Source of the DNA: an uncultured Acidobacteriota bacterium
GTDB lineage: Bacteria; Acidobacteriota; Thermoanaerobaculia; Multivoradales; JBCCEF01
NCBI GenBank assembly: GCA_963730155.1
Contig: CAVSQV010000002.1
Span: 960,944-1,024,943, forward strand
Reading direction: 5' to 3'
DNA length: 64,000 bases
In this document: positions 1 to 64,000 of the stretch, one piece after another
Layout: each line of letters begins with the position of its first letter
How positions within the stretch are numbered: position 1 is the stretch's first letter
Translations under genes and position numbers: made by a program
The notes under the pieces: model-generated
Told to the model about the DNA's origin: nothing
Seen by the model: the letters and a program-made list of their open reading frames with translations, nothing else
Databases searched by the model: none

Positions 1-415
1 GCGCTCGTGCCATTGCGAGCGCCATCCACGCTTGCTGAAGCAACGGGACAAGCCGGGGCCGGGCAGACTTGATGCCCACCGAGAGATGGCGGAGAGCTGC
101 TGGGCCCTGCCGGAGAGCATCGAGAAGTTCCTGTCTCCGAAGTGCAAGATCGCGATCCATTGCCGCCACATCTGCCGCCTGGCTCGGATCTGCAGGGTTT
201 CGACGCCCGGGGCGCCCGCCTGCGCCAGGAGATCGCCGTCTGGAACGCGCTGCTCGAATCGGAGCTCGGGCCGCCGCTCCCCGCCGTCGAGGAGTCGGAG
301 GAGACGGAGGAGGTGCCGGGGACGCCGGCGGGCAGCCCGGAGACGTGAGCGGGCCCGGTCAGGGGGCGAGTCGGCTACACTGGCTCCTGCGGCACAGCTC
401 AAGAGGGGGAAGAGG

Positions 416-736
416 ATGGGAACGCCAGCTACCGAGCAGATCGAGGAGATCACGCGGCGGCTGGTGGCCGAGTTCGCGCCGGAGACGGTCATCCTGTTCG
501 GCTCGTATGCCTGGGGCCACCCGGATGAGAACAGCGACCTCGACCTGCTCGTGGTAGTGCCTGAGAGCGATCAGCCGCCGCCGCGGCGCTCCGCACGGGC
601 CTATCGCTGCCTGCGCGACATTGCGGTCCCGCTGGACATCCTGGTCAAGACCCGGCAGGAGGTGGAGCGCACCCGGCACGTGCCCGCCTCGCTGGTCCAC
701 GAGGTCTTGGAGCGGGGGCGGGTCCTCTATGGATGA
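416..736 (+). CDS. Minimal nucleotidyltransferase-domain protein (MNT-type antitoxin candidate)
   Basis: In-frame ATG at 416 (codon 129 of track ORF 32..736). The product MGTPATEQIEEITRRLVAEFAPETVILFGSYAWG...DSDLDLLVV carries the GS...DxD minimal nucleotidyltransferase signature. The upstream 128 codons are Arg/Pro-rich read-through typical of high-GC DNA. Overlaps the next gene by 8 nt. Confidence 0.75.
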   Translation: MGTPATEQIEEITRRLVAEFAPETVILFGSYAWGHPDENSDLDLLVVVPESDQPPPRRSARAYRCLRDIAVPLDILVKTRQEVERTRHVPASLVHEVLERGRVLYG

Positions 737-1220
737 GGCCAGGCGCGGTCTCGTTCAGGGCTGGTTGATCAAGGCGCAGCGAGATCTGGCCACCGCCCGT
801 AAGCTGGCAGACGACCCGGACCCCCTCCTCGACACAGCGATCTACCACTGTCAGCAGGCCGCAGAGAAGGCGGTCAAAGGCTTCCTCGCCTTCCATGACC
901 AGACGGTCGTGAAGACCCACGACGTGCGCTTCCTCATCAACCAGGCTCGCGTGATCGAGCCGGGCTTCGAGGATTGGCTGGACGCGGCGGAGTGCGTGAC
1001 GCCCTACGCGACGGCCTATCGCTACCCTGACGAGGTGCTCGAGCCCGAGCGCGAGGAGTTCGAGGGGGCGAAGGATGCGGCCATCGGCTTGGTCGCGTTC
1101 GTCCTGAGCGTGCTGCCCGAGGACGTGCATCCCGGCGCAGAACCTCACGAGAGCCTCACTGGCGCCTCCTCGGGAGGCGGGAACGTCTCCGAGGAGGACG
1201 CGAGCGGCGAGGAGACCTGA
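729..1220 (+). CDS. HEPN-domain protein (toxin candidate paired with the upstream nucleotidyltransferase)
   Basis: ATG at 729 (codon 37 of track ORF 621..1220). MDEARRGLVQGWLIKAQRDLATARKL...AIYHCQQAAEKAVKGFLAF...KTHDVRFL is an all-helical HEPN-like sequence. It is translationally coupled to the NTase gene (ATGGATGA overlap), the classic MNT/HEPN arrangement. Confidence 0.7.
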   Translation: MDEARRGLVQGWLIKAQRDLATARKLADDPDPLLDTAIYHCQQAAEKAVKGFLAFHDQTVVKTHDVRFLINQARVIEPGFEDWLDAAECVTPYATAYRYPDEVLEPEREEFEGAKDAAIGLVAFVLSVLPEDVHPGAEPHESLTGASSGGGNVSEEDASGEET

Positions 1221-1312
1221 AGGTTCGGCGAGCAGCGGCCAGCCGGTGGCGCCGGCGTCCGCGGTGCGTCGGGGTGTAAAGGTCATGCCGCCGATTGTAG
1301 AATCCCCCGACC

Positions 1313-2635
1313 ATGGCCGCCCCGACCGCCCTCCCGAGCGCCCCGCCGACCATCCGCCATCTCGCCGCCCACGCCGGCGGCTCGGTCACCCTGCGCGGCT
1401 GGCTCGAGAACAAGCGCTCCTCGGGCAAGATCGCCTTCCTCCAGGTGCGCGACGGCAGCGGCACGGTGCAGGCGGTGGCGTCGCGCGCCGAGCTGTCCGA
1501 GGCGGAGTGGGAGGCGATCCAGCGCGCCGCCCAGGAGTCGACGGTCGAGGTCGCGGGTCTCGTCAAGGCGGACGCGCGGGCGCCCGGCGGGGTCGAGCTC
1601 CAGGTCGCCGGCTTCCGGCTCCTGCACCTGACCGAGGATTACCCGATCACGCCCAAGGAGCACGGCACGGCGTTCCTGATGGAGCACCGCCACCTCTGGC
1701 TGCGCTCGAAGCGCCAGCGGGCGGCGCTGGCGGTGCGGAGCGAGGTCGAGCAGGCGATCCGCGACTTCTTCTACGACCGCGAGTTCGTGCTCATCGACTC
1801 GCCGATCCTGACGCCGGCGGCGTGCGAGGGGACCTCGACGCTGTTTCAGACCGACTACTTCGGCGATCCGGCGTATCTCTCGCAGTCGGGCCAGCTCTAC
1901 CTCGAGCCGGCGTGCGCCGCGTTCGGCAAGGTCTACTGCTTCGGCCCGACGTTCCGGGCCGAGAAGTCGAAGACCCGGCGCCACCTGATGGAGTTCTGGA
2001 TGGTCGAGCCGGAGATCGCCTTCCTCGACTTCGACGGGGTGTGCGACCTGGCCGAGGAGTTCATCCGCGAGCTGGTCGGCCGGGTGCTCGAGCGCTGCGG
2101 CGAGGACCTGAAGCAGCTCGAGCGCGACCCGGCGCCGCTCGAGCGGGTGGTCGGCGCCGAGCCGTTCCCGCGCATCACCTACCGCCAGGCGCTCGAGGTG
2201 CTGGCCGCGGAGGGGGTGCCGGTGCCGTTCGGTGAGGACTTCGGCGCCGAGCACGAGACCAAGCTCGGCGAGCGCTACGGCGTGCCGGTGATGGTCACCC
2301 GCTACCCGGCGGCGATCAAGGCGTTCTACATGCAGCCCGATCCCGACGACCCGGAGGTGGCGCTCGGGGTCGACGTCATCGCGCCCGAGGGCTACGGCGA
2401 GATCGTCGGCGGCAGCCAGCGCATCCACGACCACGACCTCCTCCACCGCCGGATCGTCGACCACGGCCTGCCGCTCGCGGCCTTCCAGTGGTATCTCGAC
2501 GTGCGCAAGTACGGCGCCTTCCCGCACAGCGGCTTCGGCATGGGCCTCGAACGCTTCGTCGCATGGATGGGCGGCCTGTCCCACCTGCGGGAGGCGATCC
2601 CCTACCCGCGGATGCTGTACAAGATCTACCCGTAG
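1313..2635 (+). CDS. asnS: Asparagine--tRNA ligase
   Basis: Intact 440-aa ORF with class IIb aaRS motifs: FRAEKSKTRRHLMEFWMVEPE, GEIVGGSQR, GFGMGLERFVAWM. The length and the RHL.EFWM.E motif fit AsnRS rather than bacterial AspRS. Confidence 0.9.
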   Translation: MAAPTALPSAPPTIRHLAAHAGGSVTLRGWLENKRSSGKIAFLQVRDGSGTVQAVASRAELSEAEWEAIQRAAQESTVEVAGLVKADARAPGGVELQVAGFRLLHLTEDYPITPKEHGTAFLMEHRHLWLRSKRQRAALAVRSEVEQAIRDFFYDREFVLIDSPILTPAACEGTSTLFQTDYFGDPAYLSQSGQLYLEPACAAFGKVYCFGPTFRAEKSKTRRHLMEFWMVEPEIAFLDFDGVCDLAEEFIRELVGRVLERCGEDLKQLERDPAPLERVVGAEPFPRITYRQALEVLAAEGVPVPFGEDFGAEHETKLGERYGVPVMVTRYPAAIKAFYMQPDPDDPEVALGVDVIAPEGYGEIVGGSQRIHDHDLLHRRIVDHGLPLAAFQWYLDVRKYGAFPHSGFGMGLERFVAWMGGLSHLREAIPYPRMLYKIYP

Positions 2636-2639
2636 CGCC

Positions 2640-3554
2640 ATGTCGTCACGGATCCGGGTCGCCGCCGGCGTCGCGCTCCTGGTGGCGATCTGGGGCACCA
2701 CGTGGGCGGTGATCCGGATCGGGCTCGACCACCTGCCGCCGCTGACCGCGCTGGCCTGGCGCTTCGCGATCGCCGGCGCCCTGCTGCTGGCGCTGGTGCC
2801 GGCGTTCGGGGTCCGCCTCGGGCGCAACCGGCGCGAGCCGGCGCTCTGGGTGTCCAACGGCCTGCTCTCCTTCGCCGCCTCCTACGGCGTCGTCTACTGG
2901 GCCGAGCAGCGGGTTCCGTCGGGGCTGACCGCGCTGCTCTTCGCCACCTTCCCGCTCTTCGTCGCCGTGCTCGGCCACTTCCTGCTGCCGGCCGAGCGGC
3001 TGCACCCGCGCGGCGCCGCCGGCACCCTGGTCGGCTTCGCGGGCGTGGCGGTGATCTTCTCCGAGGACCTGTCGCGGCTGGGCGGGCCGGGGGTGGCGCG
3101 GGCGGCGGCGATCCTGCTCCTGGCGCCGGCGGTCTCGGCGGTCGGCAACGTCGCGGTCAAGCGCTGGGGGAAGGGGATCCACCCGCTGTCGCTGACCGCG
3201 CTGCCGCTCCTTGGCGCCGGCGCGCTGGTCGGCGGCGCCGCGGCGCTCCTCGAGGGCGACCGCGCGGCGCGCTGGACCCCGGCCGCGGTCGGCTCGGTGA
3301 TCTACCTGGCCCTCTTCGGCACGGCGGTCGCCTTCGTCGTCTACTTCTGGCTGCTCGAGCGGCTGCCGGCGACCCGGCTATCGCTGATCACCTATGCCGT
3401 GCCGGTGGTGGCGGTGGTCGTCGGAACCCTCGCGCTCGACGAGCCGATGACCGTGCGCGTGGCCGCCGGCGCCGCGCTGGTGATCGCCGGTACGGTGCTC
3501 GCCGGCCGGGGGGCGAAACCGCGTGCTACACTCCAGCCCAATCGCCTCGAATAG
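2640..3554 (+). CDS. EamA/DMT-family transporter
   Basis: 304-aa ORF, about 10 hydrophobic segments. Two-halves EamA pattern (WGTTWAVIRIGL...; second half ALFGTAVAFVVYFWLLERLPATRLSLITYAVPVVAVV). Confidence 0.8.
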   Translation: MSSRIRVAAGVALLVAIWGTTWAVIRIGLDHLPPLTALAWRFAIAGALLLALVPAFGVRLGRNRREPALWVSNGLLSFAASYGVVYWAEQRVPSGLTALLFATFPLFVAVLGHFLLPAERLHPRGAAGTLVGFAGVAVIFSEDLSRLGGPGVARAAAILLLAPAVSAVGNVAVKRWGKGIHPLSLTALPLLGAGALVGGAAALLEGDRAARWTPAAVGSVIYLALFGTAVAFVVYFWLLERLPATRLSLITYAVPVVAVVVGTLALDEPMTVRVAAGAALVIAGTVLAGRGAKPRATLQPNRLE

Positions 3555-3656
3555 CTGCATCGTCTCGAAAAGCTGCAGCGGAGTCGCTGCAGAGCATCAA
3601 ATAGGTCGCTGCGCTGCCATCGCGGGCGGCCACGAGCATCATCCGGGAGGAGAACC

Positions 3657-4823
3657 ATGCGAATCCGCGTCGCCGCCCTTTTCGCCCTGCTGGTCCTGTC
3701 CTTTCTCGCAACCCCGGCCGCAACCCAAGAGCTCACGGGCGCCCGTCCGGGCAGCACCCTGGGCGGGCCGGCCCCCGGCCCCGACGGCCCGGTGCCGCCG
3801 CTCTGCATCACCGAGGGCTTCGACGACATCCTGGTGTTGCCGGGCTGGTTCACGGACAACAACAGCTCTCCGATCGGGACCACCAACTGGTTCCAGGGCA
3901 ACCCGGCGGTCTTCCCGGCCCACTCGGGAGCGCCGACCTCCTACATCGGAGCCAACTTCAACAACGCCGCCGGCACCGGCACGATCAGCAACTGGCTGCT
4001 GACCCCGGAGCTCGACCTCGCCGCGATCGACACGCTGACCTTCTTCACCCGGGCGCCCACCGCGAGCACCTTCCCGGACCGCCTGCAGGTGCGCTACTCG
4101 ACCGCCGGCGCCTCGACCAACGTCGGCACCCTGGCGACCGACGTCGGCGACTTCACCAACCTGGCGCTGGACATCAATCCGACCCTGACGGTCGGCGGCT
4201 ACCCGCAGGTCTTCACCCAGTTCACCCTCGACAACACCGACATCGTCGCCGGCACCACCGGCCGCGTCGCGTTCCGCTACTTCGTCACCGGCGGCGGTCC
4301 GACCGGGGCCAACTCCGACTTCATCGGCATCGACACCTTCGAGTTCTGCGAGCTCAAGGGGCCCGTGGAGGCCGACCTCGTGGTCCTCAAGGACTGTGAG
4401 GTGCAGGGTTCGGTGGTGATCTGCACCGTCGAGGTCCAGAACCTGGGTCCGGCGGCCGCGACCAACGTGGTGGTAGTCGACAACATCCCGGTCGGCCTGA
4501 CCTGGACCGCCGACGACTGCGCCGCCGGACCGCCGGCGGGGCAGGTCTTGACCTGGAACGTCGGCAACCTGCCGGTCAACGCGTCGGCGACCTGCACGAT
4601 CGACATGTCGGTCGATCCGGGCACCACGGGAACCCTGATCAACACCGCCACCGCGTCCGCGGACAACGCCGATCCGGTGCCCGCGAACAACACGGACGAC
4701 GCGACCATCGTCCTCGGCAGCGTGCTCGAGATCCCGACGCTGTCGAGCCTCGGTCTGATCGCCCTGGTGGCCGCGCTCGCGCTCGCCTCGCTGGCGCTGC
4801 TGCGCCGCCGGGTCCGGGCGTAG
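3657..4823 (+). CDS. Secreted surface protein: choice-of-anchor-J-like N-domain, DUF11-like repeat, IPTL-CTERM sorting signal
   Basis: Signal peptide MRIRVAALFALLVLSFLATPAATQ. N-domain motifs GWFTDNNSSPIGTTNWFQGN...ISNWLLTPELDL. DUF11-like DLVVLKDC...VQNLGPAAATNVVVVDNIPVGLTW. C-terminus LEIPTLSSLGLIALVAALALASLALLRRRVRA (IPTL motif + TM + Arg cluster). Confidence 0.75.
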   Translation: MRIRVAALFALLVLSFLATPAATQELTGARPGSTLGGPAPGPDGPVPPLCITEGFDDILVLPGWFTDNNSSPIGTTNWFQGNPAVFPAHSGAPTSYIGANFNNAAGTGTISNWLLTPELDLAAIDTLTFFTRAPTASTFPDRLQVRYSTAGASTNVGTLATDVGDFTNLALDINPTLTVGGYPQVFTQFTLDNTDIVAGTTGRVAFRYFVTGGGPTGANSDFIGIDTFEFCELKGPVEADLVVLKDCEVQGSVVICTVEVQNLGPAAATNVVVVDNIPVGLTWTADDCAAGPPAGQVLTWNVGNLPVNASATCTIDMSVDPGTTGTLINTATASADNADPVPANNTDDATIVLGSVLEIPTLSSLGLIALVAALALASLALLRRRVRA

Positions 4824-5033
4824 CGCCTCGGCGCCCGGCTCCACCGGCCCGGCCGTGCGGCTCCCGTCGAGTCGCCGGCCGGGCCGCTGCCGTTTGGGGC
4901 CGCCGGCTGTTTCGGCCGCCGCCGCACCGATTGCCGTGGTGCGGCATGGCCTGGTATGATTTGCCGTAGTGCGGCAAACTCGACCGACCCGAGGTCTTGA
5001 CGAAACCGGGTCTTCCAAGAAGGGGGTCCGACC

Positions 5034-6952
5034 ATGGCACACCGAGAAGTCACCGAAAAGGAAGCGATGGAGGTTGCGGAGGCCTCCCGCGAGAAGGAGT
5101 GGAAGCAGCCGAGCTTCCTCCGCGAGCTCTTCCTCGGCAACTTCCGGCTCGACCTGATCCACCCCTACCCGCTGCCGCCGACCGAAGAGGAGGAGCGGCC
5201 GGAGTTCCGGGCCTTCTACGAGGCGTTCAAGGAGCTGCTCCGCCAGGAGGTCGATCCGGTCGCGATCGACGCCACCGGCGAGTACCCCGAGTCGTGGTCG
5301 ACGGCCTGCGCAAGCTCGGCGCCTTCGGCATGAAGATCCCGAAGGAGTACGGCGGCCTCGGCTTCACCTCGGTCGAGTACCAGAAGGTGATGCAGCTGGT
5401 CGGCAGCGTCGACGGCAACGTCTCGGCGCTGCTCTCGGCCCACCAGTCGATCGGCGTGCCGCAGCCGCTCAAGCTCTTCGGCAGCCCGGAGCTGAAGAAG
5501 AAGTACCTGCCGCGCTGCGCCGCCGGCGCGATCTCGGCCTTCGCGCTGACCGAGCGCAGCGTCGGCTCCGACCCGGCGCGCCTGCTGACCACCGCCGAGA
5601 AGACCCCCGACGGCGACTACATCCTCAACGGCGAGAAGCTCTGGTGCACCAACGGCACGCTCGCCGAGCTCCTGGTGGTCATGGCCGCGACCCCGAGACC
5701 AAGGCGATCAGCGCCTTCGTCGTCGAGACCGACTGGCCCGGCGTCAAGGTCGAGCACCGCTGCCACTTCATGGGGCTGCGCGCGCTCGCCAACGGCGTGA
5801 TCAGCTTCAAGGACGTGCGCGATCCCGGCCGAGAACCTGATCGGCAAGGAGGGGCATGGTCTCAAGATCGCGCTCATCACGTTCAACGACGGGCGCCTGT
5901 CGCTCCCCAACGGCTCGGTCGGCACCGCCAAGGCGTGCCTCGAGATCTGCCGCAAGTGGTCGAACGAGCGCGTGCAGTGGGGCAAGCCGATCGGCAAGCA
6001 CGAGGCGATCGCCCACAAGCTCGCCGACATGGCGGCCAACACCTTCGCCATGGAGTCGCTGGTCGGGCTCGCCACCGCGATGGCCGACCGCGGCGACTTC
6101 GACATCCGCCTCGAGGCGGCGGCGGCCAAGGAGTGGAACACGGTCCGCGCCTGGCAGATCGTCGACGAGACGATGCAGATCCGCGGCGGCCGCGGCTACG
6201 AGACCGAGACCTCGCTGGCCGCCCGCGGCGAGGAGCCGATGCCGGTCGAGCGCGTGATGCGCGACTACCGCATCAACCAGATCTTCGAGGGCTCGAGCGA
6301 GATCATGCACCTGTTCATGGCGCGCGAGGCGGTCGACAAGCACCTCGAGGTCGCCGGCGCCCTGATCGATCCCAAGAAGGGGCTGTCCGAGAAGCTCGCC
6401 GCGCTGCCGACGATCGGCGCCTTCTACGCCACCTGGTATCCGACCCGCTGGCTCGGCTGGGGGCACTTCCCGCGCTACCGCGAGTTCGGCGACCTCGCCG
6501 GCCACCTGCGCTTCGTCGAGCGCAGCTCGCGGCGGCTCGCGCGCGCGGTCTTCCACGGCATGGTGGTCCACGAGGCGAAGCTCGAGCACAAGCAGGCCTT
6601 CCTGTTCCGCCTGGTCGACATCGCGATGGAGCTCTTCGCGATGGCGACCTCGGCCTCGCGCGCCCACGCGATGACCGAGCGGCGCCACCCCGACGCCGTC
6701 AAGGCCCGTGAGCTGGCCGACCTCTTCTGCCGCATGTCGCGCCGCCGCGTCCGGGCGCTCTTCCGCGAGCTGTGGTCGAACGACGACGTGCGCAAGTACA
6801 AGACCGCCCAGAACGTCCTCGCCGGCCGCCACGTCTGGTTGGAGTCGGGGATCATGGGCCTCGGCGCCACCGCCAGGTCGCTCCAGCCGCCGACTCCGCT
6901 CGAGAGGCGTGGCGAGCGGGTACGGGCGGCACGGCCGGTGGCCGCGGGCTAA
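5034..6952 (+). pseudogene. Long-form acyl-CoA dehydrogenase, reading frame broken 3 times (about 5290, 5695, 5820)
   Basis: A continuous ACAD sequence is recovered only by joining four frames. MAHREVTEKEAMEVAE...GEYPES | VVDGLRKLGAFGMKIPKEYGGLG...LWCTNGTLAELLVVMAATP | ETKAISAFVVETDWPGVKVEHRCHFMGLRALANGVISFKDVR | IPAENLIGKEGHGLKIALITFNDGRLSL...IRGGRGYETE...INQIFEGSSEIM... to the stop at 6952. Confidence 0.8.
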
Positions 6953-7064
6953 GACGGCCGCACCGGCACTCGGCGAAGCCACCGGCCGGGGGTTCGTTCG
7001 TGCGTCGGGTCCGCGTGCGGGTCCGGCGCATGGTATTCTTGAACCCTCAGCTTGGAGGTAACGC

Positions 7065-7361
7065 ATGAGCAGGTTCGATCTCGAACGGTTCACCACGGAC
7101 TACGAGCGAGATCCGGCTCTGGCGGAAGGGTTCGCCGAGCTCGGTGACGACCCCCAGGGTTGGGCTCGGTTGGCGCGGGAGAAGGGCTACGAGATCACCC
7201 CGGACGAGGCCGGGAGCCTGCTCTCGAGCCGCCGCGAGCTCTCCGACGACGAGCTGGACGAGGTCGCCGGAGGCTGGGACGGAGACACCACCGGCGGAAG
7301 CGGAGGCAGCGGCGGCGGGACCGGCGACGGGACCGGCGGCGGCACGGGTGGCGGCCCCTGA
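7065..7361 (+). CDS. Nif11-like-leader RiPP precursor peptide with Gly-rich core
   Basis: 98 aa, GGAGG RBS 7 nt upstream. The leader MSRFDLERFTTDYERDPALAEGFAELGDDPQGWARLAREKGYEITPDEAGSLLSSRRELSDDELDEVAGG matches the Nif11-type leader pattern, ending in LSDxELxxVAGG (double-glycine cleavage motif). Predicted core: WDGDTTGGSGGSGGGTGDGTGGGTGGGP. Confidence 0.8.
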   Translation: MSRFDLERFTTDYERDPALAEGFAELGDDPQGWARLAREKGYEITPDEAGSLLSSRRELSDDELDEVAGGWDGDTTGGSGGSGGGTGDGTGGGTGGGP

Positions 7362-8454
7362 CCAGGACCCGCTCGCCGTCTTCGGCTGGGATGCCTGGCT
7401 CCCTCTCCTCGACCCTCGGCTCCCCTCTCGGCTGGTCGATCGCCGGGCCCGCGAGTGGCTCGCCGGCGTCTCCCGCCTGGCTCCGGGCGACTGCGCGGGC
7501 GTCCTCGAGCTGAGGCTCGCCGGCGATTCTCCCGCGGTCGACTTCGCCTTCCGCCTGATCCGCCCGGACCAGGCCCGATCGGTCTCCCCCCGGCTCTCCG
7601 CGGCGCGGGCGCGGAGCTTCGTCTCGCGCTGGGCGCGGCGGGAGCCCGAGCTGGAGCCGGTCTCCTCCCTCTGGCTGGAGTTCGACTCTCCCGGCGACGG
7701 CGCCGAGCGGGAGCCGGGGAAACCGCCGGCGCCGCTGCTCTGCGCCCGGTTCGGGCGCGTGGTCGACGCCGGCTGGCTGACCGGGTCGCTGGTGCCGGCG
7801 CTCTGCGGCGAGGCGCTTTCCGCCGCACGGCGCCACATCCTCGACCGCTGCCTCGAGGCGCTCCCCGCCGGGGCGCGCGTGCTCTACTTCTTCAGCCTCC
7901 TCGGCCGGCCCGGGGAAGCGGTGCGGATCGAGATCTTCGGCCTCGACCCGGCGGCCATGGCCGCGTACCTCCGGCAGGCGGCCTCCCCGCGGGAGGCCGA
8001 GCTGGTGGACGCCGCGGCGCCCCTGGTTGCGGGCGCCGGCCGCTACCACCTCTCGCTCGACGTCGGCGCGGAGGTCGCGCCGCGGATCGGCGTCGAGTGC
8101 GGGTTCGAGCGCCAGCCGCGGCGGGAGCCGCGGTGGGCCGAGCTGCTCGATCGGCTGGTTGCGCACCGCCTCGCCGACCCGGCCAAACGCGACGCCGTGC
8201 TCGCCTGGCCGGGCCAGGACAGCCCGTGGACCGCCCCCGGCCGCTGGCCGGCCGCCGCGCTCGGCCTCGGCGGCCACGGCGTCCGCGGCCTGAGCCATCT
8301 CAAGCTGGTGCTCCGCCCCGGCCGCGCGCCGAAGGCCAAGGCCTATCTGCTGTTCCAGCACCTGCCGGCGGGGGCCGGCGCCGGTCAGGGCGCGGCTGCG
8401 ACCGGCGCCGGCAGTCCGAGTGCGCCGGCCAGCTCCGCCACCTGTCCGCGCTGA
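7348..8454 (+). CDS. Hypothetical protein adjacent to the Nif11-type precursor (candidate tailoring enzyme)
   Basis: Track ORF 7144..8454. The part upstream of 7348 overlaps the precursor gene and is Arg/Pro-rich. GTG at 7348 is the first plausible start (start uncertain). About 368 aa with normal composition and five strand-turn-strand segments separated by helical stretches. No family recognised. Confidence 0.5.
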   Translation: MAAPDQDPLAVFGWDAWLPLLDPRLPSRLVDRRAREWLAGVSRLAPGDCAGVLELRLAGDSPAVDFAFRLIRPDQARSVSPRLSAARARSFVSRWARREPELEPVSSLWLEFDSPGDGAEREPGKPPAPLLCARFGRVVDAGWLTGSLVPALCGEALSAARRHILDRCLEALPAGARVLYFFSLLGRPGEAVRIEIFGLDPAAMAAYLRQAASPREAELVDAAAPLVAGAGRYHLSLDVGAEVAPRIGVECGFERQPRREPRWAELLDRLVAHRLADPAKRDAVLAWPGQDSPWTAPGRWPAAALGLGGHGVRGLSHLKLVLRPGRAPKAKAYLLFQHLPAGAGAGQGAAATGAGSPSAPASSATCPR

Positions 8455-10010
8455 GCCGCCAGGCCGAGCCCCGCGAAGGTCCGGTCGGCCTCGCCGAGCC
8501 TGGCGGCGGCGAGGTCGCGATCGCCCGCGGCGTGGGCCAGGCGGGCGAGGTCGAGCCGGGTCCAGGCGAGCTGGAACGGCGCCTCGATCGAGGCGAAGGT
8601 CGCCTCGGCCTCGCCCAGGCGCGCGGCGGCCTCGTCGCGGTCGCCGCCCGCCAGCGCAATCCGTCCCAGGGCGCGCAGCGCCAGCCCGGCGCCGTACGGG
8701 AAGCCGGCCTCGCGGGCGATCTCGTGCCCCTCGGTCCCGGCCTCGCGGGCCTCCTCGGGGCTGCCGGCGGCGAGGTGAGCCTCGGCGAGGAAGGCCGCGA
8801 ACCAGGCCTGGAGCTGCCGCATGCCGGTGCCGGCGAGGCGTGCGCCGGCCTCGCGCAGGGAGCCGATCGCCGCCCGGGCGTCGCCCTGGGCAAGGTAGGC
8901 GAAACCGAGGAATCCGGTCGCGACGGCGGTGTTGAGTGGATCCCTCGAGCGCTCGACGCCGCGCCGGCAGAACTCGACCGCCTCGTCGAGCCTCCCCTCG
9001 CAGGCGTGGAGATGGCCGATGCTCCACGAGGCGTCGAGGCGGTAGTCGTCGAGCGCCTCACCGATCGCGCAGGCGCGGTGGAACGCCCCGAGCGCCTGCT
9101 CGAGCTGGCCGAGGGCGAAGTGGTGGAAGCCGGCCACCCAGTAGGCCTGCCCCTGCCACCAGGGCTCGGCGCTACGCTCGAGCAGGACCACCGCGCGCAG
9201 GCTCTGCTCGAGCCCGGCCGATCCCTGCCCGGTCCAGAAGGCGACCCGGCCGAGGACGTAGCGGGCCTTGCCCTCGGTGGCCTCGTCGCCGCCCTGCTGC
9301 GCCGCCGCGATCGCGGCCTCGGCGTGCTCGCGCGCCGCCTCGGAGTTGCCGAGGTAGCTGTGGGTGTGGGCGAGCCAGAAGTGGTAGCGAGCGACCAGCG
9401 AGGGCTCGCCGATCCCCTCAAGGTGCTCGCGGTGACGCTCGAACACCTCCAGCGTCGCGGGCAGGCGCGCGAGCGGCAGGAGCGAGTCGGCGAGCTGGAG
9501 CAGGATCTCGACCACCCGCCGGTCGCGCCCCTCCGCGGGCAGGGCGCGGGCGTGCTCGAGCGCCTCGGACAGCGCCTTGGCCGCCTCGGCGTGGGCATAG
9601 CCGGCGGCGGCCCGGGCCGCGAACAGGCTCAGGTAGTGGACGGTCTTGCCGGGGTCGCCGGCACGGGGGTAGTGGTAGGCGAGGCGGTCGTAGACCTCCT
9701 CCAGGCGCCCGGCGTGGAGCGCCTCGAGGGCCGCCGCGGCCTGGGCGTGGAGCGCCCGCCGGCGGCTCTTGAGCAGGCTCTCGTAGGCCACCGTCTGGAT
9801 CAGCGAGTGCTTGAAGGTGTAGAGCTCGCGGTCGACCTCCGGCGCGCTGTAGAGGAGCTCGCGATGCTGGAGGTCGGCAAGGAGCGGCGGCAGCGGCTCG
9901 CCGCGGTCCCAGATCCGATCGAGCAGATCCACCGACAGCTCGCGCCCGAGCACCGAGGCGAGCTGGAGCAGGTGCTTCTGGGCCTCCGGCAGGCGGTCGA
10001 TGCGCGCCAT
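8385..10010 (-). CDS. Same regulator, C-terminal part: TPR-rich STAND-like domain
   Basis: Begins MARIDRLPEAQKHLLQLASVLGRE. In another frame just upstream, DADPATVQGVLMARIDRL joins it to the 10010..11608 ORF, so one indel near 10040-10060 splits a single protein of about 1070 aa. Repeated TPR-like helices follow (YLGNSEAAREHAEAAIA..., AQGDARAAIGSLREA...). Confidence 0.75.
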   Translation of the reverse strand: MARIDRLPEAQKHLLQLASVLGRELSVDLLDRIWDRGEPLPPLLADLQHRELLYSAPEVDRELYTFKHSLIQTVAYESLLKSRRRALHAQAAAALEALHAGRLEEVYDRLAYHYPRAGDPGKTVHYLSLFAARAAAGYAHAEAAKALSEALEHARALPAEGRDRRVVEILLQLADSLLPLARLPATLEVFERHREHLEGIGEPSLVARYHFWLAHTHSYLGNSEAAREHAEAAIAAAQQGGDEATEGKARYVLGRVAFWTGQGSAGLEQSLRAVVLLERSAEPWWQGQAYWVAGFHHFALGQLEQALGAFHRACAIGEALDDYRLDASWSIGHLHACEGRLDEAVEFCRRGVERSRDPLNTAVATGFLGFAYLAQGDARAAIGSLREAGARLAGTGMRQLQAWFAAFLAEAHLAAGSPEEAREAGTEGHEIAREAGFPYGAGLALRALGRIALAGGDRDEAAARLGEAEATFASIEAPFQLAWTRLDLARLAHAAGDRDLAAARLGEADRTFAGLGLAAQRGQVAELAGALGLPAPVAAAP

Positions 10011-11608
10011 CAGGACCCCCTGGACGGTGGCCGGATCGGCGTCTCCGACGGCAGCCCGGAATCGTCGCCGAGGGCGCGGGCCAGCTCCTCGAGGAAGAAC
10101 GGGTTGCCCTCGGCGCGCTCGACGATCCCGCGTACTGTCTCGGCGCCGACCTCGCGCCCGCGCAGGGCGGCGTTGACCACCGCCTCGCTGTCGGCGGGCG
10201 ACAGGCGGCGCATGACGATTTGGCTGGCGTAGGACTTCTGCAGCCAGCGCGGCTGGTAGCCCGAGCGGTAGGTGAGCAGCAGGAGCGCCCGCGCGCCGCC
10301 GATCTCCTCGATCAGCGACTCGAGGAACTCCTGCGAGGTCTCATCGATCCAGTGCAGGTCTTCGAGCTCCATCACCACCAGATTGCGGCGGCTGGCGGCC
10401 AGGACCATGCGGCGCATGGCGGCGAAGACGCTCGCCTGGAGCGCCCGCGGATCGCCTAGGTCGCCGCCGGCGGCGTCGCGGTGGCCGAGCAGGTGGAGCA
10501 ATGGCCCGAGGTGCTCCTCGTCCCCGAGCCCGACCGCCGCCAGGCTCGCGCGCAGCCGCTCGGCGGCGGTCTCGGCGTTGTCGCTCTCGTCTATCCTCGA
10601 GGCCCGGCGGACCATCCCGATGAACGGGAAGTAGGGGATGCCGCTGGCGTAGGACAGGCAGTGGCCGCGCAGGCGGCTGCCGGGCCGGTCGTGCAGGGTC
10701 CGAGAGAGTTCGATCAGCAGCCGCGACTTGCCCGCTCCGGCCTCGCCCGCGATCCCTGCCACCTGCCCGTGGCCGGCCTCGGCCTGGCCGCGCAGCTCCT
10801 CGAGTACCGCCATCTCGCGGGCACGGCCGACGAACGGGCTCAGCTCTTGCCCCCGGGGCCTCGCGGGTGCGCCGAGGGAGCGGGCGGTGCTGAGCACGCG
10901 CCAGACCGGCTCGGCGCCGGCATCGCCCTCCGGCAGCGGCCCCAGCGACTCCAGCTCCAGCTCCGGCTCGACCAGCGCCGCGATCTCGGCTCCGGCCAGG
11001 ATCCAGCCCGGTTGCGCGAGGTCCACCAAGCGGCGGGCGCGGTCGGCGGCCGGACCGACGATGGCGCCCGCCGGCCCGCCGATGATCACGCTTCCGCTCG
11101 CGAGCCCGATCCGGGCCTCGACGCTGGGCCCCTCGTCCTCCGACTCGCGGAGTCTGCGCGTGAGTTGGAGGGCGGCCAGGGCGGCTCGTTGCGGGTGGTC
11201 CTCGGCGGCGACCGGGGCGCCGAACAGGGCCAAAAAACCGCGACCGAGGAGCTGGGTCACAGTACCGCCGAAGCGCTCGACCTGCTCGCGTGCAACGTGC
11301 ACGAACTGGTTGAGCAGAGCGTGGAGGTCCTCCGCCTCGGCGTCGCCGGAGGTCGGGGTCATCAGCTCGCCGAGCAGGATGGTGATCTGCTTGATCTCAC
11401 CCTCTCGCGCCGCCGGACCGGGCGCGGCGCTCGCCTGCACGGCCGGATCGGGCGCGGCCAGCTCGGCGCCGCAGGAGCCGCAGAAGCGCGCGCCCGACAC
11501 CGCCGCCGCGCCGCAGCGGGGGCAGGCGGAGTCCAGCGGGGTTCCGCATCGCATGCAGAACCGGGCTTGCGGGGGACTCTCAAGGTCACAGCGCGAGCAA
11601 ACCATCAT
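10010..11608 (-). CDS. Signal-transduction regulator, N-terminal part: double zinc ribbon + adenylate/guanylate-cyclase-like domain + AAA/P-loop
   Basis: MMVCSRCDLESPPQARFCMRCGTPLDSACPRCGAAAVSGARFCGSCG (4 CxxC pairs). Cyclase-like GEIKQITILLGELM...RFGGTVTQLLGRGFLALFGAP. P-loop GIAGEAGAGKSRL. Ends in an out-of-frame tail; continues in 8385..10010. Confidence 0.8.
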   Translation of the reverse strand: MMVCSRCDLESPPQARFCMRCGTPLDSACPRCGAAAVSGARFCGSCGAELAAPDPAVQASAAPGPAAREGEIKQITILLGELMTPTSGDAEAEDLHALLNQFVHVAREQVERFGGTVTQLLGRGFLALFGAPVAAEDHPQRAALAALQLTRRLRESEDEGPSVEARIGLASGSVIIGGPAGAIVGPAADRARRLVDLAQPGWILAGAEIAALVEPELELESLGPLPEGDAGAEPVWRVLSTARSLGAPARPRGQELSPFVGRAREMAVLEELRGQAEAGHGQVAGIAGEAGAGKSRLLIELSRTLHDRPGSRLRGHCLSYASGIPYFPFIGMVRRASRIDESDNAETAAERLRASLAAVGLGDEEHLGPLLHLLGHRDAAGGDLGDPRALQASVFAAMRRMVLAASRRNLVVMELEDLHWIDETSQEFLESLIEEIGGARALLLLTYRSGYQPRWLQKSYASQIVMRRLSPADSEAVVNAALRGREVGAETVRGIVERAEGNPFFLEELARALGDDSGLPSETPIRPPSRGS

Positions 11609-11755
11609 AGGGGGCCTCGGCGGAAGTCTAGCGCTATCGAGTTCCCTGCTGAAGCATACATACGCATAACCGTGTATGAGTCGATTTGCATTCTGGACTC
11701 AAATGAGTTAAGCTTGGCTTTGTCGGCCTTGACTGCTCGCAACCAGCGTTCTCGG

Positions 11756-11950
11756 ATGGCTGAGTACCCCGATCCCGTCATGACCGCCAGCATCAACTGC
11801 AACCGGCGCCTCAACCGTCTGGTGCAGGTCTCCGTCCGCCACCGGCAGGCAGCTCCGTCCACCTGGTCCTTCCGCTACGGCAAGTGCGGCGAGCACCTGA
11901 AGATCCGCGTGCGCGGTCCGCCGGAGATGACGACATTGAGCAGCTATTGA
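11756..11950 (+). pseudogene. 64-codon fragment resembling the start of a SpaB_C / thiopeptide-type bacteriocin biosynthesis domain
   Basis: ATG at 11756 to TGA at 11948-11950 (tail of track ORF 10481..11950). In MAEYPDPVMTASINCNRRLNRLVQVSVRHRQAAPSTWSFRYGKCGEHLKIRVRGPPEMTTLSSY, the W.FRY....HLKIRVRG block resembles the WFF(I)RY..PHLRLR motif near the N-terminus of lanthipeptide-dehydratase C-terminal-type domains. It is far too short to be functional. Lies in lower-GC DNA. Confidence 0.3.
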
Positions 11951-11975
11951 CAAAACCAGTGGCGACTGTTAGACC
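11947..11975 (+). promoter_or_regulatory. Candidate sigma70-type promoter for the precursor operon
   Basis: Consensus TTGACA at 11947-11952, 17-nt spacer, weak -10 TAGACC at 11970-11975, about 50 nt upstream of the precursor ATG. Sits in the only lower-GC intergenic stretch of the locus. Pattern match only. Confidence 0.25.
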
Positions 11976-12026
11976 GTAAGCAGACTGTGTCAGAACCACA
12001 GAACCTCAACCCGACAGGAGGGCCCC

Positions 12027-12182
12027 ATGGCTGAAAACACCCCCAAGACCAAGGAAGAAATGGAGGAGCGCCTCGAAGATCTGCAGCTCGATCCGGAAGA
12101 CCTCGACGCCGTGGCCGGTGGCGCGACCTGCCAGACCTGCTACAGCTCGTACCAGCCCAAGGACGTGGAGGTCGAGTCCTGA
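12027..12182 (+). CDS. Double-glycine-leader RiPP precursor peptide (51 aa, not in ORF track)
   Basis: AGGAGG at 12016-12021, ATG at 12027, TGA at 12180-12182. Translation MAENTPKTKEEMEERLEDLQLDPEDLDAVAGGATCQTCYSSYQPKDVEVES: acidic leader ending DLDAVAGG (compare ELDEVAGG in the 7065 precursor). 19-aa core ATCQTCYSSYQPKDVEVES is rich in Cys/Ser/Thr/Tyr. Lies immediately upstream of the modification genes. Confidence 0.7.
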   Translation: MAENTPKTKEEMEERLEDLQLDPEDLDAVAGGATCQTCYSSYQPKDVEVES

Positions 12183-12226
12183 GCTGACATGCCGGCAGGG
12201 CTGCGCTCACCGCGCTCGCCCTTCCA

Positions 12227-12261
12227 GTGCGGCTTCCTGGCTGATTGCCAGGAAGCCGCAC
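12227..12261 (+). terminator. Perfect 15-bp stem-loop between precursor gene and enzyme genes (attenuator / transcript-stabilising hairpin)
   Basis: GTGCGGCTTCCTGGC (12227-12241), loop TGATT, GCCAGGAAGCCGCAC (12247-12261): exact reverse complements, 45 nt after the precursor stop. No U-tract follows, so it is not a canonical intrinsic terminator. Confidence 0.5.
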
Positions 12262-12307
12262 CGGAAGCCGAACGTCTCACTTCTGGTTAGAGAGGGCCCA
12301 GACCGTC

Positions 12308-13870
12308 GTGTACGTCGACCCCGTCAACGACAGCGTTGAACGTGCGTGGACTCACAATGTTCCTTTCGGTGACTGCCGGTACATCCGTCAACGGGTGATC
12401 GACAGCGTCAGCCGGCGGCTCGATCTTGCACAGCGCTTGTTCCCCCAGGCGACGCCTGTTCTGGAGCGACTCCGATCTCTGGATGACGCGACCGCCGCTC
12501 GTGTGCTTGAGCACCCGTTCCTGCGCTCCGTGGTGCTTGCCGCAATCCGGCACCTGAAACACCCGTGGGAAACCCTTACACACGAGCAAGTCGAGCAGTA
12601 CCTCGAACAGCTCGGGATCCTGCTCGCCGAAGGCTGGAGAGGCGGGAAGCTCTACTCGCTCTCCCTGCTGCTGGAAGAAGAGGATGACGAGGGTGCGGCC
12701 CGACACAAGCTCTGGCAGTGGACTGGCGAACAGGGAGATCGGACGCTCACGGGTATTACCCCCACGGTCTTCCTGAAGAACAGCCCCAACTGCGTCTTTC
12801 ATCGTCCCACCGAGGAGGAGGCCGGGAACCTCCGCCAGGGGATTGCGCTTCTCCGGGAGCTCTTCCCTCTCCTGGCGCCCAGCGTCCTGCGTCATGTCGA
12901 TGTCATCGCACTCGTCAGTGCCAAGCCCGCTCGCGGCGAGGCCAGGCTTCCCGACGGCAACCCCCTCACTACCGATCCGCTCCTCTCCTCTACCGCCGAT
13001 ACATCGCCCGGGGTGGTCTTCGTCAGCCCCAGTGTGCTGACCAACCCCTGGTATATCGCGGAAATCATCCTGCACGAGGGCCTTCATTCGAAGCTGTATG
13101 ACGTGATGGCGACACACAACCTGCTTCGGCCGAACTACACGAATGAAGAGTCTGCCCAGATCCACCCGCTGTGGCACAGATCTTCCGTATCGTGGGATGT
13201 GCACCGCTCCCTCTTCGCCATGCACGTCTATGCCCACCTCGCCCTGTTCTTCCAGCGGGTGGCCAGGAACTTCGATGCGCTGGCACCACGCTTCGGACCT
13301 CTCCATGTCATCGATGCACGGCTGTCGATGCGCCGCTCGCTCGATCGAGCGCACTTCCTCGGAATGAAGCTGGCGGAGGTCGGCACCCGGGACCTGGGAG
13401 CCGCTGGCCAGCTCCTGCTTGCGCAGCTTCAGGAGATGCTGCTGGTGCTCGATGGCGCGTACGGAGAGGATGCTTCCGTGAATGCCGCGCCCAGGCCCGA
13501 AGAGGTGGCTCAGCGACTCGTCGGGGACCTGTATGCTCGACAGACCCTGGCGCTGGAGCGCGTCCTCGCCCACTGGCGCACGATCTCCTCGCACCCCCAG
13601 GGCGCCGGCATCCCCGCCCTCCTCACCGAAGTCGCCCAACTGGACGCCGCGCTCGTTGGGCAGGATGCGGCCATACCGCCGATCTCCGCTGAGGTCAAGG
13701 ACACGCTGAGAGTACTCATCGACCTCCGGAAGCAGGTGGCCCATCGGTTTATGAACGGGGGGGCATCGCCCAGCCGCTCGGAGATCAGCCTCGACACCCT
13801 GATGGACTCCGCCGACCGCTCGGGAAGCCTGTTCGCTCGAGCCAACATCACGATCGAACTCGACCCCTGA
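12308..13870 (+). CDS. HExxH-motif domain protein 1 (TIGR04267-like; candidate peptide-modifying metalloenzyme)
   Basis: Track ORF 12245..13870. The TTG at 12245 lies inside the hairpin, so GTG at 12308 is preferred. Motifs: VPFGDCRYIRQR, LLRELFPLLAP, NPWYIAEIILHEGLHSKLYD (HExxH), HPLWH, HVYAHLALFF. Paralogous to the next gene. Confidence 0.8.
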   Translation: MYVDPVNDSVERAWTHNVPFGDCRYIRQRVIDSVSRRLDLAQRLFPQATPVLERLRSLDDATAARVLEHPFLRSVVLAAIRHLKHPWETLTHEQVEQYLEQLGILLAEGWRGGKLYSLSLLLEEEDDEGAARHKLWQWTGEQGDRTLTGITPTVFLKNSPNCVFHRPTEEEAGNLRQGIALLRELFPLLAPSVLRHVDVIALVSAKPARGEARLPDGNPLTTDPLLSSTADTSPGVVFVSPSVLTNPWYIAEIILHEGLHSKLYDVMATHNLLRPNYTNEESAQIHPLWHRSSVSWDVHRSLFAMHVYAHLALFFQRVARNFDALAPRFGPLHVIDARLSMRRSLDRAHFLGMKLAEVGTRDLGAAGQLLLAQLQEMLLVLDGAYGEDASVNAAPRPEEVAQRLVGDLYARQTLALERVLAHWRTISSHPQGAGIPALLTEVAQLDAALVGQDAAIPPISAEVKDTLRVLIDLRKQVAHRFMNGGASPSRSEISLDTLMDSADRSGSLFARANITIELDP

Positions 13871-13880
13871 GGATTGTCTC

Positions 13881-15002
13881 TTGACGAGCTACGCCGAGAC
13901 ACAGACAGCATGGCTATCTGCGGAGAAGCAGCTGGCTCAGGACGTGCCGTTTGGCTCCGCCGACTACATCCGCGAGCGAGCTGCCGCGAGCTACCACCGT
14001 CGCCTGGAGTTGCTGGGCGAGCACCTACCCGCGGCCGAGCGGTTCGCCGAGGCGCTCGGCCCCGCCGCGAGCAGCGACTCCATCCAGGTCTTTGCGGATC
14101 CGGTCGTCCGGGGTTCCATCGACGATCTTCTTCGGGCCTTCAGGTTCGCCGGAGAGCGGAAGCCCAATGACGACCAGCTCGAGCTCTTCGCGTACTACAG
14201 CGCGCGTCTCGACGAGCTGAAGCGCGATGCCGCGGACACCGCTGACAGCTTTCGACAGGAGCTCCTCGACCGGCCGATTCGATATTGGTCCGATGCGAGC
14301 GCCCGGACGGTCCGTGACCGCGCCTTCGCTGCGATGTTGCGGCGGCACCTGCCGGGGGCGCGCGTCTACGAGGCGGAGGCGGAGACGGAGGCCGCCATCA
14401 GCCAAGGCTTGGCGCTCCTCCAGGAGCTGCTGCCGCTGGCTGCACACAGCGCCGTGTCTCATCTTCACTTCGTCATAGTCGACGAGTTCTACGACAAGGT
14501 GGGTTCCGCGACGATCGCCCCCATTCTCGGGACGATCTTTCTGGCTCGAAGCACGCTACGGAGCCCCTGGACCATCGCGGAGGGCATCCTCCACGAGTGC
14601 ATGCACCTCAAGTTCGTGGAGCTTGAGCATACGCATTCGCTCCTGCCCCGGGGTTACTCCGAGCAGGCCTCTCCTCGTCTTCATCCGCCCTGGCACCCCG
14701 AGACGGAGGCCTGGCCGATGAACCGGGCGCTCACGGCGGCCCATGTCTACGTCACCCTCGCCCTGTACTCGGTGGCCTCCGAAGCAGCGGCGCCGGAGTT
14801 TCAGGCGCGCTATGGTCCGTGCCGGCGTTCGCAGCTTCTCGTTGATCCGATCGCTGCCGGCGCACGCGCGCGCAGTCTCATCGACCTCGCGTCGGGGCAC
14901 CCCGAGAGCCTGGGCAAGGCAGGGCGGGCGTTCCTCGAATGGATGAGGGATGTCCTTGAGAAGCTGGCGGCAGGGCCCACCGTGCTGCGCAAGGCTGTCT
15001 GA
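13881..15002 (+). CDS. HExxH-motif domain protein 2 (paralog of the preceding gene)
   Basis: TTG at 13881, 7 nt after GAGGA (13869-13873). 373 aa. Motifs: VPFGSADYIRER, LLQELLPLAAH, SPWTIAEGILHECMHLKFVE (HExxH), HPPWH, HVYVTLALYS. Collinear with protein 1 but lacks its C-terminal extension of about 150 aa. Confidence 0.8.
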   Translation: MTSYAETQTAWLSAEKQLAQDVPFGSADYIRERAAASYHRRLELLGEHLPAAERFAEALGPAASSDSIQVFADPVVRGSIDDLLRAFRFAGERKPNDDQLELFAYYSARLDELKRDAADTADSFRQELLDRPIRYWSDASARTVRDRAFAAMLRRHLPGARVYEAEAETEAAISQGLALLQELLPLAAHSAVSHLHFVIVDEFYDKVGSATIAPILGTIFLARSTLRSPWTIAEGILHECMHLKFVELEHTHSLLPRGYSEQASPRLHPPWHPETEAWPMNRALTAAHVYVTLALYSVASEAAAPEFQARYGPCRRSQLLVDPIAAGARARSLIDLASGHPESLGKAGRAFLEWMRDVLEKLAAGPTVLRKAV

Positions 15003-15006
15003 GACC

Positions 15007-16155
15007 TTGCCCGTACACGAGCTGCCGGCGGTGCCCCCTGCCGAAACAGCCGCGCCCATTCCCGGCCGCGCCACGGCAGCCGCAACAGCCGAGTACGCCC
15101 GGCGTCTTCAACGGGTCGCTCGTCCTGAGCACTTCCGCGACGTCCATGGCTTGACGGTCTCGTCGATCGGCATCGGCACCTTCCTGGGTCCCGCGACCAG
15201 CGAGGCCGATGCAACCTACCGCAGCGCCATCGCTCGAGCCATCGAGCTCGGGTGCAATCTCATCGACACGGCGATCAACTACCGCCACCAGCGCGGCGAG
15301 CGGTGCGTCGGCGCGGCGGTGCGCGCTGCCTGTGAAGACGCCACCCGGCGCAGTGAGCTCGTCGTCTCGACCAAGGCCGGCTACCTGCCGTTCGACGGAG
15401 AGATGCCTCAGGACGCGAACCGATACCTGCACGAGCAGTACGGGGAGCGCTTGCAGCTCGCGCCCGACGAGATCGTCGAGGGTCACTGCATCGCTCCCGC
15501 ATTCCTGCGGGACCAGATTGCCAAGAGTCGCGTCAACCTCGGGCTTGAGACCCTCGACGTCTTTTACCTGCACAACCCCGAAGAGCAGCTCCGTTTCGTC
15601 GATCGGGCGATCTTCGAGCGCCGACTGCGCGCCGCCATGGCCACCCTCGAGGAGTCCTGCCGGCAGGGGCACGTCGCCAGCTATGGCCTGGCGACCTGGA
15701 CTGCCTTTCGCGAGAGTACGGAGCACCCGCAGTACCTGTCACTCGACGAGGTCGTCCGGTGGGCGGCCGAGGTGGGGGGGCCGCAGCATCACTTCCGCTT
15801 TCTTCAACTGCCGTTGAACCTGAAGGCACTTGAGCCCTGTATGCTCGCCAACCAGTGGCACGATGGCCGGTGGTGCACTCTGCTTCAAGTCGCGCAGGCC
15901 CATGGCATTTACATCGTCACCTCCGCCCCTCTGTTGCAGGGGCGCATCCTCGGTCGGCTGCCCCTGCCCATCAAGGAGGCCTTCGCCACGCTGTCCAGCG
16001 ATGTGCAGCGCACCGTGCAGTTCGTGCGCTCGATACCCGGAGTCGGCAGCGTGCTGGTGGGAATGAGTCGTCCCCAGCACGTGGAGGAGAACCTGGCGCT
16101 GGCGGGTTTCGCCCCGGACACCGCCGCCGTGCAGCAAGTGTTCCGGCGCAGCTGA
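15007..16155 (+). CDS. Aldo/keto reductase family oxidoreductase
   Basis: Track ORF 14950..16155. TTG at 15007 is 5 nt after the upstream stop; the ATG at 14950 would overlap by 53 nt, so the start is uncertain. AKR pattern GLTVSSIGIGTFLG...AIELGCNLIDTAINYRHQRGERCVG...VVSTKAGY...LDVFYLHNP. Confidence 0.8.
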   Translation: MPVHELPAVPPAETAAPIPGRATAAATAEYARRLQRVARPEHFRDVHGLTVSSIGIGTFLGPATSEADATYRSAIARAIELGCNLIDTAINYRHQRGERCVGAAVRAACEDATRRSELVVSTKAGYLPFDGEMPQDANRYLHEQYGERLQLAPDEIVEGHCIAPAFLRDQIAKSRVNLGLETLDVFYLHNPEEQLRFVDRAIFERRLRAAMATLEESCRQGHVASYGLATWTAFRESTEHPQYLSLDEVVRWAAEVGGPQHHFRFLQLPLNLKALEPCMLANQWHDGRWCTLLQVAQAHGIYIVTSAPLLQGRILGRLPLPIKEAFATLSSDVQRTVQFVRSIPGVGSVLVGMSRPQHVEENLALAGFAPDTAAVQQVFRRS

Positions 16156-16240
16156 CACACGACGGGCGGGGGGCGCTCTACCGTTGAGCGCCAGCGTGTG
16201 GGCACTCATCGGGCGCTCGGCTAGGAGCCCTGGATTCTTC

Positions 16241-17326
16241 ATGTCGGGTCCACTGGTTTCCATTGTCATTCTGTCGTGGAACCGGCCCAGGTCCACCCGC
16301 TCGACCCTTCGGGCTCTCGCCGACGTTCCGGCCGGCGTGCCGCGCGAGGTCATCGTCGTGGACAACGGCTCCAACGAACGAACAGGCGACGAGCTGACGG
16401 CGCTCCAGGGCCTGGGGCTCATCGATCGCCTCGTCCTGCTGCCCGAGAACCGGGGAACGTCTCCTGGTTACAACGTGGGCTTCCGTGCCGCAGATCTCCG
16501 CTCGAGCTTCTTCACTAAGCTCGACAGCGACGTCGAGATCCTGACGCCGGACTGGCTGAAGGAGCTGATCGGGCTGCTGGACGAGAATCCCGGCGTCGGA
16601 ATTGCCTCGACCGAAATCGTCAACCACGTTGGCATCCAGGAGCTGCCCGTCATCCGCCTGGAGACCGGGCACCAGGTGCGGGACTGGCAAGGGTGCCCGG
16701 CGGGAGGCGGCGGGATGACGTTTCGCCGCTCGCTCTACGAGGATGTCCGCGGCTTTCGGGAGAGCTACGGTGAAGGCCTGTTGCTGATGCCGGACGACCT
16801 GGAGTTCTTCTACAGGATCCGAGAGCGAAACCTGAAGGCCTACTACGCCCACGCCATCCACTCGCGGACGATCGACCACCTCGAGGAGAGCCCCGCCTCC
16901 TATCACGCCTTCAAGAAACGGCAGTACTTCCTACTGCGCACCCGCTACTTCGATCTAGCCCGCACCGGCGACACGGTCTTCGTACCCCACTTCGTTTCCG
17001 TGGAGGCTCTTCCGACCCTCATCCATCCCGGGCAATCGATCCATGTGCGCTGCTCCATCGCGGCGGCAGATCGACGCAGCATGGCCCTTGGATGCACGGT
17101 GGTCTCGGCGGAGACGAACAGCATCGCGGACTGTAGCGTGACCGCGGACATCCAGACCGCGGCGCCCCTCTCCGTGCACGAGTTGCCGCTCCGGATTCCA
17201 CCCACCTTGCTGCCCGGGCCCTACCTCGTGAAAGCGATCCTTTGGAGCGACCCCACCGCAGGGGTCGTTTCCGAACGCCTGGCGGACCTCGTGCAGATGG
17301 GCGAGATCACTCTCGAGCCTGGTTGA
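16241..17326 (+). CDS. Family 2 glycosyltransferase with a C-terminal extension of about 120 aa
   Basis: ATG at 16241 (codon 20 of track ORF 16184..17326). GT-A signature [12 protein letters not shown]...[13 protein letters not shown]...[12 protein letters not shown]...KLDSDVEI (DxD). The C-terminal third ([23 protein letters not shown]...[10 protein letters not shown]) is beta-rich and unassigned. Confidence 0.8.
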
Positions 17327-17396
17327 AACCGACGAGCGGGACCCGCGCCGACTCCGGCGGCCGAGCAGATCGGCGGGGAGGACGGGCGGCATCCGA

Positions 17397-20300
17397 TCAG
17401 ACCTGCTGCCGCTCGACCATGCGGCGGAAGGTGCCCCGGCCCCCGGCCAGCTCGTCGTACGTCCCAGCCTCCACCACCCGACCCCGTTCCAGCACGTAGA
17501 TGCGGTCGGCGTTCTGGATCGTGCTCAGGCGGTGGGCGATGACGATGCGCGTCGCCTTCAGGCCCTCCAGGCTGTCGGCTGACGATCTCCTGCGTGCGGT
17601 TGTCGAGGGCGCTCGTCGCCTCGTCGAAGAGGATGATCCGCGGCCGGTGGACGATCGCGCGGGCGATCAGCAGGCGCTGCTTCTGGCCGCCGGAGAAGGT
17701 CTCCGCCGCCCTCGCTGATCACGGTGTGCATGCCCATCGGCATGGCCTTGATGTCCTCCTCCAGGCCGGCCATGCGCGCCGCCTCCCAGGCGTCGTCGAT
17801 CCCCAGGTTGCGAGCTGCCGACGATGTTGGAGAAGATGTCCCCGGCCATCGGCCGGCCGTTCTGGAGGACGACGCCGATCTGGCGGCGCACCGACTGGAG
17901 GGCGAGCGCGGCGAGGTCCTGGCCGTCGAAGTAGATCGAGCCCGGCGGTCGGCTTCTCGAAGCCGAGGATCAGCCGCAGGCAGGTCGACTTGCCGGCGCC
18001 CGAGGGCCCGACCAGGGCGATGAACTCCCCGGGCCGGGCCCGGAACGAGACGTCGTCGAGGATCAGCGGCCCGTCCTCCTGGTAGCGGAAGGAGACGTGG
18101 CTGAACTCGATCTCGCCGGCCAGCTCGCCGGCCTCGGCCTTGGATCGGATCGACCTCCGGGGACTGCCTCGAGGATCGGCTGCAGGCGCTCGTAGACCGG
18201 CACCATGGCCAGCACGCTGGAGAAGATCGCCGATCATCGTCAGCGCCGCCGCCAGGAACTGGCCGAAGGCGGCGTTGAAGGCCAGGAACTCGCCGATCGA
18301 CAGGCGATCTCCTCCGGCGGAGAAGCCGACCATCGGCGAAGATGGCCAGCGAGGTGAGCACGCCGTAGACGGCGTTGAACGCGGCCTGGACGTTGGCGAC
18401 CCGCTGCGCCGCGACGGCCTGCTCGCCGCTGCTCGGCGAAGCGCTCGGCCCAGCGGCGCGAAGGCGCGCGTGCTCGGCGCCGCCGACCCGGAGCTTGGCG
18501 ATGCCGTGGATCAGGCCGAAGAGGAGGCTCGCGATCTTGCCCTGCGAGGCTCGAGGAAGCGGCGCTGGTGGCGGAGCTGGAGGTAGGCGCAGGCCGGTGG
18601 TCACCGCCACCAGCAGCGGCCACCAGGCCGGTCGCCACCAGGGCCAGCCGCCAGCTGTAGTAGAAGAGCAGCGCCGAAGCTGAAGACGGAGAAGACCGCC
18701 GCCAGGACCGAGGTCAGGACGTTGCCCGGTCAGCAGCTCGCGGATGGTGTCGATGCCCAGCGAGCGGTTCGCCAGGTCGCCCACGGTGAAGCGGCGGAAG
18801 AAGGACACCGGCAGCGACAGCAGCCGGTCCCAGACGGCGGCCTGGAGCGAGCCGTCCATCTTGCCGCCGAGGCGCAGCACCGCGATGCTGCGGGTCACCT
18901 GGAAGACCGGCGCGGCGAGCGCGGCGAGCGATCAGGGCCAGGGTGATCTGGACGAGGCGGGCGCGGTCGGCCGCCGGGATGACGTTGCCGAAGAGCTGGC
19001 CGGTCAGGATCGGCACCAGCAGCCCGAGCAGGCCGCCGCCGAGCCCCATCAGCAGGATGGTCGCGAGGTCGCGCCGGCGGCCCGCGAAGGCGAGGCCGCA
19101 GGAGGTCCCGCAGGCGCAGCGGCCGCTCGGGCAGCGGCGGATAGAACATGTACGCCTCGCCGGCGAGGCTCTCCGCCACGGCCGGCGTCGACCGGCGTGC
19201 GGCGTCCGCTCGACCGGATCGACCAGCTCGTAGCTGCGGGGCGAGGTGGGCAGCAGGGCCACCGGCCGGCCGGCGCTTCTGCTGCGTCGTCCGCGGACCG
19301 GAAGCGCCACGAGCGGGCCGTTGTCGCGGCGCCACCAGTCGTCGCGCAGGATCACCCGCCGGTGGCGGATCCGCGACGCCGCGCAGATCCGGGCGAGCCG
19401 GTCTCCGCTGGCGGCAGCTCGGCCGTCGCGTCCGGCGGGCTGCGGATGCTCGATGCCCTGGACCTCGCCGACCAGCCGGCAGGCGGCGAGCAGGGGGTCG
19501 GAGCCGGCGTCGAGCGGCGCGCCCGCGGCGGTCCGGGCGCCGAGCACCGAGGCCAGCCGGGCGTAGCGCCGTCTCCAGGGTCGGGCGGTCGAGGTCGGTC
19601 TTGCGGCCGAGCCGCTCCCGCTCGTCGCTGCGCGTCCTCCTCGCGCAGCCGGTGCGACGTAGGCGAGCAGCAGGCGGTGGAAGCGGTCGAGCCCCTCCCA
19701 GAGCGCCGCCGCTCCGTAGCAGGCGCTCGCGGTCGACGCACGAGAGGGATCCGCACCTCGCCGTCGCTGACCAGCCAGGTCTCGTCGGGGACCGGCAGGA
19801 GGAAGTCCTCGGGCGGCGAGGGCCAGGTCGTCGCCGGCCGAGGAAGCGGAGCGACCCGTCCAGGTGGCGCACCCAGACGACGCCGTCGGGCGGTGCGCAG
19901 CGCGCCGTCCCCACCTCGGCCAGGCGCACCTCGGCGCCGGGCCGCAGCTCCTGGAAGACCTTCGGCGGCCGGCCGCGGACGACCTCGCCGGTCAGCCGCC
20001 GCACCCAGCCGTCGAGCCAGCGGGTCAGCGCCGGCGGCGAGCTCCGTCCGGCGCGCCAGCTCGCGGAGGGCGGCGGCGGGCAGCCGGAGCAGCCGGGTGC
20101 CGGGGTGGCCCACCGCCAGGAGGGCGCTCCGGGGCTCGCGCGCGTCGCCGACGCGCCGCTCGACGGCCTGGAACGGCGGAGCTGCCGGCCGAGGTCGAGG
20201 CTCGCCACGAGCTCGCCGCCGTCGAGGGTGGCGAGATGCTGCGGACGCCGTCGCCCGCGCCGGCGCCGCTCCCGCCGCGCGGCGGCGCACGGCGAAGAGC

Positions 20301-20439
20301 TCGACCCGCCCGGTGCGCACCAGCCAGGCCGCTCGCGCCGGCGCCGAGCCGCAGCGGCGGGTTGCCGCCGGCCTCGATCTCCTCGCGCCGTCGGCTCGGC
20401 GAGGCAGGCGGTCAGGTCCAGGTCGGCCGGGGTGCTCAT
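17397..20439 (-). pseudogene. NHLM/NHLP-type bacteriocin export ABC transporter, permease/ATPase subunit with long N-terminal regulatory-like domain; heavily frame-disrupted
   Basis: ATG at 20439, TGA at 17397-17399. Real sequence is spread over all three frames. Recognisable pieces: [180 protein letters not shown] (Walker A), [14 protein letters not shown] (signature), [11 protein letters not shown] (Walker B), [30 protein letters not shown]. Four frame changes traced in the last 520 nt alone. Confidence 0.8.
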
Positions 20440-20446
20440 CGGTCGC

Positions 20447-22699
20447 TCACTCGGCTGCGATCAGCCGGGCGTAGGGGCCTTCCGCACGCGCCTTGAGCTC
20501 GTCGTGGGTCCCGCGCTGCGACGACCTTGCCGCGCTCGAGGACGATGATCTCGTCGGCGTCGCGGATGGTGCTCAGGCGGTGGGCGATGATCAGGCAGGT
20601 GCAGCCGCGCCGCCGCAGGCTCTCGTCGATCCGCTTCTCGGTCGTCGGGATCGAGCGCGCTGGTCGCCTCGTCGAGCACCAGGAGCGTCGGCCGGCCGAC
20701 CAGCGCGCGGGCGATCTCCAGCCGCTGGCGCTGGCCGCCGCTCAAGTTGGCGCCGCCCTCCTCGACCGGGCTGTCGTAGCCGCCGGGCCGGGCCGCGATG
20801 TCGTCGTGGATGCAGGCGTCCTTGGCCGCGGCCACCACCTCCGGGCAGCGGCACCGTCGCGTCCCACAGCGTCAGGTTCTCGCGCACCGTCCCCTCGAAC
20901 AGGAAGACGTTCTGGTCGACCACGGCCAGCGAGTTGGTCGAGCACGCCGCGGCGGGATCTCGGCGCGGCTGCCGGCCGTCGAACAGGATCTCGCCGCTCC
21001 CACGGCTGGTAGAGCCCGGTGACCAGCCGGGCGACCGTCGACTTGCCGCTCCCCGAGCCGCCGACCAGGGCGACGCGGGCGCCGGGCTCGAGCCGCGAGG
21101 TCGAGGCCCTCGATCAGCGGCGGGTCGAGCCGGCTGTAGCCGAAGGTGACGCCGCGCAGCTCCAGCCGGCCGGCGAGCTTGACCGGCAGCTCCGCGGGCG
21201 GCTCCTCCGGCGCCGCCCCCGGTCGGCCGCGGTCGCGCGGTCGACCTGGTAGCGCAGCACGTCGTCGAGCCGGTTCATGTCCCCCTCGACCACCTGGAGC
21301 CGGCCGCCGAGGCTGACCAGCCGGTTGACCGGCGCGATGAAGCTGCGCCATCAGGACCTGGAAGGCCACCAGCCCGCCGAGCGTCAGGTCGCCGTCCATC
21401 ACCCGCAGGCCGCCGAGGCCCAGGATCAGCGCGGTGTTGACCGCCGGCGAGCAGCGGCGGCACGGCGTCGAGCATCTGGGTGTAGCGCTCCAGCTCCTGC
21501 CGGCGCGTTGACCACCTTGGCCTGGTAGCCGGCCCAGCGGGCGAAGAGGTCCGCCTCGCCGCCGGTCGCCTTCAGGGTCTCGATGATCTGCAGGCCGCCG
21601 ATCGCCGTGCCCATGGAGCTTGCCCTGGTCCTGGAGCAGGCGGCGGTTGCCGTCGACCCGCTTGCGCGAGACCCAGCGCAGGGCCGCGACGTTGAGCGAG
21701 ACGACGCCGATGCCCGACCAGGGTCAGCAGCGGGTCGTACTGGACCATCAGGACGGCGAAGAAGACGATCATCAGCGCGCCCAGGGCGTTGGTCGCGAGG
21801 TCGCGCGACGAGGAGCTGGGCCACGCGGTCGTTGATCGCCGACCCGCGAGCTGATGTCGCCGGCGAAGCGCTGGGTGAAGAACTCGATCGGCAGGCGCAG
21901 CACGTGCCAGAGGAAGCGGCTCGAGCCGGCCACCGCCAGCCGGGTCTCCAGGCGCAGCAGGTAGGCCTGCTGCAGCCAGGTCAGGAGCGCCGGTCAGCGA
22001 GCGCGGCGAGCGCCCATGCCGAGGAGCAGCGGCGGCAGCCAGTCGCGGCGGCCCTCGAGCAGGACGCTCGTCGACGAAGACCTTGGAGAAGACCGGCGAC
22101 GACCAGCCCCGGGACGACCAGGGCCAGGCCGGCGAGGCAGCACGAAGGCGAGCGCCGCCGCCGGCGCCGGCGAGCCGGCGGCGCGAGCGCCGGGAGCAGG
22201 CTGCGGCGGCGCGCCGCCGCGTCTCGAACTCCGGACCCGGCTCGAAGGTCAGCACCACGCCGGTGAAGCGCCTGGTCGAGCTCCTCCTCGCGTCACCGCG
22301 CGCGGCCCGGCGGCCGGGTCGTTCAGGTGGACGCCGCCCCTTGCGGAAGCCCTCGAGGACCACGAAGTGGTTGAAGTTCCAGTGCAGGATCATCGGCGGC
22401 TGCGAGCGTCGCGCAGGGCCTGCCGGCTCCTTCTTGAACCCCTTGGCCTCCAGGCCGTAGCGGCGCGCCGCCTTGACCATGTTGCTCGGCCTTGCTGCCG
22501 TCGCGCGAGACGCCGCAGGCGATGCGCAGCTCCTCGAGCGGCACCCAGCGGCCGTAGTGGGCGAGGACGATGGCGAGGGCCGCCGCGCCGCACTCGACCG
22601 CCTCCATCTGGAGGACGGTCGGGCGTGCGCACCGGCCGCGGCGAGCGCGGTCGCCGCCGCCGCGGCCGAGCCAGCGGGCGAGGAGCGCCGGAGCTTCAT
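20447..22699 (-). pseudogene. NHLM/NHLP-type bacteriocin export ABC transporter with N-terminal C39 peptidase domain (PCAT); heavily frame-disrupted
   Basis: ATG at 22699 overlaps the HlyD stop (ATGA). TGA at 20447-20449, 7 nt before the next gene. C39 domain: [88 protein letters not shown] part: [32 protein letters not shown], and in another frame [24 protein letters not shown]...[18 protein letters not shown]. Many frame changes. Confidence 0.8.
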
Positions 22700-23967
22700 C
22701 CCAGCCGGACCCCAGCTTCTCGCGCAGCCAGGGCATGAGCAGGCGGATCGGACGCTCCTGCGCGGACGACGACGTCGCCGCCGGCCAGGGTGCCGCTGCT
22801 GATCTCGACGTCGGGGCCGCGTCGAGGAGGACCAGCGGAAGCCGGTCGGCGTCGACGGGTCGCGCGCCAGGGCGACGTTGACCTGGATCGGCGGTCCCTC
22901 CTCCATCAGCCGCGTGACCAGCGCCTCGTTGCCGAGGAGGCGCAGTCATGCCGCGCGCGGTCGAGGGGTACTCGGCGACCCAGGTGACCGTGCCGAGCAT
23001 CGAGCCGTACTCCTCGCGCTTGACGGTCGAGGGCGAGATCCGCACCTCCATGCCGGGCTGGACCTGCTTGCCCGGCCGGCGGGCACGAAGAGCACCGCCA
23101 TCAGCTCCTCGGAGATCACCTCCAGGTTGAGGATCGGCGTGCCGGGGTTGACCACGTCGCCGCGGTCCGACCAGCAGCTCGAGCACGCGGCCGGCGTGCG
23201 GCGACGTCACGCGCACGCTCTCCTCGAGGCGCGCCTGGCAGCTCGCGCAGCTCGAGCTCGAGGTCGCGGATCTCGGCCGCGCCGCGTCTCGAGCTGCTGG
23301 TCGACCTGCTGCTCGGCCTCCAGCCGCTCGAGCTCGAGGCCGTTGAGCTCCAGCCGCCGGGCGCGCGAGCTGGTCCTGGGCGGTGTTGAGGCTCCTGCTC
23401 GGTGGCGAGCAGGGTCTGCTTGGTGATCAGACCGTCCTGGAGGAGGTCGCGCTCGGCCGCGACCCGCTCGCGCGCCAGCAGTGCGATCTGGCGGCTCGAG
23501 GGCGACGATGCTCTGCTCCAGGTTGGCCCGCTGCTGGGCGAGGTCGCCGGCCGCGCAGGCGCCGCTGCTCGCCGGCGTAGCGCAGCAGGTCCGCGGTACT
23601 CCGCCTGCAGCCGGCGAGCCTGCTGCGCTCGGCTGTCCTCGATCTGCCGCAGCAGCTCCTCCTGGCGGATGCGCGCCACCACCTGCCCCTTCTCGATGAC
23701 GTCGCCGACCGCCACCAGCAGCTCCTCGACCTGGCCCGGTGCTCGGCGGCCACCAGCTCGACGACGCCGCCCTGGCGCAGCAGGATCCCCTCGCCCCGCG
23801 CCTCGGTGGGGATCGAGCCGAAGACGCCCCAGGCGAGCGACCCGGCGAGGAGCACGCCCCAGCGCCCCGAGGGCGAGCCAGCCGCGTCGGGTCGGTGACC
23901 TGCAGGAGCTGGTCGAGCTGCTCCGGCGAGGAGAGCCGCTCGAGCGGCCACCTTGCGGAAGAGTCAT
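22696..23967 (-). pseudogene. HlyD-family membrane fusion protein of the NHLM bacteriocin secretion type; frame-disrupted
   Basis: ATG at 23967 overlaps the TolC stop. Pieces across frames: [251 protein letters not shown]. Confidence 0.75.
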
Positions 23968-25512
23968 GGCTCGCCTCCTGGAGGTGGGAGGGTGGTCAGG
24001 TCGGCCGCCGCGATCGTCCCCGACTCGCCGGCGCCGCCGATCAGGGTGCCGGTCTCGAAGCGCAGCTCGGCGAGGGCGAGCGCCAGCGCGAGCTGCGCCG
24101 AGACCCGGTTGCGCCGGGCGGCGGTCAGGCGGTCGCGCTGGCGAGATCACGTCGATCAGCGTCGAGCGTGCCGGCCCGCAGCTTCTTCTCCTCGTTCTCG
24201 ACCGCCCGCTCGAACAGGCCGACCGCGGCGACCGCCCGCTCGAGATGCTGGGCCGACCGCGCCACCGCGTCGAGCGCGACCGGCACGTCGGCGCCGATCT
24301 GCCTTGGCGGTCCGCTCGACCGCGAGCGCGCTCTGCCGGACGCCGGCCTCGGACTGGATCAGCGCGCCCCGGCCTCGCGGTTCGCGTCGGCCAGGAGAAG
24401 CTGAAACCGAGCTGCCCGGAGACGCCCGGGCACGTTGCGGAAGAGCGGCGTGAAGAAGTCGCCGGCGCCGCCGCCCTCGACCAGGCCGGAGTAGCTGGGG
24501 GTGAAGCACCAGGTCGAGCTCGGGGCAGGAGGGCGTTTCGGCGGCGCGCGAGAAGGATCTCCGACGCCGCCAGGCGCTCGCGGGCCGCCGCGAGGTCGGC
24601 GCGCAGCGCCAGGGCCCGGGGCCGTACTCCTCGGCCCGCGCGTGCGGCACCGCCGCGGCGTCGAGCTCGGGGAAGGACGCCGTAGGGAGCGGCAGGGCGC
24701 GCGACGCTGCCGGGCTCCAGCCCGATCTCCCGCCCGAGGTCCTGGCGCGCCTCGAAGAGAGCCTGCTCGCCGCCGATCCGGGCCGCCTCCTTGGCGACCA
24801 GGTTGGCCTCGACCTGGACGAGCTCGGCCGCCGGCGTGACGTCGGCCTCGATCAGGCGCCGGGTGGTCGCCAGGAGGTCGCGCGAGCTGGCCTCGCTGGC
24901 GCGCAGGACCTCGAGGTCCTCGGCCGCCGCGCGCACCGTCCAGTACTGGAAGATCACCGCCCGCAGCCGGAGCGCGACGGTCTGGCGGAGGTCGAGGCCG
25001 CTCGCCGCCATCTCGCGCTCGGCGGCGCGCTCGCCGGCGGCCACCGCCGCGCGCCCGCGCCCGCGCAGGAGCGGCTGGCGGAACGTGAACCCGACGCTGG
25101 CGCTGTTGATCGCCGGCGCGTCCTCCTCGGTGCGGTCGAGCAGCACCTCGGGGCTCACCAGCAGGCCGTTGCGGAACAGCGCATCGACGCCGGCCGTGCC
25201 GCTCACCACCGTGGATTCGCTCGCCTCGCCGTCGGCCCCGGGGAGGTCGACCTCGCGCACCCCCAGGCTGCTGGTGACCAGCGGGTCGAAGAGGCCCGAG
25301 GCGAACAGCAGCGAGCCGCGAGAGGCGTCGAGCCGGCTCTCGGCGAGCGCGATGTCGGGATCGTGGGCCAGCGCCAGCTCGACCGCCGCGAGCAGGTCGA
25401 GGCCTCCGGCGGGCGCGCCCGGGGGCGGCGCCGCGAGAGCCGCGGCCGGAATCAGCAGCAGGGCCAGCGCCGTGGCCCTCTGGCGAAGACCCTTCCTCGC
25501 TTTCACGAGCAT
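23964..25512 (-). pseudogene. TolC-like outer membrane efflux protein; N-terminal ~270 aa in one frame, C-terminal half frame-disrupted
   Basis: Signal peptide MLVKARKGLRQRATALALLLIPAAALAAPP. OEP repeats: LLAAVELALAHDPDIALAESRLDASRGSL..., RAAEREMAASGLDLRQTVALRLRAVIFQYW. After about 24700 the frame changes repeatedly. Later pieces: LRADLAAARERLAASEILLARRRNALLPELDL, FTPLFRNVPG, GALIQSEAGVRQSALAVER, TLIDVI, AELRFETGTLIGGAGESGTIAAADLTTLPPPGGEP-stop. Confidence 0.7.
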
Positions 25513-25528
25513 TGGCTAAGCTACATCC

Positions 25529-26716
25529 GTGCAACGCTCGTTGCAAGCCGCCCTGCGCGCCGCCGGCGTGGCCGAGGCCGACCTGGCCGAGCTCGCCGGC
25601 TACACCGCGCGCCGCTTCGAGCCGGCCGCCGGCGCTGCGGTCCGGGTGCCCCTGCCCGACGAACCGCTCGCCGCGGCCTGGCGCGCGTGGGCGGAGGAGG
25701 CGCGCGGCGAGGGCGCCGCCGCCGTGCTGCGCCGGGCCCTGGTGCCGCTCTCGTTCCCGGTCCGCGCCGGGATCAGCGCCACGCCGGACTACCTCGCCGC
25801 CACCCGGCAGGGGGTCGCGCCCGAGCGCCTCGCCGGTGCCACGGGCCTGCGCCTCGAGCGGCCGGAGGCGGTCGATCTCGAGCTCCACCCCAGCATCGCC
25901 GGCCGGGTCCCGGTCCTGACGGTGCGCCATCGCGTCGATTTCGTGACCCTGGTGCAGGCCCTGACCCGCCGCAACGAGCCGGTGCCGGTGCCCGATGCGC
26001 AGGGCGCGTCGATGGTCGCGGGCCTGACCAACTGGGAGCGGGTGCGCGCCCTGCGCCGGGAGTGGGAGGCGCGGCCGCGCGGCGCGGGTGACTCGCCGAC
26101 GTGGGAGGAGGCGTTCGAGCGCCTCCGCGAGCGCAAGGAGTTGTACCAGGACCGGCTGATCCTGCTCAGCGACGGCCCATACAGCGGCGTGCCGGCGGCC
26201 GAGCTGGGGCTCGCCGAGGACGACTGGCGGCGGCTGTCGCTGGTGCTCCGCCGCGAGCACGAGTGCACCCACTACTTCACCCGCCGCGCCTACGGCTCGA
26301 TGCAGAACCACCTGCTCGACGAGCTGCTCGCCGACTACGCCGGGATCGCCGCCGCCGCCGGGTCGTTCCGCGCCGATTGGCTGCTGCGCTTCCTCGGGCT
26401 CGCCGGCCCGGGCGAAACGCGGAGCCGGCGCTTCGACATCTACCGCGGCACCCCGCCGCTGGCCGACGGCGCCTTCCGCGCCCTCGAGCGGGTGGCCGCG
26501 TGGGCGGCGGCGAACCTCGAGGCGTGCGAGCGCGCCATTTGGCCGGCGGGGCCGCCGGGCGCCGCCGAGCGGGCGGCGATGGTCCAGGCGGCGGCTGTCC
26601 TGGGCCTCGACGAGTTGGCAGCGCCCGGCGGCGCGGAGCGCCTCGAGCGGGCGTGCGCGGCGATTCGGCCGCCCTCTGTTACTCGGGGAAGGCCCGGCCG
26701 GCGAGACGGTTCTTGA
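25529..26716 (+). CDS. Conserved-looking hypothetical protein containing an HECTH (HExxH) motif
   Basis: Intact 395-aa ORF (GTG start, only 16 nt from the divergent TolC start). Normal composition, e.g. LTVRHRVDFVTLVQALTRRNEPVPVPDAQGASMVAGLTNWERV, LYQDRLILLSDGPYSG, LVLRREHECTHYFTRRAYGSMQNHLLDELLADYAGI. No family recognised. Confidence 0.55.
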   Translation: MQRSLQAALRAAGVAEADLAELAGYTARRFEPAAGAAVRVPLPDEPLAAAWRAWAEEARGEGAAAVLRRALVPLSFPVRAGISATPDYLAATRQGVAPERLAGATGLRLERPEAVDLELHPSIAGRVPVLTVRHRVDFVTLVQALTRRNEPVPVPDAQGASMVAGLTNWERVRALRREWEARPRGAGDSPTWEEAFERLRERKELYQDRLILLSDGPYSGVPAAELGLAEDDWRRLSLVLRREHECTHYFTRRAYGSMQNHLLDELLADYAGIAAAAGSFRADWLLRFLGLAGPGETRSRRFDIYRGTPPLADGAFRALERVAAWAAANLEACERAIWPAGPPGAAERAAMVQAAAVLGLDELAAPGGAERLERACAAIRPPSVTRGRPGRRDGS

Positions 26717-27149
26717 GGTCCTCAAGGTATTCGCGGAGCTCGATCGCGGTCACCTCGCCGGGCACGCTCGCGTACTCGCCGATCTCGATCTGTGAGAGCA
26801 CCCAGGCGAGCTGACCCGGAGTCAGGCCGCCGTCCTTGCGCTGCGCCGACGCCAGATGCTCGTCGACCGAGTACCCCGCCATCTCCAGCGCCCTGACGTC
26901 GACGAGGTCGCGGATCTCGGCACGCGACAGGAGGGCGCAGAGCTTGTTCGCGAGGATCTCCTGAGGGGGATCGACGCGGATGGTCCCGCGGGCCACTTCG
27001 GTCAGCGCGGCGACGCCTTCCTCGATGCGATCCTCGGTCGTGAAGAGATCGAGGTCCTTCGTAGTCCGGTGCCCGAGGTGATAGCCGGCGAGCGCGGCAC
27101 CTCCGGTCAGGAAGAAGCCGCTCTCGCGCCCGAAGAACCCGGCGAGCAC
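26679..27149 (-). CDS. AbiEii/AbiGii-like nucleotidyltransferase toxin family protein (short)
   Basis: C-terminal part of track ORF 26679..27662. GTG at 27149 proposed as start. VLAGFFGRESGFFLTGGAALAGYHLGHRTTKDLDLFT matches the GG.AL...R.T.DLD nucleotidyltransferase motif of the DUF1814/AbiEii family. Shorter than typical members. Confidence 0.5.
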   Translation of the reverse strand: MLAGFFGRESGFFLTGGAALAGYHLGHRTTKDLDLFTTEDRIEEGVAALTEVARGTIRVDPPQEILANKLCALLSRAEIRDLVDVRALEMAGYSVDEHLASAQRKDGGLTPGQLAWVLSQIEIGEYASVPGEVTAIELREYLEDLKNRLAGRAFPE

Positions 27150-27162
27150 CTCTTGCTGAAGG

Positions 27163-27494
27163 TCATCGAGGCGGGTCAGGGTCGATCCGTCCTTGTTGCT
27201 TCCAGGTGTTGAGAAGGAAGTCCCAGAAGGCCCGTCGTCGTCCGAGGTGGGGGGACAGATCGGACCAGAGCGCGGCGACCTCTCCCGGGTGGTGAACTCC
27301 CAGACTTCCGTATCTCGCGCCTCGCGCAGGATCTTGGCCAGGAGACGGACCTTCTCGGCATGAGCGGAGCTCCGGAGGCGCCGCCGCACTTCGCGCACCG
27401 GAATCGGGTCGTCCCAGAGGAAATAGGGGAACGCCTCCGGATCGCGCAGATCGGTGGAGAGTGCCACCCCGGTCGGCCGAATCGATGTTTCCAT
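27163..27494 (-). pseudogene. Putative cognate antitoxin-like gene, one frame disruption near 27284-27289
   Basis: METSIRPTGVALSTDLRDPEAFPYFLWDDPIPVREVRRRLRSSAHAEKVRLLAKILREARDTEVWEFTT continues sensibly only after a +1 shift as PGEVAALWSDLSPHLGRRRAFWDFLLNTWKQQGRIDPDPPR-stop (TGA at 27163-27165). The shift falls at a CCC/GGG run. Confidence 0.45.
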
Positions 27495-27839
27495 GACGGT
27501 CGAGATCCTCAGGTCACTGGCCCAGGCAATGCTAACCCAGGCCGAGAACGGGCGGCCTGTCGACCGGGTTGGCGAAGAGGGCCCCGGGGGCCAGGCGGTT
27601 GGCCCAGCGCTCGGGGGGACGGTGAAGGTGAGGCCGACGACCACGAGGTCGAAGAGCAACACGAGGACGAACCAGGCGACCAGGACCAGAGCGTAGGCGC
27701 GGAGGCTGCGGCGGTCGAACAGAGAGCTTCCGCCCCGAAGGCGGCGTCACCGAGCAGTTTCTAGCGCTAGCCGAGCGAGGCCGCCGGCTCCCGGCCCGGA
27801 GAGCCTGGGCGTGACCGGCAAGGCGCTCGTGCCCGAGGG

Positions 27840-28028
27840 CTACAGCCCGACGGCTCCGGCAGCGATGCTCAGGAAACGGCGGAGCGCTCTGGAGCAACCG
27901 AGGACGCCGGCGACGCCTTCGACGTACTGCGCGACAAACCCAGTGAGCCGCGAGGTCGATGCAATCCTGGGTCGCCAGGAAGAGTGAGCCGAAGCGACCT
28001 TCTGGGAGAGGACGTCACGCTGGACCAT
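27840..28028 (-). pseudogene. HepT/DUF86-like toxin remnant downstream of an MNT gene
   Basis: Starts MVQRDVLSQKVAS and overlaps the upstream MNT gene by 14 nt. An alternative frame reads LFLATQDCIDLAAHWV, the conserved DUF86 helix. No single frame gives a full-length protein, so it is degraded or error-ridden. Confidence 0.3.
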
Positions 28029-28428
28029 GTTCCAGCCTGCGCCGCAGCCGTTCGATGGCGCGCCTGTGGAGCCGCCGGGCGGTGGGTGCCCAGTCCCACC
28101 AGTCGCGGAGCGCGCGGAGCTTGAACTGCTTCCAGTCGCCCTCGCGGCGCTCTACGAGCAAGCGGCCCTCGCGGGCGACCTGGCAGCGGAGCAGCGGAGG
28201 GGCCCGGCGCAGGTCGACGAGGTCGAGCGGCCTGGCAACCGCCGCGGCCAGGGCGGTCTCCACCTGCCAGAGAGTGGTGCCGCCGTCCTCTTCGAGCAGC
28301 ACCCCGACGTCCAGGTCGCTGCTCGCCGTCTCCCGCCCCCGGGCGGTGGAACCGAACAGCACGGCCAAGCGGACCCCCGGGAGGTCCGCGAGCGTCCGGC
28401 AGAGGGCCTCCAGGCTCTTCTCGTGCAT
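28015..28428 (-). CDS. Nucleotidyltransferase-domain protein (MNT-type antitoxin)
   Basis: ATG at 28428 (codon 24 of track ORF 28015..28497). MHEKSLEALCRTLADLPGVRLAVLFGSTARGRETASSDLDVGVLL carries the GS...DxD motif. Confidence 0.7.
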   Translation of the reverse strand: MHEKSLEALCRTLADLPGVRLAVLFGSTARGRETASSDLDVGVLLEEDGGTTLWQVETALAAAVARPLDLVDLRRAPPLLRCQVAREGRLLVERREGDWKQFKLRALRDWWDWAPTARRLHRRAIERLRRRLEHGPA

Positions 28429-28510
28429 CGGGGGGATGCTAGCACCCGGCCTCGGGTGCTTAGTCCGGGCCGCAGGGCCGGCGGCCCTCGATGGCACATC
28501 TCCGGGAGCG

Positions 28511-30172
28511 CTACCGGAGGTTCACCACCTGCCCGTCGACCAGGTCGATCTCCGCCGCCTGCGGCACCTTGGGCAGCCCCGGCATGCGCAGGACGTCGCC
28601 CAGGAGCGCGACCACGAACCCGGCCCCCGGCGCCGGGATGAAGCGCCGGCAGGTGACCTCGAAGCCGTGGGGGAGGCCCGGGCGCGACGGGTCGTCGGAG
28701 AGCGAGGCCGGGGTCTTGGCGACGCACAGCGGCGTGCCGCTCATGCCCAGGCGCTCGACGAAGGCGAGATCCTTCTCGGCCTCCGCGGTGTAGGCGACGC
28801 CGGAGGCGCCGTACAGCTCGCGCGCGATGTGGACCAGCTTCTCCTTGACCGGCTGCTCGTTGCGGTAGACCGGCGTGAACGGCTGGGGCGGATGGACCGC
28901 GGCGCCCTGGACCGCCTCGGCGAGCGCGGTCGCGCCCTCGCCGCCGCGGGCGAAGTGGTCGGAGGCCGCGGCCGCCACGCCGCGCGCGGCGCAGGCGTCG
29001 ATCACCGCCCGGACCTCGTCGTCGGTGTCGGTGCCGAAGCGGTTGATCGCCACCACCGCCGGCTTGCCCAGGCGGCGGACGTTGTCGACGTGCTTCCAGA
29101 GGTTGGGCAGCCCCGCCTCGACCGCCGCCGGGTCGGGCTTGTCGAGGTCGCCGGGGGCGGCGCCGCCGTGGTGCTTGAGCGCGCGGATCGTCGCCACGAC
29201 CACCACGCAGGCGGCGTCGAGGCCGGCGCTCCGGCACTTGATGTCGAAGAACTTCTCGGCCCCCAGCTCGCTGGCGAAGCCGGCCTCGGTGATCGTCCAG
29301 TCGGCGTAGGCGAGCGCGGTCTTGGTCGCGAGCACCGAGTTGCAGCCGTGGGCGATGTTGGCGAAGGGCCCGCCGTGGACGAACGCCGGCACCCCCTCGA
29401 GGCTCTGCACCAGGTTCGGGCGCAGGGCGTCCTTGAGCAGCACCAGCATCGAGCCGACGGCGCCGAGATCGGCGGCGGTCACCGGCTCGCCGGCGGCGGT
29501 GAGCGCGACCAGCAGGCGGGAGAGGCGGGCGCGCAGGTCCTCGGCGTTCTCCGCCAGGCAGAGCGCGGCCATCACCTCCGAGGCCGGGGTGATGTCGAAG
29601 CCGGTCTCGCGGGGCACGCCGTGGATCGGCCCGCCGAGCCCGATCACGGCCTTGCGCAGCGAGCGGTCGTTGAGGTCGATCACCCGCGGCCAGAGCACCT
29701 TGCGCGGGTCGATGCCGAGCGCGTTGCCGTAGTGGAGGTGGTTGTCGAGCAGCGCGGCGAGCAGGTTGTGGGCGGTCGTGACGGCGTGGAAGTCGCCGGT
29801 GAAGTGGAGGTTGATGTCCTCCGCCGGCACCAGGATCGAGCGCCCGCCGCCGGTGGCGCCCCCCTTGCGCCCGAAGGTCGGCCCGAGCGACGGCTCGCGC
29901 AGAGCCAGGCAGACCCTCTCGCCGAGGAGCGCGAGCCCCTGGGCGAGGCCGATCGAGGTCGTGGTCTTGCCCTCGCCCGCGGGGGTCGGGGTGATCGCGG
30001 TCACCAGCACCAGCCGCCCGCGCGGCCGGTCCCCGGCCAGCGCCTGGAGGCGCACCTTGGCCTTCCCCTCGCCATACGGCACCACGTGATCGGGCGCCAG
30101 CCCGAGCTGCGCCGCCACCTCGGCGATCGGGCGCGGTCCCCGCACCGATCCCATGCTCCCGTCCCCGCTCAT
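28511..30172 (-). CDS. fhs: Formate--tetrahydrofolate ligase
   Basis: Intact 553-aa ORF. PTPAGEGKTTTSIGLAQGL P-loop, EPSLGPTFGRKGGATGGG, FDIKCR, GFVVALLGDVLRMPGLPKVPQA are typical FTHFS blocks. Confidence 0.9.
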   Translation of the reverse strand: MSGDGSMGSVRGPRPIAEVAAQLGLAPDHVVPYGEGKAKVRLQALAGDRPRGRLVLVTAITPTPAGEGKTTTSIGLAQGLALLGERVCLALREPSLGPTFGRKGGATGGGRSILVPAEDINLHFTGDFHAVTTAHNLLAALLDNHLHYGNALGIDPRKVLWPRVIDLNDRSLRKAVIGLGGPIHGVPRETGFDITPASEVMAALCLAENAEDLRARLSRLLVALTAAGEPVTAADLGAVGSMLVLLKDALRPNLVQSLEGVPAFVHGGPFANIAHGCNSVLATKTALAYADWTITEAGFASELGAEKFFDIKCRSAGLDAACVVVVATIRALKHHGGAAPGDLDKPDPAAVEAGLPNLWKHVDNVRRLGKPAVVAINRFGTDTDDEVRAVIDACAARGVAAAASDHFARGGEGATALAEAVQGAAVHPPQPFTPVYRNEQPVKEKLVHIARELYGASGVAYTAEAEKDLAFVERLGMSGTPLCVAKTPASLSDDPSRPGLPHGFEVTCRRFIPAPGAGFVVALLGDVLRMPGLPKVPQAAEIDLVDGQVVNLR

Positions 30173-30329
30173 GGTCCCCTCCTCGCGGGCCCCGGCCCCG
30201 GTCGTCGCTGGCGTCGTTCTCGTTTTCGGCCGCCGGAGATTATCGCAGCGGCTGCGAAACGGCCACGCCCCCGGGTGGAGTGGTGAAGCGTTTCTTCCGG
30301 GGTGGCCGGGGAGGTCCGCGGGGGGGCGG

Positions 30330-30866
30330 TCAGGAATCGAGATCTCGCTCCTCGCCTCGGAGCGTTCGGATCACCTTTTCACAGAGGCTCCGGTGGACCC
30401 AGATGTCGGGTCGCTCCCCGATCGCCGTTACGAGGTCAATGGCTCGCCGGGTCGGCAGTCGGCCTTCACGGACCGCCGAGACGAGGATCCCCAGGGTGCC
30501 CTTGATCCGGGTCGAAACCCGTGCGGCTTGAAAGCTGCTCTCCGCCGCCCGCCGAGCCGCAAGATCGTCGACCAGTAGCCACGTCGCCCGCCGCTCGATC
30601 GCCAGCCCGATCGCCTCGAGCTCCCCGCGTCCCAGCCGCGCCTCCACCGGAAGAGCAGCCGCGGGTGCAGCCGTCACCTCCAATGCGCGGTCGCGGACGT
30701 GGGCCTCCAGCGCTAGCGCGTCCGGCGCCTGCGGCTCACGGTCCGGAGCGATCGCCTCGCGGTAGACCGCCGGCGGGATCAAGATCGAGGGGTAGAGGGA
30801 GAGAGCGTCAAGGGCGTCGATCTTGGCCAGTGCAATGAGCGGCCCGGCGTCGGCGACGACGATCAA
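30330..30866 (-). CDS. DUF3368/PIN-like domain protein (toxin candidate)
   Basis: TTG at 30866 overlaps the upstream stop. LIVVADAGPLIALAKIDALDAL...LGRGELEAIGLAIERRATWLLVDDLAARRAA fits the PIN-like DUF3368 pattern. The upstream part of track ORF 30330..31052 is read-through. Confidence 0.6.
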   Translation of the reverse strand: MIVVADAGPLIALAKIDALDALSLYPSILIPPAVYREAIAPDREPQAPDALALEAHVRDRALEVTAAPAAALPVEARLGRGELEAIGLAIERRATWLLVDDLAARRAAESSFQAARVSTRIKGTLGILVSAVREGRLPTRRAIDLVTAIGERPDIWVHRSLCEKVIRTLRGEERDLDS

Positions 30867-31156
30867 AGATCGGCGGCCTCGTCGAGGGTCAAGCGGTCCT
30901 TCCGGCGCAGCTCCGGAGCGATCCGGGGCTCGATCCCGTGGGCGTAGGCGAGCGGGATCATCTCGCGCAGCGGCACCTGCGCCTGCTCGGCGGCGAAGGC
31001 CAACGATCCCTCGCCGGCCTGGTAGGCGGCGAGGGCCTTGCGGATCCGCCACTCGCGCAGGCCGAGCTCGAGGACCAGGCCTCTTTCGAGGGGGTCGACG
31101 GGGAGCTGGTCGGCGACCTCGGGGGGCAGGAGGACGGGTACGGGGCGTGCGGACAT
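30863..31156 (-). CDS. UPF0175-family antitoxin candidate
   Basis: 97 aa. GLREWRIRKALAAYQAGEGSLAFAAEQAQVPLREMIPLAYAHGI is the UPF0175 helix-turn-helix-like core that usually precedes DUF3368 genes. Confidence 0.6.
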   Translation of the reverse strand: MSARPVPVLLPPEVADQLPVDPLERGLVLELGLREWRIRKALAAYQAGEGSLAFAAEQAQVPLREMIPLAYAHGIEPRIAPELRRKDRLTLDEAADL

Positions 31157-31224
31157 CGCGGCGGTCTCTCGGTGTCGTCGGCGGGTCAGGCTAGCACAGG
31201 GCCCGGCGGTAGACTGCCGCCTTG

Positions 31225-32214
31225 ATGCGCGCCGTCCTGCCCACCGCCGACCCTCCGGACCCGCGCCCGCGGCTGGGCGAGCTGCCGGATCCGGTGCCCG
31301 GTCCGGGCGAGGTGCTGGTCGCGGTGCGCGCGGCCGGGCTCAACCGGGCCGACCTTCTGCAGCTCCGCGGCCTGTACCCGCCGCCGTCGGGCGAGAGCGA
31401 GGTGCCGGGGCTCGAGCTCGCCGGCGAGGTGGTCGCGGCGGGCGAGGGCGCCGGCGACTGGGTGCCCGGGCGGCGGGTGATGGCGCTGGTCGCCGGCGGC
31501 GGGCAGGGGGGGCTGGCGGTGGTGCCCGCGGGACAGCTCATGGCGCTGCCCTACGGTCTGAGCTTCGTCGAGGGGGGTGCGATCCCCGAGGCCGGGCTGA
31601 CCGCGTGGACGAATCTGGTCACCGAGGGCGGCCTGCAACCGGGCGAGACGGTGCTGATCAGCGGCGCCAACGGCGGCGTCGGCAGCTTCGCCGTCCAGCT
31701 CGCCGCGGCGCTCGGCGCGCGGGTGCTCGCCGCCGGCCGCGACCTCGGCCGGCTCGAGCCGCTGCGCGCTCTCGGCGCCGAGGAGCTGCTCCTCCTCGAC
31801 GACGACCTCCCCGCCCGCGCCCGTGCGGCGACCGGCGGCCGCGGCGCCGACCTCGTCCTCGACCTCGTCGCCGGCGAGCACCTGCCGCGCCTCCTCGCCG
31901 CGCTCGTCCCGCGCGGGCGGTTGATCCTGGTCGGGATCACCGCCGGCCGGCGCGCCGAGGTCGACCTCGGGCTGATCCTGCGCCACCGCCTGCGCCTGGT
32001 CGGCTCGGTGCTGCGGCCGCGGCCGCGCTCCGAGAAGGCCGCCCTGGTCGCCGCCTTCGCCGAGTTCGCGCTGCCGCGGCTGGTCGCCGGCGAGCTGCGC
32101 GCGGTGGTCGACCGGGTGTTCCCGTTCGAGCGCGCGGCGGAGGCGTACGGGGCGCTCGAGGCGGGCGGGGTGAGCGGGAAGGTGGTGCTGTCGTTCGAGC
32201 CGGTAGACCGCTGA
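31225..32214 (+). CDS. NAD(P)H:quinone oxidoreductase / zinc-type alcohol dehydrogenase superfamily protein
   Basis: GEVLVAVRAAGLNRADLLQLRGLYPPP, GETVLISGANGGVGSFAVQLAAALGARV (Rossmann), GKVVL C-terminus: MDR/Qor pattern. Confidence 0.8.
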   Translation: MRAVLPTADPPDPRPRLGELPDPVPGPGEVLVAVRAAGLNRADLLQLRGLYPPPSGESEVPGLELAGEVVAAGEGAGDWVPGRRVMALVAGGGQGGLAVVPAGQLMALPYGLSFVEGGAIPEAGLTAWTNLVTEGGLQPGETVLISGANGGVGSFAVQLAAALGARVLAAGRDLGRLEPLRALGAEELLLLDDDLPARARAATGGRGADLVLDLVAGEHLPRLLAALVPRGRLILVGITAGRRAEVDLGLILRHRLRLVGSVLRPRPRSEKAALVAAFAEFALPRLVAGELRAVVDRVFPFERAAEAYGALEAGGVSGKVVLSFEPVDR

Positions 32215-32343
32215 GCCGACCGGCCTGGTCCGAGATCGGGAACTCCATCGCGACTACAGCCGGGAGGCCGTTGCGACCGGCGCGGCCGTGCGACGGGACG
32301 CCGTCCAAGCGCTGGGCGGCCGGCTCGGCGCAGAAGGAGGCTC

Positions 32344-33039
32344 GTGATCTTCCGCAGGTTGGTCGCCGGCTGCGGGACGCTCTTCTTGCTCCTCGCATCT
32401 CCCGCCGCCGCCCAGGACGTACCGATCGAGGCCCGCGTCGCCGCCGTCCGCGACGGCGACACGCTCGAGGTCGAGCGCGGCGGCCGCACCTTCAGCCTCG
32501 ACGTTGCCGAGATCGACTGCCCCGAAGTCGAACAACCGTTCGGCGTCGAGGCGCGGCGTGCGGCGGCCAACCTGGCCGCCGGGGCGCGGATCGGGATCGA
32601 GTTGCGCGGGGTCCCGGCCGGCGGCCGGATGACCGGCTCGGTGCGTCTCCCCGACGGCCGCGACTTCGCCGCCGAGCTCTTGCGCCGCGGGCTCGCCTGG
32701 TGGACCGGCGGTGCCGAGGGGAGCGCCGAGCTACGCGCCCTCGAGCGCCAGGCGCGGGCGGCCCGGCGCGGGCTCTGGTCCCTCGACGATCCCGAGCCGC
32801 CGTGGCGGTTCCGCGGCGAGGCCGGCCCGCGGGTCGAGCGCCCCGAGGCGGAGGCGGTGCGGGCCGTCCCCGCGCCGCCGCGCGAAGCGCCCCGGCGCGG
32901 CGCCGACTGCATCCCGCGGAGCCGCTGCTGCCGGGTCTGCGGCAAGGGCAAGGCGTGCGGCGACTCGTGCATCCAGGCGAGCCTGACCTGCCACAAGGGG
33001 CGCGGCTGCGCGTGCGACGGCTTCGAGGTCTGCGGCTAG
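32344..33039 (+). CDS. Secreted thermonuclease (SNase-like) protein with Cys-rich C-terminal tail
   Basis: Signal peptide MIFRRLVAGCGTLFLLLASPAAAQ. SNase-like VAAVRDGDTLEV...IDCPEVEQPFG...AELLRRGLAW...ARAARRGLW. Tail CIPRSRCCRVCGKGKACGDSCIQASLTCHKGRGCACDGFEVCG. Confidence 0.7.
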   Translation: MIFRRLVAGCGTLFLLLASPAAAQDVPIEARVAAVRDGDTLEVERGGRTFSLDVAEIDCPEVEQPFGVEARRAAANLAAGARIGIELRGVPAGGRMTGSVRLPDGRDFAAELLRRGLAWWTGGAEGSAELRALERQARAARRGLWSLDDPEPPWRFRGEAGPRVERPEAEAVRAVPAPPREAPRRGADCIPRSRCCRVCGKGKACGDSCIQASLTCHKGRGCACDGFEVCG

Positions 33040-35132
33040 CTAGGCCGCGCCGGGGGTCTCCTGCGCCTGCGGCCGGCACCGATGGGGGCGCGCGTCAGCT
33101 CAAGGACGATGCGGAGACCGGAATCCCGGTGCCGGATCCGACCCTGGACGAAAGCGGAGGCCGAAATGGTGCACTTCTCGGGCTTGCTGGCGTAGCTCCC
33201 ACCGCGGCGGACGTGGTGGCGTTCGTCGTAGTCCGATCCCGGCGGGTCACTGACCCACTCCCAGACGTTGCCGTGGACGTCGTAGAGGCCCAACGCGTTG
33301 GCCTGATAGGTGCCGACGGGCGCGAAGTCGTTCTCGAAACCGTCGTTCGTCCCGCCGCTACTGCGACAGTTGCCGTGCCGGTACAGCTCGAGCTGGTCGT
33401 CGCCGAAGCTGTACCTCCCCTTGCTGCCGCCCCGCGCGGCGAACTCCCATTCGGCGCCCGTCGGCAACCGGTAGATGCGGTCCGGAAACCGCTCGTTGAG
33501 CTTCTCCAGGAATTGCAGGGAGAGGTCCCAGCTCATCCCAAAGGCCGGCAGCTCGCCGGCTGGCGGCTTCTCGCCCTCCGTCTCATCCTCGCCGAGCACC
33601 GATCGCCTCTGTGTCCAGGTGACCTCCCGCCGGCCGATGCAGAACGCCTTCTCGATGAGCAGCAGTCGGGTCGAATCAGGTTCCTCGGCTAACAGCTCGA
33701 GAACGCCGGGCTCGATCAGGATCCACTCGAAACCAGGGAGCAGCTCGTGCGGCGGGCAGGCCCAGTCCGGCGCCACGCGGGAGTCCCGAGCGTGGTGGTC
33801 GGGCGGTCGTGCCTCGAGGCCGGCGGCGGGCGGCTGCATTTCGGGCGCTGCCGGCCGCGTCAGCCGCCATGCTCCCCAGCCGAGCGCCACCAGCAGCACG
33901 AGCGCACCCGTGGCGACGAGCCAGCGGCGCCGGCGGTGAGGAGCGGGCGGGGCCGACAGCAACGGCAACGGCAACGGTGGCGGCGGCTCGGTCCGCTCGA
34001 AGAGGCGCCCGTCGGGGACACGCAGGTGGAGCGCCGGAGTCGCCCACTCGAGGCTCCCGCGGTTGCGGAGGATCTCCAGCCGTCCACGGGTCACCGCCGC
34101 GTCGACCGGGTCACCGTGGGCGAGGGAGGCATAGAGCGTCTCGGCGAAGCAGGCGGCCGCGCGGTCAGAGATCGCGAACTGCATGCCGATGACCGCCGGC
34201 ACCGCCGAACGGATCAGCGCGGAGGCGACGCCGCGGTAGGGATCGGCCCCCGGGACCCGTGGAGCCTTGCCGCTGTCGCAGGCGTTGATCACCGCGAGAC
34301 GGAGCGCGGGAGCCTCGTCGAAGGTCGCGGTCAAGATCTCGGCGCCGATCGCCTCGGCGGTGCCGTCGGCGCGTTCGAAGGCGAGGGTGCCGCGTCCGCC
34401 GGCGAAGCCGCCGTGGCCGCTGAAGTGGAAGACGTGGAACACCTCGTCGCGCAGCCGCTCGCGGGCCTCGTCGAAGCTCGCGCGCTCCAGGAAGCTGACC
34501 TGGACGCCGGGGATCGCGGCCCAGCGCTGCAACGCCGCGCGCTCAGCGGCGCACTCGAGACGCGGGAGATTTCCGGGGGCGCAGAACGCCGCCAGCACGC
34601 GGAGGTCGCCAGTCAGCGGCAGCGGTTTGTGGGCGTCGGTGCCTTCGAGGTAGCGGACCACGGCGAAGTGGGACCTCGAGGTCAAGAAACCATCGCCGTC
34701 CGGGTCGTGGAGCAGTTCCCAGGGGAGCGCCGCGATCGCCGCGCTGTCGGCGCGGAGGGGATTGATCAGCAGCCGGATCCGCAGCCTGGGGTCGCCTGGC
34801 CGGGGCCGGGCGCGCGCGAACGCGAGCCCCACCTCGCCCTGGAACAACGCTCGGAAGAGAAGGGTCCCCACCTCCGCGGGGTCGTACCGGCGGCTCGAGC
34901 AGCGGACGGGGGCCTCGAGATGGCGCGACCGCCTCCGGGTGCGGCCGTGGAGCGCGCGTTGGAGGTCGCCCAGCAGCACGGGGATCTCGACCTCCGCGAA
35001 CGGCGGGACGAAGGGAGCGCGGCTGCCGCCGCCGGCCGGCGCGAAGACGACCTCCGATACGTAGCCGCCGGCTCCGTCCGGCGCGATCCGGACGGCGAAG
35101 TCGGCGTACTCGATCCTGCGGCCGCTGACCAT
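33036..35132 (-). CDS. CHAT-domain protease-like protein fused through one TM helix to an FGE-sulfatase (SUMF1-like) domain
   Basis: Intact 698-aa ORF. CHAT dyad context VFHVFHFSGHGGF and LRLAVINACDSGK. TM RRWLVATGALVLLVALGWGAW. C-terminal FGE-like RLPTGAEWEFAARGG...GLYDVHGNVWEWVSD...RGGSY. Confidence 0.75.
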   Translation of the reverse strand: MVSGRRIEYADFAVRIAPDGAGGYVSEVVFAPAGGGSRAPFVPPFAEVEIPVLLGDLQRALHGRTRRRSRHLEAPVRCSSRRYDPAEVGTLLFRALFQGEVGLAFARARPRPGDPRLRIRLLINPLRADSAAIAALPWELLHDPDGDGFLTSRSHFAVVRYLEGTDAHKPLPLTGDLRVLAAFCAPGNLPRLECAAERAALQRWAAIPGVQVSFLERASFDEARERLRDEVFHVFHFSGHGGFAGGRGTLAFERADGTAEAIGAEILTATFDEAPALRLAVINACDSGKAPRVPGADPYRGVASALIRSAVPAVIGMQFAISDRAAACFAETLYASLAHGDPVDAAVTRGRLEILRNRGSLEWATPALHLRVPDGRLFERTEPPPPLPLPLLSAPPAPHRRRRWLVATGALVLLVALGWGAWRLTRPAAPEMQPPAAGLEARPPDHHARDSRVAPDWACPPHELLPGFEWILIEPGVLELLAEEPDSTRLLLIEKAFCIGRREVTWTQRRSVLGEDETEGEKPPAGELPAFGMSWDLSLQFLEKLNERFPDRIYRLPTGAEWEFAARGGSKGRYSFGDDQLELYRHGNCRSSGGTNDGFENDFAPVGTYQANALGLYDVHGNVWEWVSDPPGSDYDERHHVRRGGSYASKPEKCTISASAFVQGRIRHRDSGLRIVLELTRAPIGAGRRRRRPPARPS

Positions 35133-35313
35133 CGTCGTTGCCCCGCGGTCCGTCCACCGCCGGTGCCGGTGCCGGCTCCCGCACCGCCGAGGAGGGGCTC
35201 ACACACTTCGCGAGATCGCCGGCCGGCGGGGGCCACGGCCGCGAGGGCGTCCCACTGTAGCGCTGCCGGCCGAGGGGCGGGCCGGACCCCGGACTTCCGG
35301 GCGGACGAGGCCG

Positions 35314-37273
35314 CTACGCCGCGTCCGCGGCGGTCTCCTCCTCCTGCGCCTCCTCCCACCCCAGGATCTCGTCGATCGTGCCGCGGCTGACCGCGTGGTA
35401 GCCGGGACGGGCGCGCTCGTAGACCTCGAGCGCCCAGGCCTTGCCCTCCGGGGTCGCCGCCAGTGCGCCGTAGAGCGGGGAGAGGAACTTGCGCCGGCCG
35501 ACCCGGAGCAGGAACTCCTCGAGCGCCGGGTAGGCCGGCCGGTAGTCCGCGGCGATCGCGCGCAGGAACCACTCGGCGCGGATCTCGGAGTTGCGGGCGG
35601 CGAGGTCGAAGCGCCGGTCCAGCTCGGCGAGGAGCGCCTGCGGCGTCTCCTCGGGGAGGCCGCGCAGGAAGTGCAGCCACTCATGGGTGGTCCAGGCGTC
35701 GGTCGCCAGCTCCGCGGTCGGGCGCCCACCCAGCCACGCCTCGCGCTGGGCGTCGACCGCGGCGAAGCGGTCGGAGGCCGGCGCCGCCAGGTTCTCGGGC
35801 AGGCCGGGCTGGTAGATCCAGCGCTCGACGCCGATCGCTTCCACCTCCTCGGGGCTCAAGAGCTCGCGCTCCAGGTAGTCGACGAAGTCGGCGGTGGTGA
35901 TCGACTGGAACGCGAAGTGGTCGAAGTAGCGCGCGAGGAAGGCGTCCCAGCGCTCGCGGCCGACCGCCGCTTCGAGGGTGCGGAGGAAGAAGCGCCCCTT
36001 CTCGTAGGCGATGTCGTCAGCCCGTCGTCGGGATCGCGGCCGGCGAGGTCGAGGTGGAGGCGGGTGTCCGGGCTCTCCGGCCCCATCTCCTCGACCGTCC
36101 CGCGGAGTTCCTGGAGCGAGAGCGCGGCGAGCATGTCGGCGTACTCGCGGCCGTACACCGCCTCCATGATCCGCCGCTTCGAAGTAGGTGGTGAACCCCT
36201 CGTTGAGCCAGAAGTCGTTCCAGGTCGCGTTGGTCACCAGGTTGCCCGACCAGGAGTGCGCCAGCTCGTGCGCGATCAGCGACACCAGCGAGCGGTCGCC
36301 GGCGATGATGGTCGGCGTGGCGAAGGTCAGCCGCGGGTTCTCCATGCCGCCGAACGGGAAGCTCGGCGGCAGCACCAGCATGTCGTAGCGCCCCCAGCGG
36401 TACGGGCCGTAGAGCTTCTCGGCCTGGTCGATCATCTGCTCGCGTGTCGGCGAACTCCGCGGCGGCCGGCTCGAGCATCGCCGGCTCGGCGTAGACGCCG
36501 GCGTCCTCGCCCAGCGGCGCGAAGCCGATGTCGCCCACCGCGAGCGCCAGCAGGTAGGACGGGATCGGCTGCGGCATGTCGAATCGGTAGACGCCGTCGG
36601 CCGAGGCCGCGGCCGGGTTGGCGGCGCTCATCAGCGCGAGGAGGCCCGCCGGCACCCGCACCGTCGCCTCGTAGGTGAAGCGCACGCCGGGGGAGTCCTG
36701 GATCGGCACCCAGGTGCGGGCCAGGATCGCCTGCGACTGGGTGTAGAGATAGGGCTGCGCGCCGCCGGCGGTCTGCGCCGGGTCGAGCCACTGGAGCGCC
36801 GCCGCGTCCGGGCTGGTCGCGTAGTCGACGTGCACCACCGCGGTGCCCGGCTCGATCGCCACGGTCAGCGGCCGGCCCAGGAAAGGCTGCCCATCGGTCG
36901 CCTCGCCGAGGGTGAAGCGCGCCGGCTCGGCGGCGCCGTCGAGCGTGACGCCGGAGATTTCGAGGTCCCGCGTGTCGAGCACCACCTCGCGCGCCCCGCC
37001 CGGGTTGTCGAGCGTCAGCGAGGCGCGCCCGGAGAGCTTCCTCGCCTCGAAATCGACCGTCAGGTCGAGCGCCAGGTGGCTCACCCGCACCTCCTCGGGC
37101 CGCGCGAAGGAGTGGGGATCGTCGGCCACCGCGGGCGGCGCCGCGGCCGGCTCGGGCTCCTCGGCGGGGCCGCAGGCGACGGCGAGCAGCGCGGCGAGGG
37201 CGAGCAGGGAGGCCGCCGGCAGGAGGCGGCGGGAGGGGAAGGTGCGGGCGTGGCGGTTCCGGCGCTGGGTCAT
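35314..37273 (-). pseudogene. M1-family (leukotriene A4 hydrolase-like) aminopeptidase lipoprotein, 3 frame disruptions (about 36440, 36175, 36015)
   Basis: Lipoprotein signal LLALAALLAVAC. GAMEN-like FGGMENP. Zinc site LIAHELAHSWSGNLV...WLNEGFTTYFE. C-terminal Leuk-A4-hydro_C-like WTTHEWLHFL. The sequence is recovered only by joining four frames of track ORFs 36017..37273, 35314..36435 and 35856..36167. Confidence 0.8.
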
Positions 37274-37366
37274 CTGGGGACTCCTCTCGGGGGACGGGTC
37301 GGGCGGGGCGGCTGACGGCGCCGCGGCGGCAAAGAGTATACGCCGGGGCGGAGGCCGGGTTCTCGC

Positions 37367-38287
37367 TCAAGCCGCCGGCCGTCCCGCCTCGAGGTCTCGC
37401 TCGAGGTCGGCCGCGATCGCGTAGACCTCGGGGCGGGTCAGCCTGGCACCGACGCCGCGGGTCTCGACGCGGTCGAGGGCGGCGGCGGCGAGGCGGACGG
37501 GGAGGGCGCAGAAGGCGACCAGGCCGCGCTCGGCGGGGCGGACTCGGCCCTGGAGATCGGCGACGTAGCGGCTGGCGACGGCGAGGCTGGCGCGGGCGCG
37601 GCCGAAGACGGCGGCGGCGGGAAGGTGAGTCGGGAGGAAGCGGCGCCCCTCGCCGGCGTCGACGGCGGCGTCCTTCAGGATGTTGACGAGCTGGAGGCCC
37701 TCGCCGAAGCGGGGGGCGCGGCGGCGCAGGTCGGCGGCCGCCGGTTCGAGCACCGGCCGGCCGAGCAGGAACAGCTCGGTGAGCATCTCGCCGACGATGC
37801 CGGCGACCACGTAGCAGTAGGCGGCGAGGTCGTCGAGGTCGGCCAGCTCGAGGTCGCCGCCGTCGCCGGCGCGGGCGACGAAGCAGGCCATGCCGCGGGC
37901 GGTGCGCACGGTGTGGCGGCCGACCACGGCGCGGGCGGCGGGGGAGAGGGCGCGGAAGGCGGCGAGCACGGCCGGCGCCTCGGCCAGGAGCTCGAGGTAG
38001 CCGGCATGCTCGCTCGGCAGGTCGCCGGCCCAGGAGGCCGCCAGCTCCTCGGCGGCGTCCGCGGCCGGCCGCTCGACCAGCCCGGCGAAGCGGCCGAGCG
38101 CCTCGATCCGCCGCGCCGCCGGCCACGCCGCGGCGTCCTCGAAGGTGTCGGCGATCCGGAACAAGAGGTAGGCCACCGTCACCTCGCGCCGGGTCGGCTC
38201 GGGCAGGAGCGGGATCGCCAGCGCGAAGGTCCGGCTGGTCTTCTCGAGCAGGTCGTCGAGGTCGAGGAGGCGGTCGAGGTCGGACAT
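37367..38287 (-). CDS. Squalene/phytoene synthase family protein
   Basis: 306 aa. TSRTFALAI, YLLFRIADTFEDA (first Asp-rich motif), YCYVVAGIVGEM, GLQLVNILKDAAVD (second motif). Confidence 0.8.
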   Translation of the reverse strand: MSDLDRLLDLDDLLEKTSRTFALAIPLLPEPTRREVTVAYLLFRIADTFEDAAAWPAARRIEALGRFAGLVERPAADAAEELAASWAGDLPSEHAGYLELLAEAPAVLAAFRALSPAARAVVGRHTVRTARGMACFVARAGDGGDLELADLDDLAAYCYVVAGIVGEMLTELFLLGRPVLEPAAADLRRRAPRFGEGLQLVNILKDAAVDAGEGRRFLPTHLPAAAVFGRARASLAVASRYVADLQGRVRPAERGLVAFCALPVRLAAAALDRVETRGVGARLTRPEVYAIAADLERDLEAGRPAA

Positions 38288-38499
38288 GGCCGTTGTCGAA
38301 AGGCCGCAAAGGCTATCAGAGCCGGCGCCGCCGATGGCTTCGCGCCGGCCGGGGGTGGTGTCCTACCAGTGTGTGGGCGCGTCCACCCCTTGACCGCGCG
38401 CTAGCTTCGCCGGTTGCTGGCCCGGAATGCCCCGGCCGGGGACTTGCCGCCCAAGCGAGCTCCGCGCTCAGGTTGCTCCACTCCGGCTGAATCCGTTGG

Positions 38500-39363
38500 T
38501 CAACCGCGTGAACCGCCGGCTGGCGGTCGGGGTGGCGCGGGCTCCGTGGTCGATGGCGGAGCTGATCGCGACGTAAACCATACATCCTCGGGAACGAGCG
38601 AGAAGCGGTGCTCCTGGTTTAGCTGCATCACCGGAAGCTCGATGGGGTGTTCCCCGGCCTTGAGACGAAATATGAAATCGTCGATCACGTCAGCAGTAAA
38701 GCAGTACCCGCCGCCTCCCGCTTCGCGAATGCCCATGATCCGCGAGAAGGAACGCCTGATGGGCCGACTCGATCCCGCGAGTTGATCCGCGAAGTATTTG
38801 TACACCTCGTAGGCATGGAGGTCCGCCGCTTGCAACGGAGGAGACAGGCGCCTATCGCCAAGGCGTAGGGCCCCCATTCGATAGAAGTCGGGATCCCGCC
38901 TCTGTTGCACAAGGAATGCATCGAGCGCTCGACGCCCACCGAGACCGCCTTGCTCAAACATGCACGGAATGTAGGTTGATCTCCTGTCTGCTATGCGCCG
39001 CAACCTGGATGCGCAGCCGATGGCAGACAGCGTATACATCATGTGGTCGGAGTTCTCTATTACAAACTGACGATAATCGTTGACCACAATTACCGTCCAA
39101 AGACGGAAGCTGACGCGACGACAAATAATATCTATCAGACGAGTTATGAACATCTTGCTGCGTTCAGCCTCCCAACCCTTGAATTGCCCGATTGAATGAG
39201 AGAAATCCACCATGTGAAAGTCCGTTATGCCCTCGTTCGAAAGCGCCTTCATCCACTCTCCGCTAAACCTCTCCCACTGGTGCGCCGGAGTGACAAGTCC
39301 GGACAGGACAAAGACCCTTGAATCTCCATGACTGCCGCTTTCATCAAAGTAGGCGCTTAGCAT
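38500..39363 (-). CDS. DUF3800-domain protein on a low-GC islet
   Basis: ATG at 39363 (codon 64 of track ORF 38500..39552). MLSAYFDESGSHGDSRVFVLSGLV is the DUF3800 N-terminal DESG motif. LQAADLHAYEVYKY near the C-terminal third. Local DNA is visibly AT-richer than its flanks. Confidence 0.65.
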   Translation of the reverse strand: MLSAYFDESGSHGDSRVFVLSGLVTPAHQWERFSGEWMKALSNEGITDFHMVDFSHSIGQFKGWEAERSKMFITRLIDIICRRVSFRLWTVIVVNDYRQFVIENSDHMMYTLSAIGCASRLRRIADRRSTYIPCMFEQGGLGGRRALDAFLVQQRRDPDFYRMGALRLGDRRLSPPLQAADLHAYEVYKYFADQLAGSSRPIRRSFSRIMGIREAGGGGYCFTADVIDDFIFRLKAGEHPIELPVMQLNQEHRFSLVPEDVWFTSRSAPPSTTEPAPPRPPAGGSRG

Positions 39364-39642
39364 CGCCCAGAGCCTCCGTCTCCGGGAGCCAAAGAGCGCC
39401 GCGACTGTCGCTGCGAAGTACGCTCTTGCGTCATCGGACACCTCCCGCAGGTGCGCAACGGCGCCCCACGCGCCGCACCGGGGAAGTCTACAGCGGTGCC
39501 TTGAATGCGGGAGCGAGCGGGTGAGGGAGGCGGTCGGCGGGTCACGGCGCACCCGCGACGGTGCCCGGCCGGAGCGGCGCCCACCCCCACACGGGGATAG
39601 GACACTACCCGGCGGTCGGGGCGGATGCGCCGGGGCTCGTGG

Positions 39643-40506
39643 TCAGGCGGGCGAGACGTGGGTGCCGGCGGGGCGGCCCCCCAGGGCATCGGCGAGGGCG
39701 CCGGGCTCGCGGCCGTCGAGGATCCACGACTCGACGCCCAGGCTGGCGAGCGCCAGCGCGGCGTCCACCCGGTGGCGCATGCCGCCGGTGACGTCGGTGC
39801 CGGCGGCGGCGCCGGCGGCGGCCGCGGCCAGGACGGACGACGGTTCGGCCGCGGAGATCTCGGCGATCGGACGGCCGGCCTCGTCGAGCACGCCGGCGGT
39901 GGCGCCGAGCCAGAGCGCCCGCTCGGCGCGCCAGCCGAGGGCGGGCAGCCGCTCGGCGAGCGCCAGGAGGACGCGCTCGGTGGAGCAGATCGCGACCCCC
40001 TGCTCGCGGTCGAGGACGACGTCGCCGTAGACCACCGGCAGGAGGCCGAGCCCGAGCGCCAGGGCCGCCGGCTCGGCGGCCAGCTCGGCCGGGCGGCCGC
40101 CGGCGGCGACCAGGGCGCTCGACGGCGCGATCGAGAACGGCAGAGCGCCGGCCGCGGCCAGCTCGGCGACGACCAGCCGGTGCAGCTCGGCGGCCCGCGC
40201 CTGGGTCTCGCCGATGCCGGCGAGGCGGGCGCGGTCCGCGCTCGCCGGAGGGAAGAGCCCCTCGGCGAGCCGATGCCGCTCGGCCACGACGTGCCCGAAC
40301 GAGCCGCTGCCGTGGCCGAGGACGACGTGCGGCGCGCCCTCGCCGGCGAGCACCTCGGCCAGCTCGCGGGCGAGCCGGCGGATCACCTCCGGGCGCGGGG
40401 TATCGGGGCGGGTCTTGTCGGTGATCAGGCTGCCGCCGAGCTTGACCAGCACCACCGGCCGCGGCGCCGGCTCGGCGGGCGGTGGGGAAGTGGAGTGCGT
40501 CGGCAT
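39643..40506 (-). CDS. Isopentenyl phosphate kinase (amino acid kinase fold)
   Basis: ATG at 40506 (last 287 codons of track ORF 39643..41610). VVLVKLGGSLITDK, VVLGHGSGSFGH, TDVTGGM: IPK-type motifs. Last gene of the mevalonate operon. Confidence 0.75.
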   Translation of the reverse strand: MPTHSTSPPPAEPAPRPVVLVKLGGSLITDKTRPDTPRPEVIRRLARELAEVLAGEGAPHVVLGHGSGSFGHVVAERHRLAEGLFPPASADRARLAGIGETQARAAELHRLVVAELAAAGALPFSIAPSSALVAAGGRPAELAAEPAALALGLGLLPVVYGDVVLDREQGVAICSTERVLLALAERLPALGWRAERALWLGATAGVLDEAGRPIAEISAAEPSSVLAAAAAGAAAGTDVTGGMRHRVDAALALASLGVESWILDGREPGALADALGGRPAGTHVSPA

Positions 40507-40526
40507 CGGCTGGTGCTCCGGCCGGA

Positions 40527-41657
40527 TCAGAACAGGTGGTCCGAGTGGATCCGCGGTCCGTCGCCGACCCGGTCGCGGATCACGCCGCGCACCGCCGGCA
40601 GGCGCTCGAGGCGCGCCGCCACCTCGGCGGCTTCGGCCTCGGCGCAGATCACGTGGACGTTGGCGCCGGCGTCCATCGTCGCCCAGGCGCCGAGGCCGGC
40701 GCCCGGCGCCCGCATCGCGCGCACCGCGGCGAGCACTTCGAGCGTCCCGGGCTGCCAGTAGAAGACCGGCGGGCGCGACGACATCGCGATCAGGTGCAGC
40801 TCGATCGCCTCCTCCTCGACCACCGGGCCGAGCCGGCCGAGGTCGCGGCCGTGGATCGCCGCCCGCACCTCGGCGAGCCGGCGCGGCAGCTCGGCGAGCC
40901 GGCGCTCGAAGTGCGGGCTGGTCGGTGCGAGGCGGTGGCCGTCGAGCGACGGGACCTCCTTCGGCCGCTCCTCGACTAGGGCGATGACGTCGGCGAGCGC
41001 CCAGTGGTCGGCGGGAAAGAGCTGGGCCGCCCGGGGGTCGTCGTCGCCGCCGACCGCGGCGTCCTCGCCGCCTGCGCCGGCCGGCCACTCGACGTAGCCG
41101 CCGAGGACCGAGCGCGCCGCCGAGCCCGAGCCGCTGCGGCGGGCCAGCGACGACAGCTCGCCGCGCCCGAGGCCGCCGGCCGCCGGATCCCCGAGCGGGT
41201 CCTTCCCGAGCGCCTCGGCCACCGCCACCGCCAGCGCGGCGAAACCGGAGGCCGACGACGCCAGCCCGGCGGCGGCGGGGAAGGAGTTCTCGGTGGCGAC
41301 GCGAAAGCGCGGGCCGCTCCCCGCCGGTGGAGCCTCGCCGCCGGCCGCCCACTCGCGCAGCGCGTCGAGGTGGCGGTGGACGCGCGCGGCGAAGCGCTCG
41401 GGGGCCGGCCCGAGGCGCCCGTCGGGCCCGGCGAGCAGCACTTCGTCGGCCGTGGCGGCGATCAACTCGACCGTGGTCCGGCTGCGGCAGCGCTCCAGCG
41501 TCATCGAGATCGACGGCGCCAGCGGCAGCGCCCGCGGCAGGTCGCGTGCGCCCCAGTACTTGACGAAGGCGATGTTGGCCGGGGCGCTGGCCGTCGCCTT
41601 GCCGCCGCAAGGTCTGCCGAAGGGACTGGCGCCGCCGGGACTGCCGCCGGCGGTCAC
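40527..41657 (-). CDS. Mevalonate (di)phosphate decarboxylase family protein (MVD or phosphomevalonate decarboxylase)
   Basis: 376 aa. APANIAFVKYWG, ENSFPAAAGLASSASGFAALAVA: GHMP decarboxylase motifs. Start overlaps the mevalonate kinase stop by 4 nt. Confidence 0.8.
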   Translation of the reverse strand: MTAGGSPGGASPFGRPCGGKATASAPANIAFVKYWGARDLPRALPLAPSISMTLERCRSRTTVELIAATADEVLLAGPDGRLGPAPERFAARVHRHLDALREWAAGGEAPPAGSGPRFRVATENSFPAAAGLASSASGFAALAVAVAEALGKDPLGDPAAGGLGRGELSSLARRSGSGSAARSVLGGYVEWPAGAGGEDAAVGGDDDPRAAQLFPADHWALADVIALVEERPKEVPSLDGHRLAPTSPHFERRLAELPRRLAEVRAAIHGRDLGRLGPVVEEEAIELHLIAMSSRPPVFYWQPGTLEVLAAVRAMRAPGAGLGAWATMDAGANVHVICAEAEAAEVAARLERLPAVRGVIRDRVGDGPRIHSDHLF

Positions 41658-42853
41658 GGCGCCGCCTCGTCGCCGGCGCGGGGCGGCTCGGGGATGGTGA
41701 GGCGCAGCCCGTCGGCGCCCAGGGTCACCCGGTGGCGGCGGAGGCCGGCGAGCGCCGGGATCTCGGCCAGCCGCTCCGGCTCGGGGTGGTAGACCAGGAG
41801 CGAGCCGGCGGCGGGGCCAGCGAGCGAACCGGCGCCCGAGACCTTGGCCGCGCCGCCCGCCGCCTCGACCGCGCGCACCCGCTCGCGCACCGGCTCGGGC
41901 ACCACGCCCAGCTCCTCGAGCGCCCGCTCGCAGGCCGCGAACAGCTCACGCGCGCGGACCGGGTCCTCGCGCTCGGCCAAGAGCTCCTCGCGCAGCGCCC
42001 GCGTCGCCTGCTCGATGCGGTCGAAGAGCAGCCCGCCCCACGACGGGTCGGCGTCGAGCCGGGCGCGCACCGCCGCCACCACCTCGCCGGTGGCCTCGGG
42101 GGGGCGGCCGGTGTCGTAGACGGCGAGCCGGCCGAGGAGGCCCGAGCGGGGGACGAAGCGCGAGAAGGCGAGCCCGCCGTCGAAGCCGGCGGCCTCGGCC
42201 CAGACCAGCCCGCCGTGGAGCACGGTGGCGCTGTCGGCGCCGGAGGGGAGGCCGTGCTGGCGGCGCTCGACCTCGAACGCCAGCCGCTCGACGTCGTCGA
42301 GGCCCGCGGGGGCGCTGCGCAGCGCCAGGTAGCCGGCGACCACGGCCACCGCCGCCGCCGCCGAGCTGCCGAACCCCGAACCGACCGGCAGCCGGCCGGC
42401 GAGCGCGAGGTCGATCGACGGTCCGCCCGTTTCGCCGAGGAGACCGGCGGCCTCGCCCAACGCCACCATCACGACGTGGGCCGGGTCGTCGCCGCGGACG
42501 GCGGCGAAACCGTCGGCGCTCGGCCGCAGCGCATAGCGCTCCCAGTGCGAGCGGGTGCCGCGGGCGTGGCGGACGATCTCCGACCACGCCAGCTCGCGCG
42601 GCGGCCCGAGGGCGGGGGCGTCGAGGCGCACCGTGGTCTCAGCGGGCGACCCGCCGCGGTCGCCGGAGCGGCGCGGTCGGGGCCCGGCGAAGCGCGCCTC
42701 CAGGCGCAGCCCGACCGCGGCCACCAGCGCCGGGCGCCGGTAGACCACGGCGTGCTCGCCCATCAGGATGAGCTTGCCCGGCACCGAGGCGACGACCCGC
42801 CGCACCGGTGCCGGCCGCGGCGGGGACGGAGGGGTCTCTGCGGGAATGATCAA
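41654..42853 (-). CDS. mvk: Mevalonate kinase
   Basis: 399 aa. ASVPGKLILMGEHAVVY, LPVGSGFGSSAAAAVAV: GHMP kinase motifs in the mevalonate kinase arrangement. 4-nt overlaps with both neighbours. Confidence 0.8.
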   Translation of the reverse strand: MIIPAETPPSPPRPAPVRRVVASVPGKLILMGEHAVVYRRPALVAAVGLRLEARFAGPRPRRSGDRGGSPAETTVRLDAPALGPPRELAWSEIVRHARGTRSHWERYALRPSADGFAAVRGDDPAHVVMVALGEAAGLLGETGGPSIDLALAGRLPVGSGFGSSAAAAVAVVAGYLALRSAPAGLDDVERLAFEVERRQHGLPSGADSATVLHGGLVWAEAAGFDGGLAFSRFVPRSGLLGRLAVYDTGRPPEATGEVVAAVRARLDADPSWGGLLFDRIEQATRALREELLAEREDPVRARELFAACERALEELGVVPEPVRERVRAVEAAGGAAKVSGAGSLAGPAAGSLLVYHPEPERLAEIPALAGLRRHRVTLGADGLRLTIPEPPRAGDEAAP

Positions 42854-44139
42854 CCGGCGTCGAGCTTACCGCGGCCGAGCCGCTCGTGAGCGCGGGCGAG
42901 GTCCTGGGAAGTGAGGGCGGCCATCAGCGAGATCTCGCCCGCGAGCACCGCGCCGCCGAGGATCTCGGCCAGCCGCCGCGAGGCGTCGCCGGGCCGCTCG
43001 GGGTCGGGCTCGACGCCGAGCATCGCCAGCGCCTCGCTCTGGGTCGCGAGGCCGGTGCCGCCGCCGATCGCGCCGATCGGCACCGCGGGCATGTAGATCG
43101 AGCAGTAGACCGCCTCGGGGCCGCGTGGCTCGATGCAGGTCACGCCCATCGAGCCCTCGACGACGTGCGCCGGGTCCTGGCCGGTGGCCAGGAAGAAGGC
43201 GGCGAGGACGTTGGCGTAGTGGGCGTTGAACCCCTTCGAGCCGGCCGCGATCGAGCCCAGGAGGTTCTTCCGGTACTGCGCCTCGACCAGGTCGCGGGCG
43301 GTGGTCTTGAGATAGCGCTTGAGCACCGGCGCCTCGATCACCACCTCGGCGAACACCCGCTTGCCGCGCCCCTCGAGGAAGTTGATCTCGGCCGGCTTCT
43401 TGTCGACGCAGAAGTTGCCCGAGAGCGCGATGCACGAGATCCCGGTCGCCGGCTCGATGAGCTGGGTGACCACCCGGTCGCAGGCGATGGTCGCCATGTT
43501 CATGCCCATCGCGTCGCCGGTCTCGAAGCGGAAGCGGAGGAAGACCGTGGTGCCGAACGCCGCGGGCTTGATGTCGATCAGGCGCAGGTAGCGGCTGGTG
43601 CCCTCGGCGACGGCGCGGATCTCGTCGACGTGCTCGCGGATCCAGGCCAGGAACTCGCGCGACTGCTCGACGCCCGAGGTGCGGAACGCCGGCGCCCGGG
43701 TCATCCCGACCTCCTCGACGCGGACGGTGGCGCCGCCCGACTCGCGGATCGCCGCGCAGCCGCGATTGGTCGAGGCCACGAGCGCCGCCTCGGTGGTCGC
43801 CAGCGGCACGAAGAGATCGCCTTGGACGTGCTCGCCGGAGAGGCGCAGCGGGCCGATCACCCCGATCGGCACCTGCACCGCGCCGATGAAGTTCTCGCAG
43901 TTGCGGCAGGAGGCGCGGTCGGCGTCGAGGGTGTAGCTGCCGGTGTGGTCGAGCCGGGCGCCGCTGATCCGCTCCAGCGCGTCGCGGCGGACCCGCGCCG
44001 CCTCGTCGGCGTCGAGGTCGGCGGGCAGCTCGTGGAAGCGCCGCTCGCCGCTCGCGAGCTGCCGCGCCAGCTCCTGTCGTTCGCTCTCGGGGTCCATCGT
44101 GGGCCTCTTGGCTACTGCCGCGTGGGTGCGGTTGCTCAT
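42850..44139 (-). CDS. Hydroxymethylglutaryl-CoA reductase (class I-like)
   Basis: ATG at 44139 (codon 178 of track ORF 42850..44670). CENFIGAVQVPIGVIGPL, LATTEAALVAS, ETGDAMGMNM, GGGTGL: HMGR catalytic blocks. Confidence 0.9.
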   Translation of the reverse strand: MSNRTHAAVAKRPTMDPESERQELARQLASGERRFHELPADLDADEAARVRRDALERISGARLDHTGSYTLDADRASCRNCENFIGAVQVPIGVIGPLRLSGEHVQGDLFVPLATTEAALVASTNRGCAAIRESGGATVRVEEVGMTRAPAFRTSGVEQSREFLAWIREHVDEIRAVAEGTSRYLRLIDIKPAAFGTTVFLRFRFETGDAMGMNMATIACDRVVTQLIEPATGISCIALSGNFCVDKKPAEINFLEGRGKRVFAEVVIEAPVLKRYLKTTARDLVEAQYRKNLLGSIAAGSKGFNAHYANVLAAFFLATGQDPAHVVEGSMGVTCIEPRGPEAVYCSIYMPAVPIGAIGGGTGLATQSEALAMLGVEPDPERPGDASRRLAEILGGAVLAGEISLMAALTSQDLARAHERLGRGKLDAG

Positions 44140-45214
44140 GGCGCGGTCCTCTCCCGGATCGAAACCGGTTCGATGGGCGCCCGCTTCAACTCGGCGACGG
44201 TGCGGGCGCCGGTGCAGAACATCGCGATGCGGAGCTCTTCGACGATGCGCTCGATCCTCGCCACCACCGCCTCCGGCGACTCGGTGGCGGCGGCCAGGAA
44301 CGGGAAGGCCATGCCGGCGAGGTCGGCGCCGAGCGCGATCGCCTTGGCGACGTCGACGCCGTGGCGCAGCCCGCCGCTGCCGATCACGGTCACCCCCGGC
44401 ACCTGGCTGCACTGGCGGATCGACTCCGGGGTCGGGATGCCCCAGTCGGCGAACACCTCGCCGAGCGGCAGGTCGCCGGCGCGCGCCGCCTCGATCCGCG
44501 CCCAGCTCGTGCCGCCGACGCCGGCGATGTCGACGATCGCGATGCCGCGCGCGGCGAGCGCGGCGGCCAGCGCGCCCGAGATCCCGGCGCCGACCTCCTT
44601 GGCGATCACCGGCACGGGGAGCCCGGCGGCGACCGCGGCCATCTTGTCGAGCAGACCCGCGAAGTCGCACTGCCCTCGGGCTGGATCGCCTCCTGGAGCG
44701 GATTGAGGTGCAGCACCAGCGCGTCGGCCTCGATCATCTCCACCGCGCGCCGGCACTCGTCGACGCCGAAGCCGTAGTTGAGCTGCACGGCGCCGAGGTT
44801 GGCGAGGAGGACGGTGGTCGGGGCGTCGGCGCGCACCGTGAAGGTCTCGGTGGTCGCAGCGTCCTCGAGCGCCTTGCGCTGCGAGCCGACGCCGACCGCG
44901 ATGCCGGTCGCCTCGGCGGCGATCGCGAGGTTGCGGTTGATCCGCGACGCGACCTCGGTGCCGCCGGTCATGCACGAGATCAGGAGCGGCGCCCGGAGGC
45001 GCTTGCCGAGGAAGTCGACCGAGGTGTCGATCGCCGCGCGGTCGATCTCGGGGGCCGCGGCGTGGCCGAGGCGCCAGCCGTCGAAGTAGGAGGCGCCGAG
45101 CTGCATCCGCTCCTCGAGCGCGAGCCGGATGTGGTCGGCCTTGCGGTCGGCGGTGCCGTCCGCGGCGAGCTGGCCGGCCGGGGCCGGCGCGAGGGAGCGG
45201 TGGAGCGCGCTCAC
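44136..45214 (-). pseudogene. fni: Type 2 isopentenyl-diphosphate delta-isomerase, one frame disruption near 44660
   Basis: GTG at 45214 overlaps the upstream stop. N-terminal part (tail of track ORF 44606..47152): DRKADHIRLALE...LLISCMTGG...LHLNPLQEAIQPEG. C-terminal part (track ORF 44136..44975): PVIAKEVGAGIS...AGVGGTSWARIE...GSGGLRHG. Confidence 0.8.
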
Positions 45215-46410
45215 CGGCGGCGCCTCCCGAGGCCGTCGATCAGGCCGGCGAGGAAGTCGCGGCCGTCGCGGGCGGCGGTTTCCCCGCTCGTGAGATCGGC
45301 GTCCGCGAGCGCGGCGCGCGCCGCGGCGAGCCGCTCGTCGATCATCGCGCGCACCCGCTCGAGGGCGCCCGAGTCGCGGATCAGGGCCACCGCCTCGGCG
45401 GCGGCCCCGGGAGCCGGGTCGCGCCGGCCGAGGGCGGCGCGCACCGCCGCGGCGCCGTCGTGGTCTTCGCCGTCGAGGCGCTCCAGCGCCAGGTGGACCA
45501 GCCAGGTGTACTTCCCCTCGGCGAGGTCGCCGCCGACCGGCTTGCCCACGGTGTCGGCGTCGCCGAAGAGGCCGAGGACGTCGTCCTGGAGCTGGAACGC
45601 CTCGCCCAGGGCGACGCCGTAGCGGGCGAGCGCGGCGCGGGTCGCCGCCGGCGCGCCGGCGAGCGCCGCCCCCAGCTCGATCGGCCGCTCGACGCTGTAG
45701 CGGCCCGACTTCAGGCGGAGGACGCGCGAGAGGTCGCGCTCGTCGCCGGCGCGCTCCTCGGCCAGCCGCAGCTCGAGGAGCTGGCCGCCGATCACCTCGG
45801 CGCTCATCGCCGACAAGATCCGCCGCAGCTCGCCGCCGGTCTCGCCGGGGCGGCCGGCGGCGGCCTCGCCAAAGAGTTCGACCGCCCAGGCGTGCGCGAG
45901 GTCGCCGGCCAGGATCGCCGCCGAGCGGCCGAAGTCGGCGGCGTCGCCGCGCCAGCCGCGGGCGCGGTGCTCGGCCGCGAAGCGCTCGTGGACCGCCGGC
46001 CGGCCGCGGCGGACCGCGGCGTGGTCCATGACGTCGTCGTGGACCAGGAGATAGGTGTGGAACAGCTCGGCGGCGATGCCGAGCCGGAGCGCGGTCTCGG
46101 GATCGCGGCCGCCGCAGGCGAGGTGGGTGAAGTGGACGAGTGCCGGGCGCAGCCGCTTGCCGCCGGCCCCGGCGAGGTCGGCGAGGGCGTCGGCGAGCGG
46201 CAGCACCTCGGGCAGCTCGGCACGGGCGGTGGCGCGGCGATCGGCGAGCCAGGCGGTGAGCCCGCTCTCGAAGCGCGAGCGGAAGGCCGCGAGGAGCGCC
46301 TCGAAACGATCGCCGACGTCCGCCTGATAGGCGGCTCCCGGCGTCCTCTGGTGCGCCCTCGGCGCGGTCTGGACTGGCATCGACTCCCTCGTTCGGAAAA
46401 CCCACTTCAC
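45211..46410 (-). CDS. Polyprenyl diphosphate synthase (FPP/GGPP synthase family)
   Basis: [18 protein letters not shown] (first DDxxD), [20 protein letters not shown] (second DDxxD). The start may be the internal ATG at 46380. Confidence 0.85.
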
Positions 46411-46485
46411 GATGGGCCGGTCTCGTACGCTCGATCACCGCCGGTGGCGGCGGCGCGCACGGAACGAGCGGCCCGCGGGCCTGGA

Positions 46486-46794
46486 TCAGCCCTCGTGGGT
46501 CTTCGAACGGGGGAGCTGCTGGGGAATGCGGCCGCGGCCGCAGGGGGTGGCGTTGCGCTCGGCCAGGACCGGCCGCGCGAGCGTCATCCGGGTCGAGGTG
46601 GGGAGGATCTTGACCTTCTGGAAGCGCGACAGCAGCCGGTCCGCCATCGCCACCGCGGGCTGCAGGAACTCCGGCAGCCGGGTGAGGACGAACGTCTTGG
46701 CGAAGTTGCGGGCGATCAGGATCACTGGGCGTTCTCGCGCTTCGGGTCTCTCGTACTGCTCCTGCGTGCATCCGGCCCTTCGCCGGTGGGGCAC
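46486..46794 (-). CDS. Hypothetical small protein (weak call)
   Basis: Only ORF with non-degenerate composition in the 470-bp gap between the polyprenyl synthase and rimO ([47 protein letters not shown]). No family recognised and start unclear. Confidence 0.3.
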
Positions 46795-46885
46795 GGTCGG
46801 ATGCGCCGAAGTCTATATCAGTTCGTCCCGCCGGCGTCGATTCCCGGCACCGGGCCGGCGCCGGCGATCGGCTAGACTCCGCGGG

Positions 46886-48358
46886 ATGGAACGTGGAACC
46901 CGCCCCGGCCGCGTGGGCATGATCAGCCTCGGCTGCCCGAAGAACCTCGTCGACACCGAGATGATGCTCGGCGAGCTGGAGCGCCGGGGCTACCGCATCG
47001 TCGACGACGCCGGCGAGGCCGACACGGTGATCGTCAACACCTGCGGCTTCATCGAGGAGGCCAAGCAGGAGTCGATCGACACCATCCTCGAGCTGGCCGC
47101 GGGCAAGCGCGAGAGCGGCCGAGCGCCTCCTGGTCGCCGGCTGCATGGTCAACCGCTACGGCCGCGAGCTGCCGCAGTCGATCCCCGAGATCGACGGCTT
47201 CGTCGGGCTCGACCAGCTCCGCGAGGTCGGCGACCTGGTCGCCGCCGCCACGGGCGAGGCGTTGCGCAGGCAGGCGGCGACGACAAGCTGGTCCGGCTCG
47301 GCGGCCCGCCGCTGCCGGCGCCGTCGCACATGGTCTTCGACCACACCGCGCCGCGGCGGCTGACCACCCGCGGCTACGCGCTACCTCAAGGTCGCCGAGG
47401 GGTGCAACAACCCCTGCACCTTCTGCGCCATCCCGAAGTGGCGCGGCACGCTTCCGCAGCCGCACGATCGACAGCCTGGTCGCCGAGGCGCGCGCGCTCG
47501 AGGAGCAGGGGCCCGAGGGACAGAAACTGGCCGAGCTGTACCTGATCGCCCAGGACACCACCCGCTACGGCGAGGACCTCGACCTCGGCCGCCACGGCCT
47601 GGTGCGGCTCGTCGAGGCGCTGCTCGCCGGCACCGACGTTCCCCTGGATCCGCTTCCTCTACGCCTACCCGACCACGCTCGACCGCGACCTCCTGCGACC
47701 TGATGGGGAGCGAGGAGCGCTTCGTCTCCTACCTCGACATGCCGCTCCAGCACAGCCATCCGCGAGATGCTCAAGTCGATGCGCCGCGGCGGCGACGCCG
47801 GGCGCTACCTGCGCCAGCTCGAGCGAGGCGCGCCGAGCTGGCGCCCGACGTCTTCCTGCGCACCACCTTCATCGTCGGCTTCCCCGGCGAGACCGACGAG
47901 CACTTCGAGCACCTCGTCGACTTCGTGCGCGAGGCGCGCTTCGACCACCTCGGCGCCTTCGCCTACAGCGCCGAGCCGGGTACGCCGGCGGCCGAGTTGC
48001 CCGGCGCGGTGCCGCGGGCGGTGGCGCGCCGGCGCCACCGAGCGCCTCCTCGCGGTCCAGGAGCCGATCGCCCGCGCTCAGCGCGAGCGCCTGATCGGCC
48101 GGCGGATGCGGGCGCTCGTCGAAGGCGTCCGCGAGGAGACCGAGCACCTGCTGGTCAGGCCGCCACCATGGCCAGGCGCCGGAGATCGACGGCCGCATCC
48201 TGATCAACGACGGAACCGCGCCTGCCGGGACGCTGGTCGAGGTCGAGATCACCGACGCCTACGCCGACGACCTGGTCGGCCGAGTGGTCGGCCCGGCGGG
48301 GGTAGCCGGGGTCGTGCCGGCGCCGCCGCGCGAGGCGGTCGAGGCCGCCGCCGGCTGA
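46886..48358 (+). pseudogene. rimO: Ribosomal protein S12 methylthiotransferase RimO, about ten frame disruptions
   Basis: ATG at 46886, TGA at 48356-48358. Pieces over three frames: [20 protein letters not shown]...[62 protein letters not shown] (radical SAM CxxxCxxC), [71 protein letters not shown]...[16 protein letters not shown] (TRAM). Confidence 0.8.
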
Positions 48359-48363
48359 CCGCG

Positions 48364-49335
48364 ATGCTGGTCGTCCACGACGCCTACCACGCCGGCGACC
48401 TGCCGCGCGGCGGGGTCGGCGCGATCGGCAACTTCGACGGCGTCCACCGCGGCCAGCGCGCGCTGCTCGACCGGGTCGTCGAGCGGGCGGGGGCGACCGG
48501 GCTGACGCCGATGGCGGTCACTTTCGAGCCCCACCCGCTCGACGTGCTGCGCCCGGCCGAGGCGCCGCCGCGGCTGACCTCGCCCGAGCACAAGCTCGAG
48601 CTGCTCGAGGCGGCGGGGATCGAGGCGGCGCTGGTGGTCGCCTTCACCCACGACCTGGCGCGCACCCCGGCCGCGACCTTCGCGCGCGAGCTGCTGCACA
48701 AGGGCCTCGGCCTCTCCGAGCTCTACGTCGGCCCCGGCTTCGTCTTCGGGCACCGCCGCGAGGGGGACCTCGACCTCCTGCAGCGGCTCGGCGGCGAGCT
48801 GGGCTTCGCCGCCGCCGAGGTCGAGGCGGTGACCTTCCGCGGCGAGCGGATCTCCTCGACCCGGGTGCGCCGGGCGCTCGGCGAAGGGAAGGTCGAGGAG
48901 GCGGCGGAGATGCTCGGCCGGCCGCACTCGGTGCGCGGCACCATCGCCCGCGGCGACCGCATGGGCCAGCGGCTCGGCTGGCCGACCGCCAACCTCGAGG
49001 GCGAGACCGAGCTGGTGCCGCTCGAGGGCGTCTACGCCACCCGCATCCGCTTCGAGGAGGCGGAGTTCGACTCGGTGACCAACGTCGGCACCCGGCCGAC
49101 GGTCTACGAGAACTACCGGCGGGTGGTCGAGAGCCACATCCTGGGCTTCGCCGGCGACGCCTACGGCCGCGCCGTCGAGCTGTCGTTCTACAAGCGGCTG
49201 CGCGAGGAACGGCTGTTTCCGAGCGTGATGGACCTGTCGGCCCAGATCGGCCGCGACGTCGAAGCGACGCGAGAATTTTTCGCCGCCCGGCGGCGGTTGG
49301 AGCAGGCGGTCCGGGCGGGGAGCCCGGACTCCTGA
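48364..49335 (+). CDS. ribF: Bifunctional riboflavin kinase / FMN adenylyltransferase
   Basis: ATG at 48364 (codon 200 of track ORF 47767..49335). IGNFDGVHRGQRALL, TFEPHP, and the kinase half GWPTANL...GVYATRI...ESHILGF. Confidence 0.9.
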   Translation: MLVVHDAYHAGDLPRGGVGAIGNFDGVHRGQRALLDRVVERAGATGLTPMAVTFEPHPLDVLRPAEAPPRLTSPEHKLELLEAAGIEAALVVAFTHDLARTPAATFARELLHKGLGLSELYVGPGFVFGHRREGDLDLLQRLGGELGFAAAEVEAVTFRGERISSTRVRRALGEGKVEEAAEMLGRPHSVRGTIARGDRMGQRLGWPTANLEGETELVPLEGVYATRIRFEEAEFDSVTNVGTRPTVYENYRRVVESHILGFAGDAYGRAVELSFYKRLREERLFPSVMDLSAQIGRDVEATREFFAARRRLEQAVRAGSPDS

Positions 49336-49387
49336 TCCGAATCCCTCTGCGATCCCAACGAATCCGAGTGCCAGGAGAGAGACCGAT

Positions 49388-49717
49388 ATGGCCAGCGACA
49401 AGATCGTCACCCTGACCCACGACAACTTCGACACCGAGGTGAAGTCCTCCGACGTCCCGGTGATGGTGGACTTCTGGGCCTCGTGGTGCGGCCCCTGCCG
49501 GATGGTCGCCCCGACCCTCGACCAGCTCGCCGAGGAGATGGCGGGCAAGGTGCGCATCGGCAAGCTCAACGTCGACGACCACCAGCAGCTCGCGATTCAG
49601 TACCAGGTCCAGAGCATCCCGACCTTCATCCTGTTCAAGGGCGGCCAGGTCGCCGACCGCATGATGGGCGCCATGCCCAAGGCCGCCTTCCAGAGCTTCC
49701 TCGACCGCAACCTCTGA
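49388..49717 (+). CDS. trxA: Thioredoxin
   Basis: 109 aa. VMVDFWASWCGPCRMVAP active site, IPTFILFKGG. Confidence 0.9.
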   Translation: MASDKIVTLTHDNFDTEVKSSDVPVMVDFWASWCGPCRMVAPTLDQLAEEMAGKVRIGKLNVDDHQQLAIQYQVQSIPTFILFKGGQVADRMMGAMPKAAFQSFLDRNL

Positions 49718-49718
49718 T

Positions 49719-50972
49719 TTGACCAGCGGAGCCGACGCCGCGGCCGCCCGCCGCGCGGCGCTCGAACGAGGCCTCGACGGCCTCGGCTGCGCCGCGCTGG
49801 CGGTGGTCGCGGCGTCCGCGTACGACCCCGACCTCGCCCCGTGGGCCGGCGCCGCTCACGTCGGCCGCGCGGTGCTGGCGCTGCCGCGAGAGGGCGCTCC
49901 GCGGCTCGCCTACGCGACGCCCATGGAGCGCGACGAGGCGGCGGCGACCGGCCTGCCGCTGGTCGCCCCCGAGGCGCTCGGGCTCCCCGAGCTGGCGCGG
50001 AACGGCGCCGGCGAGGACGCCGAGCTGGCGGTCAAGCTCCGCGGCGCGCTCGGCGCCGCCGGCATCGCCCCGGGGCGGGTGGCGCTGACCGGCCGGGTGT
50101 CCGCCGGCATCCTCCACGCCGCCTGCCGCGTGCTCGAGGCGGAGGGCTGGCGCTTCGTCCCCGGCGAGCAGCTCGGCCGGCTGCTGCGCAAGCCGAAGAG
50201 CGCCGCCGATCTTGCCGCGATCCGCCGCGCCGCGGACGGTGCCGTCGCCGCCCTGCGCCGGGTCGCGGGCCTCCTCGCGGCGGCGGTGCCGGCTCACGAA
50301 CGGGGCGGCGCCCTCGTCGCCGGCGGTGCACCGCTGACCGCCGGGCGCCTGCGCGGCGAGGCGGCGGCGGAGCTGTCCGCGCGCGGCCTCTCGATGCCCG
50401 AGGGGAGCATCGTCGCCGCCGGCGCCGAGGGGGCGGTGCCGCACAACCGCGGCGACGACATCCGCCGGATCGCTCCCGGCGAGTCGGTGGTGGTCGACCT
50501 CTTCCCGCGCGGCGCCCTGTTCGCCGACTGCACCCGCACCTTCTGCGCCGGCCCGCCGTCCCCGGCGCTCGCGGCCGCCCACGCCGCGGTCTGCGCGGCG
50601 CTCGACGCCGCGGCGGCGCACGCGGCGCCCGGCCTCCGCGCCTGGGACCTCCAGCTCGTCGCCTGCCGCGAGATCGGCGAGCGCGGCTGGCCCACTCCGG
50701 TCTCCGACCCCGGCACCCTGCGCGGCTACGTCCACAACCTCGGCCACGGCGTCGGGCACGAGCTGCACGAGCTGCCGTCGTTCCGCAAGGAGAGCGGCAT
50801 CGAGGGGATGCTCGATGCCGGCGACGTCTTCACCCTCGAGCCGGGGATCTACGAGCCCGAGGCGGGCTGGGCGGTGCGGGTCGAGGACCTTTGGTTTCTC
50901 GGCGCCGCTGGCCTGGAGCGCCTCACCGGGCTGCCGCGCGATCTCGACCCGCGGGCGTACGGCCCGGCGTAG
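49719..50972 (+). CDS. M24-family metallopeptidase (Xaa-Pro aminopeptidase-like)
   Basis: 417 aa. Pita-bread motifs VVVDLFPR...ADCTRTF, HNLGHGVGHELHELP, FTLEPGIYEP...VRVEDL. Confidence 0.8.
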   Translation: MTSGADAAAARRAALERGLDGLGCAALAVVAASAYDPDLAPWAGAAHVGRAVLALPREGAPRLAYATPMERDEAAATGLPLVAPEALGLPELARNGAGEDAELAVKLRGALGAAGIAPGRVALTGRVSAGILHAACRVLEAEGWRFVPGEQLGRLLRKPKSAADLAAIRRAADGAVAALRRVAGLLAAAVPAHERGGALVAGGAPLTAGRLRGEAAAELSARGLSMPEGSIVAAGAEGAVPHNRGDDIRRIAPGESVVVDLFPRGALFADCTRTFCAGPPSPALAAAHAAVCAALDAAAAHAAPGLRAWDLQLVACREIGERGWPTPVSDPGTLRGYVHNLGHGVGHELHELPSFRKESGIEGMLDAGDVFTLEPGIYEPEAGWAVRVEDLWFLGAAGLERLTGLPRDLDPRAYGPA

Positions 50973-50990
50973 GCCGCGCCAGGCCGGCGA

Positions 50991-51560
50991 TCAGGCCGCG
51001 GCCGCGGCCCGCCGCCCGCGGCGCAGCAGCCGCCGGGCCGCGATCCAGAGCAGCAGCACGACCAGTACGAACGCGGCCACCGGCACCACGATCGCGAGCA
51101 GCGCGAGCCCCGCCGAGGCGGCGGCCTCGCCGGTGGCGACCACCGGATTGCCGAAGCCCAGGGTGGTCAGCGACGAGAGCTGGCGCAGGCCGGTGGTCAG
51201 CCCCTGGAAGACCGTGGCGCTGCCGCCGCCGGCGAGGATCGCCAGCGTCCAGCGCACCACCGGGTCGACGTCGGTGAGCACCGCCGCGGTGAGCACCACC
51301 CCGGCGACGGTGGCGGCCGGGGTGGCGATCGCGTCGAGGGCGTTGTCGACCCACGGCACGTAGTAGGCGAGGATCTCGACCGCCGTCGCCACCGCGAAGA
51401 TCACCAGCGCCGTGGTCGAGCCGAGCCAGGCGAAGCCGCCAGTGACTTCGAGGTAGTCGAAGCGGTTGGCGAGGCCGACGATCAGGAGCGGGACGAAGAT
51501 GCGGAACCCGGCCGCCGAGCTGAGGCCGACGCCGAGCAGGACGCTGAGCAGGATCTCCAT
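50991..51560 (-). CDS. DUF4126-like integral membrane protein
   Basis: ATG at 51560 (codon 106 of track ORF 50991..51875). MEILLSVLLGVGLSSAAGFRIFVPLLIVGLA...LAYYVPWVDNALD. Multiple TM segments. Confidence 0.65.
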   Translation of the reverse strand: MEILLSVLLGVGLSSAAGFRIFVPLLIVGLANRFDYLEVTGGFAWLGSTTALVIFAVATAVEILAYYVPWVDNALDAIATPAATVAGVVLTAAVLTDVDPVVRWTLAILAGGGSATVFQGLTTGLRQLSSLTTLGFGNPVVATGEAAASAGLALLAIVVPVAAFVLVVLLLWIAARRLLRRGRRAAAAA

Positions 51561-51652
51561 GGTCGCACCTCCGAAGGGCGATTGTACGCAAGGAGCCGGC
51601 GGGCTGTTCCTCGGGATGCGGCCGCGGCCACGGAGGGACGGCCGCCGGGGCG

Positions 51653-54034
51653 TTACGGATCGAAGGTCAGGATCACCGGCTCGGCCTCCGAGGCGCCGTC
51701 GAGCGCGATGGCGCCGCCGGGTCTTCCCGCGACCGCCACCGTGGGCGTCACCGGAGCGGACGGATCGACGCCGGGAAGGGCGGCCTCGCCCCGGTCGTCC
51801 GTCCGTGGATAGAGGGAGGAGAGGTGCCGGGCTGCGAAGACGAACTGGTCGGGTCCGAGGTGGATGCCGTTCCACCCGAGCACCAGGGGGACCCGCGCCA
51901 CCGGCCGGCCCTCGGTGTCCTCGACGCGGACCACCAGGGGCGGGTCGGGAGCCGGGTCCAGCTCGATCTCGGCGGCGGCGGCGAAGGTCTCACCGGGCAG
52001 CGGCGAGATCGCGGCTCGCGGATGGAGGACGAGCGCGGTCCGTCCGCTCAGACAGCCGGACGGGAAGTCGACTCGGCCCTCGGGATCCGCGGCTCGCGAA
52101 CAGCGTCGATCCCACCGATCCTCGTCGAAGATCAGGACCGTGGCGCCCGTCAGCGGCGTACCGTCGCCGAGAGCGATCTTCGAGCCGCCTTCCTCGAGAT
52201 CCGGCATCAGCTCCAAGGTGGTCTGGAGGACCTCGCCCTCCGGCACCTCGACCTCGATCCCGGCCGGCCGGTAGCCCTCCGCGGAGGCGCCCAGGCGGAG
52301 GGTGCCCGCGGGCAGCGCTCGCAACCGAGCCTTGCCGTCGGCGCCGGTAGTCCCGCCGCTCGGGTGCGCGTCGCCGGGCTCCGCCCATCGCACTTCGCCG
52401 TGGGCAAAATGCAACTCCCGATCTGCGGGCCGGTAGCCGACGAAGGCCCGCTCGATCGGCTCGCCGGTGCTCCGGTCGCGGACCGTCACCTCGATCGTGC
52501 GCGGCGGCCCGAGGTCGAGATCGAGCCTTCCTTCGCCGATCAGGGTCGAGTCGAGGTGGAAGCCGCGGCAGGCACCGCCAGCATCGCATGCTCGCAGCGG
52601 CCGGTGGAACAGCCCGAGGCGCTCTTCCGACGGCCGCTCGAGCGCGCTCTCTTCGATACCCGCTGCGCGCAGGTCGTAGCGGTTCGCGGCGTTGCCGAAG
52701 TAGGTCAAGCGGTAGTAGCCGTCGTCGCCGGTGGGAAACCGGCGGGAGGGGCCGAGCCCGGGCTCGCCGATCACGACCGTTCCCGCCACCGGTTCGCCGT
52801 CGCGCAGCAGGTGACCGTAGATCTCGAGCTCCCACAGCGGCAGCGGCCCGAGCGGCTCGAACCCCGAGTCGTCGGCGCCGAGGTAGGGCCGGAGCGCGTG
52901 ACCGGCCCCGGGCACTCGCTCGTCGTCGATCCAGGCATCGATCTGGTACTGGCCCTCGTCCAGGGCGCGGAAGGTGTAGGTGCCGACCCCTGCCTCGAGC
53001 GCGAGCCGCTCGGGCAGCTCGAGGCACGCCCGGGCGTCGAGGCTCGGATCCACGGTGGTGCGATCGCCGCAGCGGTAGAGGCGGAGCTCCTCCGTGCGGT
53101 GCGGCCGCTTCGGCCGATAGTCGAGGGTGACCTCGAGACCGGGACGGCGCCGGAGCGCGACGGCGGCGAGCTCCCTCGCCTCGCCGGGCCGAGGCTCGAA
53201 CGTTCGCTGGGCGGTTCGAAGCAGCGGATGCTCGAGCCGGAGTCGAGCCTCGCGGCCGGCGGGAGCGCCGAGGAAGAACAGTGTCGCGCGGCCGGGCGAC
53301 CAGGCTGCGACGGTGGGAAGCAGCGTCGACAGCGGCCCGCCGCCGTCGCCGGTGAGCACCGCCATCAGCTCGGACCGGTCGACGTCTTCGGGCAGGGTGA
53401 TCGGCAGCAGCAGGTCTTGCAGGTCGCGCGGCGGTGGCGACGGCGCCTCGATCTCGAGGCGCTGGCCGGCGCCGCATCGGCTGGGTCTCGCGATCCCCTC
53501 GAGGCCGCGCGCTCCGACGCCGTAGGCCAGGAACCGGCCGGCCGGCACCCAGGCCGCGGGCCGCTCGCCGGGGAGGAGCGGGTAGGTGGCGCCGCGATCC
53601 AGCGAGACGACGTCGAGCCGCCGCAGGCGTCGGAAGTCCTCCCCTTCGCGAGCCGCGATCCGGCAGGCCGGCACCGCCGGCCACACCAGCCGGACCGCCC
53701 GTTCCTCGCCTTCGCGGACGGTGAGAACCCCGGCCGACGCGGTGACGAAGCCTGGCGCCTCGCCGATCCAGGTCCACTCACCCGGGGGAATCGCAAGCGG
53801 TTCGTTGAGCGGAGATCGCAGCGCGGGCGCATAGGTGCCCGTGCGGTAGAGGAGGATCTCCCCCTCGGTCAGGAAGGTCTCCGGGGTGATCCGATCCGCG
53901 GCGAACTCCGACTCCGGGACGAGATGGACGGTCAGCTCGACGGCGCCGGCCGGCGAGCCCACCAGCAGGAGCGGGACCAACAGGCCGCGCGCCGATCCTC
54001 CAAGGCGCCACGTACCCGAGCGCCGCGTCGTCAT
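51653..54034 (-). CDS. Large secreted protein with carboxypeptidase-regulatory-like beta-sandwich repeats
   Basis: ATG at 54034 (codon 103 of track ORF 51653..54340) overlaps the upstream small gene stop (ATGA). Signal-like LLVPLLLVGSPAGAVE. Repeated segments such as TVRDRSTGEPIERAFV, GGTTGADGKARLRALPAGTLRLGASAEGYRP and VEDTEGRPVARVPL. Function unknown. Confidence 0.6.
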   Translation of the reverse strand: MTTRRSGTWRLGGSARGLLVPLLLVGSPAGAVELTVHLVPESEFAADRITPETFLTEGEILLYRTGTYAPALRSPLNEPLAIPPGEWTWIGEAPGFVTASAGVLTVREGEERAVRLVWPAVPACRIAAREGEDFRRLRRLDVVSLDRGATYPLLPGERPAAWVPAGRFLAYGVGARGLEGIARPSRCGAGQRLEIEAPSPPPRDLQDLLLPITLPEDVDRSELMAVLTGDGGGPLSTLLPTVAAWSPGRATLFFLGAPAGREARLRLEHPLLRTAQRTFEPRPGEARELAAVALRRRPGLEVTLDYRPKRPHRTEELRLYRCGDRTTVDPSLDARACLELPERLALEAGVGTYTFRALDEGQYQIDAWIDDERVPGAGHALRPYLGADDSGFEPLGPLPLWELEIYGHLLRDGEPVAGTVVIGEPGLGPSRRFPTGDDGYYRLTYFGNAANRYDLRAAGIEESALERPSEERLGLFHRPLRACDAGGACRGFHLDSTLIGEGRLDLDLGPPRTIEVTVRDRSTGEPIERAFVGYRPADRELHFAHGEVRWAEPGDAHPSGGTTGADGKARLRALPAGTLRLGASAEGYRPAGIEVEVPEGEVLQTTLELMPDLEEGGSKIALGDGTPLTGATVLIFDEDRWDRRCSRAADPEGRVDFPSGCLSGRTALVLHPRAAISPLPGETFAAAAEIELDPAPDPPLVVRVEDTEGRPVARVPLVLGWNGIHLGPDQFVFAARHLSSLYPRTDDRGEAALPGVDPSAPVTPTVAVAGRPGGAIALDGASEAEPVILTFDP

Positions 54035-54327
54035 CCGCAGGGCCACCAGTTGCAGGCCATGTGACACGTATCGCCGGGGCTGGCCACGCACGCCTCGCAG
54101 CCCACCACGACGCTGCAGTCCGCATCCTGGATCAGGAGGGGGCGGATGCCTTCCGAGGGCGGCGGCGGAGGATGCGCGGCGCCCGCTCCGCCCGAATTCG
54201 CGCCGGGCACGAAGGCGGGGCGTCCCTCGGGCGCTGTGTCCCGGGTCTCGTTGACCGATGCGGAGGAGGCGCCGCCGACCAGGATTGCGAGCAGGACGGC
54301 CACGAACCGAAGACTCAGGGGCTGCAT
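54031..54327 (-). CDS. Small secreted Cys-rich protein (98 aa)
   Basis: GGGAGG RBS then ATG at 54327. Signal peptide MQPLSLRFVAVLLAILVGGASSASV. Pro/Gly linker. C-terminal CSVVVGCEACVASPGDTCHMACNWWPCG (6 Cys). Translationally coupled to the large secreted protein. Confidence 0.55.
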   Translation of the reverse strand: MQPLSLRFVAVLLAILVGGASSASVNETRDTAPEGRPAFVPGANSGGAGAAHPPPPPSEGIRPLLIQDADCSVVVGCEACVASPGDTCHMACNWWPCG

Positions 54328-54373
54328 GAAGACCTCCCAATTCTCGCCGGCATTGGACTGGCTAGCATGCAGA

Positions 54374-54403
54374 TATATTACATAACGACACTTCTCATTC
54401 ACA
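54374..54403 (-). promoter_or_regulatory. Candidate sigma70-type promoter for the small Cys-rich gene operon
   Basis: On the minus strand: TTGTGA (54403-54398), 18-nt spacer, TAATAT (54379-54374). It lies in an unusually AT-rich 80-bp gap, about 45 nt upstream of the ATG at 54327. Pattern match only. Confidence 0.25.
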
Positions 54404-54421
54404 AGTGCGCTGGGTTAGCCC

Positions 54422-55759
54422 TCACGCCTCGAACCGCATCGCCGGGTCGTGCCGGGCGCGGTGGAGGTAGGCGAGGAGGTGCTGGACCATGGCGGTGGTG
54501 ACCAGCTCGACTTCGGCGGCCTGCTGGAAGTAGGCGAGGGCGCGGCGGGCCTCCTTGTGGACGCCGCGGGCGTTGAACACCGGGAGCATCTCGCGCGCCA
54601 GGCGGCGGAGGTCCTCGGCGCGGCGCCGGCGGGCGTAGACCGCGGCGAGGTCGAGCGAGACCAGCGCCGCGTCGTAGACGATCTCCTGCTCGAGGAAGCC
54701 CTGACGGGCGCGCTCGAGGTGACGCTCGGCGGCGTCGAGTTGGCCGAGGCCGAGGTCGATCCGGCCCGCAAGCCAGAGCCGGCGGCGCTGGGTCCAGGGG
54801 TCGTCGAACGCGAGGTAGAGGGGCAGGGTGGTGCGGAAGACGCGGCGCGCCTCCATGTGCTGGTCGAGGGCGACCAGGTTGGATGCGAGGTTGTGGCGCG
54901 CGCAGAGGAGGAGCCGGCGGTCGTGCTTCGGGTCGAAGTCGTCGGCGGCCTCTCGCAGGAGGGTGACGGCCTCCTCGGGACGCCCCGCGACCTCCTGAAC
55001 CGCCGCCAGGGTGATCATCGCCTTGCCGGCGTTTCGAGTCTCGCCGGCGGCGCGGTAGGCGGCGATGGAGCGGCGGAGCAGGCGGGCCGCCTCGTCGAGA
55101 CGCCGCTGCTCCTTGCGCAGCGACGCCTCGAGGTCGAGGAGGCGCGCCCGCTCCACCGGGTCGCCGGTGCCGCGGGCGATCCAGGCGCGCGCCTCGCCGA
55201 TCGCGCGGTCGGCGCCTTCGAGGTCCGAGCGCATCCGGCGGGCGTTGGCCAGATAGGCGAGGCCGCGGGCGCGGAGGTCGGCGATCAGCGCCGGGCCGAT
55301 GTCGGTCTGCTCCAAGGTCGCGGTGACGGCGAGGCCCAGATCGGCGAGCGTCTCGCCGTACTCGGGGTCCTCGAAGCTGACCTCGAGGCTCCGGTCCAGC
55401 GCCAGGTCGGCGAGCGCCCAGCTCCTGAAGCGGGGGTCCTCCTCGAGCCGCCGCCGGCGCTCCCGGTCAGTGAGCAACAGCAGCTCGCCGAAGAGCACCG
55501 GCGCCGCGGCCTGGTCGCGCCGCACCGGGATGCCCGCGCGGTTGGCCCGCGCGATCACCCGCTCGAGGATCGGACGGTAGTCGCCGGACGGCCAGGCGAG
55601 CACCCGCGCCGGGCCGTCCCCCTCGCCGTCGAGGATTCCCCGAAGCCGCTCCCGGCAACGGCGGCACTCGGTGACGTGGCGCAGGACACGGCGCACCAAC
55701 GACGCCCGGATCCCCTCCACCAGGCGCCGCAACAGGTCGTCGTTGGGATGGACGCGCAT
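54422..55759 (-). CDS. Zinc-finger (HC2-like) + TPR-like repeat regulator-type protein
   Basis: 445 aa. N-terminus HPNDDLLRRLVEG...RHVTECRRCRERL resembles anti-sigma zf-HC2. The rest is helical-repeat (LGLAVTATLE..., RAIGEARAWIARG..., ALVSLDLAAVYARRRRAEDLRRLAREMLPVF). Paralog of 57999..59378. Confidence 0.6.
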   Translation of the reverse strand: MRVHPNDDLLRRLVEGIRASLVRRVLRHVTECRRCRERLRGILDGEGDGPARVLAWPSGDYRPILERVIARANRAGIPVRRDQAAAPVLFGELLLLTDRERRRRLEEDPRFRSWALADLALDRSLEVSFEDPEYGETLADLGLAVTATLEQTDIGPALIADLRARGLAYLANARRMRSDLEGADRAIGEARAWIARGTGDPVERARLLDLEASLRKEQRRLDEAARLLRRSIAAYRAAGETRNAGKAMITLAAVQEVAGRPEEAVTLLREAADDFDPKHDRRLLLCARHNLASNLVALDQHMEARRVFRTTLPLYLAFDDPWTQRRRLWLAGRIDLGLGQLDAAERHLERARQGFLEQEIVYDAALVSLDLAAVYARRRRAEDLRRLAREMLPVFNARGVHKEARRALAYFQQAAEVELVTTAMVQHLLAYLHRARHDPAMRFEA

Positions 55760-55985
55760 CGGCAGCCTCCTCTGGAGAGCGACGTCGCACCAGTGCGCGT
55801 AACGTCGCTAAGGCAATTTATTTCCGCAGAAGGATAGTTGAGTCTTCTTCTTCTGTAAACGCCGAGTTCCGCCGGAGCGCTGGCGAAGGCCGCGAGGAAG
55901 GGCCGGCGCCCCCCCTCGCAGAGAAGGGAGGCACCGGGCGAGGTGAAATGGCGGGGGTGCGGGAGAGACGCAGCCGGGCTGCGGG

Positions 55986-56330
55986 TCAGCCGTTGGGATC
56001 CATGTGAGGACCGTCGTCGCCGTTGCCGCCGAGACCGTTGGGGTCCATGTGGGGCCCGTCGTCCCCGCCGGCCGAGAAGCCGTCGGGGTCCATGCCAGGG
56101 CCGTGATCGCTGCCGGCGGACAATGATCCTGGGCCGAAGCCGAACCACTGCGCGATCACCGAGCCGAAGTGGCTCCAGGGCTTCGCCCATCCGTCGCCTT
56201 CGCCACGCCCGTCGGGCGCCGAGGCGGCGGCCGGCGCGGCCGCGCCGAAGCCGAGGAGCAGGGCGATGACGACCGCAGCGGCGGCGGTCCGGATCGAGGA
56301 GCGGCGACGGAAAGTGGTGACGTGAAGCAT
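55986..56330 (-). CDS. Small secreted protein with triple GP(G/H)MDP(D/N)G repeat
   Basis: GGGAGG RBS. Signal/TM RTAAAAVVIALLLGFGAAAPAAASA. C-terminal repeats DHGPGMDPDGF, DDGPHMDPNGL, DDGPHMDPNG. Confidence 0.55.
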   Translation of the reverse strand: MLHVTTFRRRSSIRTAAAAVVIALLLGFGAAAPAAASAPDGRGEGDGWAKPWSHFGSVIAQWFGFGPGSLSAGSDHGPGMDPDGFSAGGDDGPHMDPNGLGGNGDDGPHMDPNG

Positions 56331-56679
56331 GATGCCTCCCTTGCCTGCGGGTCGCCCCCGGCCCGCATGGCCGCGGCCGCCCGCATTACCTATGTGAGTA
56401 AAAGTTTATGGAAGAGGGCAAGGCGAGGCCTGGACGTGGCCTGGAGAGCCGGGCTCAGGGATGCGGCGGCCGCTCCATCGCGTGCATCATCGCGTCGTAA
56501 GCGCGCGGGAATCGTGCGTCGTGGCGGCCTGTTGGCCGGTTCGAGTACGGTCGGCCGTGAAGGCGGCAATCCAGCGCGCCGCGCGCCGGCACCGATCCGT
56601 CCACGGCCCCGACCCGTTATGATCCCCGCGCCGAGGCGCCGCGCCTCGCGACGCGATCACGCCCCACAGGAGGTTGCCC

Positions 56680-57111
56680 GTGCCCTACAGCCCCATGCTC
56701 GTCCAGCCGATGCGCGAAGAGCTGTCCCGGATCGGAGTCGAAGAGCTGCTGACCGCGGAGGACGTCGACCGCTGGTTGGCGGCGAAGGAGGGGACGGCCC
56801 TCCTGGTCGTCAACTCGGTGTGCGGCTGCGCCGCCGGCATGGCCCGCCCCGGCATCCGCCGGGCGCTCGAGCACGGGCAGCGCCCGGACCGCGCCGCCAG
56901 CGTCTTCGCCGGCCAGGACCTCGAGGCCACCGCCCGCGCCCGCGGCCACTTCCCGGACATCCCGCCGTCGAGCCCGTCGATCGCCTTCTTCAAGGACGGC
57001 GAGCTGGTCTACTTCCTGCCCCGGCACCGCATCGAGGGGCGCTCGGCGGACGACGTCGCGCGCGACCTGGTGGCGGCGTTCGAGGAGCACTGCGCCGTCC
57101 CCGCCGGCTGA
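56680..57111 (+). CDS. Bacilliredoxin (BrxA/BrxB, YphP/YqiW family)
   Basis: AGGAGG at 56668-56673 then GTG at 56680 (track ORF starts at the TTG at 56674). VPYSPMLVQPMREEL...LLVVNSVCGCAAGMARP (CGC redox motif)...IAFFKDGELV. Confidence 0.8.
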   Translation: MPYSPMLVQPMREELSRIGVEELLTAEDVDRWLAAKEGTALLVVNSVCGCAAGMARPGIRRALEHGQRPDRAASVFAGQDLEATARARGHFPDIPPSSPSIAFFKDGELVYFLPRHRIEGRSADDVARDLVAAFEEHCAVPAG

Positions 57112-57383
57112 TGGGCACCTTCCACCAGGGCAAGAGCGAGCTCCACGGGATCACGGTCGTGGTCGACACCGCCGGCCCCGAGATCTACGTCGGCCGCTGC
57201 GACGACATGGACGACGACAAGGTGATCCTGCTCGACGCCGACGTCCACCGCGACGGCGAGGGCGGCCGCAGCAAGGACGACTACCTCGCCGCGGCCGCCC
57301 GCTACGGCGTCTGGAAGCGCCACGCGCGGGTGGTGCTGCCGCGGCAGCGGGTGACTTCGGTGCGGCGGCTGGGCGAGCTGTGA
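57111..57383 (+). CDS. Hypothetical small protein coupled to bacilliredoxin gene
   Basis: ATG at 57111 overlaps the brx stop (TGATG). 90 aa, MGTFHQGKSELHGITVVVDTAGPEIYVGRCDDMDDDKVILLDADVHRDGEGG, normal composition. It is the tail of the much longer spurious track ORF 56169..57383. Confidence 0.5.
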   Translation: MGTFHQGKSELHGITVVVDTAGPEIYVGRCDDMDDDKVILLDADVHRDGEGGRSKDDYLAAAARYGVWKRHARVVLPRQRVTSVRRLGEL

Positions 57384-57584
57384 AGGCAGCTGTCCCCCTC
57401 GTTTTCCCAGTGCGAATGATCGCCGACGCAGGCCTGGATTTCATTGATTTAAGATGATGTGACCCTCCCCCGGGAAGCCGTCCATGTCCACGGTGCACTG
57501 CGGAGGGGTACACACGCTTTTAGAGCGGACTTCCCCTCGCCATTCGGGCGGGGGGACGGTAGTCGCTCTCCAGGAGGCCAGGCC

Positions 57585-57884
57585 ATGACCCGTTTCACCC
57601 GCGCTCTTACCGTCCTCGCGCTCGTCATTTCGTTGCTCGTGCTGCCGGCGACGGCGGATGCTTCGCCGCGCCATTCGGACGTCGACCGCGACTCGTACTC
57701 ATTCCTTCTCCGGCTCTGGGAGCGGGTTTCGTTGCTCTGGGGCGCTGGCGGTGGCTCCCTGGACCCGTCGGGCGTCGTCCGTAATCTGGCGCCGACTCCC
57801 GCCCCGGTGGTCTCCGGAGCGTCTTCTGTCGCCGCGGGCGTGGAGCGGCAATCAGCAGGGCAGCGCATAGAGAACCGCTTCTGA
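57585..57884 (+). CDS. Small secreted protein (99 aa)
   Basis: GGAGG RBS, ATG at 57585 (codon 43 of track ORF 57459..57884). Signal peptide MTRFTRALTVLALVISLLVLPATADA. Contains GGGSLDPSGVV, reminiscent of the MDP(D/N)G repeats of 55986..56330. Confidence 0.5.
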   Translation: MTRFTRALTVLALVISLLVLPATADASPRHSDVDRDSYSFLLRLWERVSLLWGAGGGSLDPSGVVRNLAPTPAPVVSGASSVAAGVERQSAGQRIENRF

Positions 57885-57998
57885 TTCCGTGCTCACGCTC
57901 CCACAGACATCGGTCCGTTTGTTTCTTGTCCCGGATTGACGCTGTGGCTAAACTAATGGAATCAGGGAGGCAGTGTTCCGCCGCGAGCTTCAGGCGTC

Positions 57999-59378
57999 GT
58001 GGCGCGCCCTGTCTCGCTGGGTGGGGTCGAGGGCACCCCCACAGGTGGATCGCGGCAGTCGGGAGGTACTGCCCGAACGAAGTGGACCTGCCAGCGTGAG
58101 CGCCGCCGCCGGACGGCAGCGCAGGACTCTCGACAGACCGAGGGAGAGGACGAGTTGCTCGCAAAGGTTCTTCCGTACCCCGCCGGCCGGACGATGCTGG
58201 CGCAGGCCTCATCGCCCGGCGCCGGGAAGCCGCGCCTGCGGGCGCGCCTAGACACGGCGATCGCGGAGATCGGCGCCAGCGAGACGTTGCTCGCGGAGCT
58301 GAGGCGCCGACCCGTCGATCAGTGGCCAGTGCTTTTCGGCAACTCCTCTCGGTTCCACTCGCTGGCGCTGGCTCGAGACCTTCTGCAGGCAGGGCACCGC
58401 GAAGCGTTTGAGGACCCCGTTCGTGGCGTAGCGATGGCCCGAATGGGGGTCGATCTCGTCGATCGTCTCGATCCGGAGCTCTATGGTTCCCGACTGCTCT
58501 CCGACGTGCGCGGACGGGGTTGGGCGGTGATCGGCGAGGGCTACCGCCTGGCCGGTGATCTCAAGGCGGCCGACGCGGCCTTTCGCAAGGCTCTGCGGTG
58601 GGCCGATGACAGCCCGGACCCCGAGGAGAAGGCGTTCCTCCTCTACTTGCTGGGCCTACTGCGCAAAGACCAGCGCCGCTTCGACCAGGCAATGAGGCTC
58701 TTCGGCCGAGCTCGACGGTTGAGCGAGGAGATCTGCGATCGCGAGAAGGTGGCGCGCATCCTCACCTCCACCGGTGGCATGCAGCTCGATCGAGGGCAGC
58801 CGGAAGAAGCCCTGCCGATACTGCTCGAGGCCCTCGAGTGGGTCGACGACGACACGGATTCGCGCGTTGCGCTGTTCGCTCGCACCAACGCCGCGATCTG
58901 CCTGGTCGAGCTCGGCGACGCCCTCGGCGCCCGGGAGCTCGTCGACGAATGCCGAAGCGGCTACCATGCGATCGCCGATTCCTATGTACGGCTCCGCGTC
59001 CGCTGGCTCGAGGGGCGCATCGCCGCCGGGCTCGACGAGACCGAGCGGGCGGAGGGCCTGCTCGCCGCCGCCCGCGCCGAATACCTCGAGCGTGGCCAGC
59101 CCTACAACGCCGCGCTGGTTTCGCTCCATCTCGCAGCCCTCTACGCCCGCCAGGGCCGCAGCGTCGAGCTCAAGGCGCTGGCCGAGGAGATGGCTGCGGT
59201 GTTCGTCGCCCAGGACGTGCCGGCGGAGGCGATCGCGGCGCTCGCGCTGTTCCGCCAGGCGGTCGAGCAGGAGCGGGCGACCGAGGAGCTGGTCGGCGGC
59301 GTCACGCGGTCCCTGCAGCGCGCTCGGACCGAGCCCGGCCTGCGCCTCCGCGCCGCCGGGAGCAAGACCTCCCGCTAG
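57999..59378 (+). CDS. TPR-like repeat regulator-type protein, paralog of 54422..55759
   Basis: Collinear similarity to the paralog: KWTCQRERRRR vs HVTECRRCRERL (zinc ligands partly lost), LLAKVLPYPAG vs ARVLAWPSGD, ALVSLHLAALYARQGRSVELKALAEEMAAVF vs ALVSLDLAAVYARRRRAEDLRRLAREMLPVF. Start uncertain (alternative ATG at 58194). Confidence 0.6.
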   Translation: MARPVSLGGVEGTPTGGSRQSGGTARTKWTCQRERRRRTAAQDSRQTEGEDELLAKVLPYPAGRTMLAQASSPGAGKPRLRARLDTAIAEIGASETLLAELRRRPVDQWPVLFGNSSRFHSLALARDLLQAGHREAFEDPVRGVAMARMGVDLVDRLDPELYGSRLLSDVRGRGWAVIGEGYRLAGDLKAADAAFRKALRWADDSPDPEEKAFLLYLLGLLRKDQRRFDQAMRLFGRARRLSEEICDREKVARILTSTGGMQLDRGQPEEALPILLEALEWVDDDTDSRVALFARTNAAICLVELGDALGARELVDECRSGYHAIADSYVRLRVRWLEGRIAAGLDETERAEGLLAAARAEYLERGQPYNAALVSLHLAALYARQGRSVELKALAEEMAAVFVAQDVPAEAIAALALFRQAVEQERATEELVGGVTRSLQRARTEPGLRLRAAGSKTSR

Positions 59379-59431
59379 CTTCCGCCCAGCCGCGGGCCGG
59401 TGGCGCAGACGGCCGCGGCTACAATGGCCCC

Positions 59432-59797
59432 ATGCTGATCCCTGCCTGGATCGCCGCCGGCGCCTTCCTCGCCGCGGTCGCGATCGCGGCCGGCGCCTTC
59501 GGCGCCCACGGCTTGGCCGACCGCCTCGAGCCGCGCGCGCTCGAACTGTGGGAGACCGCCGCCCGCTATCTGATCTACGCCGCCTTCGGACTGATCGCGG
59601 TCGGCCTTGCCGGCGACCGCCTCGGGCGCGGCGCCGCGGTCGCCGGCTGGGCGCTCGCGGCCGGCGGGGTGATCTTCAGCGGCACGGTGGCGGCGCTCGC
59701 CCTCGGCGCGCCGCGCTGGCTCGGGGCGATCACGCCGATCGGCGGCTTGCTGCTGATCGCCGGCTTCCTGGCGCTGGCCTGGTCGGTCCTGCGCTAG
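59432..59797 (+). CDS. DUF423-family membrane protein
   Basis: ATG at 59432 (last 121 codons of track ORF 58838..59797). AIAAGAFGAHGL...YLIYAAFGLIAVG...GGVIFSGTV: four-TM DUF423 pattern. Confidence 0.75.
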   Translation: MLIPAWIAAGAFLAAVAIAAGAFGAHGLADRLEPRALELWETAARYLIYAAFGLIAVGLAGDRLGRGAAVAGWALAAGGVIFSGTVAALALGAPRWLGAITPIGGLLLIAGFLALAWSVLR

Positions 59798-59861
59798 CCC
59801 GGCCGCGGCCGTCCCCGGCCCCTGGCGGCTCGTCGAGGGGCGGTGCTACGATCCGCGCCGC

Positions 59862-61496
59862 ATGGCCAACGCCGTATTCACACCGCCCCCCCCAGTCAAC
59901 GAGACCGTCCGACCCTACGCCCCGGGCACCCCGGAGCGCGCCACCCTCAAGCAGCGGCTCGACCGGATGCTCGGCGAGCGAGTCGAGATCCCGGTGATCC
60001 TCGGCGGCGAGGAGGTGCGCACCGGCGACGTCGTCGAGGTGGTCTGCCCGCACGACCACGGCCACGTCCTCGCCACCGTCCACCAGGCCGGCGAGGCCGA
60101 GGTGGCGCGCGCCGCCGAGGCCGCCGCGGCGGCGTGGGGCGAGTGGTCGGAGCTGGCGTGGGAGGACCGCGCCGCGATCTTCCTGCGCGCCGCCGAGCTG
60201 CTCGCCGGGCCGTGGCGCGACACGCTTGAACGCCGCCACCATGCTCGGCCAGTCGAAGACCGCGCATCAGGCCGAGATCGACGCCGCCTGCGAGCTGATC
60301 GACTTCTGGCGCTTCAACGTCCAGTTCATGCGCCGGATCTACGAGGAGCAGCCGATCTCGGCGCGCGGCCACTGGAACCGGGTCGAGTACCGGCCGCTCG
60401 AGGGATTCGTGTTCGCGGTCACGCCCGTTCAACTTCACCTCGATCGGCGGCAACCTGCCGACCGCGCCGGCGCTGATGGGCAACACCGTGCTCTGGAAGC
60501 CGGCGTCGACCGCGGTGCTGTCGGCGTACTGGATCCTGCGCCTGCTTGATCGAGGCCGGGCTCCCGCCCGGGGTGATCAACTTCCTCCCCGGCAAGGGAC
60601 GCCACGTCGGCGACCCGGTGCTCGCCCGGCCGGAGCTCGCCGGCATCCACTTCACCGGCTCGACCGGCACCTTCCACGGCATGTGGAGGACGATCGGCGA
60701 GAACATCGCGAGCTACCGCGGCTACCCGCGGATCGTCGGCGAGACCGGCGGCAAGGACTTCGTCTTCGCCCATCCCTCGGCGGATCCCGACGAGGTGCTG
60801 GTGGCGCTCGTCCGCGGCGCCTTCGAGTACCAGGGGCAGAAGTGCTCGGCGGCGTCGCGGGCATACATCCCGCGCTCGATCTGGCGGACCCTCGAGGGCC
60901 GGCTGGCCGAGCAGGTGGGCCGGATCCGCATGGGCACGCCGCTCGACTTCCGCAACTTCATGGGCGCGGTGATCGACGCCAAGGCGTTCCGCGACATCAC
61001 CGGCTACATCGAGCATGCCCGCGCCTCGGACGACGCCGAGATCCTGGTCGGCGGCGGCAGCGACGACTCCGAGGGCTGGTTCATCGAGCCGACCGTGGTG
61101 GTCGCCCGCGACCCGCGCTTCAAGCTGATGCGCGAGGAGATCTTCGGCCCGGTGCTGACCGTCCACGTCTACGACGACGCCGATCTCGACGCCACCGTCG
61201 AGCTGGTCGACACCACCAGCCCCTATGCGCTGACCGGCGCCGTCTTCGCGCGCGAGCGGGCGGTGATCGCGCGGCTCACCAGGGCGCTACGCCACGCCGC
61301 GGGCAACTTCTACATCAACGACAAGCCGACCGGCGCGGTGGTCGGCCAGCAGCCGTTCGGCGGCGCCCGCGCCTCGGGCACCAACGACAAGGCGGGCTCG
61401 GTGGTCAACCTCCTGCGCTGGACCTCGCAGCGCGCGATCAAGGAGAACTTCATCCCGGCGACGAGCTGGGAGTACCCGTACATGCGGGAGCCGTAG
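59862..61496 (+). pseudogene. pruA: L-glutamate gamma-semialdehyde (1-pyrroline-5-carboxylate) dehydrogenase, 3 frame disruptions (about 60225, 60425, 60545)
   Basis: Joined frames: MANAVFTPPPPVNETVRPYAPGTPER...LLAGPWRDTL | NAATMLGQSKTAHQAEIDAACELIDFWRFNV...EGFVFAVTP | FNFTSIGGNLPTAPALMGNTVLWKPAS | IEAGLPPGVINFLPG...ETGGKDF...YQGQKCSAASR...EEIFGPVL...PFGGARASGTNDKAG...YPYMREP. Confidence 0.85.
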
Positions 61497-61498
61497 CC

Positions 61499-61582
61499 CC
61501 GGAGAACCCGCCTGCGGCGGATTCTCCGGCCCAGCCCCGCCTAAGAACTAGGAGCCCGTCCGATACTCGGACGGGCTCCTAG
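61499..61582 (+). terminator. Two tandem GC-rich hairpins after pruA (terminator-like)
   Basis: Hairpin 1: CCGGAGAA...TTCTCCGG (61499-61529) with an inner 5-bp extension. Hairpin 2: a perfect 15-bp stem, CTAGGAGCCCGTCCG (61548-61562), loop ATACT, CGGACGGGCTCCTAG (61568-61582). No U-tract. Confidence 0.5.
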
Positions 61583-61652
61583 CGCCCCGGGCACCGATCC
61601 GCGTCCTCGCGCGTCTAATGCACCAGGTCTCCCGACGAGACCGGTCGTACCG

Positions 61653-64000
61653 ATGCCGAGGAGGTGCCCCGTGGCCCGGATCGCCGCTCACCGCACCCTG
61701 ATCGTCTTCGCCGCCGCCGGGCTGGCGGTCGTCCTGGCCGCCGGCGCCCGGGCGTCCCGGCCCTCGCCGCCGGCCGGCCCCGTCACCGAGTCGTTCCGCT
61801 TCGCAGAGGCCGCGCCGGCGGCCGGCGGCACCGCTCCGGCCTCGGCACCGGCCGCCGCGGCGCCCGTCAGCCTCACCGCCGCGCGACGGCACCGGCCTGC
61901 GCCTGGTCGCGCTCGAGGCCGAACGGCGTGCTCGAGCCGCCGCTCGCCTTCACCGAGCTGCACCTGACCTTCGAGAACCCGCGCGACGAGGTGATCGAGG
62001 GGCGCTTCCGGATCGCCCTGCCGCCGGGCGCGGCGATCTCGCGCTTCGCCATGAAGATCGGCGACTCCTGGCAGGAGGGGGAGGTGGTGGAGCGCCAGCG
62101 CGCCCGCCAGGCCTACGAGGACTTCCTCCACCGCGCGGCAGGACCCGGCGCTGCTCGAGCAGGAGGCCGGCAACGAGTTTTCGGCCCGCGTCTTTCCGAT
62201 CCCGGCGCGCGGGCGCAAGGAGCTGATCGTCTCCTACTCGCACGCGCTCGAGCGCGGCCGGCGAGCCCTACGTGCTGCCGCTCCTCGGCCTGCCGGAGAT
62301 CGGCCGAGCTCGACGTCCGCGTGCTCCTCGGCGAGCGCCCCGTCGCCGGCGCGCCGGCGAGCAGCCTCGGCGGCGAGGTCCAGCGACCGCCGCGTGGTCG
62401 AGCTGCACAAGCGCGACTGGACTCCCGACCGCGACTTCGAGATCGGCCAGGACGCCCGTCGCGGTCCGGTCCGGCCTGCGCCACGGCAACCTCGCGGTGG
62501 TGCGGGTCGCGCCCCCGGTCGACGCCGAGCCGCAGGAGATCGCCGGCCTCTACGTGCTGGTCGATTCGAGCGCGTCGCGCGCCCTCGGCTACGCGGCCCA
62601 GGTGCGCCGGCTCGGCGAGCTGGTCGCCGGCTTGCGCGACGGCGCCGGCGGCTCGACGCCGGTCGGGATCGCCGCCTTCGACCAGGAGGTCGCGCCGATC
62701 TTCGAGGGCCCGGCCGGCGGGTTCGGCGCGGCCGAGCTGCGGCGGCTCGGCGACCGCCGGCCGCTCGGCGCCTCCGACCTCCACCGCGCGCTCGCGCTGG
62801 CTCGGCCGAGCCGGCTGGCCGCCAACGCCCGGGACGCCATCCCCGGGTCCTGCTGATCACCGACGGCGTCGCCACCGCCGGCGAGACCGAGACGCGGGCG
62901 CTCAAGGCGGCGGTCGCGCCCTCGGCGCGCACGGCGTCGAGCGCCTCGACGTGCTGGCGGTCGGCGGGCTGCGCGACGAGGCGGTGCTGCGCGCGCTGAC
63001 CACCGGCAACCTGGCGCACGACGGCCAGCGCGATCGACGGCGCCGCGCCGCTCGCCCGAGATCGCCCGCCGGCTGACCCTCGCCTGCCGCTCCGGGATCG
63101 CGGTCGCGGTCGAGGGGGCGAGCCTGGGTCTGGCCCGAGACCCTCGACGGCGTCCAGCCCGGCGACGAGGCGCTGGTCTACGCGCTGGCCGACCTGCCGG
63201 CGGGCCGGCCGCTCGCGGTCACTCTCGCGGGCCGGCCGGCGGCAGCTCTCCGGCGAGCTCGCGGCGGCCGAGCGGCCGCTCCTCGAACGGGCCTGGGTGC
63301 AGGCGCGCATCGAGCGCCTGCTCCACCTGCGCGAGACCGCGCTCGCCGGCGACGACGACCTGCGCCGGGCGCTCGTGCTCGAGGTCGTCGAGCTCGAGCG
63401 TCCGCCACCGCGTGCTCAGCCCGTTCACGGCGCTGCTGGTGCTCGAGACCGAGGTCGACTACGCAGCGCTTCGGGCTCGACCGCACGGCGCTCGCCGACA
63501 TCCTGACCGTCGGCCCGGGCGGGCTCGAGGTCGCCGCGCGGAGCGCTGCCCGCCCCGGACGCGATCGCGGACCGCGCCGAGGAGTCCAAGCTCCTCGAGA
63601 GCGTCGGCACGCTCGGCGACGAGACGGCCGACCCGGACCTCGAGCCGGCCGCGGAGGAGATCGCCGGGATCCCCGGCGGGGTGGCGGGCGGCATCGTGGG
63701 CGGAGTGCCGGGTGGCACCGCGGGCGGAGTGCCGGGGGGCATCGCGGGCGGAGTGCCGAGCGGCATCTCATCGTCCCAGTCGGCCGCATCGGTCGAGGTG
63801 CCTGCGCCTCTGCGCGTCGGCGAGCCGGAGGAGGTCGCGGTCGCCGAGGAGATCGCCGTCGAGAGCCCGCCGCCGCCGCATGCTCGGGCGCGGCGGCCGT
63901 AGCGACGAGCAGGGGGAGCCCGAGCCCGAGGCCGACGAGTCGGGCCGTACAGCGGGCGCTTCGCCGAGGTCATGGAGCGCCTGGCCGCCGGCCGGCTCGC
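61653..64000 (+). pseudogene. VIT + von Willebrand factor A domain protein with Gly/Pro repeat tail; many frame disruptions; runs off the window end
   Basis: Signal/TM IAAHRTLIVFAAAGLAVVLAAGA. VIT-like FTELHLTFENPRDEVIEGRFRIALPPGAAISRFAMKIGDSWQEGEVVERQRARQAYEDF, EAGNEFSARVFPIPARGRKELIVSYSH. vWA-like LYVLVDSSASR...IAAFDQEV...LLITDGVATAG. Later pieces: HRVLSPFTALLVLETEVDY, IAGIPGGVAGGIVGGVPGG. The pieces lie in all three frames. Confidence 0.7.
63698..63769 (+). repeat. Three 24-nt tandem repeats encoding GGVPGG(T/I)A
   Basis: GGGCGGAGTGCCG recurs at 63698, 63722 and 63746 (period 24 nt). It translates to GGVPGGTAGGVPGGIAGGVPSG, a TonB-like flexible linker inside the VIT-vWA reading frame. Confidence 0.6.

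Follow-up and report, generated by a model that had tools for sequence, protein, structure and literature searches.

A Nif11-leader peptide and an overlapping MppC-type prenyltransferase gene point to tryptophan prenylation in an uncultured Acidobacteriota bacterium

Introduction

To our knowledge, leader-dependent prenylation of ribosomal peptides by ABBA (PT-barrel) enzymes has been shown very recently and for lanthipeptides only; the enzyme type was first characterised in 2024–2025. The closest described example is MppC from the mpp cluster of Moorena producens, a leader-dependent ABBA enzyme that geranylates Trp at C5 in a Nif11-leader lanthipeptide precursor (Wakeel, McShan and Agarwal, JACS 2025, PMC12715784). 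MppC rejects His and Tyr in place of Trp, does not accept free L-Trp and prefers a core that has been cyclised through lanthionine; its residue F340 inserts into the structured part of the leader (PMC12715784). The ABBA prenyltransferases of cyanobactin pathways, by comparison, prenylate Ser, Thr, Tyr, His, Arg and N-termini (PMC12715784, introduction; PMC13290415), and a sequence similarity network seeded with MppC has no overlap with one seeded with PagF (PMC12715784, SI).

Trp is also the target of two further enzymes that matter here. NctPC combines ABBA prenyltransferase and terpene cyclase activities in one protein and carries out both geranylgeranylation and cyclisation on Trp (Hubrich et al., Chem 2024, summarised in PMC13290415), and PalQ geranylates an N-terminal Trp (PMC13290415). 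A different kind of conserved component was noted earlier in NHLP-type TOMM clusters, which have large TIGR03903-type proteins as companions (Haft 2010, PMC2887384).

Here, we describe a locus from an uncultured Acidobacteriota bacterium in which a Nif11-leader precursor gene overlaps the gene for an MppC-family protein. The window, that is, the whole stretch of DNA analysed, comprises 64 kb of contig CAVSQV010000002.1, and all coordinates are positions in it unless another locus is named.

Results

The open reading frame at 7065–7361 (+ strand), which starts at an ATG 7 nt behind a GGAGG Shine-Dalgarno sequence and encodes 98 aa, is a genuine Nif11-leader RiPP precursor. Its 70-aa leader (7065..7274) matches both PF07862 (Nif11; 33.7 bits, cut-off 23.8) and TIGR03798 (38.0 bits, curated cut-off 32.3), the latter over model positions 1–68 of 68. 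A Nif11-type leader ending in VAGG had been recognised from the letters by a first-pass annotation, which proposed the TIGR03798 search as a check, and both profiles bear it out. The leader has a structured N-terminal part and an acidic region, where LSDDEL supplies the L(X)4L motif, and closes with the VAGG double-glycine motif, its C-terminal end reading ...LSDDELDEVAGG and then W; the N-terminus of the MppE leader is 33% identical to it. The core, WDGDTTGGSGGSGGGTGDGTGGGTGGGP, occupies 7275..7361 together with the stop codon and has Trp at position 1. As had been described, it is 28 aa long, with no Cys and a single aromatic residue, the Trp; the Gly count needs correcting, from 17 to 16. 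Near-identical long cores are present in two close relatives, on independent Illumina metagenome contigs, which rules out an assembly artefact as the source of the Gly-rich reading frame.

The gene that follows (7348..8454, + strand) begins at a GTG and overlaps the precursor gene by 14 nt. We assign its 368-aa product to an MppC family of ABBA prenyltransferases on the basis of an AlphaFold2 model, Foldseek matches, BLASTP similarity to an inferred Moorena ortholog of MppC and conserved residues. The open reading frame is real, and the earlier description of its family as unrecognised holds as well, since searches of Pfam, NCBIfam and PADLOC with the protein returned no match. Loss of the frame in relatives had been raised as something that could overturn the annotation; one identical protein and 30 homologs at about 30–88% identity show that the frame is conserved, apart from residues 345–368, a disordered tail that is not. 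The family as a whole comprises about 4,100 clusters at 50% identity and has no Pfam or NCBIfam model. ABBA enzymes were likewise absent from the matches when PDB sequences were searched with profiles from two family alignments, of 26 and 93 sequences. Given that neither ABBA models nor solved chains are matched at the sequence level, the ABBA assignment rests on the predicted fold and on homology to MppC.

The confident AlphaFold2 model (pLDDT 88.4, pTM 0.87) consists of five alpha-alpha-beta-beta repeats with ten long strands, two helices standing ahead of each hairpin. The strand pairs (residues 51–56/64–70, 105–112/130–135, 177–183/192–197, 231–239/243–252 and 310–322/329–339) fall on the very segments that had been picked by eye as five hairpins, with helices between them. 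In a Foldseek comparison with the PDB, the best 50 matches were all ABBA prenyltransferases (probability 0.99–1.00, E 3e-7 to 3e-3), at TM-scores that are merely moderate (0.34–0.51) and rmsd values of 6–10 Å. They include IptA, PriB, NphB/Orf2, CymD, EpzP, CloQ, AmbP1, LimF and DciF, in keeping with the resemblance to the ABBA barrel that the first-pass annotation had pointed out.

For comparisons with MppC, we used an inferred ortholog from another Moorena producens assembly: a 375-aa gene product (L008:10745-11872) encoded next to an ortholog of MppE (87% identical to MppE). This inferred ortholog and the 368-aa protein share 31% identity over 267 aa (BLASTP, E 1e-30; phmmer, E 3e-25), and the family profile matches it with 189.6 bits (E 3.6e-59), the sole match among the open reading frames tested in that locus. 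Across 165 diverse family members, the inferred ortholog included, residues E54, D65, E111, D113, R187, R193, D238, E250, H317, K319, K331 and Y333 are each at least 94% conserved, and all are present in the window protein. Along the predicted strands the conserved polar residues show i/i+2 spacing, as expected for positions that line the modelled barrel. F334 of the Moorena ortholog, its only Phe near F340 of MppC, appears to align with Gly311 here, with some uncertainty in how residue numbers correspond between the two Moorena proteins. Some family members are fused to methyltransferase domains or to SQHop_cyclase_C-like (squalene-hopene-cyclase-like) domains; fused members of 640–750 aa carry the prenyltransferase domain at the N-terminus and the squalene-hopene-cyclase-like domain at the C-terminus.

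We surveyed 38 related loci (18 in a first set and 20 from metagenomes) with a search seeded by a 14-sequence alignment. A Nif11 precursor adjoins the homolog in 34 of them, which answers the question of co-occurrence raised on the first pass; of the four loci lacking a precursor, L031 and L042 are clearly short of upstream sequence. Each of the 40 distinct cores has exactly one Trp and no Phe, Tyr or His, and all end in a Gly/Pro/Ser/Thr tail. The Trp stands at position 1 in 29 cores, at position 2 in five and at position 4 in six, and it is the sole invariant feature of the set: Asp follows it directly in 18 of the 40, and several cores lack either Thr/Ser or Asp. No further tailoring enzyme is conserved in the module, and the conserved module includes no prenyl-diphosphate synthase. 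A full-length LanM is encoded upstream solely in a sub-group with WCG[ND]xxTTG cores (L002, L011, L015, L030 and L032). In the 64-kb window itself, no LanM-like open reading frame was found (E<=1e-5), and since the core also lacks Cys, the geometry of the substrate differs from that of MppC.

On the opposite strand, a gene at 8385..11608 converges on the prenyltransferase gene with a 70-nt overlap. Judged by its Pfam domains, the product joins a double zinc ribbon to a class III cyclase-homology domain, which is degenerate, and also contains an AAA_16 STAND ATPase and TPR repeats. The window shows the gene as two open reading frames (10010–11608 and 8385–10010), since one nucleotide is missing from a CCC run close to 10037; because this split is a homopolymer deletion relative to the related locus L021, we ruled out a genuine two-gene regulator. 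Of the first-set loci, 16 of 18 have a single open reading frame of about 1000–1150 aa beside the prenyltransferase gene; among the metagenome loci the figure is 11 of 20, and the flanks are too short to tell in most of the remaining nine. We therefore regard this protein as a near-obligate third partner of the module. TIGR03903 (TOMM_kin_cyc) aligns to it with 255 bits, below the cut-off of 705.75 and over model positions 276–940 only. A PADLOC match to a Pycsar cyclase (E 5e-4) reflects only the generic cyclase domain.

Beyond the partner gene lies a Peptidase_C39-ABC transporter (PCAT) gene (approximately 20436..22700, − strand), likely to encode the protease for the double-glycine leader together with the exporter. 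Its coordinates are approximate, as the assembly scatters the gene over several reading frames: Peptidase_C39 profile positions 3–48 and 45–132 are found in separate frames, and an ABC_tran fragment is at 20461–20871. In seven of 18 related loci, ABC transporter genes are found past the regulator, and we infer that the PCAT is part of the prenylation module and not of the HExxH cluster next to it. Membership is uncertain for two other genes. A second ABC transporter (approximately 17221..20435, − strand) is likewise broken, its ABC_membrane and ABC_tran fragments lying in different frames, and a DUF7005 protein (25520..26716, + strand; PF22541, E 1e-120) carries an HExxH motif (REHECTHYF) and may be a leader peptidase. 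A homolog of the latter (E 1e-95) is encoded in the mpp-like Moorena locus L008 (18364–19533); none was found in the flanks of the other loci.

The first-pass annotation had also drawn on a nearby isoprenoid operon. The genes do exist, with profile matches to SQS_PSY (37367–38362), a GHMP kinase (41654–42865), HMG-CoA reductase (42850–44733) and a polyprenyl synthetase (45211–46434), but 30–39 kb away. The polyprenyl synthetase, the only such protein in the window, is 37 kb off. With genes for the mevalonate pathway and for squalene or phytoene (carotenoid) formation, the group looks like housekeeping metabolism. Being 30 kb away and of this character, it adds little to the case for prenylation, and we dropped it as evidence.

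Discussion

What would the product of such a small gene set be? We consider it probable that the module makes a prenylated ribosomal peptide, an MppC-type prenyltransferase acting on the Trp next to the leader; the 368-aa enzyme most likely attaches an isoprenoid to the peptide's sole Trp. Prenylation at Trp, which had been put forward as speculation, is now strongly supported by four independent lines of evidence: the predicted fold, the homology to MppC, the prenyltransferase-cyclase fusions in the family and the survey of precursors, with a single Trp in 40 of 40 cores.

An enzyme that prenylates the adjacent peptide could in principle choose an acceptor other than indole: a Thr or Ser hydroxyl (O-prenylation), an Asp, or the alpha-amine that is freed when the leader is removed (N-prenylation). 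Precedent comes from the cyanobactin ABBA enzymes with their range of Ser, Thr, Tyr, His, Arg and N-terminal targets (PMC12715784; PMC13290415). The core in the window does offer Thr, Ser and Asp, Asp is the residue after Trp in nearly half of the cores, and Trp at position 1 becomes the N-terminal residue once the leader has been cleaved off. Against this, no residue except Trp is common to all 40 cores, and MppC, the homolog with known activity, modifies Trp only and strictly requires the leader (PMC12715784). The 11 cores with Trp at position 2 or 4 speak against a need for the N-terminal amine. A non-indole target is in our view very unlikely. Marginally less probable still is a role of the ABBA-like protein on a small molecule, or a non-catalytic one as a chaperone or immunity protein, with the peptide left unmodified or modified by enzymes encoded elsewhere. 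Small aromatic molecules are indeed the substrates of most solved ABBA enzymes that match the model; MppC, however, refuses free L-Trp (PMC12715784). Such a role would also have to account for an overlapping, translationally coupled gene pair that persists in 34 of 38 loci, for the conservation of the polar residues common to the inferred MppC ortholog and for a module that conserves no other tailoring enzyme.

The least probable reading, to which we give hardly any credence, makes the Gly-rich core a substrate of the HExxH beta-hydroxylase homologs, the aldo-keto reductase and the GT2 enzyme encoded at 12245–17326, and demotes the 368-aa protein to an accessory or leader-binding role. These genes lie within 5–10 kb on the same strand, two products match TIGR04267 (aKG-HExxH hydroxylase; 38.5 and 50 bits), a GT2 is present, and Asp, Thr and Ser in the core would be available to them. 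Yet a 51-aa precursor of their own, with an AVAGG motif (12027–12182), is encoded directly ahead of these enzymes, and the oppositely oriented regulator gene lies between the two sets of genes. The HExxH, aldo-keto reductase and GT2 genes recur in none of the other 37 loci, including the close relatives L021 and L022 (82–88% identical), whose neighbours differ. With a separate precursor and no synteny elsewhere, we rejected them as members of the module, and the evidence does not support the earlier suggestion that this core could be a substrate of the HExxH or GT2 enzymes.

Returning to prenylation of the Trp, in the mechanism that we infer, translation of the precursor would be coupled to that of the overlapping gene, which encodes a soluble MppC-family ABBA prenyltransferase. 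If it behaves like MppC, this enzyme would bind the Nif11 leader at two places, the structured N-terminus and the acidic stretch with the L(X)4L motif. Leader binding would set the register, so that the Trp directly after VAGG enters one mouth of the ten-stranded barrel, inside which a prenyl diphosphate drawn from general isoprenoid metabolism would sit. The conserved Arg, Lys, His and Tyr residues may hold the diphosphate, and the conserved acidic residues probably bind Mg2+. Loss of diphosphate would then give an allylic cation that alkylates the indole. Afterwards, the C39-peptidase ABC transporter would cleave behind Gly-Gly and export a peptide with an N-terminal prenyl-Trp and an acidic, Gly-rich, presumably disordered tail, while the zinc-ribbon/cyclase-like/AAA/TPR partner probably regulates or senses the system.

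The composition of the module invites speculation about its purpose. Prenylated peptides can serve as signals, as ComX does. Precursor, MppC-type prenyltransferase and STAND protein might form a self-contained, ComX-like peptide-signalling circuit in Acidobacteriota, with the prenyl-Trp peptide as signal, the TPR-STAND protein as receptor and a cyclic nucleotide as output where the cyclase motifs are intact. We hold this idea to be doubtful; as the cyclase domain is degenerate in the lineage of the window, signalling would need another output there.

The locus and its roughly 40 relatives define a compact, mostly non-lanthipeptide version of leader-dependent prenylation, with a linear core in which the one fixed feature is a Trp, placed directly at the leader cleavage site or beside it. 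Should this be borne out, the system would provide a minimal, genetically encoded means of site-specific Trp lipidation at the start of a peptide, and the portable Nif11 leader would be a recognition handle useful in peptide engineering. The pairing with a STAND/TPR/cyclase-like protein further offers a concrete route to the role of the large companion proteins in NHLP/Nif11 RiPP clusters, for which we know of no function established since 2010.

Finally, we would place the system among those already described. Its partner protein resembles the TIGR03903 TOMM kinase/cyclase fusions in aligning to their cyclase-homology, AAA and TPR part and in being, like them, a large conserved companion of NHLP/Nif11-leader RiPP clusters. 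The N-termini differ, a DZR double zinc ribbon here standing in place of a Ser/Thr kinase domain, as does the chemistry encoded alongside, predicted prenylation here and azole formation there. In the trans-IDS-like ComQ/ComX and PalQ systems, too, the outcome is a ribosomal peptide prenylated on Trp, as predicted here, but the enzymes have an all-helical isoprenoid-synthase fold with Asp-rich motifs instead of the beta-barrel of our model, and the leader type and partner sensor are different. The bacterial indole ABBA prenyltransferases IptA, CymD, PriB and 6-DMATS match the model best in structure (E 3e-7 to 4e-5), and their acceptor is indole, the acceptor predicted here; unlike the 368-aa protein, which has no Trp_DMAT match, they belong to the Trp_DMAT family, and their substrates are free Trp or small molecules.

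Among the RiPP-modifying ABBA enzymes, the cyanobactin prenyltransferases (PagF, KgpF, LimF and DciF/AgcF) have the barrel in common with the window protein. KgpF prenylates Trp, and LimF and DciF are among the Foldseek matches; sequence similarity to the 368-aa protein was not detected, the PDB profile searches being empty. The cyanobactin enzymes need no leader, take cores that are free or cyclised N-to-C, and are encoded alongside PatA/PatG proteases, whereas here a Nif11 leader with a GG motif is paired with a PCAT, and no PatA/PatG-type protease was found among the open reading frames examined around the gene. NctPC, which we liken by architecture only, has the arrangement of the 640–750-aa prenyltransferase-cyclase fusions in the family; it is fused to its cyclase, in contrast to the stand-alone prenyltransferase domain in the window, which has no cyclase nearby.

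MppC remains the nearest relative. Both systems combine a Nif11-type leader, an L(X)4L motif, a GG end and a Trp in a short core with an enzyme that has no Pfam model, and the inferred Moorena ortholog carries the same conserved polar residues as the 368-aa protein. MppC acts on the fifth residue of a lanthionine-cyclised ACWRWSG core, whereas here the Trp is the first core residue, followed by a long Gly-rich tail. The mpp cluster carries LanM, a halogenase, arginases and a terpene synthase; the locus described here has no LanM, terpene cyclase or core Cys and, unlike mpp, a STAND/TPR protein as its conserved partner. MppC comes from Cyanobacteriota and the present enzyme from Acidobacteriota, from which the system is a non-lanthipeptide, non-cyclic-peptide version of the recently described leader-dependent prenyltransferase.

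Genes for the precursor and a predicted prenyltransferase

The best-supported reading of the module is leader-guided prenylation of a single core tryptophan by an ABBA (PT-barrel) prenyltransferase of the MppC family. In a window of 72.8% G+C, the precursor is encoded by a 98-aa ORF at 7065-7361 (+), preceded at a distance of 7 nt by a GGAGG ribosome-binding site. A Nif11-type leader, claimed in the first-pass annotation from sequence alone, is borne out by matches above the curated cut-offs of both PF07862 (33.7 versus 23.8 bits) and TIGR03798 (38.0 versus 32.3 bits, whole model covered). The leader spans 70 aa, contains an L(X)4L motif and ends in ...RRELSDDELDEVAGG. The 28-aa core, WDGDTTGGSGGSGGGTGDGTGGGTGGGP, was described correctly as having a single aromatic residue, Trp, and no Cys, but it holds 16 rather than 17 Gly.

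The gene for the 368-aa prenyltransferase (7348-8454, +) begins with a GTG codon 14 nt inside the precursor gene. One identical protein and 30 homologs (about 30-88% identity) are on record; the reading frame is therefore conserved. The protein has no match in Pfam or NCBIfam, as its earlier label of an unrecognised family implied. An AlphaFold2 model built from a 26-sequence alignment (pLDDT 88.4, pTM 0.87; disorder limited to residues 1-6 and 345-368) consists of five alpha-alpha-beta-beta units. Their strand pairs (51-56/64-70, 105-112/130-135, 177-183/192-197, 231-239/243-252 and 310-322/329-339) coincide with five hairpins previously picked out by eye, and the ABBA-type barrel proposed from them agrees with Foldseek: the best 50 matches in the PDB are all ABBA prenyltransferases (probability 0.99-1.00, E 3e-7 to 3e-3), with TM-scores of just 0.34-0.51. 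They include the indole prenyltransferases IptA, PriB, CymD and 6-DMATS, as well as NphB/Orf2, CloQ, EpzP, AmbP1/AmbP3 and the peptide prenyltransferases LimF and DciF. Searching PDB sequences with the family profile found no ABBA enzyme, so the protein is tied to solved structures by fold alone.

In an alignment of 165 diverse members of the family, the inferred Moorena ortholog of MppC among them, twelve residues are 94-100% conserved (E54, D65, E111, D113, R187, R193, D238, E250, H317, K319, K331 and Y333), all of them kept in the window enzyme. They follow an i/i+2 spacing on predicted strands (WLEFD, VRIE, HLSLD, PRIGVE, SHLKLV, AKAYL), as would be expected of residues lining the lumen of a diphosphate- and metal-binding barrel.

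Relationship to MppC

The Moorena producens enzyme MppC, an alpha-beta-beta-alpha prenyltransferase, transfers a geranyl group to C5 of Trp82 of its Nif11-leader substrate MppE, and only if this precursor still carries its entire leader (PMC12715784). As a stand-in for MppC, we used a gene from a Moorena mpp-like locus, located via an 87%-identical MppE ortholog. This locus also encodes a LanM, a Trp halogenase, an arginase-like pair and a terpene-synthase-like gene, the set described for the mpp cluster (PMC11791876). Eight ORFs of the locus were compared with the family profile, and one matched (189.6 bits, E 3.6e-59): a 375-aa gene that immediately follows the precursor gene. Because this inferred MppC ortholog matches the profile and aligns with the window prenyltransferase (31% identity, E 1e-30), the latter is, judged by sequence, a member of the MppC family.

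Across 1.84 billion cluster representatives, the profile retrieves 4,122 clusters at E<=1e-3 and 1,706 at E<=1e-30. Neither Pfam nor NCBIfam has a model for this large family, which comprises some 4,100 clusters at 50% identity. It also includes proteins of 640-750 aa, in which the prenyltransferase domain is N-terminal, followed by a squalene-hopene-cyclase-like domain in three proteins (P0099, P0115, P0153) and by a SAM-methyltransferase domain in another (P0112). A prenyltransferase-cyclase fusion, NctPC, is summarised in PMC13290415 as acting on a Trp that is geranylgeranylated before the prenyl group is cyclised.

Related loci and their cores

Our survey covered 18 loci obtained through protein look-ups and from GTDB genomes, and 20 from metagenomes, with precursors beside prenyltransferase homologs called by a leader HMM. 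The two genes are tightly linked: of the 38 loci, 34 have a Nif11 precursor beside the homolog, in almost every case immediately upstream, a co-occurrence that the first-pass annotation had marked for checking. The HMM called no precursor in L031 and L042, where the upstream sequence is clearly too short, in L014, with only ~650 nt upstream, or in L010 despite ample flank. The 12 loci found in GTDB genomes are all from MAGs, and in 11 cases the title gives Acidobacteriota or Thermoanaerobaculia. The two closest relatives (82-88% identity), each on its own Illumina metagenome contig, share the overlap of the two genes and have long Gly-rich cores almost identical to that of the window, which matters because the window assembly is frameshifted elsewhere.

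With ten further precursors from a protein search, 40 distinct cores of 7-31 aa were available. Trp is invariant, occurring exactly once in every core, at position 1 in 29, 2 in five and 4 in six, the residues before it being limited to Asp, Glu, Ala, Gly and Thr; Phe, Tyr and His are absent from all 40. The remainder is low-complexity sequence (Gly 39%, Pro 16%, then Thr, Ser and Asp). Cys is confined to a WCG[ND]xxTTG sub-group, whose loci carry a full-length LanM upstream. The 64-kb window contains no LanM-like ORF, and its peptide is among the majority of cores that cannot be lanthipeptides.

A conserved STAND/TPR partner

Convergent to the prenyltransferase gene lies a partner gene (8385-11608, -) encoding a double zinc ribbon, a class III cyclase-homology domain, an AAA_16 STAND ATPase and TPR repeats. 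The 3' ends overlap by 70 nt (8385-8454); the same overlap occurs in the close relative L021, and the prenyltransferase part concerned is the disordered, unconserved C-terminal tail. Elsewhere the partner is a single ORF of ~1000-1150 aa. Such a homolog adjoins the prenyltransferase in 16 loci of the first set of 18 and in 11 of the 20 from metagenomes, where most of the remaining nine are too short to tell; L002 and L032, both of the LanM type, are among the loci that lack it despite adequate flank. The protein scores 255 bits, short of the 705.75 cut-off, against the cyclase/AAA/TPR part of TIGR03903 (TOMM system kinase/cyclase fusion protein), a model for the large companion that Haft et al. 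observed next to NHLP precursors (PMC2887384).

Canonical metal-binding and transition-state cyclase motifs (FCDLVGST, GDGFMALFG, DYTAVGDTTNLAARL) are kept in seven loci (L011, L012, L015, L016, L018, L019, L020) and lost in the window and eight others (L001, L003, L007, L010, L013, L017, L021, L022). The intact form accompanies Pro-rich or WCG..TTG cores, the degenerate form cores ending in a Gly run. That a STAND/TPR protein accompanies the pair so constantly hints at regulation or sensing; a ComX-like signalling circuit is conceivable but improbable.

Neighbouring genes and assembly quality

In the window, the partner gene reads as two ORFs because a C is missing from a CCC run at ~10037 (ATCCGG versus ATCCCGG in L021), which is likely an assembly error, the alternative being a real frameshift. 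ABC transporter genes lie beyond the partner gene in seven of the 18 loci; here, a C39-peptidase ABC transporter, a second ABC transporter and a TolC-like gene (17221-25515, -) are repeatedly broken, with the fragments of each gene falling in at least two reading frames, and so is an acyl-CoA dehydrogenase gene (4997-6952, +). Such breaks suggest either numerous indel errors of the kind seen in long-read MAGs or pseudogenisation; since they affect the dehydrogenase as well as the transporters, they point to an error-prone assembly rather than specific decay of the module. Gene calls in the window should be treated with care.

The first-pass annotation had alternatively offered the Gly-rich core as a substrate of downstream HExxH or GT2 enzymes. 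We reject these as part of the module: two aKG-HExxH peptide beta-hydroxylase homologs (TIGR04267, 38.5 and 50 bits), an aldo-keto reductase and a GT2 glycosyltransferase (12245-17326, +) belong to a separate RiPP cluster (12027-17326, +) with its own 51-aa precursor (12027-12182; leader end LDAVAGG, core ATCQTCYSSYQPKDVEVES), and they are absent from every other prenyltransferase locus, the closest relatives included. The isoprenoid operon once thought nearby exists, but its squalene/phytoene synthase, GHMP kinase, HMG-CoA reductase and polyprenyl synthetase genes (37367-46434, -) lie 30-39 kb from the module, look like general metabolism and show no linkage to it in other loci. Their mevalonate-type route could supply a prenyl donor.

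Just past the transporters, a DUF7005 protein with an HExxH motif (25520-26716, +; PF22541, E 1e-120) has a strong homolog in the Moorena mpp-like locus (L008 18364-19533, -; E 1e-95) and may be the counterpart of MppP, the putative leader peptidase mentioned for the mpp cluster. Unrelated to the prenyltransferase are an AbiEii-type nucleotidyltransferase toxin homolog (26679-27746, -) and a 720-aa protein with CHAT protease and FGE-sulfatase-like domains (33036-35198, -).

Proposed pathway and comparison with known systems

We propose that the Nif11 leader guides the MppC-family enzyme to the single core Trp, which would serve as acceptor in a leader-dependent and probably Mg2+-using prenylation. 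Double-glycine cleavage and export would follow, presumably in this order and with the C39-peptidase ABC transporter as the likely exporter, and the predicted product is a peptide with an N-terminal prenyl-Trp and an acidic, flexible tail.

This kind of enzyme is already known from work of 2024-2025. The novelty lies in a class of linear substrates that are not lanthipeptides and whose Trp sits at the cleavage site or beside it, in the low-complexity core tail and in the conserved STAND partner. The source is also new, the related GTDB loci being mainly Acidobacteriota or Thermoanaerobaculia MAGs: the published MppC network, whose supplement makes no mention of Acidobacteria, consists mostly of Cyanobacteriota, Myxococcota and Pseudomonadota (PMC12715784), whereas the module described here comes from an Acidobacteriota bacterium.

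Follow-up and report, generated by a model that had tools for sequence, protein, structure and literature searches.

Gene content of the locus

The window analysed here is a stretch of 64,000 nucleotides from the genome of an uncultured Acidobacteriota bacterium. Positions 12027-17326 of its forward strand hold a 51-codon ORF with a double-glycine leader, followed by four intact genes encoding two paralogous aKG-HExxH proteins, an aldo/keto reductase (AKR) and a GT2 glycosyltransferase. The precursor gene (12027-12182, +; 51 aa) has an AGGAGG sequence 6-11 nt upstream of its ATG. Hx1 (12308-13870, +; 520 aa) starts with GTG and is followed by Hx2 (13881-15002, +; 373 aa), the AKR gene (15031-16155, +; 374 aa according to the gene caller) and the GT2 gene (16241-17326, +; 361 aa). 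The five co-directional genes described in an earlier note on this DNA, including the double-glycine-leader peptide, all exist: their exact products are called genes in the source NCBI/ENA contig. For the same reason the precursor ORF, although unnamed in the source collection, is not ‘hidden’ as that note had put it. The intergenic gaps that it listed are correct apart from the ambiguous start of the AKR gene, for which an in-frame TTG at 15007 is possible as well as the position 15031 chosen by the gene caller. Its placement of the start of the operon at 11756 did not hold up, as this takes in a 64-codon ORF that has no family match and is absent from the syntenic locus L006. The window and L006 are homologous only from window position 12004 onwards, and neither family searches nor the comparison with L006 supported a gene in 11756-12003.

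The precursor peptide

The precursor consists of the leader MAENTPKTKEEMEERLEDLQLDPEDLDAVAGG and the core ATCQTCYSSYQPKDVEVES. The leader is of the canonical double-glycine type (L at -12, D at -8, L at -7 and V at -4, ending in GG) and the core carries the motif C-x-T-C-Y-S-x-Y. Searches with this ORF gave no Pfam or NCBIfam match. Both the leader LQLDPEDLDAVAGG and the core motif C-x-T-C-Y-[S/T]-x-Y are kept in 19/19 distinct precursors, a set comprising those of cassette loci and sequences known only through search. Outside this octapeptide, cores and tails vary, two of the tails being just 1-2 residues long. Among 1.84 billion representatives searched, only five precursor relatives were found, each with the motif. 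The earlier note had allowed for the possibility that homologous HExxH genes never stand beside such a micro-ORF; it is present in every homologous locus, lying directly upstream in all 17 distinct loci where the region is present. Codon differences between this precursor and those of other loci include synonymous ones. The constant position in related loci, the invariant leader and eight-residue motif and the synonymous codon changes indicate that the micro-ORF is more than a chance reading frame. The octapeptide can further be read as two interleaved C-x-[S/T]-x-Y triads, C1-T3-Y5 and C4-S6-Y8, which matches the number of paralogous oxygenases; this correspondence between the number of triads and that of enzymes is a pattern seen at the sequence level.

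Paired HExxH oxygenases

As had been proposed, Hx1 and Hx2 are both members of the aKG-HExxH family of peptide hydroxylases. Hx2 (motif HECMH) scores 50 bits against TIGR04267, for which the cut-off is 40, and Hx1 (motif HEGLH), which has an additional helical C-terminal extension of about 135 aa, falls just under it with 38.5 bits. In Foldseek searches with the AF2 models (pLDDT 83.5 for Hx1 and 83.1 for Hx2), the sole match of Hx1 was 8s5f, the HExxH domain of ChlBH (E 2e-7, probability 1.0, TM 0.67). The same structure was matched by Hx2 (E 1e-7, probability 1.0, TM 0.58-0.64), with 22ob ‘SjiH-Ni’ as a second significant match. Neither model matched a zincin or zinc protease, and the possibility that these proteins are unrelated metallopeptidases is thus not borne out by Foldseek or NCBIfam. 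Comparison of Hx1 with Hx2 by hhalign (probability 100, E 1e-51, 27% identity over 347 columns) identifies them as paralogs. Residues H256, E257, H260, K262, W289, W296, R300, H306 and Y308 are invariant in Hx1. The set H-E-x-x-H, K, W, W, R, H, Y is common to both paralogs with identical spacing, on the strength of which both look catalytically active.

The reductase and the glycosyltransferase

The family assignments predicted for the other two enzymes were likewise recovered, with 80.4 bits against PF00248 for the AKR and 54.6 bits against PF00535 for the GT2. The catalytic Asp-Tyr-Lys-His tetrad of the AKR is intact, D77, Y82, K113 and H179 being invariant. An AKR gene is found in all 14 scorable loci, that is, those whose sequence continues past Hx2; AKR relatives of about 50% identity are stand-alone genes in unrelated contexts. 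The AKR is a core, constant partner of the HExxH pair. Any substrate named for it is a guess, since we found no precedent for an AKR in RiPP pathways in the literature searched.

The GT2, a GT-A enzyme, carries a D-x-D motif (LDSDVE) and has at its C-terminus a domain of about 110 aa that is conserved. Its best NCBIfam match is MftF (47.7 bits against a cut-off of 280). Comparison with solved structures gave weak generic GT-A matches only and no solved glycocin-type glycosyltransferase, which leaves the suggested glycocin-like character without structural counterpart. The gene is present in 7 of 13 scorable loci and missing from the other six; it is an accessory tailoring gene. In homologous loci, co-occurrence was constant for the double-glycine-leader ORF and the AKR but not for the GT2. 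The description of the product as a ‘hydroxylated and glycosylated’ peptide therefore fits only a subset of loci.

Related loci and the export operon

We identified about 17 further loci with the cassette, mostly in Acidobacteriota MAGs and soil metagenomes, plus Corallococcus. The order precursor-Hx1-Hx2-AKR is strict across Acidobacteriota, Corallococcus and one locus at only 41-45% protein identity. Presence or absence of the GT2 across loci is not mirrored by any residue of the precursor. Sugar-related genes lie nearby in some loci: a second GT2 (L006, L010), a GH1 and an SDR gene (L026) and a polysaccharide deacetylase (L001, L025). None of the loci examined has a TonB-dependent receptor or periplasmic binding protein gene adjoining the cassette. 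An NHLM/C39 exporter adjoins the cassette in L006, L025 and L004, and in broken form in the window; in several loci no exporter was found within 8-10 kb.

In the window, the convergent NHLM-type export operon (17398-25512, -) comprises genes for an ABC2 permease/ATPase (~17398-20440), a C39-peptidase ABC1 (~20450-22640), a HlyD-type adaptor (~22700-23965) and an OEP/TolC-like protein (~23985-25512), all on the reverse strand and all frame-broken. Pfam detects fragments only, and tblastn alignments with the intact L006 export proteins switch between frames. The L006 orthologs score above cut-off against TIGR03797 (947 bits), TIGR03796 (1105 bits) and TIGR03794 (367 bits). The operon named in the earlier note is thus supported by synteny with L006, but as a functional leader-cleaving unit it is heavily broken in the window. 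In this region gaps open 40-68 times per ~2.3 kb, chiefly through 1-nt G/C insertions on the window side, and these dozens of insertions are probably assembly error. The enzyme genes are indeed intact amid broken ones, but as the breakage pattern looks technical, this contrast says little about selection.

Proposed pathway

The genes form a genuine cassette, intact and conserved, for making a small peptide that is modified and secreted, and the RiPP-type operon suggested earlier is supported. Its best explanation, which we consider fairly likely, is a biosynthetic cassette of a small secreted RiPP with mainly oxidative modifications. The invariant eight-residue motif is probably remodelled by a pair of related iron oxygenases together with a reductase, joined in some loci by a sugar transferase. 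In the pathway that we infer, the 51-aa precursor would be recognised via its conserved double-glycine leader, and Hx1 and Hx2 (Fe(II)/alpha-ketoglutarate) would each oxidise one triad, most likely by hydroxylation of a side-chain beta-carbon. The preferred target may be the benzylic C-beta of both Tyr, with the C-beta of Thr/Ser as second choice, and Cys-linked cross-links could follow oxidation. The AKR would then use NAD(P)(H) to convert the newly introduced oxygen function, by carbonyl reduction or by oxidation of a new alcohol. In about half of the loci, including the window, the GT2 would place a sugar on a hydroxyl group. Finally, the C39-peptidase ABC transporter, HlyD adaptor and TolC-like protein would cleave after Gly-Gly and export the product.

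The aKG-HExxH enzymes published so far depend on a leader and hydroxylate the beta-carbon of His, Asp, Phe, Gln or Pro in peptides, and one of them additionally performs alpha-hydroxylation with backbone cleavage (PMC12636437; PMC13060819). Tyr, Thr, Ser and Cys have so far not been reported as substrates of this family. Formation of a Cys-Tyr cross-link in a RiPP by an aKG-dependent enzyme is cited in PMC12636437. The earlier note knew of no characterised RiPP class that combines tandem HExxH proteins with an AKR and a GT2, and our literature search found no paper on this combination and no described peptide family matching the cassette, which is a good lead for experiments.

Alternatively, the product could simply be beta-hydroxylated and glycosylated, with the GT2 as the defining, glycocin-like enzyme and the AKR only supplying or tailoring the sugar. 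The intact GT2 of the window, with its D-x-D motif and its position directly downstream of the AKR, and the recurrence of sugar-related genes near some cassettes would suit this view. Glycocins (SunA/SunS, GccA, ThuS) share with the cassette a double-glycine leader, a GT2-family enzyme and C39-ABC export. However, the glycocin core is a helical hairpin with two nested disulfides, a pattern that the eight-residue CxTCY[ST]xY core lacks, and the cassette GT2 is optional, whereas the AKR is never missing, even without any glycosyltransferase. Given also the lack of similarity to solved glycocin glycosyltransferases and of any precursor residue correlating with GT2 presence, we regard this alternative as unlikely.

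We consider it slightly less likely still that the product, rather than being an antimicrobial, has a presumed role as a metal-binding or redox-active small molecule (chalkophore-, siderophore- or quinone-cofactor-like) made from the Cys and Tyr side chains, with Tyr converted to catechol or quinone and quinones or carbonyls reduced by the AKR. In favour of this, the fixed positions of the octapeptide comprise exactly two Cys, two Tyr and two hydroxyl residues, the mycofactocin glycosyltransferase MftF heads the NCBIfam matches of the GT2, and an exporter with an outer-membrane component suits metallophore secretion. Yet the MftF score is far under cut-off, the cassettes lack adjoining metal-uptake genes, and we found no report of aromatic ring hydroxylation by aKG-HExxH enzymes in the literature searched. 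Finally, although HExxH is the classical zincin motif and the family member PflC cleaves hydrolytically without leader (PMC12636437), it is highly improbable that Hx1 and Hx2 serve an essentially unmodified class-II-type bacteriocin as hydrolytic metalloproteases or immunity proteins, with AKR and GT2 as unrelated neighbours, given their significant Foldseek matches (only 8s5f with either model, plus 22ob in the case of Hx2), the TIGR04267 match, the strict gene order across distant loci and an invariant eight-residue motif within a variable core of 15-25 residues, which typifies a modification site.

Comparison with known systems

Dedicated NAD(P)H-dependent reductases acting on a RiPP carbonyl or dehydro group have a precedent in ElxO and LanJ. 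These lanthipeptide enzymes are SDR, zinc-ADH or flavin enzymes working on dehydroalanine-derived groups made by lanthipeptide dehydratases, whereas the cassette has an AKR and no such dehydratase. The pfl/pos systems of Pseudomonas (PflC/PosC) resemble the cassette in their stand-alone leader-dependent aKG-HExxH oxygenase (IPR026337/TIGR04267), which acts near the precursor C-terminus, and in having ABC transporters in the cluster. They differ in their single HExxH enzyme accompanied by an MNIO-nitroreductase fusion and a GNAT, in their long NHLP-like leaders and poly-Gln core followed by ARMD, and in lacking AKR, GT2 and Cys/Tyr motif (PMC12636437). ChlBH, the sole significant structural match for Hx1 and the better of two for Hx2 at a sequence identity of just 14-15%, is a peptide beta-hydroxylase with an HExxH iron site (Morishita et al., 2024, as cited in PMC12636437). 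According to the same source, it forms a fusion protein with a radical SAM cyclophane synthase, depends on a cyclophane being already in place and has His and Asp as its hydroxylation targets, whereas Hx1 and Hx2 are two free-standing paralogs in a cassette without a radical SAM gene. PesO of the nitrilobacillin (pes) cluster is likewise an aKG-HExxH peptide hydroxylase, acting on Pro, but is accessory there (~75% of clusters), beside an MNIO and an Asn-synthetase-like enzyme, while the HExxH pair is the invariant core here. The activities of this family are not yet predictable and it is not class-defining (PMC13060819). The exporter, adaptor and cyclic-nucleotide-binding accessory protein of L006 and L025 are equivalogs or near-equivalogs of the NHLM set (TIGR03794/03796/03797), which is associated with NHLP/Nif11-type precursors (Haft et al., 2010, as cited in PMC12636437); in contrast, the present precursors are short (47-60 aa, about 30 of them in the leader) and match neither NHLP nor Nif11 models.

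Flanking and intergenic elements

Upstream of the cassette lies a STAND-type protein gene (8385-11608, -) with Pfam matches to double-zinc-ribbon, guanylate-cyclase-like, AAA_16 and TPR domains. It is split in the window into two ORFs (10010-11608 and 8385-10010), tblastn placing one frame change near 10034-10070; in L006 and L025 it is a single gene of ~1105 aa adjoining the cassette. We consider its product a candidate regulator. A conserved stem-loop (12227-12261, +) is located between the precursor gene and Hx1. Rfam gave chance matches only for this element, and it has no U-tract on its 3' side. The fold of 12183-12310 reaches -69.7 kcal/mol (z = -4.7), and the 15-bp stem, GTGCGGCTTCCTGGC-TGATT-GCCAGGAAGCCGCAC, is kept in 14/14 aligned loci; as the sequence is itself conserved, compensatory changes are few. 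It may act as an attenuator or mRNA-stabilising element that sets the precursor:enzyme ratio.

Results

The five co-directional genes that the earlier note had read as an operon headed by a 51-codon ORF with a double-glycine leader are all present, with exactly these products, as called but nameless genes on a 1.55-Mb NCBI/ENA contig. The leading ORF (12027-12182, + strand), with an AGGAGG 6-11 nt 5' of its ATG, encodes the peptide MAENTPKTKEEMEERLEDLQLDPEDLDAVAGG (leader) followed by ATCQTCYSSYQPKDVEVES (core). Its leader, L(-12)DPED(-8)L(-7)DAV(-4)AGG, conforms to the double-glycine consensus: GG at -2/-1, hydrophobic side chains at -4, -7 and -12 and an acidic one at -8. The operon had been drawn from 11756, but the 64-codon ORF found there (11756-11950) has neither a family match nor a counterpart in L006, a syntenic locus with an intact exporter, and homology to that locus starts at 12004. 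The idea that this ORF is a piece of the C-terminal domain of a lanthipeptide dehydratase was given up, as it gave no Pfam or NCBIfam match even at E <= 1 and no homology in L006.

We assembled 19 distinct precursors, 17 from the loci and two retrieved by exhaustively searching 1.84 billion representative proteins. The precursor family is rare, since this search returned only five related clusters. All 19 sequences share the leader block LQ[LI]xPxDLxxVxGG, with Gly-Gly at the cleavage position in 18 of them and Ala-Ala in the remaining one (from locus L007), and the motif C-x-T-C-Y-[S/T]-x-Y is invariant throughout. Free variation is seen in the 0-6 residues that separate GG from the first Cys, at motif positions 2 and 7 and in the C-terminal tail, which comprises 1-15 mainly acidic or polar residues; two precursors stop 1-2 residues past the motif. 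The family thus has the make-up expected of RiPP precursors: a short gene beside the modifying enzymes, a conserved leader and, apart from the motif, a hypervariable core. Codon comparisons of the leader between loci reveal both synonymous and non-synonymous differences. The precursor gave no match to NCBIfam or Pfam at E <= 0.01, hence none to the NHLP (TIGR03793) or Nif11 (TIGR03798) leader models, and it is not a peptide of either type. By position, the motif can be read as C-x-[S/T]-x-Y twice, the copies being interleaved as C1-T3-Y5 and C4-S6-Y8. These two triads parallel the duplication of the oxygenase described below, and each may be tied to one of the two enzymes.

A perfect 15-bp stem-loop (12227-12261) separates the precursor gene from the first oxygenase gene and is kept in 14 loci. 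It lacks a U-tract and, by analogy with other RiPP operons, would tune the ratio of precursor to enzyme transcript. No such element exists in Rfam, a promoter and terminator scan yielded nothing usable, and there are no tRNA genes near the cassette.

The two genes that follow, both intact and on the + strand, encode Hx1 (12308-13870, 520 aa, HEGLH) and Hx2 (13881-15002, 373 aa, HECMH). The earlier note had predicted that both would fall into the family of alpha-ketoglutarate (aKG)-dependent HExxH peptide beta-hydroxylases (TIGR04267 in NCBIfam, cut-off 40 bits; IPR026337). This is borne out directly for Hx2 (50 bits); Hx1 scores slightly under the cut-off (38.5 bits) but is a clear paralog of Hx2 across the whole length that the two share (hhalign probability 100, E 1e-51, 27% identity), to which it adds a helical C-terminal extension of ~135 residues. 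Pfam has no model for either protein. HEGLH is invariant in 28 aligned homologs of Hx1 and HECMH in 26 aligned homologs of Hx2. Beyond HExxH, both alignments preserve K(+6), W(+33), W(+40), R(+44), H(+50) and Y(+52), and judging from this conservation neither paralog seems degenerate.

Sequence searches of the PDB with Hx1, Hx2 and an Hx2 profile returned no match. AlphaFold2 models of Hx2 and Hx1 (pLDDT 83.1 and 83.5, respectively) were therefore compared with known structures using Foldseek, and the best matches of both were chains of 8s5f (E 1e-7 to 8e-7, prob 1.0, TM 0.58-0.67). This entry is the HExxH domain of ChlBH, described as 'a novel alpha-ketoglutarate dependent oxygenase'. A second match, PDB 22ob ('SjiH-Ni'), was obtained with the Hx2 model only. 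That the HExxH proteins could be ordinary metallopeptidases, an objection raised in advance by the earlier note, is contradicted by the NCBIfam assignment and by the 8s5f fold, and no zinc or zincin protease appeared among the Foldseek matches of either model at E < 0.03. By NCBIfam assignment, motif and fold, Hx1 and Hx2 thus belong with the aKG-HExxH enzymes, and Fe(II)/aKG-dependent peptide hydroxylation is their predicted activity.

The fourth gene (from 15031 or 15007 to 16155, + strand, intact) encodes an aldo/keto reductase (AKR), and the fifth (16241-17326, + strand, intact) a glycosyltransferase (GT2) with a D-x-D motif; the predicted domains PF00248 and PF00535 were matched at 80.4 and 55 bits, respectively. 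In the AKR, the tetrad Asp-Tyr-Lys-His (D77, Y82, K113, H179) is invariant in 19 aligned sequences. The protein falls into no named subfamily, its top NCBIfam match reaching 33 bits versus a cut-off of 448. Nor does it represent a subfamily specific to the cassette: relatives with ~50% identity are stand-alone genes in unrelated contexts, and the AKR was probably recruited from this very large family of ~370-aa proteins.

The related loci show which of these genes belong together. Among 5.8 billion protein clusters, Hx1 and Hx2 have about 35-40 close relatives each, nearly all from soil and sediment metagenomes and from Acidobacteriota MAGs (one of them Thermoanaerobaculia), with one from Corallococcus llansteffanensis. 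The comparison set consists of 17 distinct loci besides the window, to which a metagenome scan contributed only four short ones. The order precursor-Hx1-Hx2 is kept wherever that region is covered. The AKR gene comes next in all 14 loci that continue past Hx2, whereas GT2 follows in 7 of 13 scorable loci and is missing from L005, L007, L009, L018, L026 and L027. We therefore consider the precursor, Hx1, Hx2 and the AKR as the core of the system and glycosylation as optional. The expected co-occurrence with HExxH homologs thus held for the small leader ORF and the AKR, and only in part for GT2. An apparent link between a C-T-T-C precursor motif and the lack of GT2 vanished when more loci were added.

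The earlier note had also likened GT2 to the glycosyltransferases of glycocins. Searched against the PDB, the single sequence gave no match at E <= 0.01, and a profile of seven orthologs retrieved chondroitin synthase (E 3.6e-4) and otherwise just generic enzymes of the GT-A type, with no similarity to the SunS/ThuS/GccA type in either search. In glycocins, a glycosyltransferase of this type is obligatory and the peptide carries two nested disulfides, whereas here the enzyme is unrelated and optional and the two Cys are arranged as C-x-x-C. The cassette is therefore not a glycocin system, since both the glycosyltransferase and the core architecture are at odds with one.

The cassette differs in composition from its surroundings. 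The G+C content of the window is about 72%, that of the stretch at 12-18 kb is 64-67%, and the cassette itself (12004-17326) has 65.4% versus 73-74% in the 6 kb on either side. In most related loci it remains at ~65% regardless of the flanks (57-66% over all). Compared with L006 and L025, the window cassette is inverted relative to the exporter and a STAND-type regulator, and in other loci its neighbourhoods are unrelated. The G+C contrast, the inversion and the unrelated neighbourhoods suggest a mobile module or a recent replacement. One copy, L009 from an Acidobacteriota MAG, may be decaying, since a transposase-like ORF of 361 aa (8833-9918 of that locus) separates Hx1 from Hx2 and takes the place of the end of Hx1, and the precursor stops one residue past the motif (…CTTCYSVYG). 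The most divergent locus, L007, combines the Ala-Ala leader with D-P-Q before the motif, and a pyroglutamyl peptidase (Peptidase_C15) gene (6563-7306, - strand) converges there on the AKR gene, which hints at another route of N-terminal processing.

On the - strand, 3' of GT2 and converging on it, lie the remains of four genes for an ABC permease/ATPase, a C39-peptidase ABC transporter, an HlyD-type adaptor and a TolC-like protein. Their counterparts in L006 and L025 are intact and lie upstream of the precursor gene, on its strand. The description of the window exporter as an NHLM-type C39 operon is right by orthology, since the L006 proteins score well over the cut-offs of TIGR03797, TIGR03796 and TIGR03794. 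L006 also encodes a small cyclic-nucleotide-binding protein that reaches 159.4 bits versus a cut-off of 161 for TIGR03896. The C39 ABC transporter is intact in L004, L006 and L025, its window ortholog is frame-broken many times, and five other loci have none within 8-10 kb. The Acidobacteriota loci L001, L005, L006 and L025 encode, 3' of the cassette, a duplicated permease of the ADOP family (TIGR03434; 966 bits in L006), which is missing from the window and could be an immunity or export component.

Aligned with L006 DNA, the window exporter shows 40-68 gap openings per ~2.3 kb, mostly single G or C residues inserted in the window outside homopolymers. The breaks at 17400-25100 (- strand) and 8780-10840 amount to 4-15 frame-shifting indels per 500 bp, and the regulator gene at 8385-11608 is likewise split. 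The coding parts of 12.5-17.5 kb contain only one frame-shifting gap, at the Hx2/AKR junction, and the change at about 17.5 kb is sharp. An insertion-biased rate of ~16 per kb at 76-84% nucleotide identity is unlike natural pseudogene decay. Assembly or polishing error is favoured, because the insertion bias is strong and the positions lie outside homopolymers; the pattern suggests either such error in the G+C-rich flanks or, over the cassette, a consensus of higher coverage. In either case, the contrast between intact enzymes and broken neighbours, to which the earlier note had drawn attention, is weak evidence for selection, and the broken exporter is weak evidence for exporter loss. Just past the export operon lie two more genes, one for an intact DUF7005 protein (25529-26716, + strand, 403 bits), the other for a nucleotidyltransferase toxin of the AbiEii type (26679-27662, - strand).

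Discussion

Overall, the five-gene cassette with its double-glycine leader was confirmed as observed. Its interpretation holds for the oxygenase family and the RiPP type, and has to be given up for a glycocin-like GT2 and for constant glycosylation. The cassette represents a rare, well-delimited and uncharacterized RiPP family, built on a duplicated HExxH core and with an AKR partner that is so far without precedent in the literature searched. There, no paper joins HExxH, aldo-keto reductase and precursor peptide, none joins aldo-keto reductase with RiPP and leader peptide, and none ties HExxH peptide enzymes to Acidobacteria or Corallococcus.

The aKG-HExxH oxygenases were recognized only in 2024 and just a handful have been characterized. 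Those published are peptide oxygenases that depend on Fe(II), aKG and a leader, and each has brought a new substrate or reaction: hydroxylation at the beta-carbon of His and Asp (ChlBH), of Phe (BpmH, predicted), of Gln (PflC/PosC) and of Pro (PesO), with PflC/PosC also alpha-hydroxylating a residue and so cutting the backbone (PMC12636437, PMC13060819, PMC12257519). An aKG-dependent Cys-Tyr macrocyclization has been reported as well (Xia et al., 2025, according to its citation in PMC12636437). The enzymes are considered not class-defining and their reactions unpredictable (2026 preprint, PMC13060819). The cassette would work in the same way as these other aKG-HExxH RiPP systems, with Hx1 and Hx2 resembling their enzymes in all the family tests run here, and we are confident that its product is a RiPP oxidized by both HExxH enzymes.

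The genes on which a maturation scheme can be built are observed directly, and for the chemistry we infer the following steps. Hx1 and Hx2 would each oxidize one triad of the motif, with Tyr5 and Tyr8 (benzylic C-beta) as our first guess for the site and Thr3 and Ser/Thr6 (C-beta) as our second. The AKR would then act on the new oxygen function in a nicotinamide-dependent step. The two Cys might trap the oxidized positions as thioethers or, alternatively, form a C-x-x-C disulfide. GT2, where present, would glycosylate a hydroxyl, and the C39 ABC transporter would remove the leader after GG during export. Any one specific chemistry for the cassette is, taken singly, doubtful. It is tempting, if somewhat speculative, to suggest a new RiPP class in which Hx1/Hx2 and the AKR turn both triads into a compact cross-linked octapeptide, for example with two Cys-Tyr or Cys-Thr/Ser thioether rings made by an oxidize-condense-reduce route. 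If true, such a product would go past the simple beta-hydroxylation known for aKG-HExxH enzymes, and the AKR would have the first role of its kind in ribosomal peptide maturation.

In this cassette, the HExxH family provides the sole, duplicated core enzyme instead of an accessory one, and is locked to an AKR. The substrate, an invariant octapeptide, is very well defined and offers two Cys, two Tyr and two hydroxyl residues. This HExxH core and this substrate make for a compact system that can be tested directly, with four or five genes and a 19-residue core. It could reveal new oxidative peptide chemistry and give access to the natural products of a phylum, Acidobacteriota, in which such compounds have been poorly explored. 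The cassette is a strong genome-mining lead in a very active field, and one among many uncharacterized RiPP families.

Similar leaders also occur outside the cassette. In Sorangium cellulosum (CP162580.1; locus L028, 9723-15698), a different cluster begins with a 52-aa ORF of the same leader type (…VELQLDTDDLDAVARCVSLSPDGAACGMYYEIFEF). Behind it come genes for just one Hx1-like protein (34% identity), for two proteins of the PEP-utilising/PPDK type and for an MFS transporter. This cluster suggests that Hx1-type enzymes recognize this leader type in more than one pathway. The search of representative proteins further retrieved P0203, a protein of 481 aa with about ten tandem units, each resembling a double-glycine leader joined to a short core with Cys (…IELSEEDLEAIVGG…C..C(G)xNHNET…). 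Retrieved through leader similarity only, P0203 may belong to an unrelated RiPP family as a multi-core precursor.

Follow-up and report, generated by a model that had tools for sequence, protein, structure and literature searches.

A 51-codon gene heading an oxygenase/reductase cassette in Acidobacteriota probably encodes the precursor of an uncharacterised RiPP

We analysed a 64,000-nucleotide stretch of an uncultured Acidobacteriota genome (the window) and concluded that a 51-codon open reading frame (ORF) within it is probably the precursor gene of an uncharacterised RiPP, heading a cassette of oxygenase and reductase genes whose products would act on the peptide as proposed below. The relevant features, all on the plus strand, are as follows.

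12027..12182, +, precursor peptide gene, 51 aa (ATG at 12027, TGA at 12180-12182)
12027-12122, +, leader of the precursor, residues 1-32, with GG at its end
12123-12179, +, core of the precursor, residues 33-51
12129-12152, +, invariant motif C35-x-T-C-Y-S-x-Y42 at the start of the core
12016..12021, +, Shine-Dalgarno sequence AGGAGG, 5 nt before the precursor ATG
12308..13870, +, HExxH-L, long aKG-HExxH oxygenase paralogue, 520 aa, motif ILHEGLH (GTG start at 12308; longest ORF from 12245)
13881..15002, +, HExxH-S, short aKG-HExxH oxygenase paralogue, 373 aa, motif ILHECMH
14950..16155, +, aldo-keto reductase (PF00248, E 1.6e-22; true start probably GTG near 15013)
16184..17326, +, family-2 glycosyltransferase, GT2 (PF00535, E 1.6e-14)

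Direct reading of the window showed that the precursor ORF translates exactly to MAENTPKTKEEMEERLEDLQLDPEDLDAVAGGATCQTCYSSYQPKDVEVES, and the identical 51-aa protein is recorded in NCBI and ENA. The ORF, its Shine-Dalgarno sequence and a TTGACA box were all present as the initial annotation had claimed. The bare ORF is no evidence by itself, because small ORFs are abundant at 73% GC: 179 ORFs of 40 aa or longer lie wholly or partly in the first 26 kb of the window, and a 105-aa minus-strand ORF overlaps the precursor ORF. What raises this ORF above chance is, first, a codon-position GC pattern that fits the plus frame and, second, the existence of 59 clusters of homologous peptides; substitution data are the third line of support. 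Across a 23-codon leader block compared in 9 loci, 231 of 277 nucleotide differences fell on codon position 3, which in the overlapping minus-strand ORF would correspond to position 2; this concentration at third positions indicates purifying selection on the precursor frame. Codon differences in the same block comprised 205 synonymous and 48 non-synonymous changes. An explanation in which the ORF arose by chance or encodes a small non-RiPP protein, its conservation reflecting an RNA element, would fit the frequency of small ORFs at this GC content and the strong conservation of the flanking non-coding DNA. It is opposed by the third-position bias, by the conserved start codon and Shine-Dalgarno sequence (GGAGG or AGGAGG likewise lies 5′ of the homologous ORFs), by tandem duplication of the ORF to 2-4 copies in four loci (L007, L013, L015 and L017) and by its fixed position upstream of peptide-modifying enzyme genes, and we consider its probability close to negligible. 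Judged from these sequence comparisons, the precursor gene is real and under purifying selection. Minus-strand ORFs over the precursor (11944-12261) and over HExxH-L (12287-13744) were rejected, as neither had a family match and the substitution pattern fits the plus frame.

The flanking DNA contains four conserved elements.

11947..11952, +, TTGACA, -35-like box in the promoter of the precursor gene itself (T-T-G-A-C invariant or nearly so in an alignment of 10 upstream regions)
11970..11975, +, -10-like hexamer TAGACC, 17 nt after the -35 box (TA at 11970-11971 nearly invariant)
12198..12221, +, first conserved hairpin after the stop codon (GGGC-GCGC...GCGC-GCCC), kept in 7 loci
12227..12261, +, second conserved hairpin, 15-bp stem and 5-nt loop, in the precursor/HExxH-L intergenic region

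The pairing of TTGACA with a TA-initial hexamer 17 nt further on is conserved in the aligned upstream regions of other loci, where the -10 position reads TAAACT, TAAGAT or TACAAT. The window's own -10 match is weak, and its TTGACA site was not called by a simple consensus promoter scanner. The first hairpin shows little covariation because its sequence barely varies. The second, which may act as an attenuator or a transcript-stabilising element, occurred only beside the precursor/HExxH cassette in an exact-pattern scan of metagenomes. An Rfam search of the conserved hairpins returned no family.

Homologous clusters in public data supplied approximately 59 related peptides. The leader hardly varies among them and in 57 of 59 terminates in GG, and the core opens with an invariant C-x-x-C-Y-x-x-Y followed by a variable tail, which supports the earlier proposal of a precursor peptide with a double-glycine leader. 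The accompanying expectation that GG would be conserved while the core varied did not match the data: the whole leader and the first eight core residues (C-x-T-C-Y-S-x-Y) are conserved, and variation is confined to the C-terminal tail, which ends ...VEVES in the window. Depending on the peptide, 0 to 6 residues separate GG from the first Cys, with no conserved small residue among them. Two divergent precursors of the L011 type lack GG (VVAADPQ-C), and L011 keeps the cassette. In metagenome contigs, a peptide-alignment scan gave no matches and a DNA-pattern scan found two loci only.

The window leader displays the pattern of double-glycine/PCAT substrates (GG or GA/GS at -2/-1; hydrophobic -4, -7, -12 and -15), with V-4, L-7 and L-12 hydrophobic and -8 acidic; Asp stands at -15 and Leu at -14 and -17. 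It thus resembles the acidic helical leaders of double-glycine bacteriocins and lanthipeptides processed by AMS/PCAT proteins (LahT, ComA and LagD), which share GG at -2/-1, the hydrophobic -4, -7 and -12 and the acidic -8. A point of difference is the segment ENTPKSKEEMEKAL, the first two thirds of the leader, whose conservation goes far beyond what PCAT recognition needs. This excess points to a second role for the segment, putatively in enzyme binding. No LanB/LanC, LanM, LanKC or LanL domains were found at 12.2-17.3 kb or in related loci, and the cluster does not have the makeup of a lanthipeptide cluster.

The aKG-HExxH oxygenases were recognised only in 2024. Against TIGR04267, HExxH-S scored 50 bits (cutoff 40) and HExxH-L 38.5 bits (E 1.1e-9), just below that cutoff, and the family was matched by 24 of 24 aligned homologues of both paralogue types at E <= 1e-3. 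We chose the HExxH-L start codon from a 520-aa gene call together with the homologue alignment. HExxH-S shares 27% identity with HExxH-L along its full length, and both keep the HExxH motif and about 20 further invariant residues; across 24 sequences the H, E and H of the motif never vary, nor do W271, H272, W278, R282 and Y290. A natural fusion of two HExxH modules also exists (P0056), which would predict that the paralogues form a heterodimer. The AF2 model of HExxH-S (pLDDT 84, pTM 0.86) gave 8S5F (E 5.5e-8, probability 1.0) and then 22ob as its best Foldseek matches, and that of HExxH-L, of moderate quality (mean pLDDT 65), matched 8S5F ChlBHExxH and 22ob SjiH (E 1e-9 to 3e-7). For both models, 8S5F chains and 22ob SjiH were the sole PDB matches at E <= 1e-3, with a target-normalised TM of 0.51-0.64. 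This link to PDB structures comes from fold comparison only, since sequence searches of both proteins and their profile against the PDB gave nothing relevant; a literature search for SjiH/Sji yielded nothing usable. Domain match, motif and predicted fold together confirm the assignment of HExxH-L and HExxH-S as aKG-HExxH oxygenases. Within RiPP pathways, such enzymes β-hydroxylate His, Asp, Phe, Gln and Pro, and one pair also performs oxidative backbone cleavage (PMC12636437, PMC13060819). PflC and PosC cut the backbone at small residues and are also capable of hydrolysis (PMC12636437), and the reactions of the family are described as not predictable (PMC13060819).

Downstream, the aldo-keto reductase has its catalytic D..Y, K and H visible and conserved (IDTAINY, VSTKAGY, LHNPEE), and it is present in every locus with enough downstream sequence. 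The order of precursor, long HExxH oxygenase, short HExxH oxygenase, aldo-keto reductase and, often, GT2 was syntenic in at least 12 loci from Acidobacteriota/Thermoanaerobaculia MAGs, Corallococcus llansteffanensis and metagenomes. Where the sequence extends far enough, the HExxH pair and the reductase are never missing and GT2 is optional: it occupies the same position in L001, L004, L005 and L015 and is absent from L003, L011, L012 and L013 (4 of 9 informative loci). The cassette forms a low-GC island (65.2% versus 72-75% in the flanks) and occurs mostly in Acidobacteriota, with one partial copy in a cultured myxobacterium.

To our knowledge, Acidobacteriota have almost no characterised natural products. 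We found neither a curated family nor literature covering the cassette, a literature search for the leader sequence gave nothing, and we found no description of the precursor family with its C-x-T-C-Y-S-x-Y core. The cassette represents a small, unstudied natural-product family, mostly of Acidobacteriota. The locus is a compact and sharply conserved unit of CxxCYxxY precursor, two HExxH paralogues and reductase, with or without a glycosyltransferase, and its four small genes offer a directly testable system for new HExxH chemistry on Tyr or Cys, in which one can ask why two paralogues and a reductase always co-occur. It also holds a lesson for annotation: the gene on which this biosynthetic island depends is an ORF of only 51 codons, which length thresholds overlook.

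The initial annotation had named hydroxylation and glycosylation as plausible core modifications, and the neighbouring genes for two aKG-HExxH oxygenases and a GT2 predict both. A glycocin-like bacteriocin would give GT2 the leading part, as the enzyme acting on Cys, Ser or Thr, with a CxxC disulfide and the HExxH proteins as accessories. The joint presence of GT2, a GG leader and a PCAT in the window resembles glycocin clusters such as those of sublancin and glycocin F, and Ser, Thr and Cys abound in the core. Glycocin cores, however, carry four Cys in two nested disulfides, whereas the core here has only two, spaced CxxC; no thioredoxin-like gene is present; and GT2 is optional, while the HExxH pair and the reductase are constant. 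Searches with GT2 returned nothing from the PDB at E <= 0.01 and otherwise generic GT2 matches only, and no association was seen between core residues and GT2 presence across the family loci. We regard a glycocin-like product as very improbable.

We instead propose that an oxygenase-centred pathway acts on the precursor. The precursor would be transcribed from its own promoter, and the two conserved hairpins after its stop codon would keep its mRNA in excess over that of the enzymes. Through its long conserved leader the peptide would dock on both Fe(II)/alpha-ketoglutarate oxygenase paralogues, each of which would oxidise a different position of CxxCYxxY, β-hydroxylation of both invariant Tyr being the likeliest reaction. 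Capture of the hydroxylated Tyr by the Cys at i-4 might follow. A carbonyl intermediate would be processed by the NAD(P)H-dependent reductase, and GT2, where present, would glycosylate a hydroxyl or thiol. The chemistry assigned here to CxxCYxxY is a guess. Each invariant Cys lies exactly four residues upstream of an invariant Tyr (C1 to Y5, C4 to Y8), and a precedent for an aKG-dependent Cys-Tyr cross-link is cited in PMC12636437 (Xia et al. 2025). A bolder version can be entertained tentatively, at low confidence: each HExxH paralogue would act on one invariant Tyr, joining C1 to Y5 and C4 to Y8 in two overlapping Cys-Tyr rings, a new RiPP scaffold, with a reductase step new to aKG-HExxH pathways. 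If true, the three enzymes would define a new class, and the reaction would be of a type new to HExxH oxygenases that stand alone. A literature search for the combination of HExxH enzymes with an aldo-keto reductase found no direct precedent in aKG-HExxH pathways.

The closest known counterparts are the aKG-HExxH RiPP clusters (ChlBH; BpmH/BipH of biphenomycins; PflC/PosC; PesO of nitrilobacillins), which share the enzyme family (TIGR04267/IPR026337) and fold (8S5F), encode a leader-bearing precursor beside the enzyme and likewise lead one to expect oxidative side-chain tailoring. The cassette differs from them in having two stand-alone paralogues in tandem, no radical-SAM, MNIO or P450 partner, and an extra aldo-keto reductase, often with GT2; furthermore, none of the known substrate residues (His, Asp, Phe, Gln, Pro) is conserved in the core. 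The original genomic context of TIGR04267 is the FxSxx-COOH system. That system has the same HExxH domain family, but the cassette has no radical SAM/SPASM partner and no FxSxx C-terminus, its precursors ending in a variable tail.

A second precursor lies approximately 5 kb upstream of the 51-aa gene.

7065..7361, +, Nif11-type precursor, 98 aa, core WDGDTTGGSGGSGGGTGDGTGGGTGGGP (PF07862, E 4.4e-8; TIGR03798, 38 bits versus a cutoff of 32.3)

These matches show it to be a true Nif11-type precursor, in line with its earlier description. Its leader ends ...RELSDDELDEVAGG, and the reported parallel between its ELDEVAGG and the DLDAVAGG of the 51-aa peptide proved correct: 8 of the last 12 leader positions are identical (L-12, L-7, D-6, V-4, A-3, G-2, G-1, plus acidic -8). 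Nif11/NHLP leader peptides reportedly travel with a dedicated exporter (TIGR03798, TIGR03794/03796/03797), a system said to have been described by Haft, Basu and Mitchell in 2010. The 51-aa peptide shares their ...L-D-x-V-A-G-G leader end, with its GG preceded by L-x-x-V-A, and an exporter of exactly that type adjoins the window cassette; unlike them, it has a leader of 32 rather than about 70 residues without a Nif11 domain, and most loci of its cassette have no exporter. The two window peptides could be imagined as members of one cluster with shared enzymes, the shorter being a truncated Nif11-type precursor. Their distance of only 5 kb, their similar leader ends, the single Nif11/NHLP-type exporter nearby and a six-frame pattern scan, in which they were the only acidic GG-leader ORFs of the window, would agree with that arrangement. 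Yet the 51-aa peptide had no Pfam match at E <= 0.01 and no NCBIfam match at E <= 0.1, and hhalign gave it a probability of 7% over 18 columns against the Nif11 peptide; it does not belong to the Nif11 leader family. Moreover, the cores of the two peptides bear no relation to each other, between their genes lies a regulator gene on the minus strand, the HExxH cassette is a distinct GC island, and other loci carry that cassette without any Nif11 peptide. A common cluster is accordingly very unlikely. The peptides have in common only their last 12-13 leader residues, and on these profile and alignment comparisons their resemblance is that of a generic GG recognition segment only.

Two large plus-strand ORFs between the peptides were discarded on codon-position GC and Pfam evidence. 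The 925-aa ORF at 7455-10232, probably the exporter that the initial annotation had in mind, is the shadow of a minus-strand TPR/AAA/cyclase regulator, and the 489-aa ORF at 10481-11950 is not a gene, the real one lying on the minus strand. The minus-strand genes there encode a TPR and zinc-ribbon/cyclase/AAA_16 regulator.

The exporter of the window lies instead beyond GT2, convergent with the peptide cassette.

17330..25512, -, Nif11/NHLP-type export cassette (readable only across all three frames)
~24.4-25.5 kb, -, outer-membrane factor of the export cassette
~22.8-24.3 kb, -, HlyD-like protein TIGR03794 of the export cassette
~20.5-22.6 kb, -, C39 peptidase/permease/ATPase (PCAT) TIGR03796 of the export cassette
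~17.4-19.1 kb, -, second ABC subunit TIGR03797 of the export cassette

A C39-peptidase ABC exporter with HlyD and outer-membrane partners would cleave the precursor after GG during export; here it would be this cassette, which would also serve the 98-aa Nif11 peptide. The proposal of C39 processing drew support from the cassette's presence and from intact PCATs adjoining the peptide family in Corallococcus (L010; divergent, 214 nt away) and in L013, where a C39 PCAT and a second ABC subunit follow the reductase in the same operon. It was weakened by the state of the window copy and by the scarcity of the exporter elsewhere: the C39 catalytic Cys and His (HFVVLEG) segments are present but in different frames, several frame changes in the assembly leave the cassette untranslatable as it stands, no PCAT was found in the sequenced flanks of L001, L003, L004, L005, L012 and L015, and two loci have a MacB/FtsX permease in place of a PCAT. 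Because the window PCAT is frame-broken and most related loci have no adjacent PCAT, we only infer that one exporter is common to the 51-aa and Nif11 peptides.

The leader might alternatively be removed by one of the HExxH paralogues in the manner of PflC/PosC, through α-hydroxylation and oxidative or hydrolytic backbone cleavage, leaving an alpha-keto-acyl N-terminus for the aldo-keto reductase and making GG incidental or redundant. The PflC/PosC precedent for cleavage at small residues and hydrolysis (PMC12636437) lends this route some appeal, as do the lack of a nearby PCAT or protease in most loci, the L011-type precursors that lack GG, and a reductase as conserved as the oxygenases and otherwise without a role. 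Against these stand the near-universal GG with its canonical -4/-7/-12 hydrophobic pattern, the adjacency of PCATs in three independent lineages (window, L010 and L013) and the variable GG-Cys spacer, which offers no conserved small residue for site-specific α-hydroxylation. Cleavage by an HExxH paralogue is thus unlikely, and the C39 peptidase/ABC exporter would be the most likely route of leader removal. As for the frame breaks in the window exporter, an acyl-CoA dehydrogenase gene in the window is broken likewise, and the 17.3-25.5 kb region is depleted in long G/C runs; the two observations hint at assembly indels.

The window is 72.8% G+C, and small ORFs abound in such DNA (179 of at least 40 aa overlap its first 26 kb), so the size of the 51-aa ORF at 12027-12182 (+) is little evidence by itself; on the opposite strand, a 105-aa ORF overlaps it. 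The initial annotation had proposed it as a precursor peptide gene with a ribosome-binding site and a possible promoter box. The translation was exactly as proposed, AGGAGG was found at 12016-12021, 5 nt 5' of the ATG, and TTGACA at 11947-11952. The codon-position pattern (GC1/2/3 of 0.65/0.38/0.81) agrees with the plus frame. Searching 5.8 billion proteins returned 15 clusters with the peptide and 59 with an alignment as query, and a protein identical to the 51-aa peptide is already recorded (NCBI, ENA). Pairwise comparison of a 23-codon leader block across nine loci placed 231 of 277 nucleotide differences at codon position 3. Synonymous codon differences numbered 205 and non-synonymous ones 48, nearly all of the latter confined to two codons; read in the overlapping minus-strand ORF, the variable leader sites are at position 2. 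The third-position excess and the 205:48 ratio demonstrate, at the sequence level, that the 51-aa ORF is a conserved gene whose plus frame is under purifying selection. The pattern that had been named in advance as evidence against a gene, an unconserved frame with both kinds of change equally frequent, was not seen across the nine loci. Tandem precursor copies, 2-4 per locus, occur in the related loci L007, L013, L015, and L017.

Alignment of the family revealed a near-invariant leader, (M)xENTPKSKEEMEKALEDLQLDPEDLDAVAGG, whose terminal GG is kept in 57 of 59 members and is replaced by VVAADPQ in two divergent ones. A spacer of 0-6 residues leads to C-x-T-C-Y-[S/T/G]-x-Y (53 members) or C-x-G-C-Y-x-x-Y (6 members), which leaves C1, C4, Y5, and Y8 invariant. 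A variable tail of 1-20 residues, rich in P/T/E/S/G, ends the peptide. The initial annotation had expected a conserved GG and a variable core, but the family is fixed throughout the leader and on through core residues 1-8. JGI labels four precursors (P0008, P0216, P0228, and P0237) as "cytochrome c556", a name that is evidently spurious and set off by the CxxC motif. In L011 (2339-7306), a divergent cassette carries a precursor without GG (…DLAQVVAADPQ-CTTCYTLY…), and a pyroglutamyl peptidase (Peptidase_C15) gene adjoins the reductase; this gene and the Gln before the first Cys hint at another N-terminal processing route.

Four genes follow the precursor on the same strand.

Genes downstream of the precursor
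12308-13870 (+), HExxH-L, long aKG-HExxH oxygenase paralogue, 520-541 aa, TIGR04267 match
13881-15002 (+), HExxH-S, short paralogue, 373 aa, TIGR04267 match
Downstream of the HExxH pair (+), aldo-keto reductase, catalytic Asp, Tyr, Lys, and His present
16184-17326 (+), GT2, family-2 glycosyltransferase, fourth gene downstream of the precursor, domain match

HExxH-L and HExxH-S are full-length paralogues with 27% identity. TIGR04267, the model of the aKG-HExxH peptide beta-hydroxylase domain, was matched by all 24 aligned homologues, and both paralogues retain the HExxH motif and about 20 further invariant residues. Each enzyme of the cassette can be assigned to a family, and both predicted oxygenases keep their active-site motifs. 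PDB sequence searches with the two proteins returned nothing relevant. AlphaFold modelled HExxH-S well (pLDDT 84, pTM 0.86); in the HExxH-L model (pLDDT 65), the core is good and a helical extension at the C-terminus is of poor quality. The only significant Foldseek matches of both models were the ChlBHExxH oxygenase domain (8S5F) and SjiH (22ob). Exhaustive phmmer searching with HExxH-L delineated a family of ~500 representatives, just three of them above 45% identity, and HExxH-S is 75-83% identical among the Acidobacteriota loci. One relative, P0056, is a natural 1044-aa head-to-tail fusion of two complete HExxH modules with one HExxH motif each, supporting the idea that the two paralogues work together.

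The order precursor, HExxH-L, HExxH-S, reductase is kept in every locus with enough sequence; gene linkage and gene order in the cassette are fixed.

Related loci with the cassette order
Acidobacteriota/Thermoanaerobaculia MAGs: L001, L004, L005, L015
Metagenome contigs: L002, L003, L008, L011, L012, L018
Corallococcus llansteffanensis: L010, cassette cut by contig end
52%-GC genome: L013

GT2 comes next after the reductase in the window, L001, L004 (a 796-aa protein), L005, and L015, and no GT2 follows it in L003, L011, L012, or L013; a MacB/FtsX permease follows the cassette in L004 and L012. L013 (8913-20180) carries four tandem precursors, three with C-K-G-C-Y cores, and then two HExxH genes, together with an aldo-keto reductase of a different lineage and an upstream Peptidase_S41 gene. 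Both the G+C content of the cassette (65.2% across 11950-17330 vs 72-75% in the flanks) and its GC3 (~0.8 vs 0.95 in flanking genes) are lower than in its surroundings; the cassette therefore looks acquired, which suggests a horizontally transferred compositional island.

In general type the locus is familiar: a RiPP cluster whose aKG-HExxH pathway depends on a leader, here of the double-glycine kind. By their membership criteria, glycocins, lanthipeptides, and the FxSxx-COOH system do not include it. No model or paper was found in Pfam, NCBIfam, or the searchable literature for the precursor family, an obligatory pair of stand-alone HExxH paralogues, a tightly linked aldo-keto reductase, or Acidobacteriota as the phyletic home of such a cluster. 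We regard the cassette as a clean enzymology target rather than a surprise in principle.

Upstream, the aligned regions of related loci conserve TTGACA and, 17 nt after it, a hexamer that starts with TA; in the window itself the -10 (TAGACC) is a poor match, and the scanner did not call the promoter. In most related loci, a GATGCC...GGCATC hairpin lies between promoter and Shine-Dalgarno sequence; the window (11976-12015) has a shorter CTGTG...CACAG repeat in its place. Beyond the precursor stop, two hairpins at 12198-12221 and 12227-12261 (+) are near-identical base for base in seven loci; the loci that carry them besides the window are L001, L003, L004, L007, L008, L012, L017, and L018, in genomes of 58-73% GC. 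Rfam holds no family for either, and an exact-pattern scan of metagenome contigs met the second only beside this cassette. In other RiPP operons, terminator-like hairpins after structural genes set the precursor:enzyme transcript ratio, and by analogy the two hairpins would do so here.

On the minus strand, 17330-25512 encodes an outer-membrane factor, an HlyD-like protein (TIGR03794), a C39 peptidase/permease/ATPase (TIGR03796), and a second ABC subunit (TIGR03797), the gene set of the cassette described for Nif11/NHLP peptides. The complete cassette can be read only if the frame is changed, among all three, at intervals of a few hundred bases. Positions 3-49, 45-183, 183-258, 531-581, 584-649, and 648-691 of TIGR03796 lie in different frames, the GC3 phase shifts every 150-300 nt with codon bias locally intact in each piece, and tblastn with the Corallococcus C39 peptidase/ABC exporter (PCAT) gave HSPs in frames -3, -1, -2, and -3; segments with the C39 catalytic Cys and His are present. 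An acyl-CoA dehydrogenase (ACAD9/VLCAD-like) gene at 5034-6952 (+) is also broken and needs three or more shifts of frame (near 5297, 5695, and 5820), so frame breaks also occur outside the exporter and may have no biological basis. A regulator may likewise be split, at 10010, and G/C runs of at least 5 are scarcer across the exporter genes (0.85 per kb) than elsewhere (about 2 per kb); together these features hint at patchy indel errors as one of two explanations, the other being breaks that are biological. PCATs adjoin the cassette in three lineages, the window's included: L010 has the gene of a 746-aa C39-ABC protein and two HlyD-like genes in divergent orientation 214 nt from the precursor, and in L013, genes for HlyD, C39-ABC, and a second ABC subunit lie behind the reductase and run the same way. 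L010 and L013 lend the proposed C39 processing independent support; six other loci, whose flanks showed no C39 exporter, speak against it.

A possible pathway is as follows. The precursor leader has GG-type features by sequence. C39 domains require roughly the last 12-15 leader residues; because conservation extends far past this, the leader probably also docks the peptide on the HExxH oxygenases, which would act on different CxxCYxxY positions. The aKG-HExxH enzymes that have been characterised carry out beta-hydroxylation of His, Asp, Phe, Gln, and Pro; PflC/PosC additionally break the backbone oxidatively (PMC12636437, PMC13060819). The two invariant Tyr, by analogy with Phe, would be the likeliest sites of modification. 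With Cys-to-Tyr spacings of i to i+4 in both pairs and an aKG-dependent Cys-Tyr cross-link reported in RiPPs (as cited in PMC12636437), a bicyclic Cys-Tyr product is an appealing though unproven possibility. The reductase, for which we found no literature precedent in aKG-HExxH pathways, may reduce a carbonyl left by over-oxidation or oxidative cleavage, and GT2 would add an optional tailoring step. Export by a PCAT with cleavage after GG is the most likely last step; the window's Nif11/NHLP-type cassette is the sole exporter candidate in this genome, and would then be common to the 98-aa peptide.

That peptide (7065-7361, +) is a genuine precursor of the Nif11 type, and its core (WDGDTTGGSGGSGGGTGDGTGGGTGGGP) is rich in glycine. 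The 51-aa peptide matched no Pfam/NCBIfam HMM, Nif11 included, hhalign of the two gave a probability of 7% for the final 18 columns of the leader, and the membership criteria for Nif11 leaders exclude it; judged by such comparisons, it is not a Nif11 family member. The resemblance of the two leader ends noted in the initial annotation holds as a common double-glycine recognition segment (L-12, acidic -8, L-7, D-6, V-4, A-3, G-2, G-1), found in the window in these two ORFs only. Plus-strand ORFs between the two peptides, which may have been taken for an exporter, are shadows of minus-strand genes at 8385-11608. There, a zinc-ribbon/adenylate-cyclase/AAA_16 ORF (10010-11608) and a TPR ORF (8385-10010) share one base and are read in different frames; they are a single regulator that has been split or else two coupled genes. 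After the Nif11 precursor, within 7065-8454 (+), a ~360-aa ORF with good codon bias and no Pfam/NCBIfam match is possibly a so far undescribed modifying enzyme. The GG-motif scan also found an ORF segment at ~63600-63750 (+) with repeated (V/I)-x-G-G units (…GIPGGVAGGIVGGVPGGTAGGVPGGIAGGV…).
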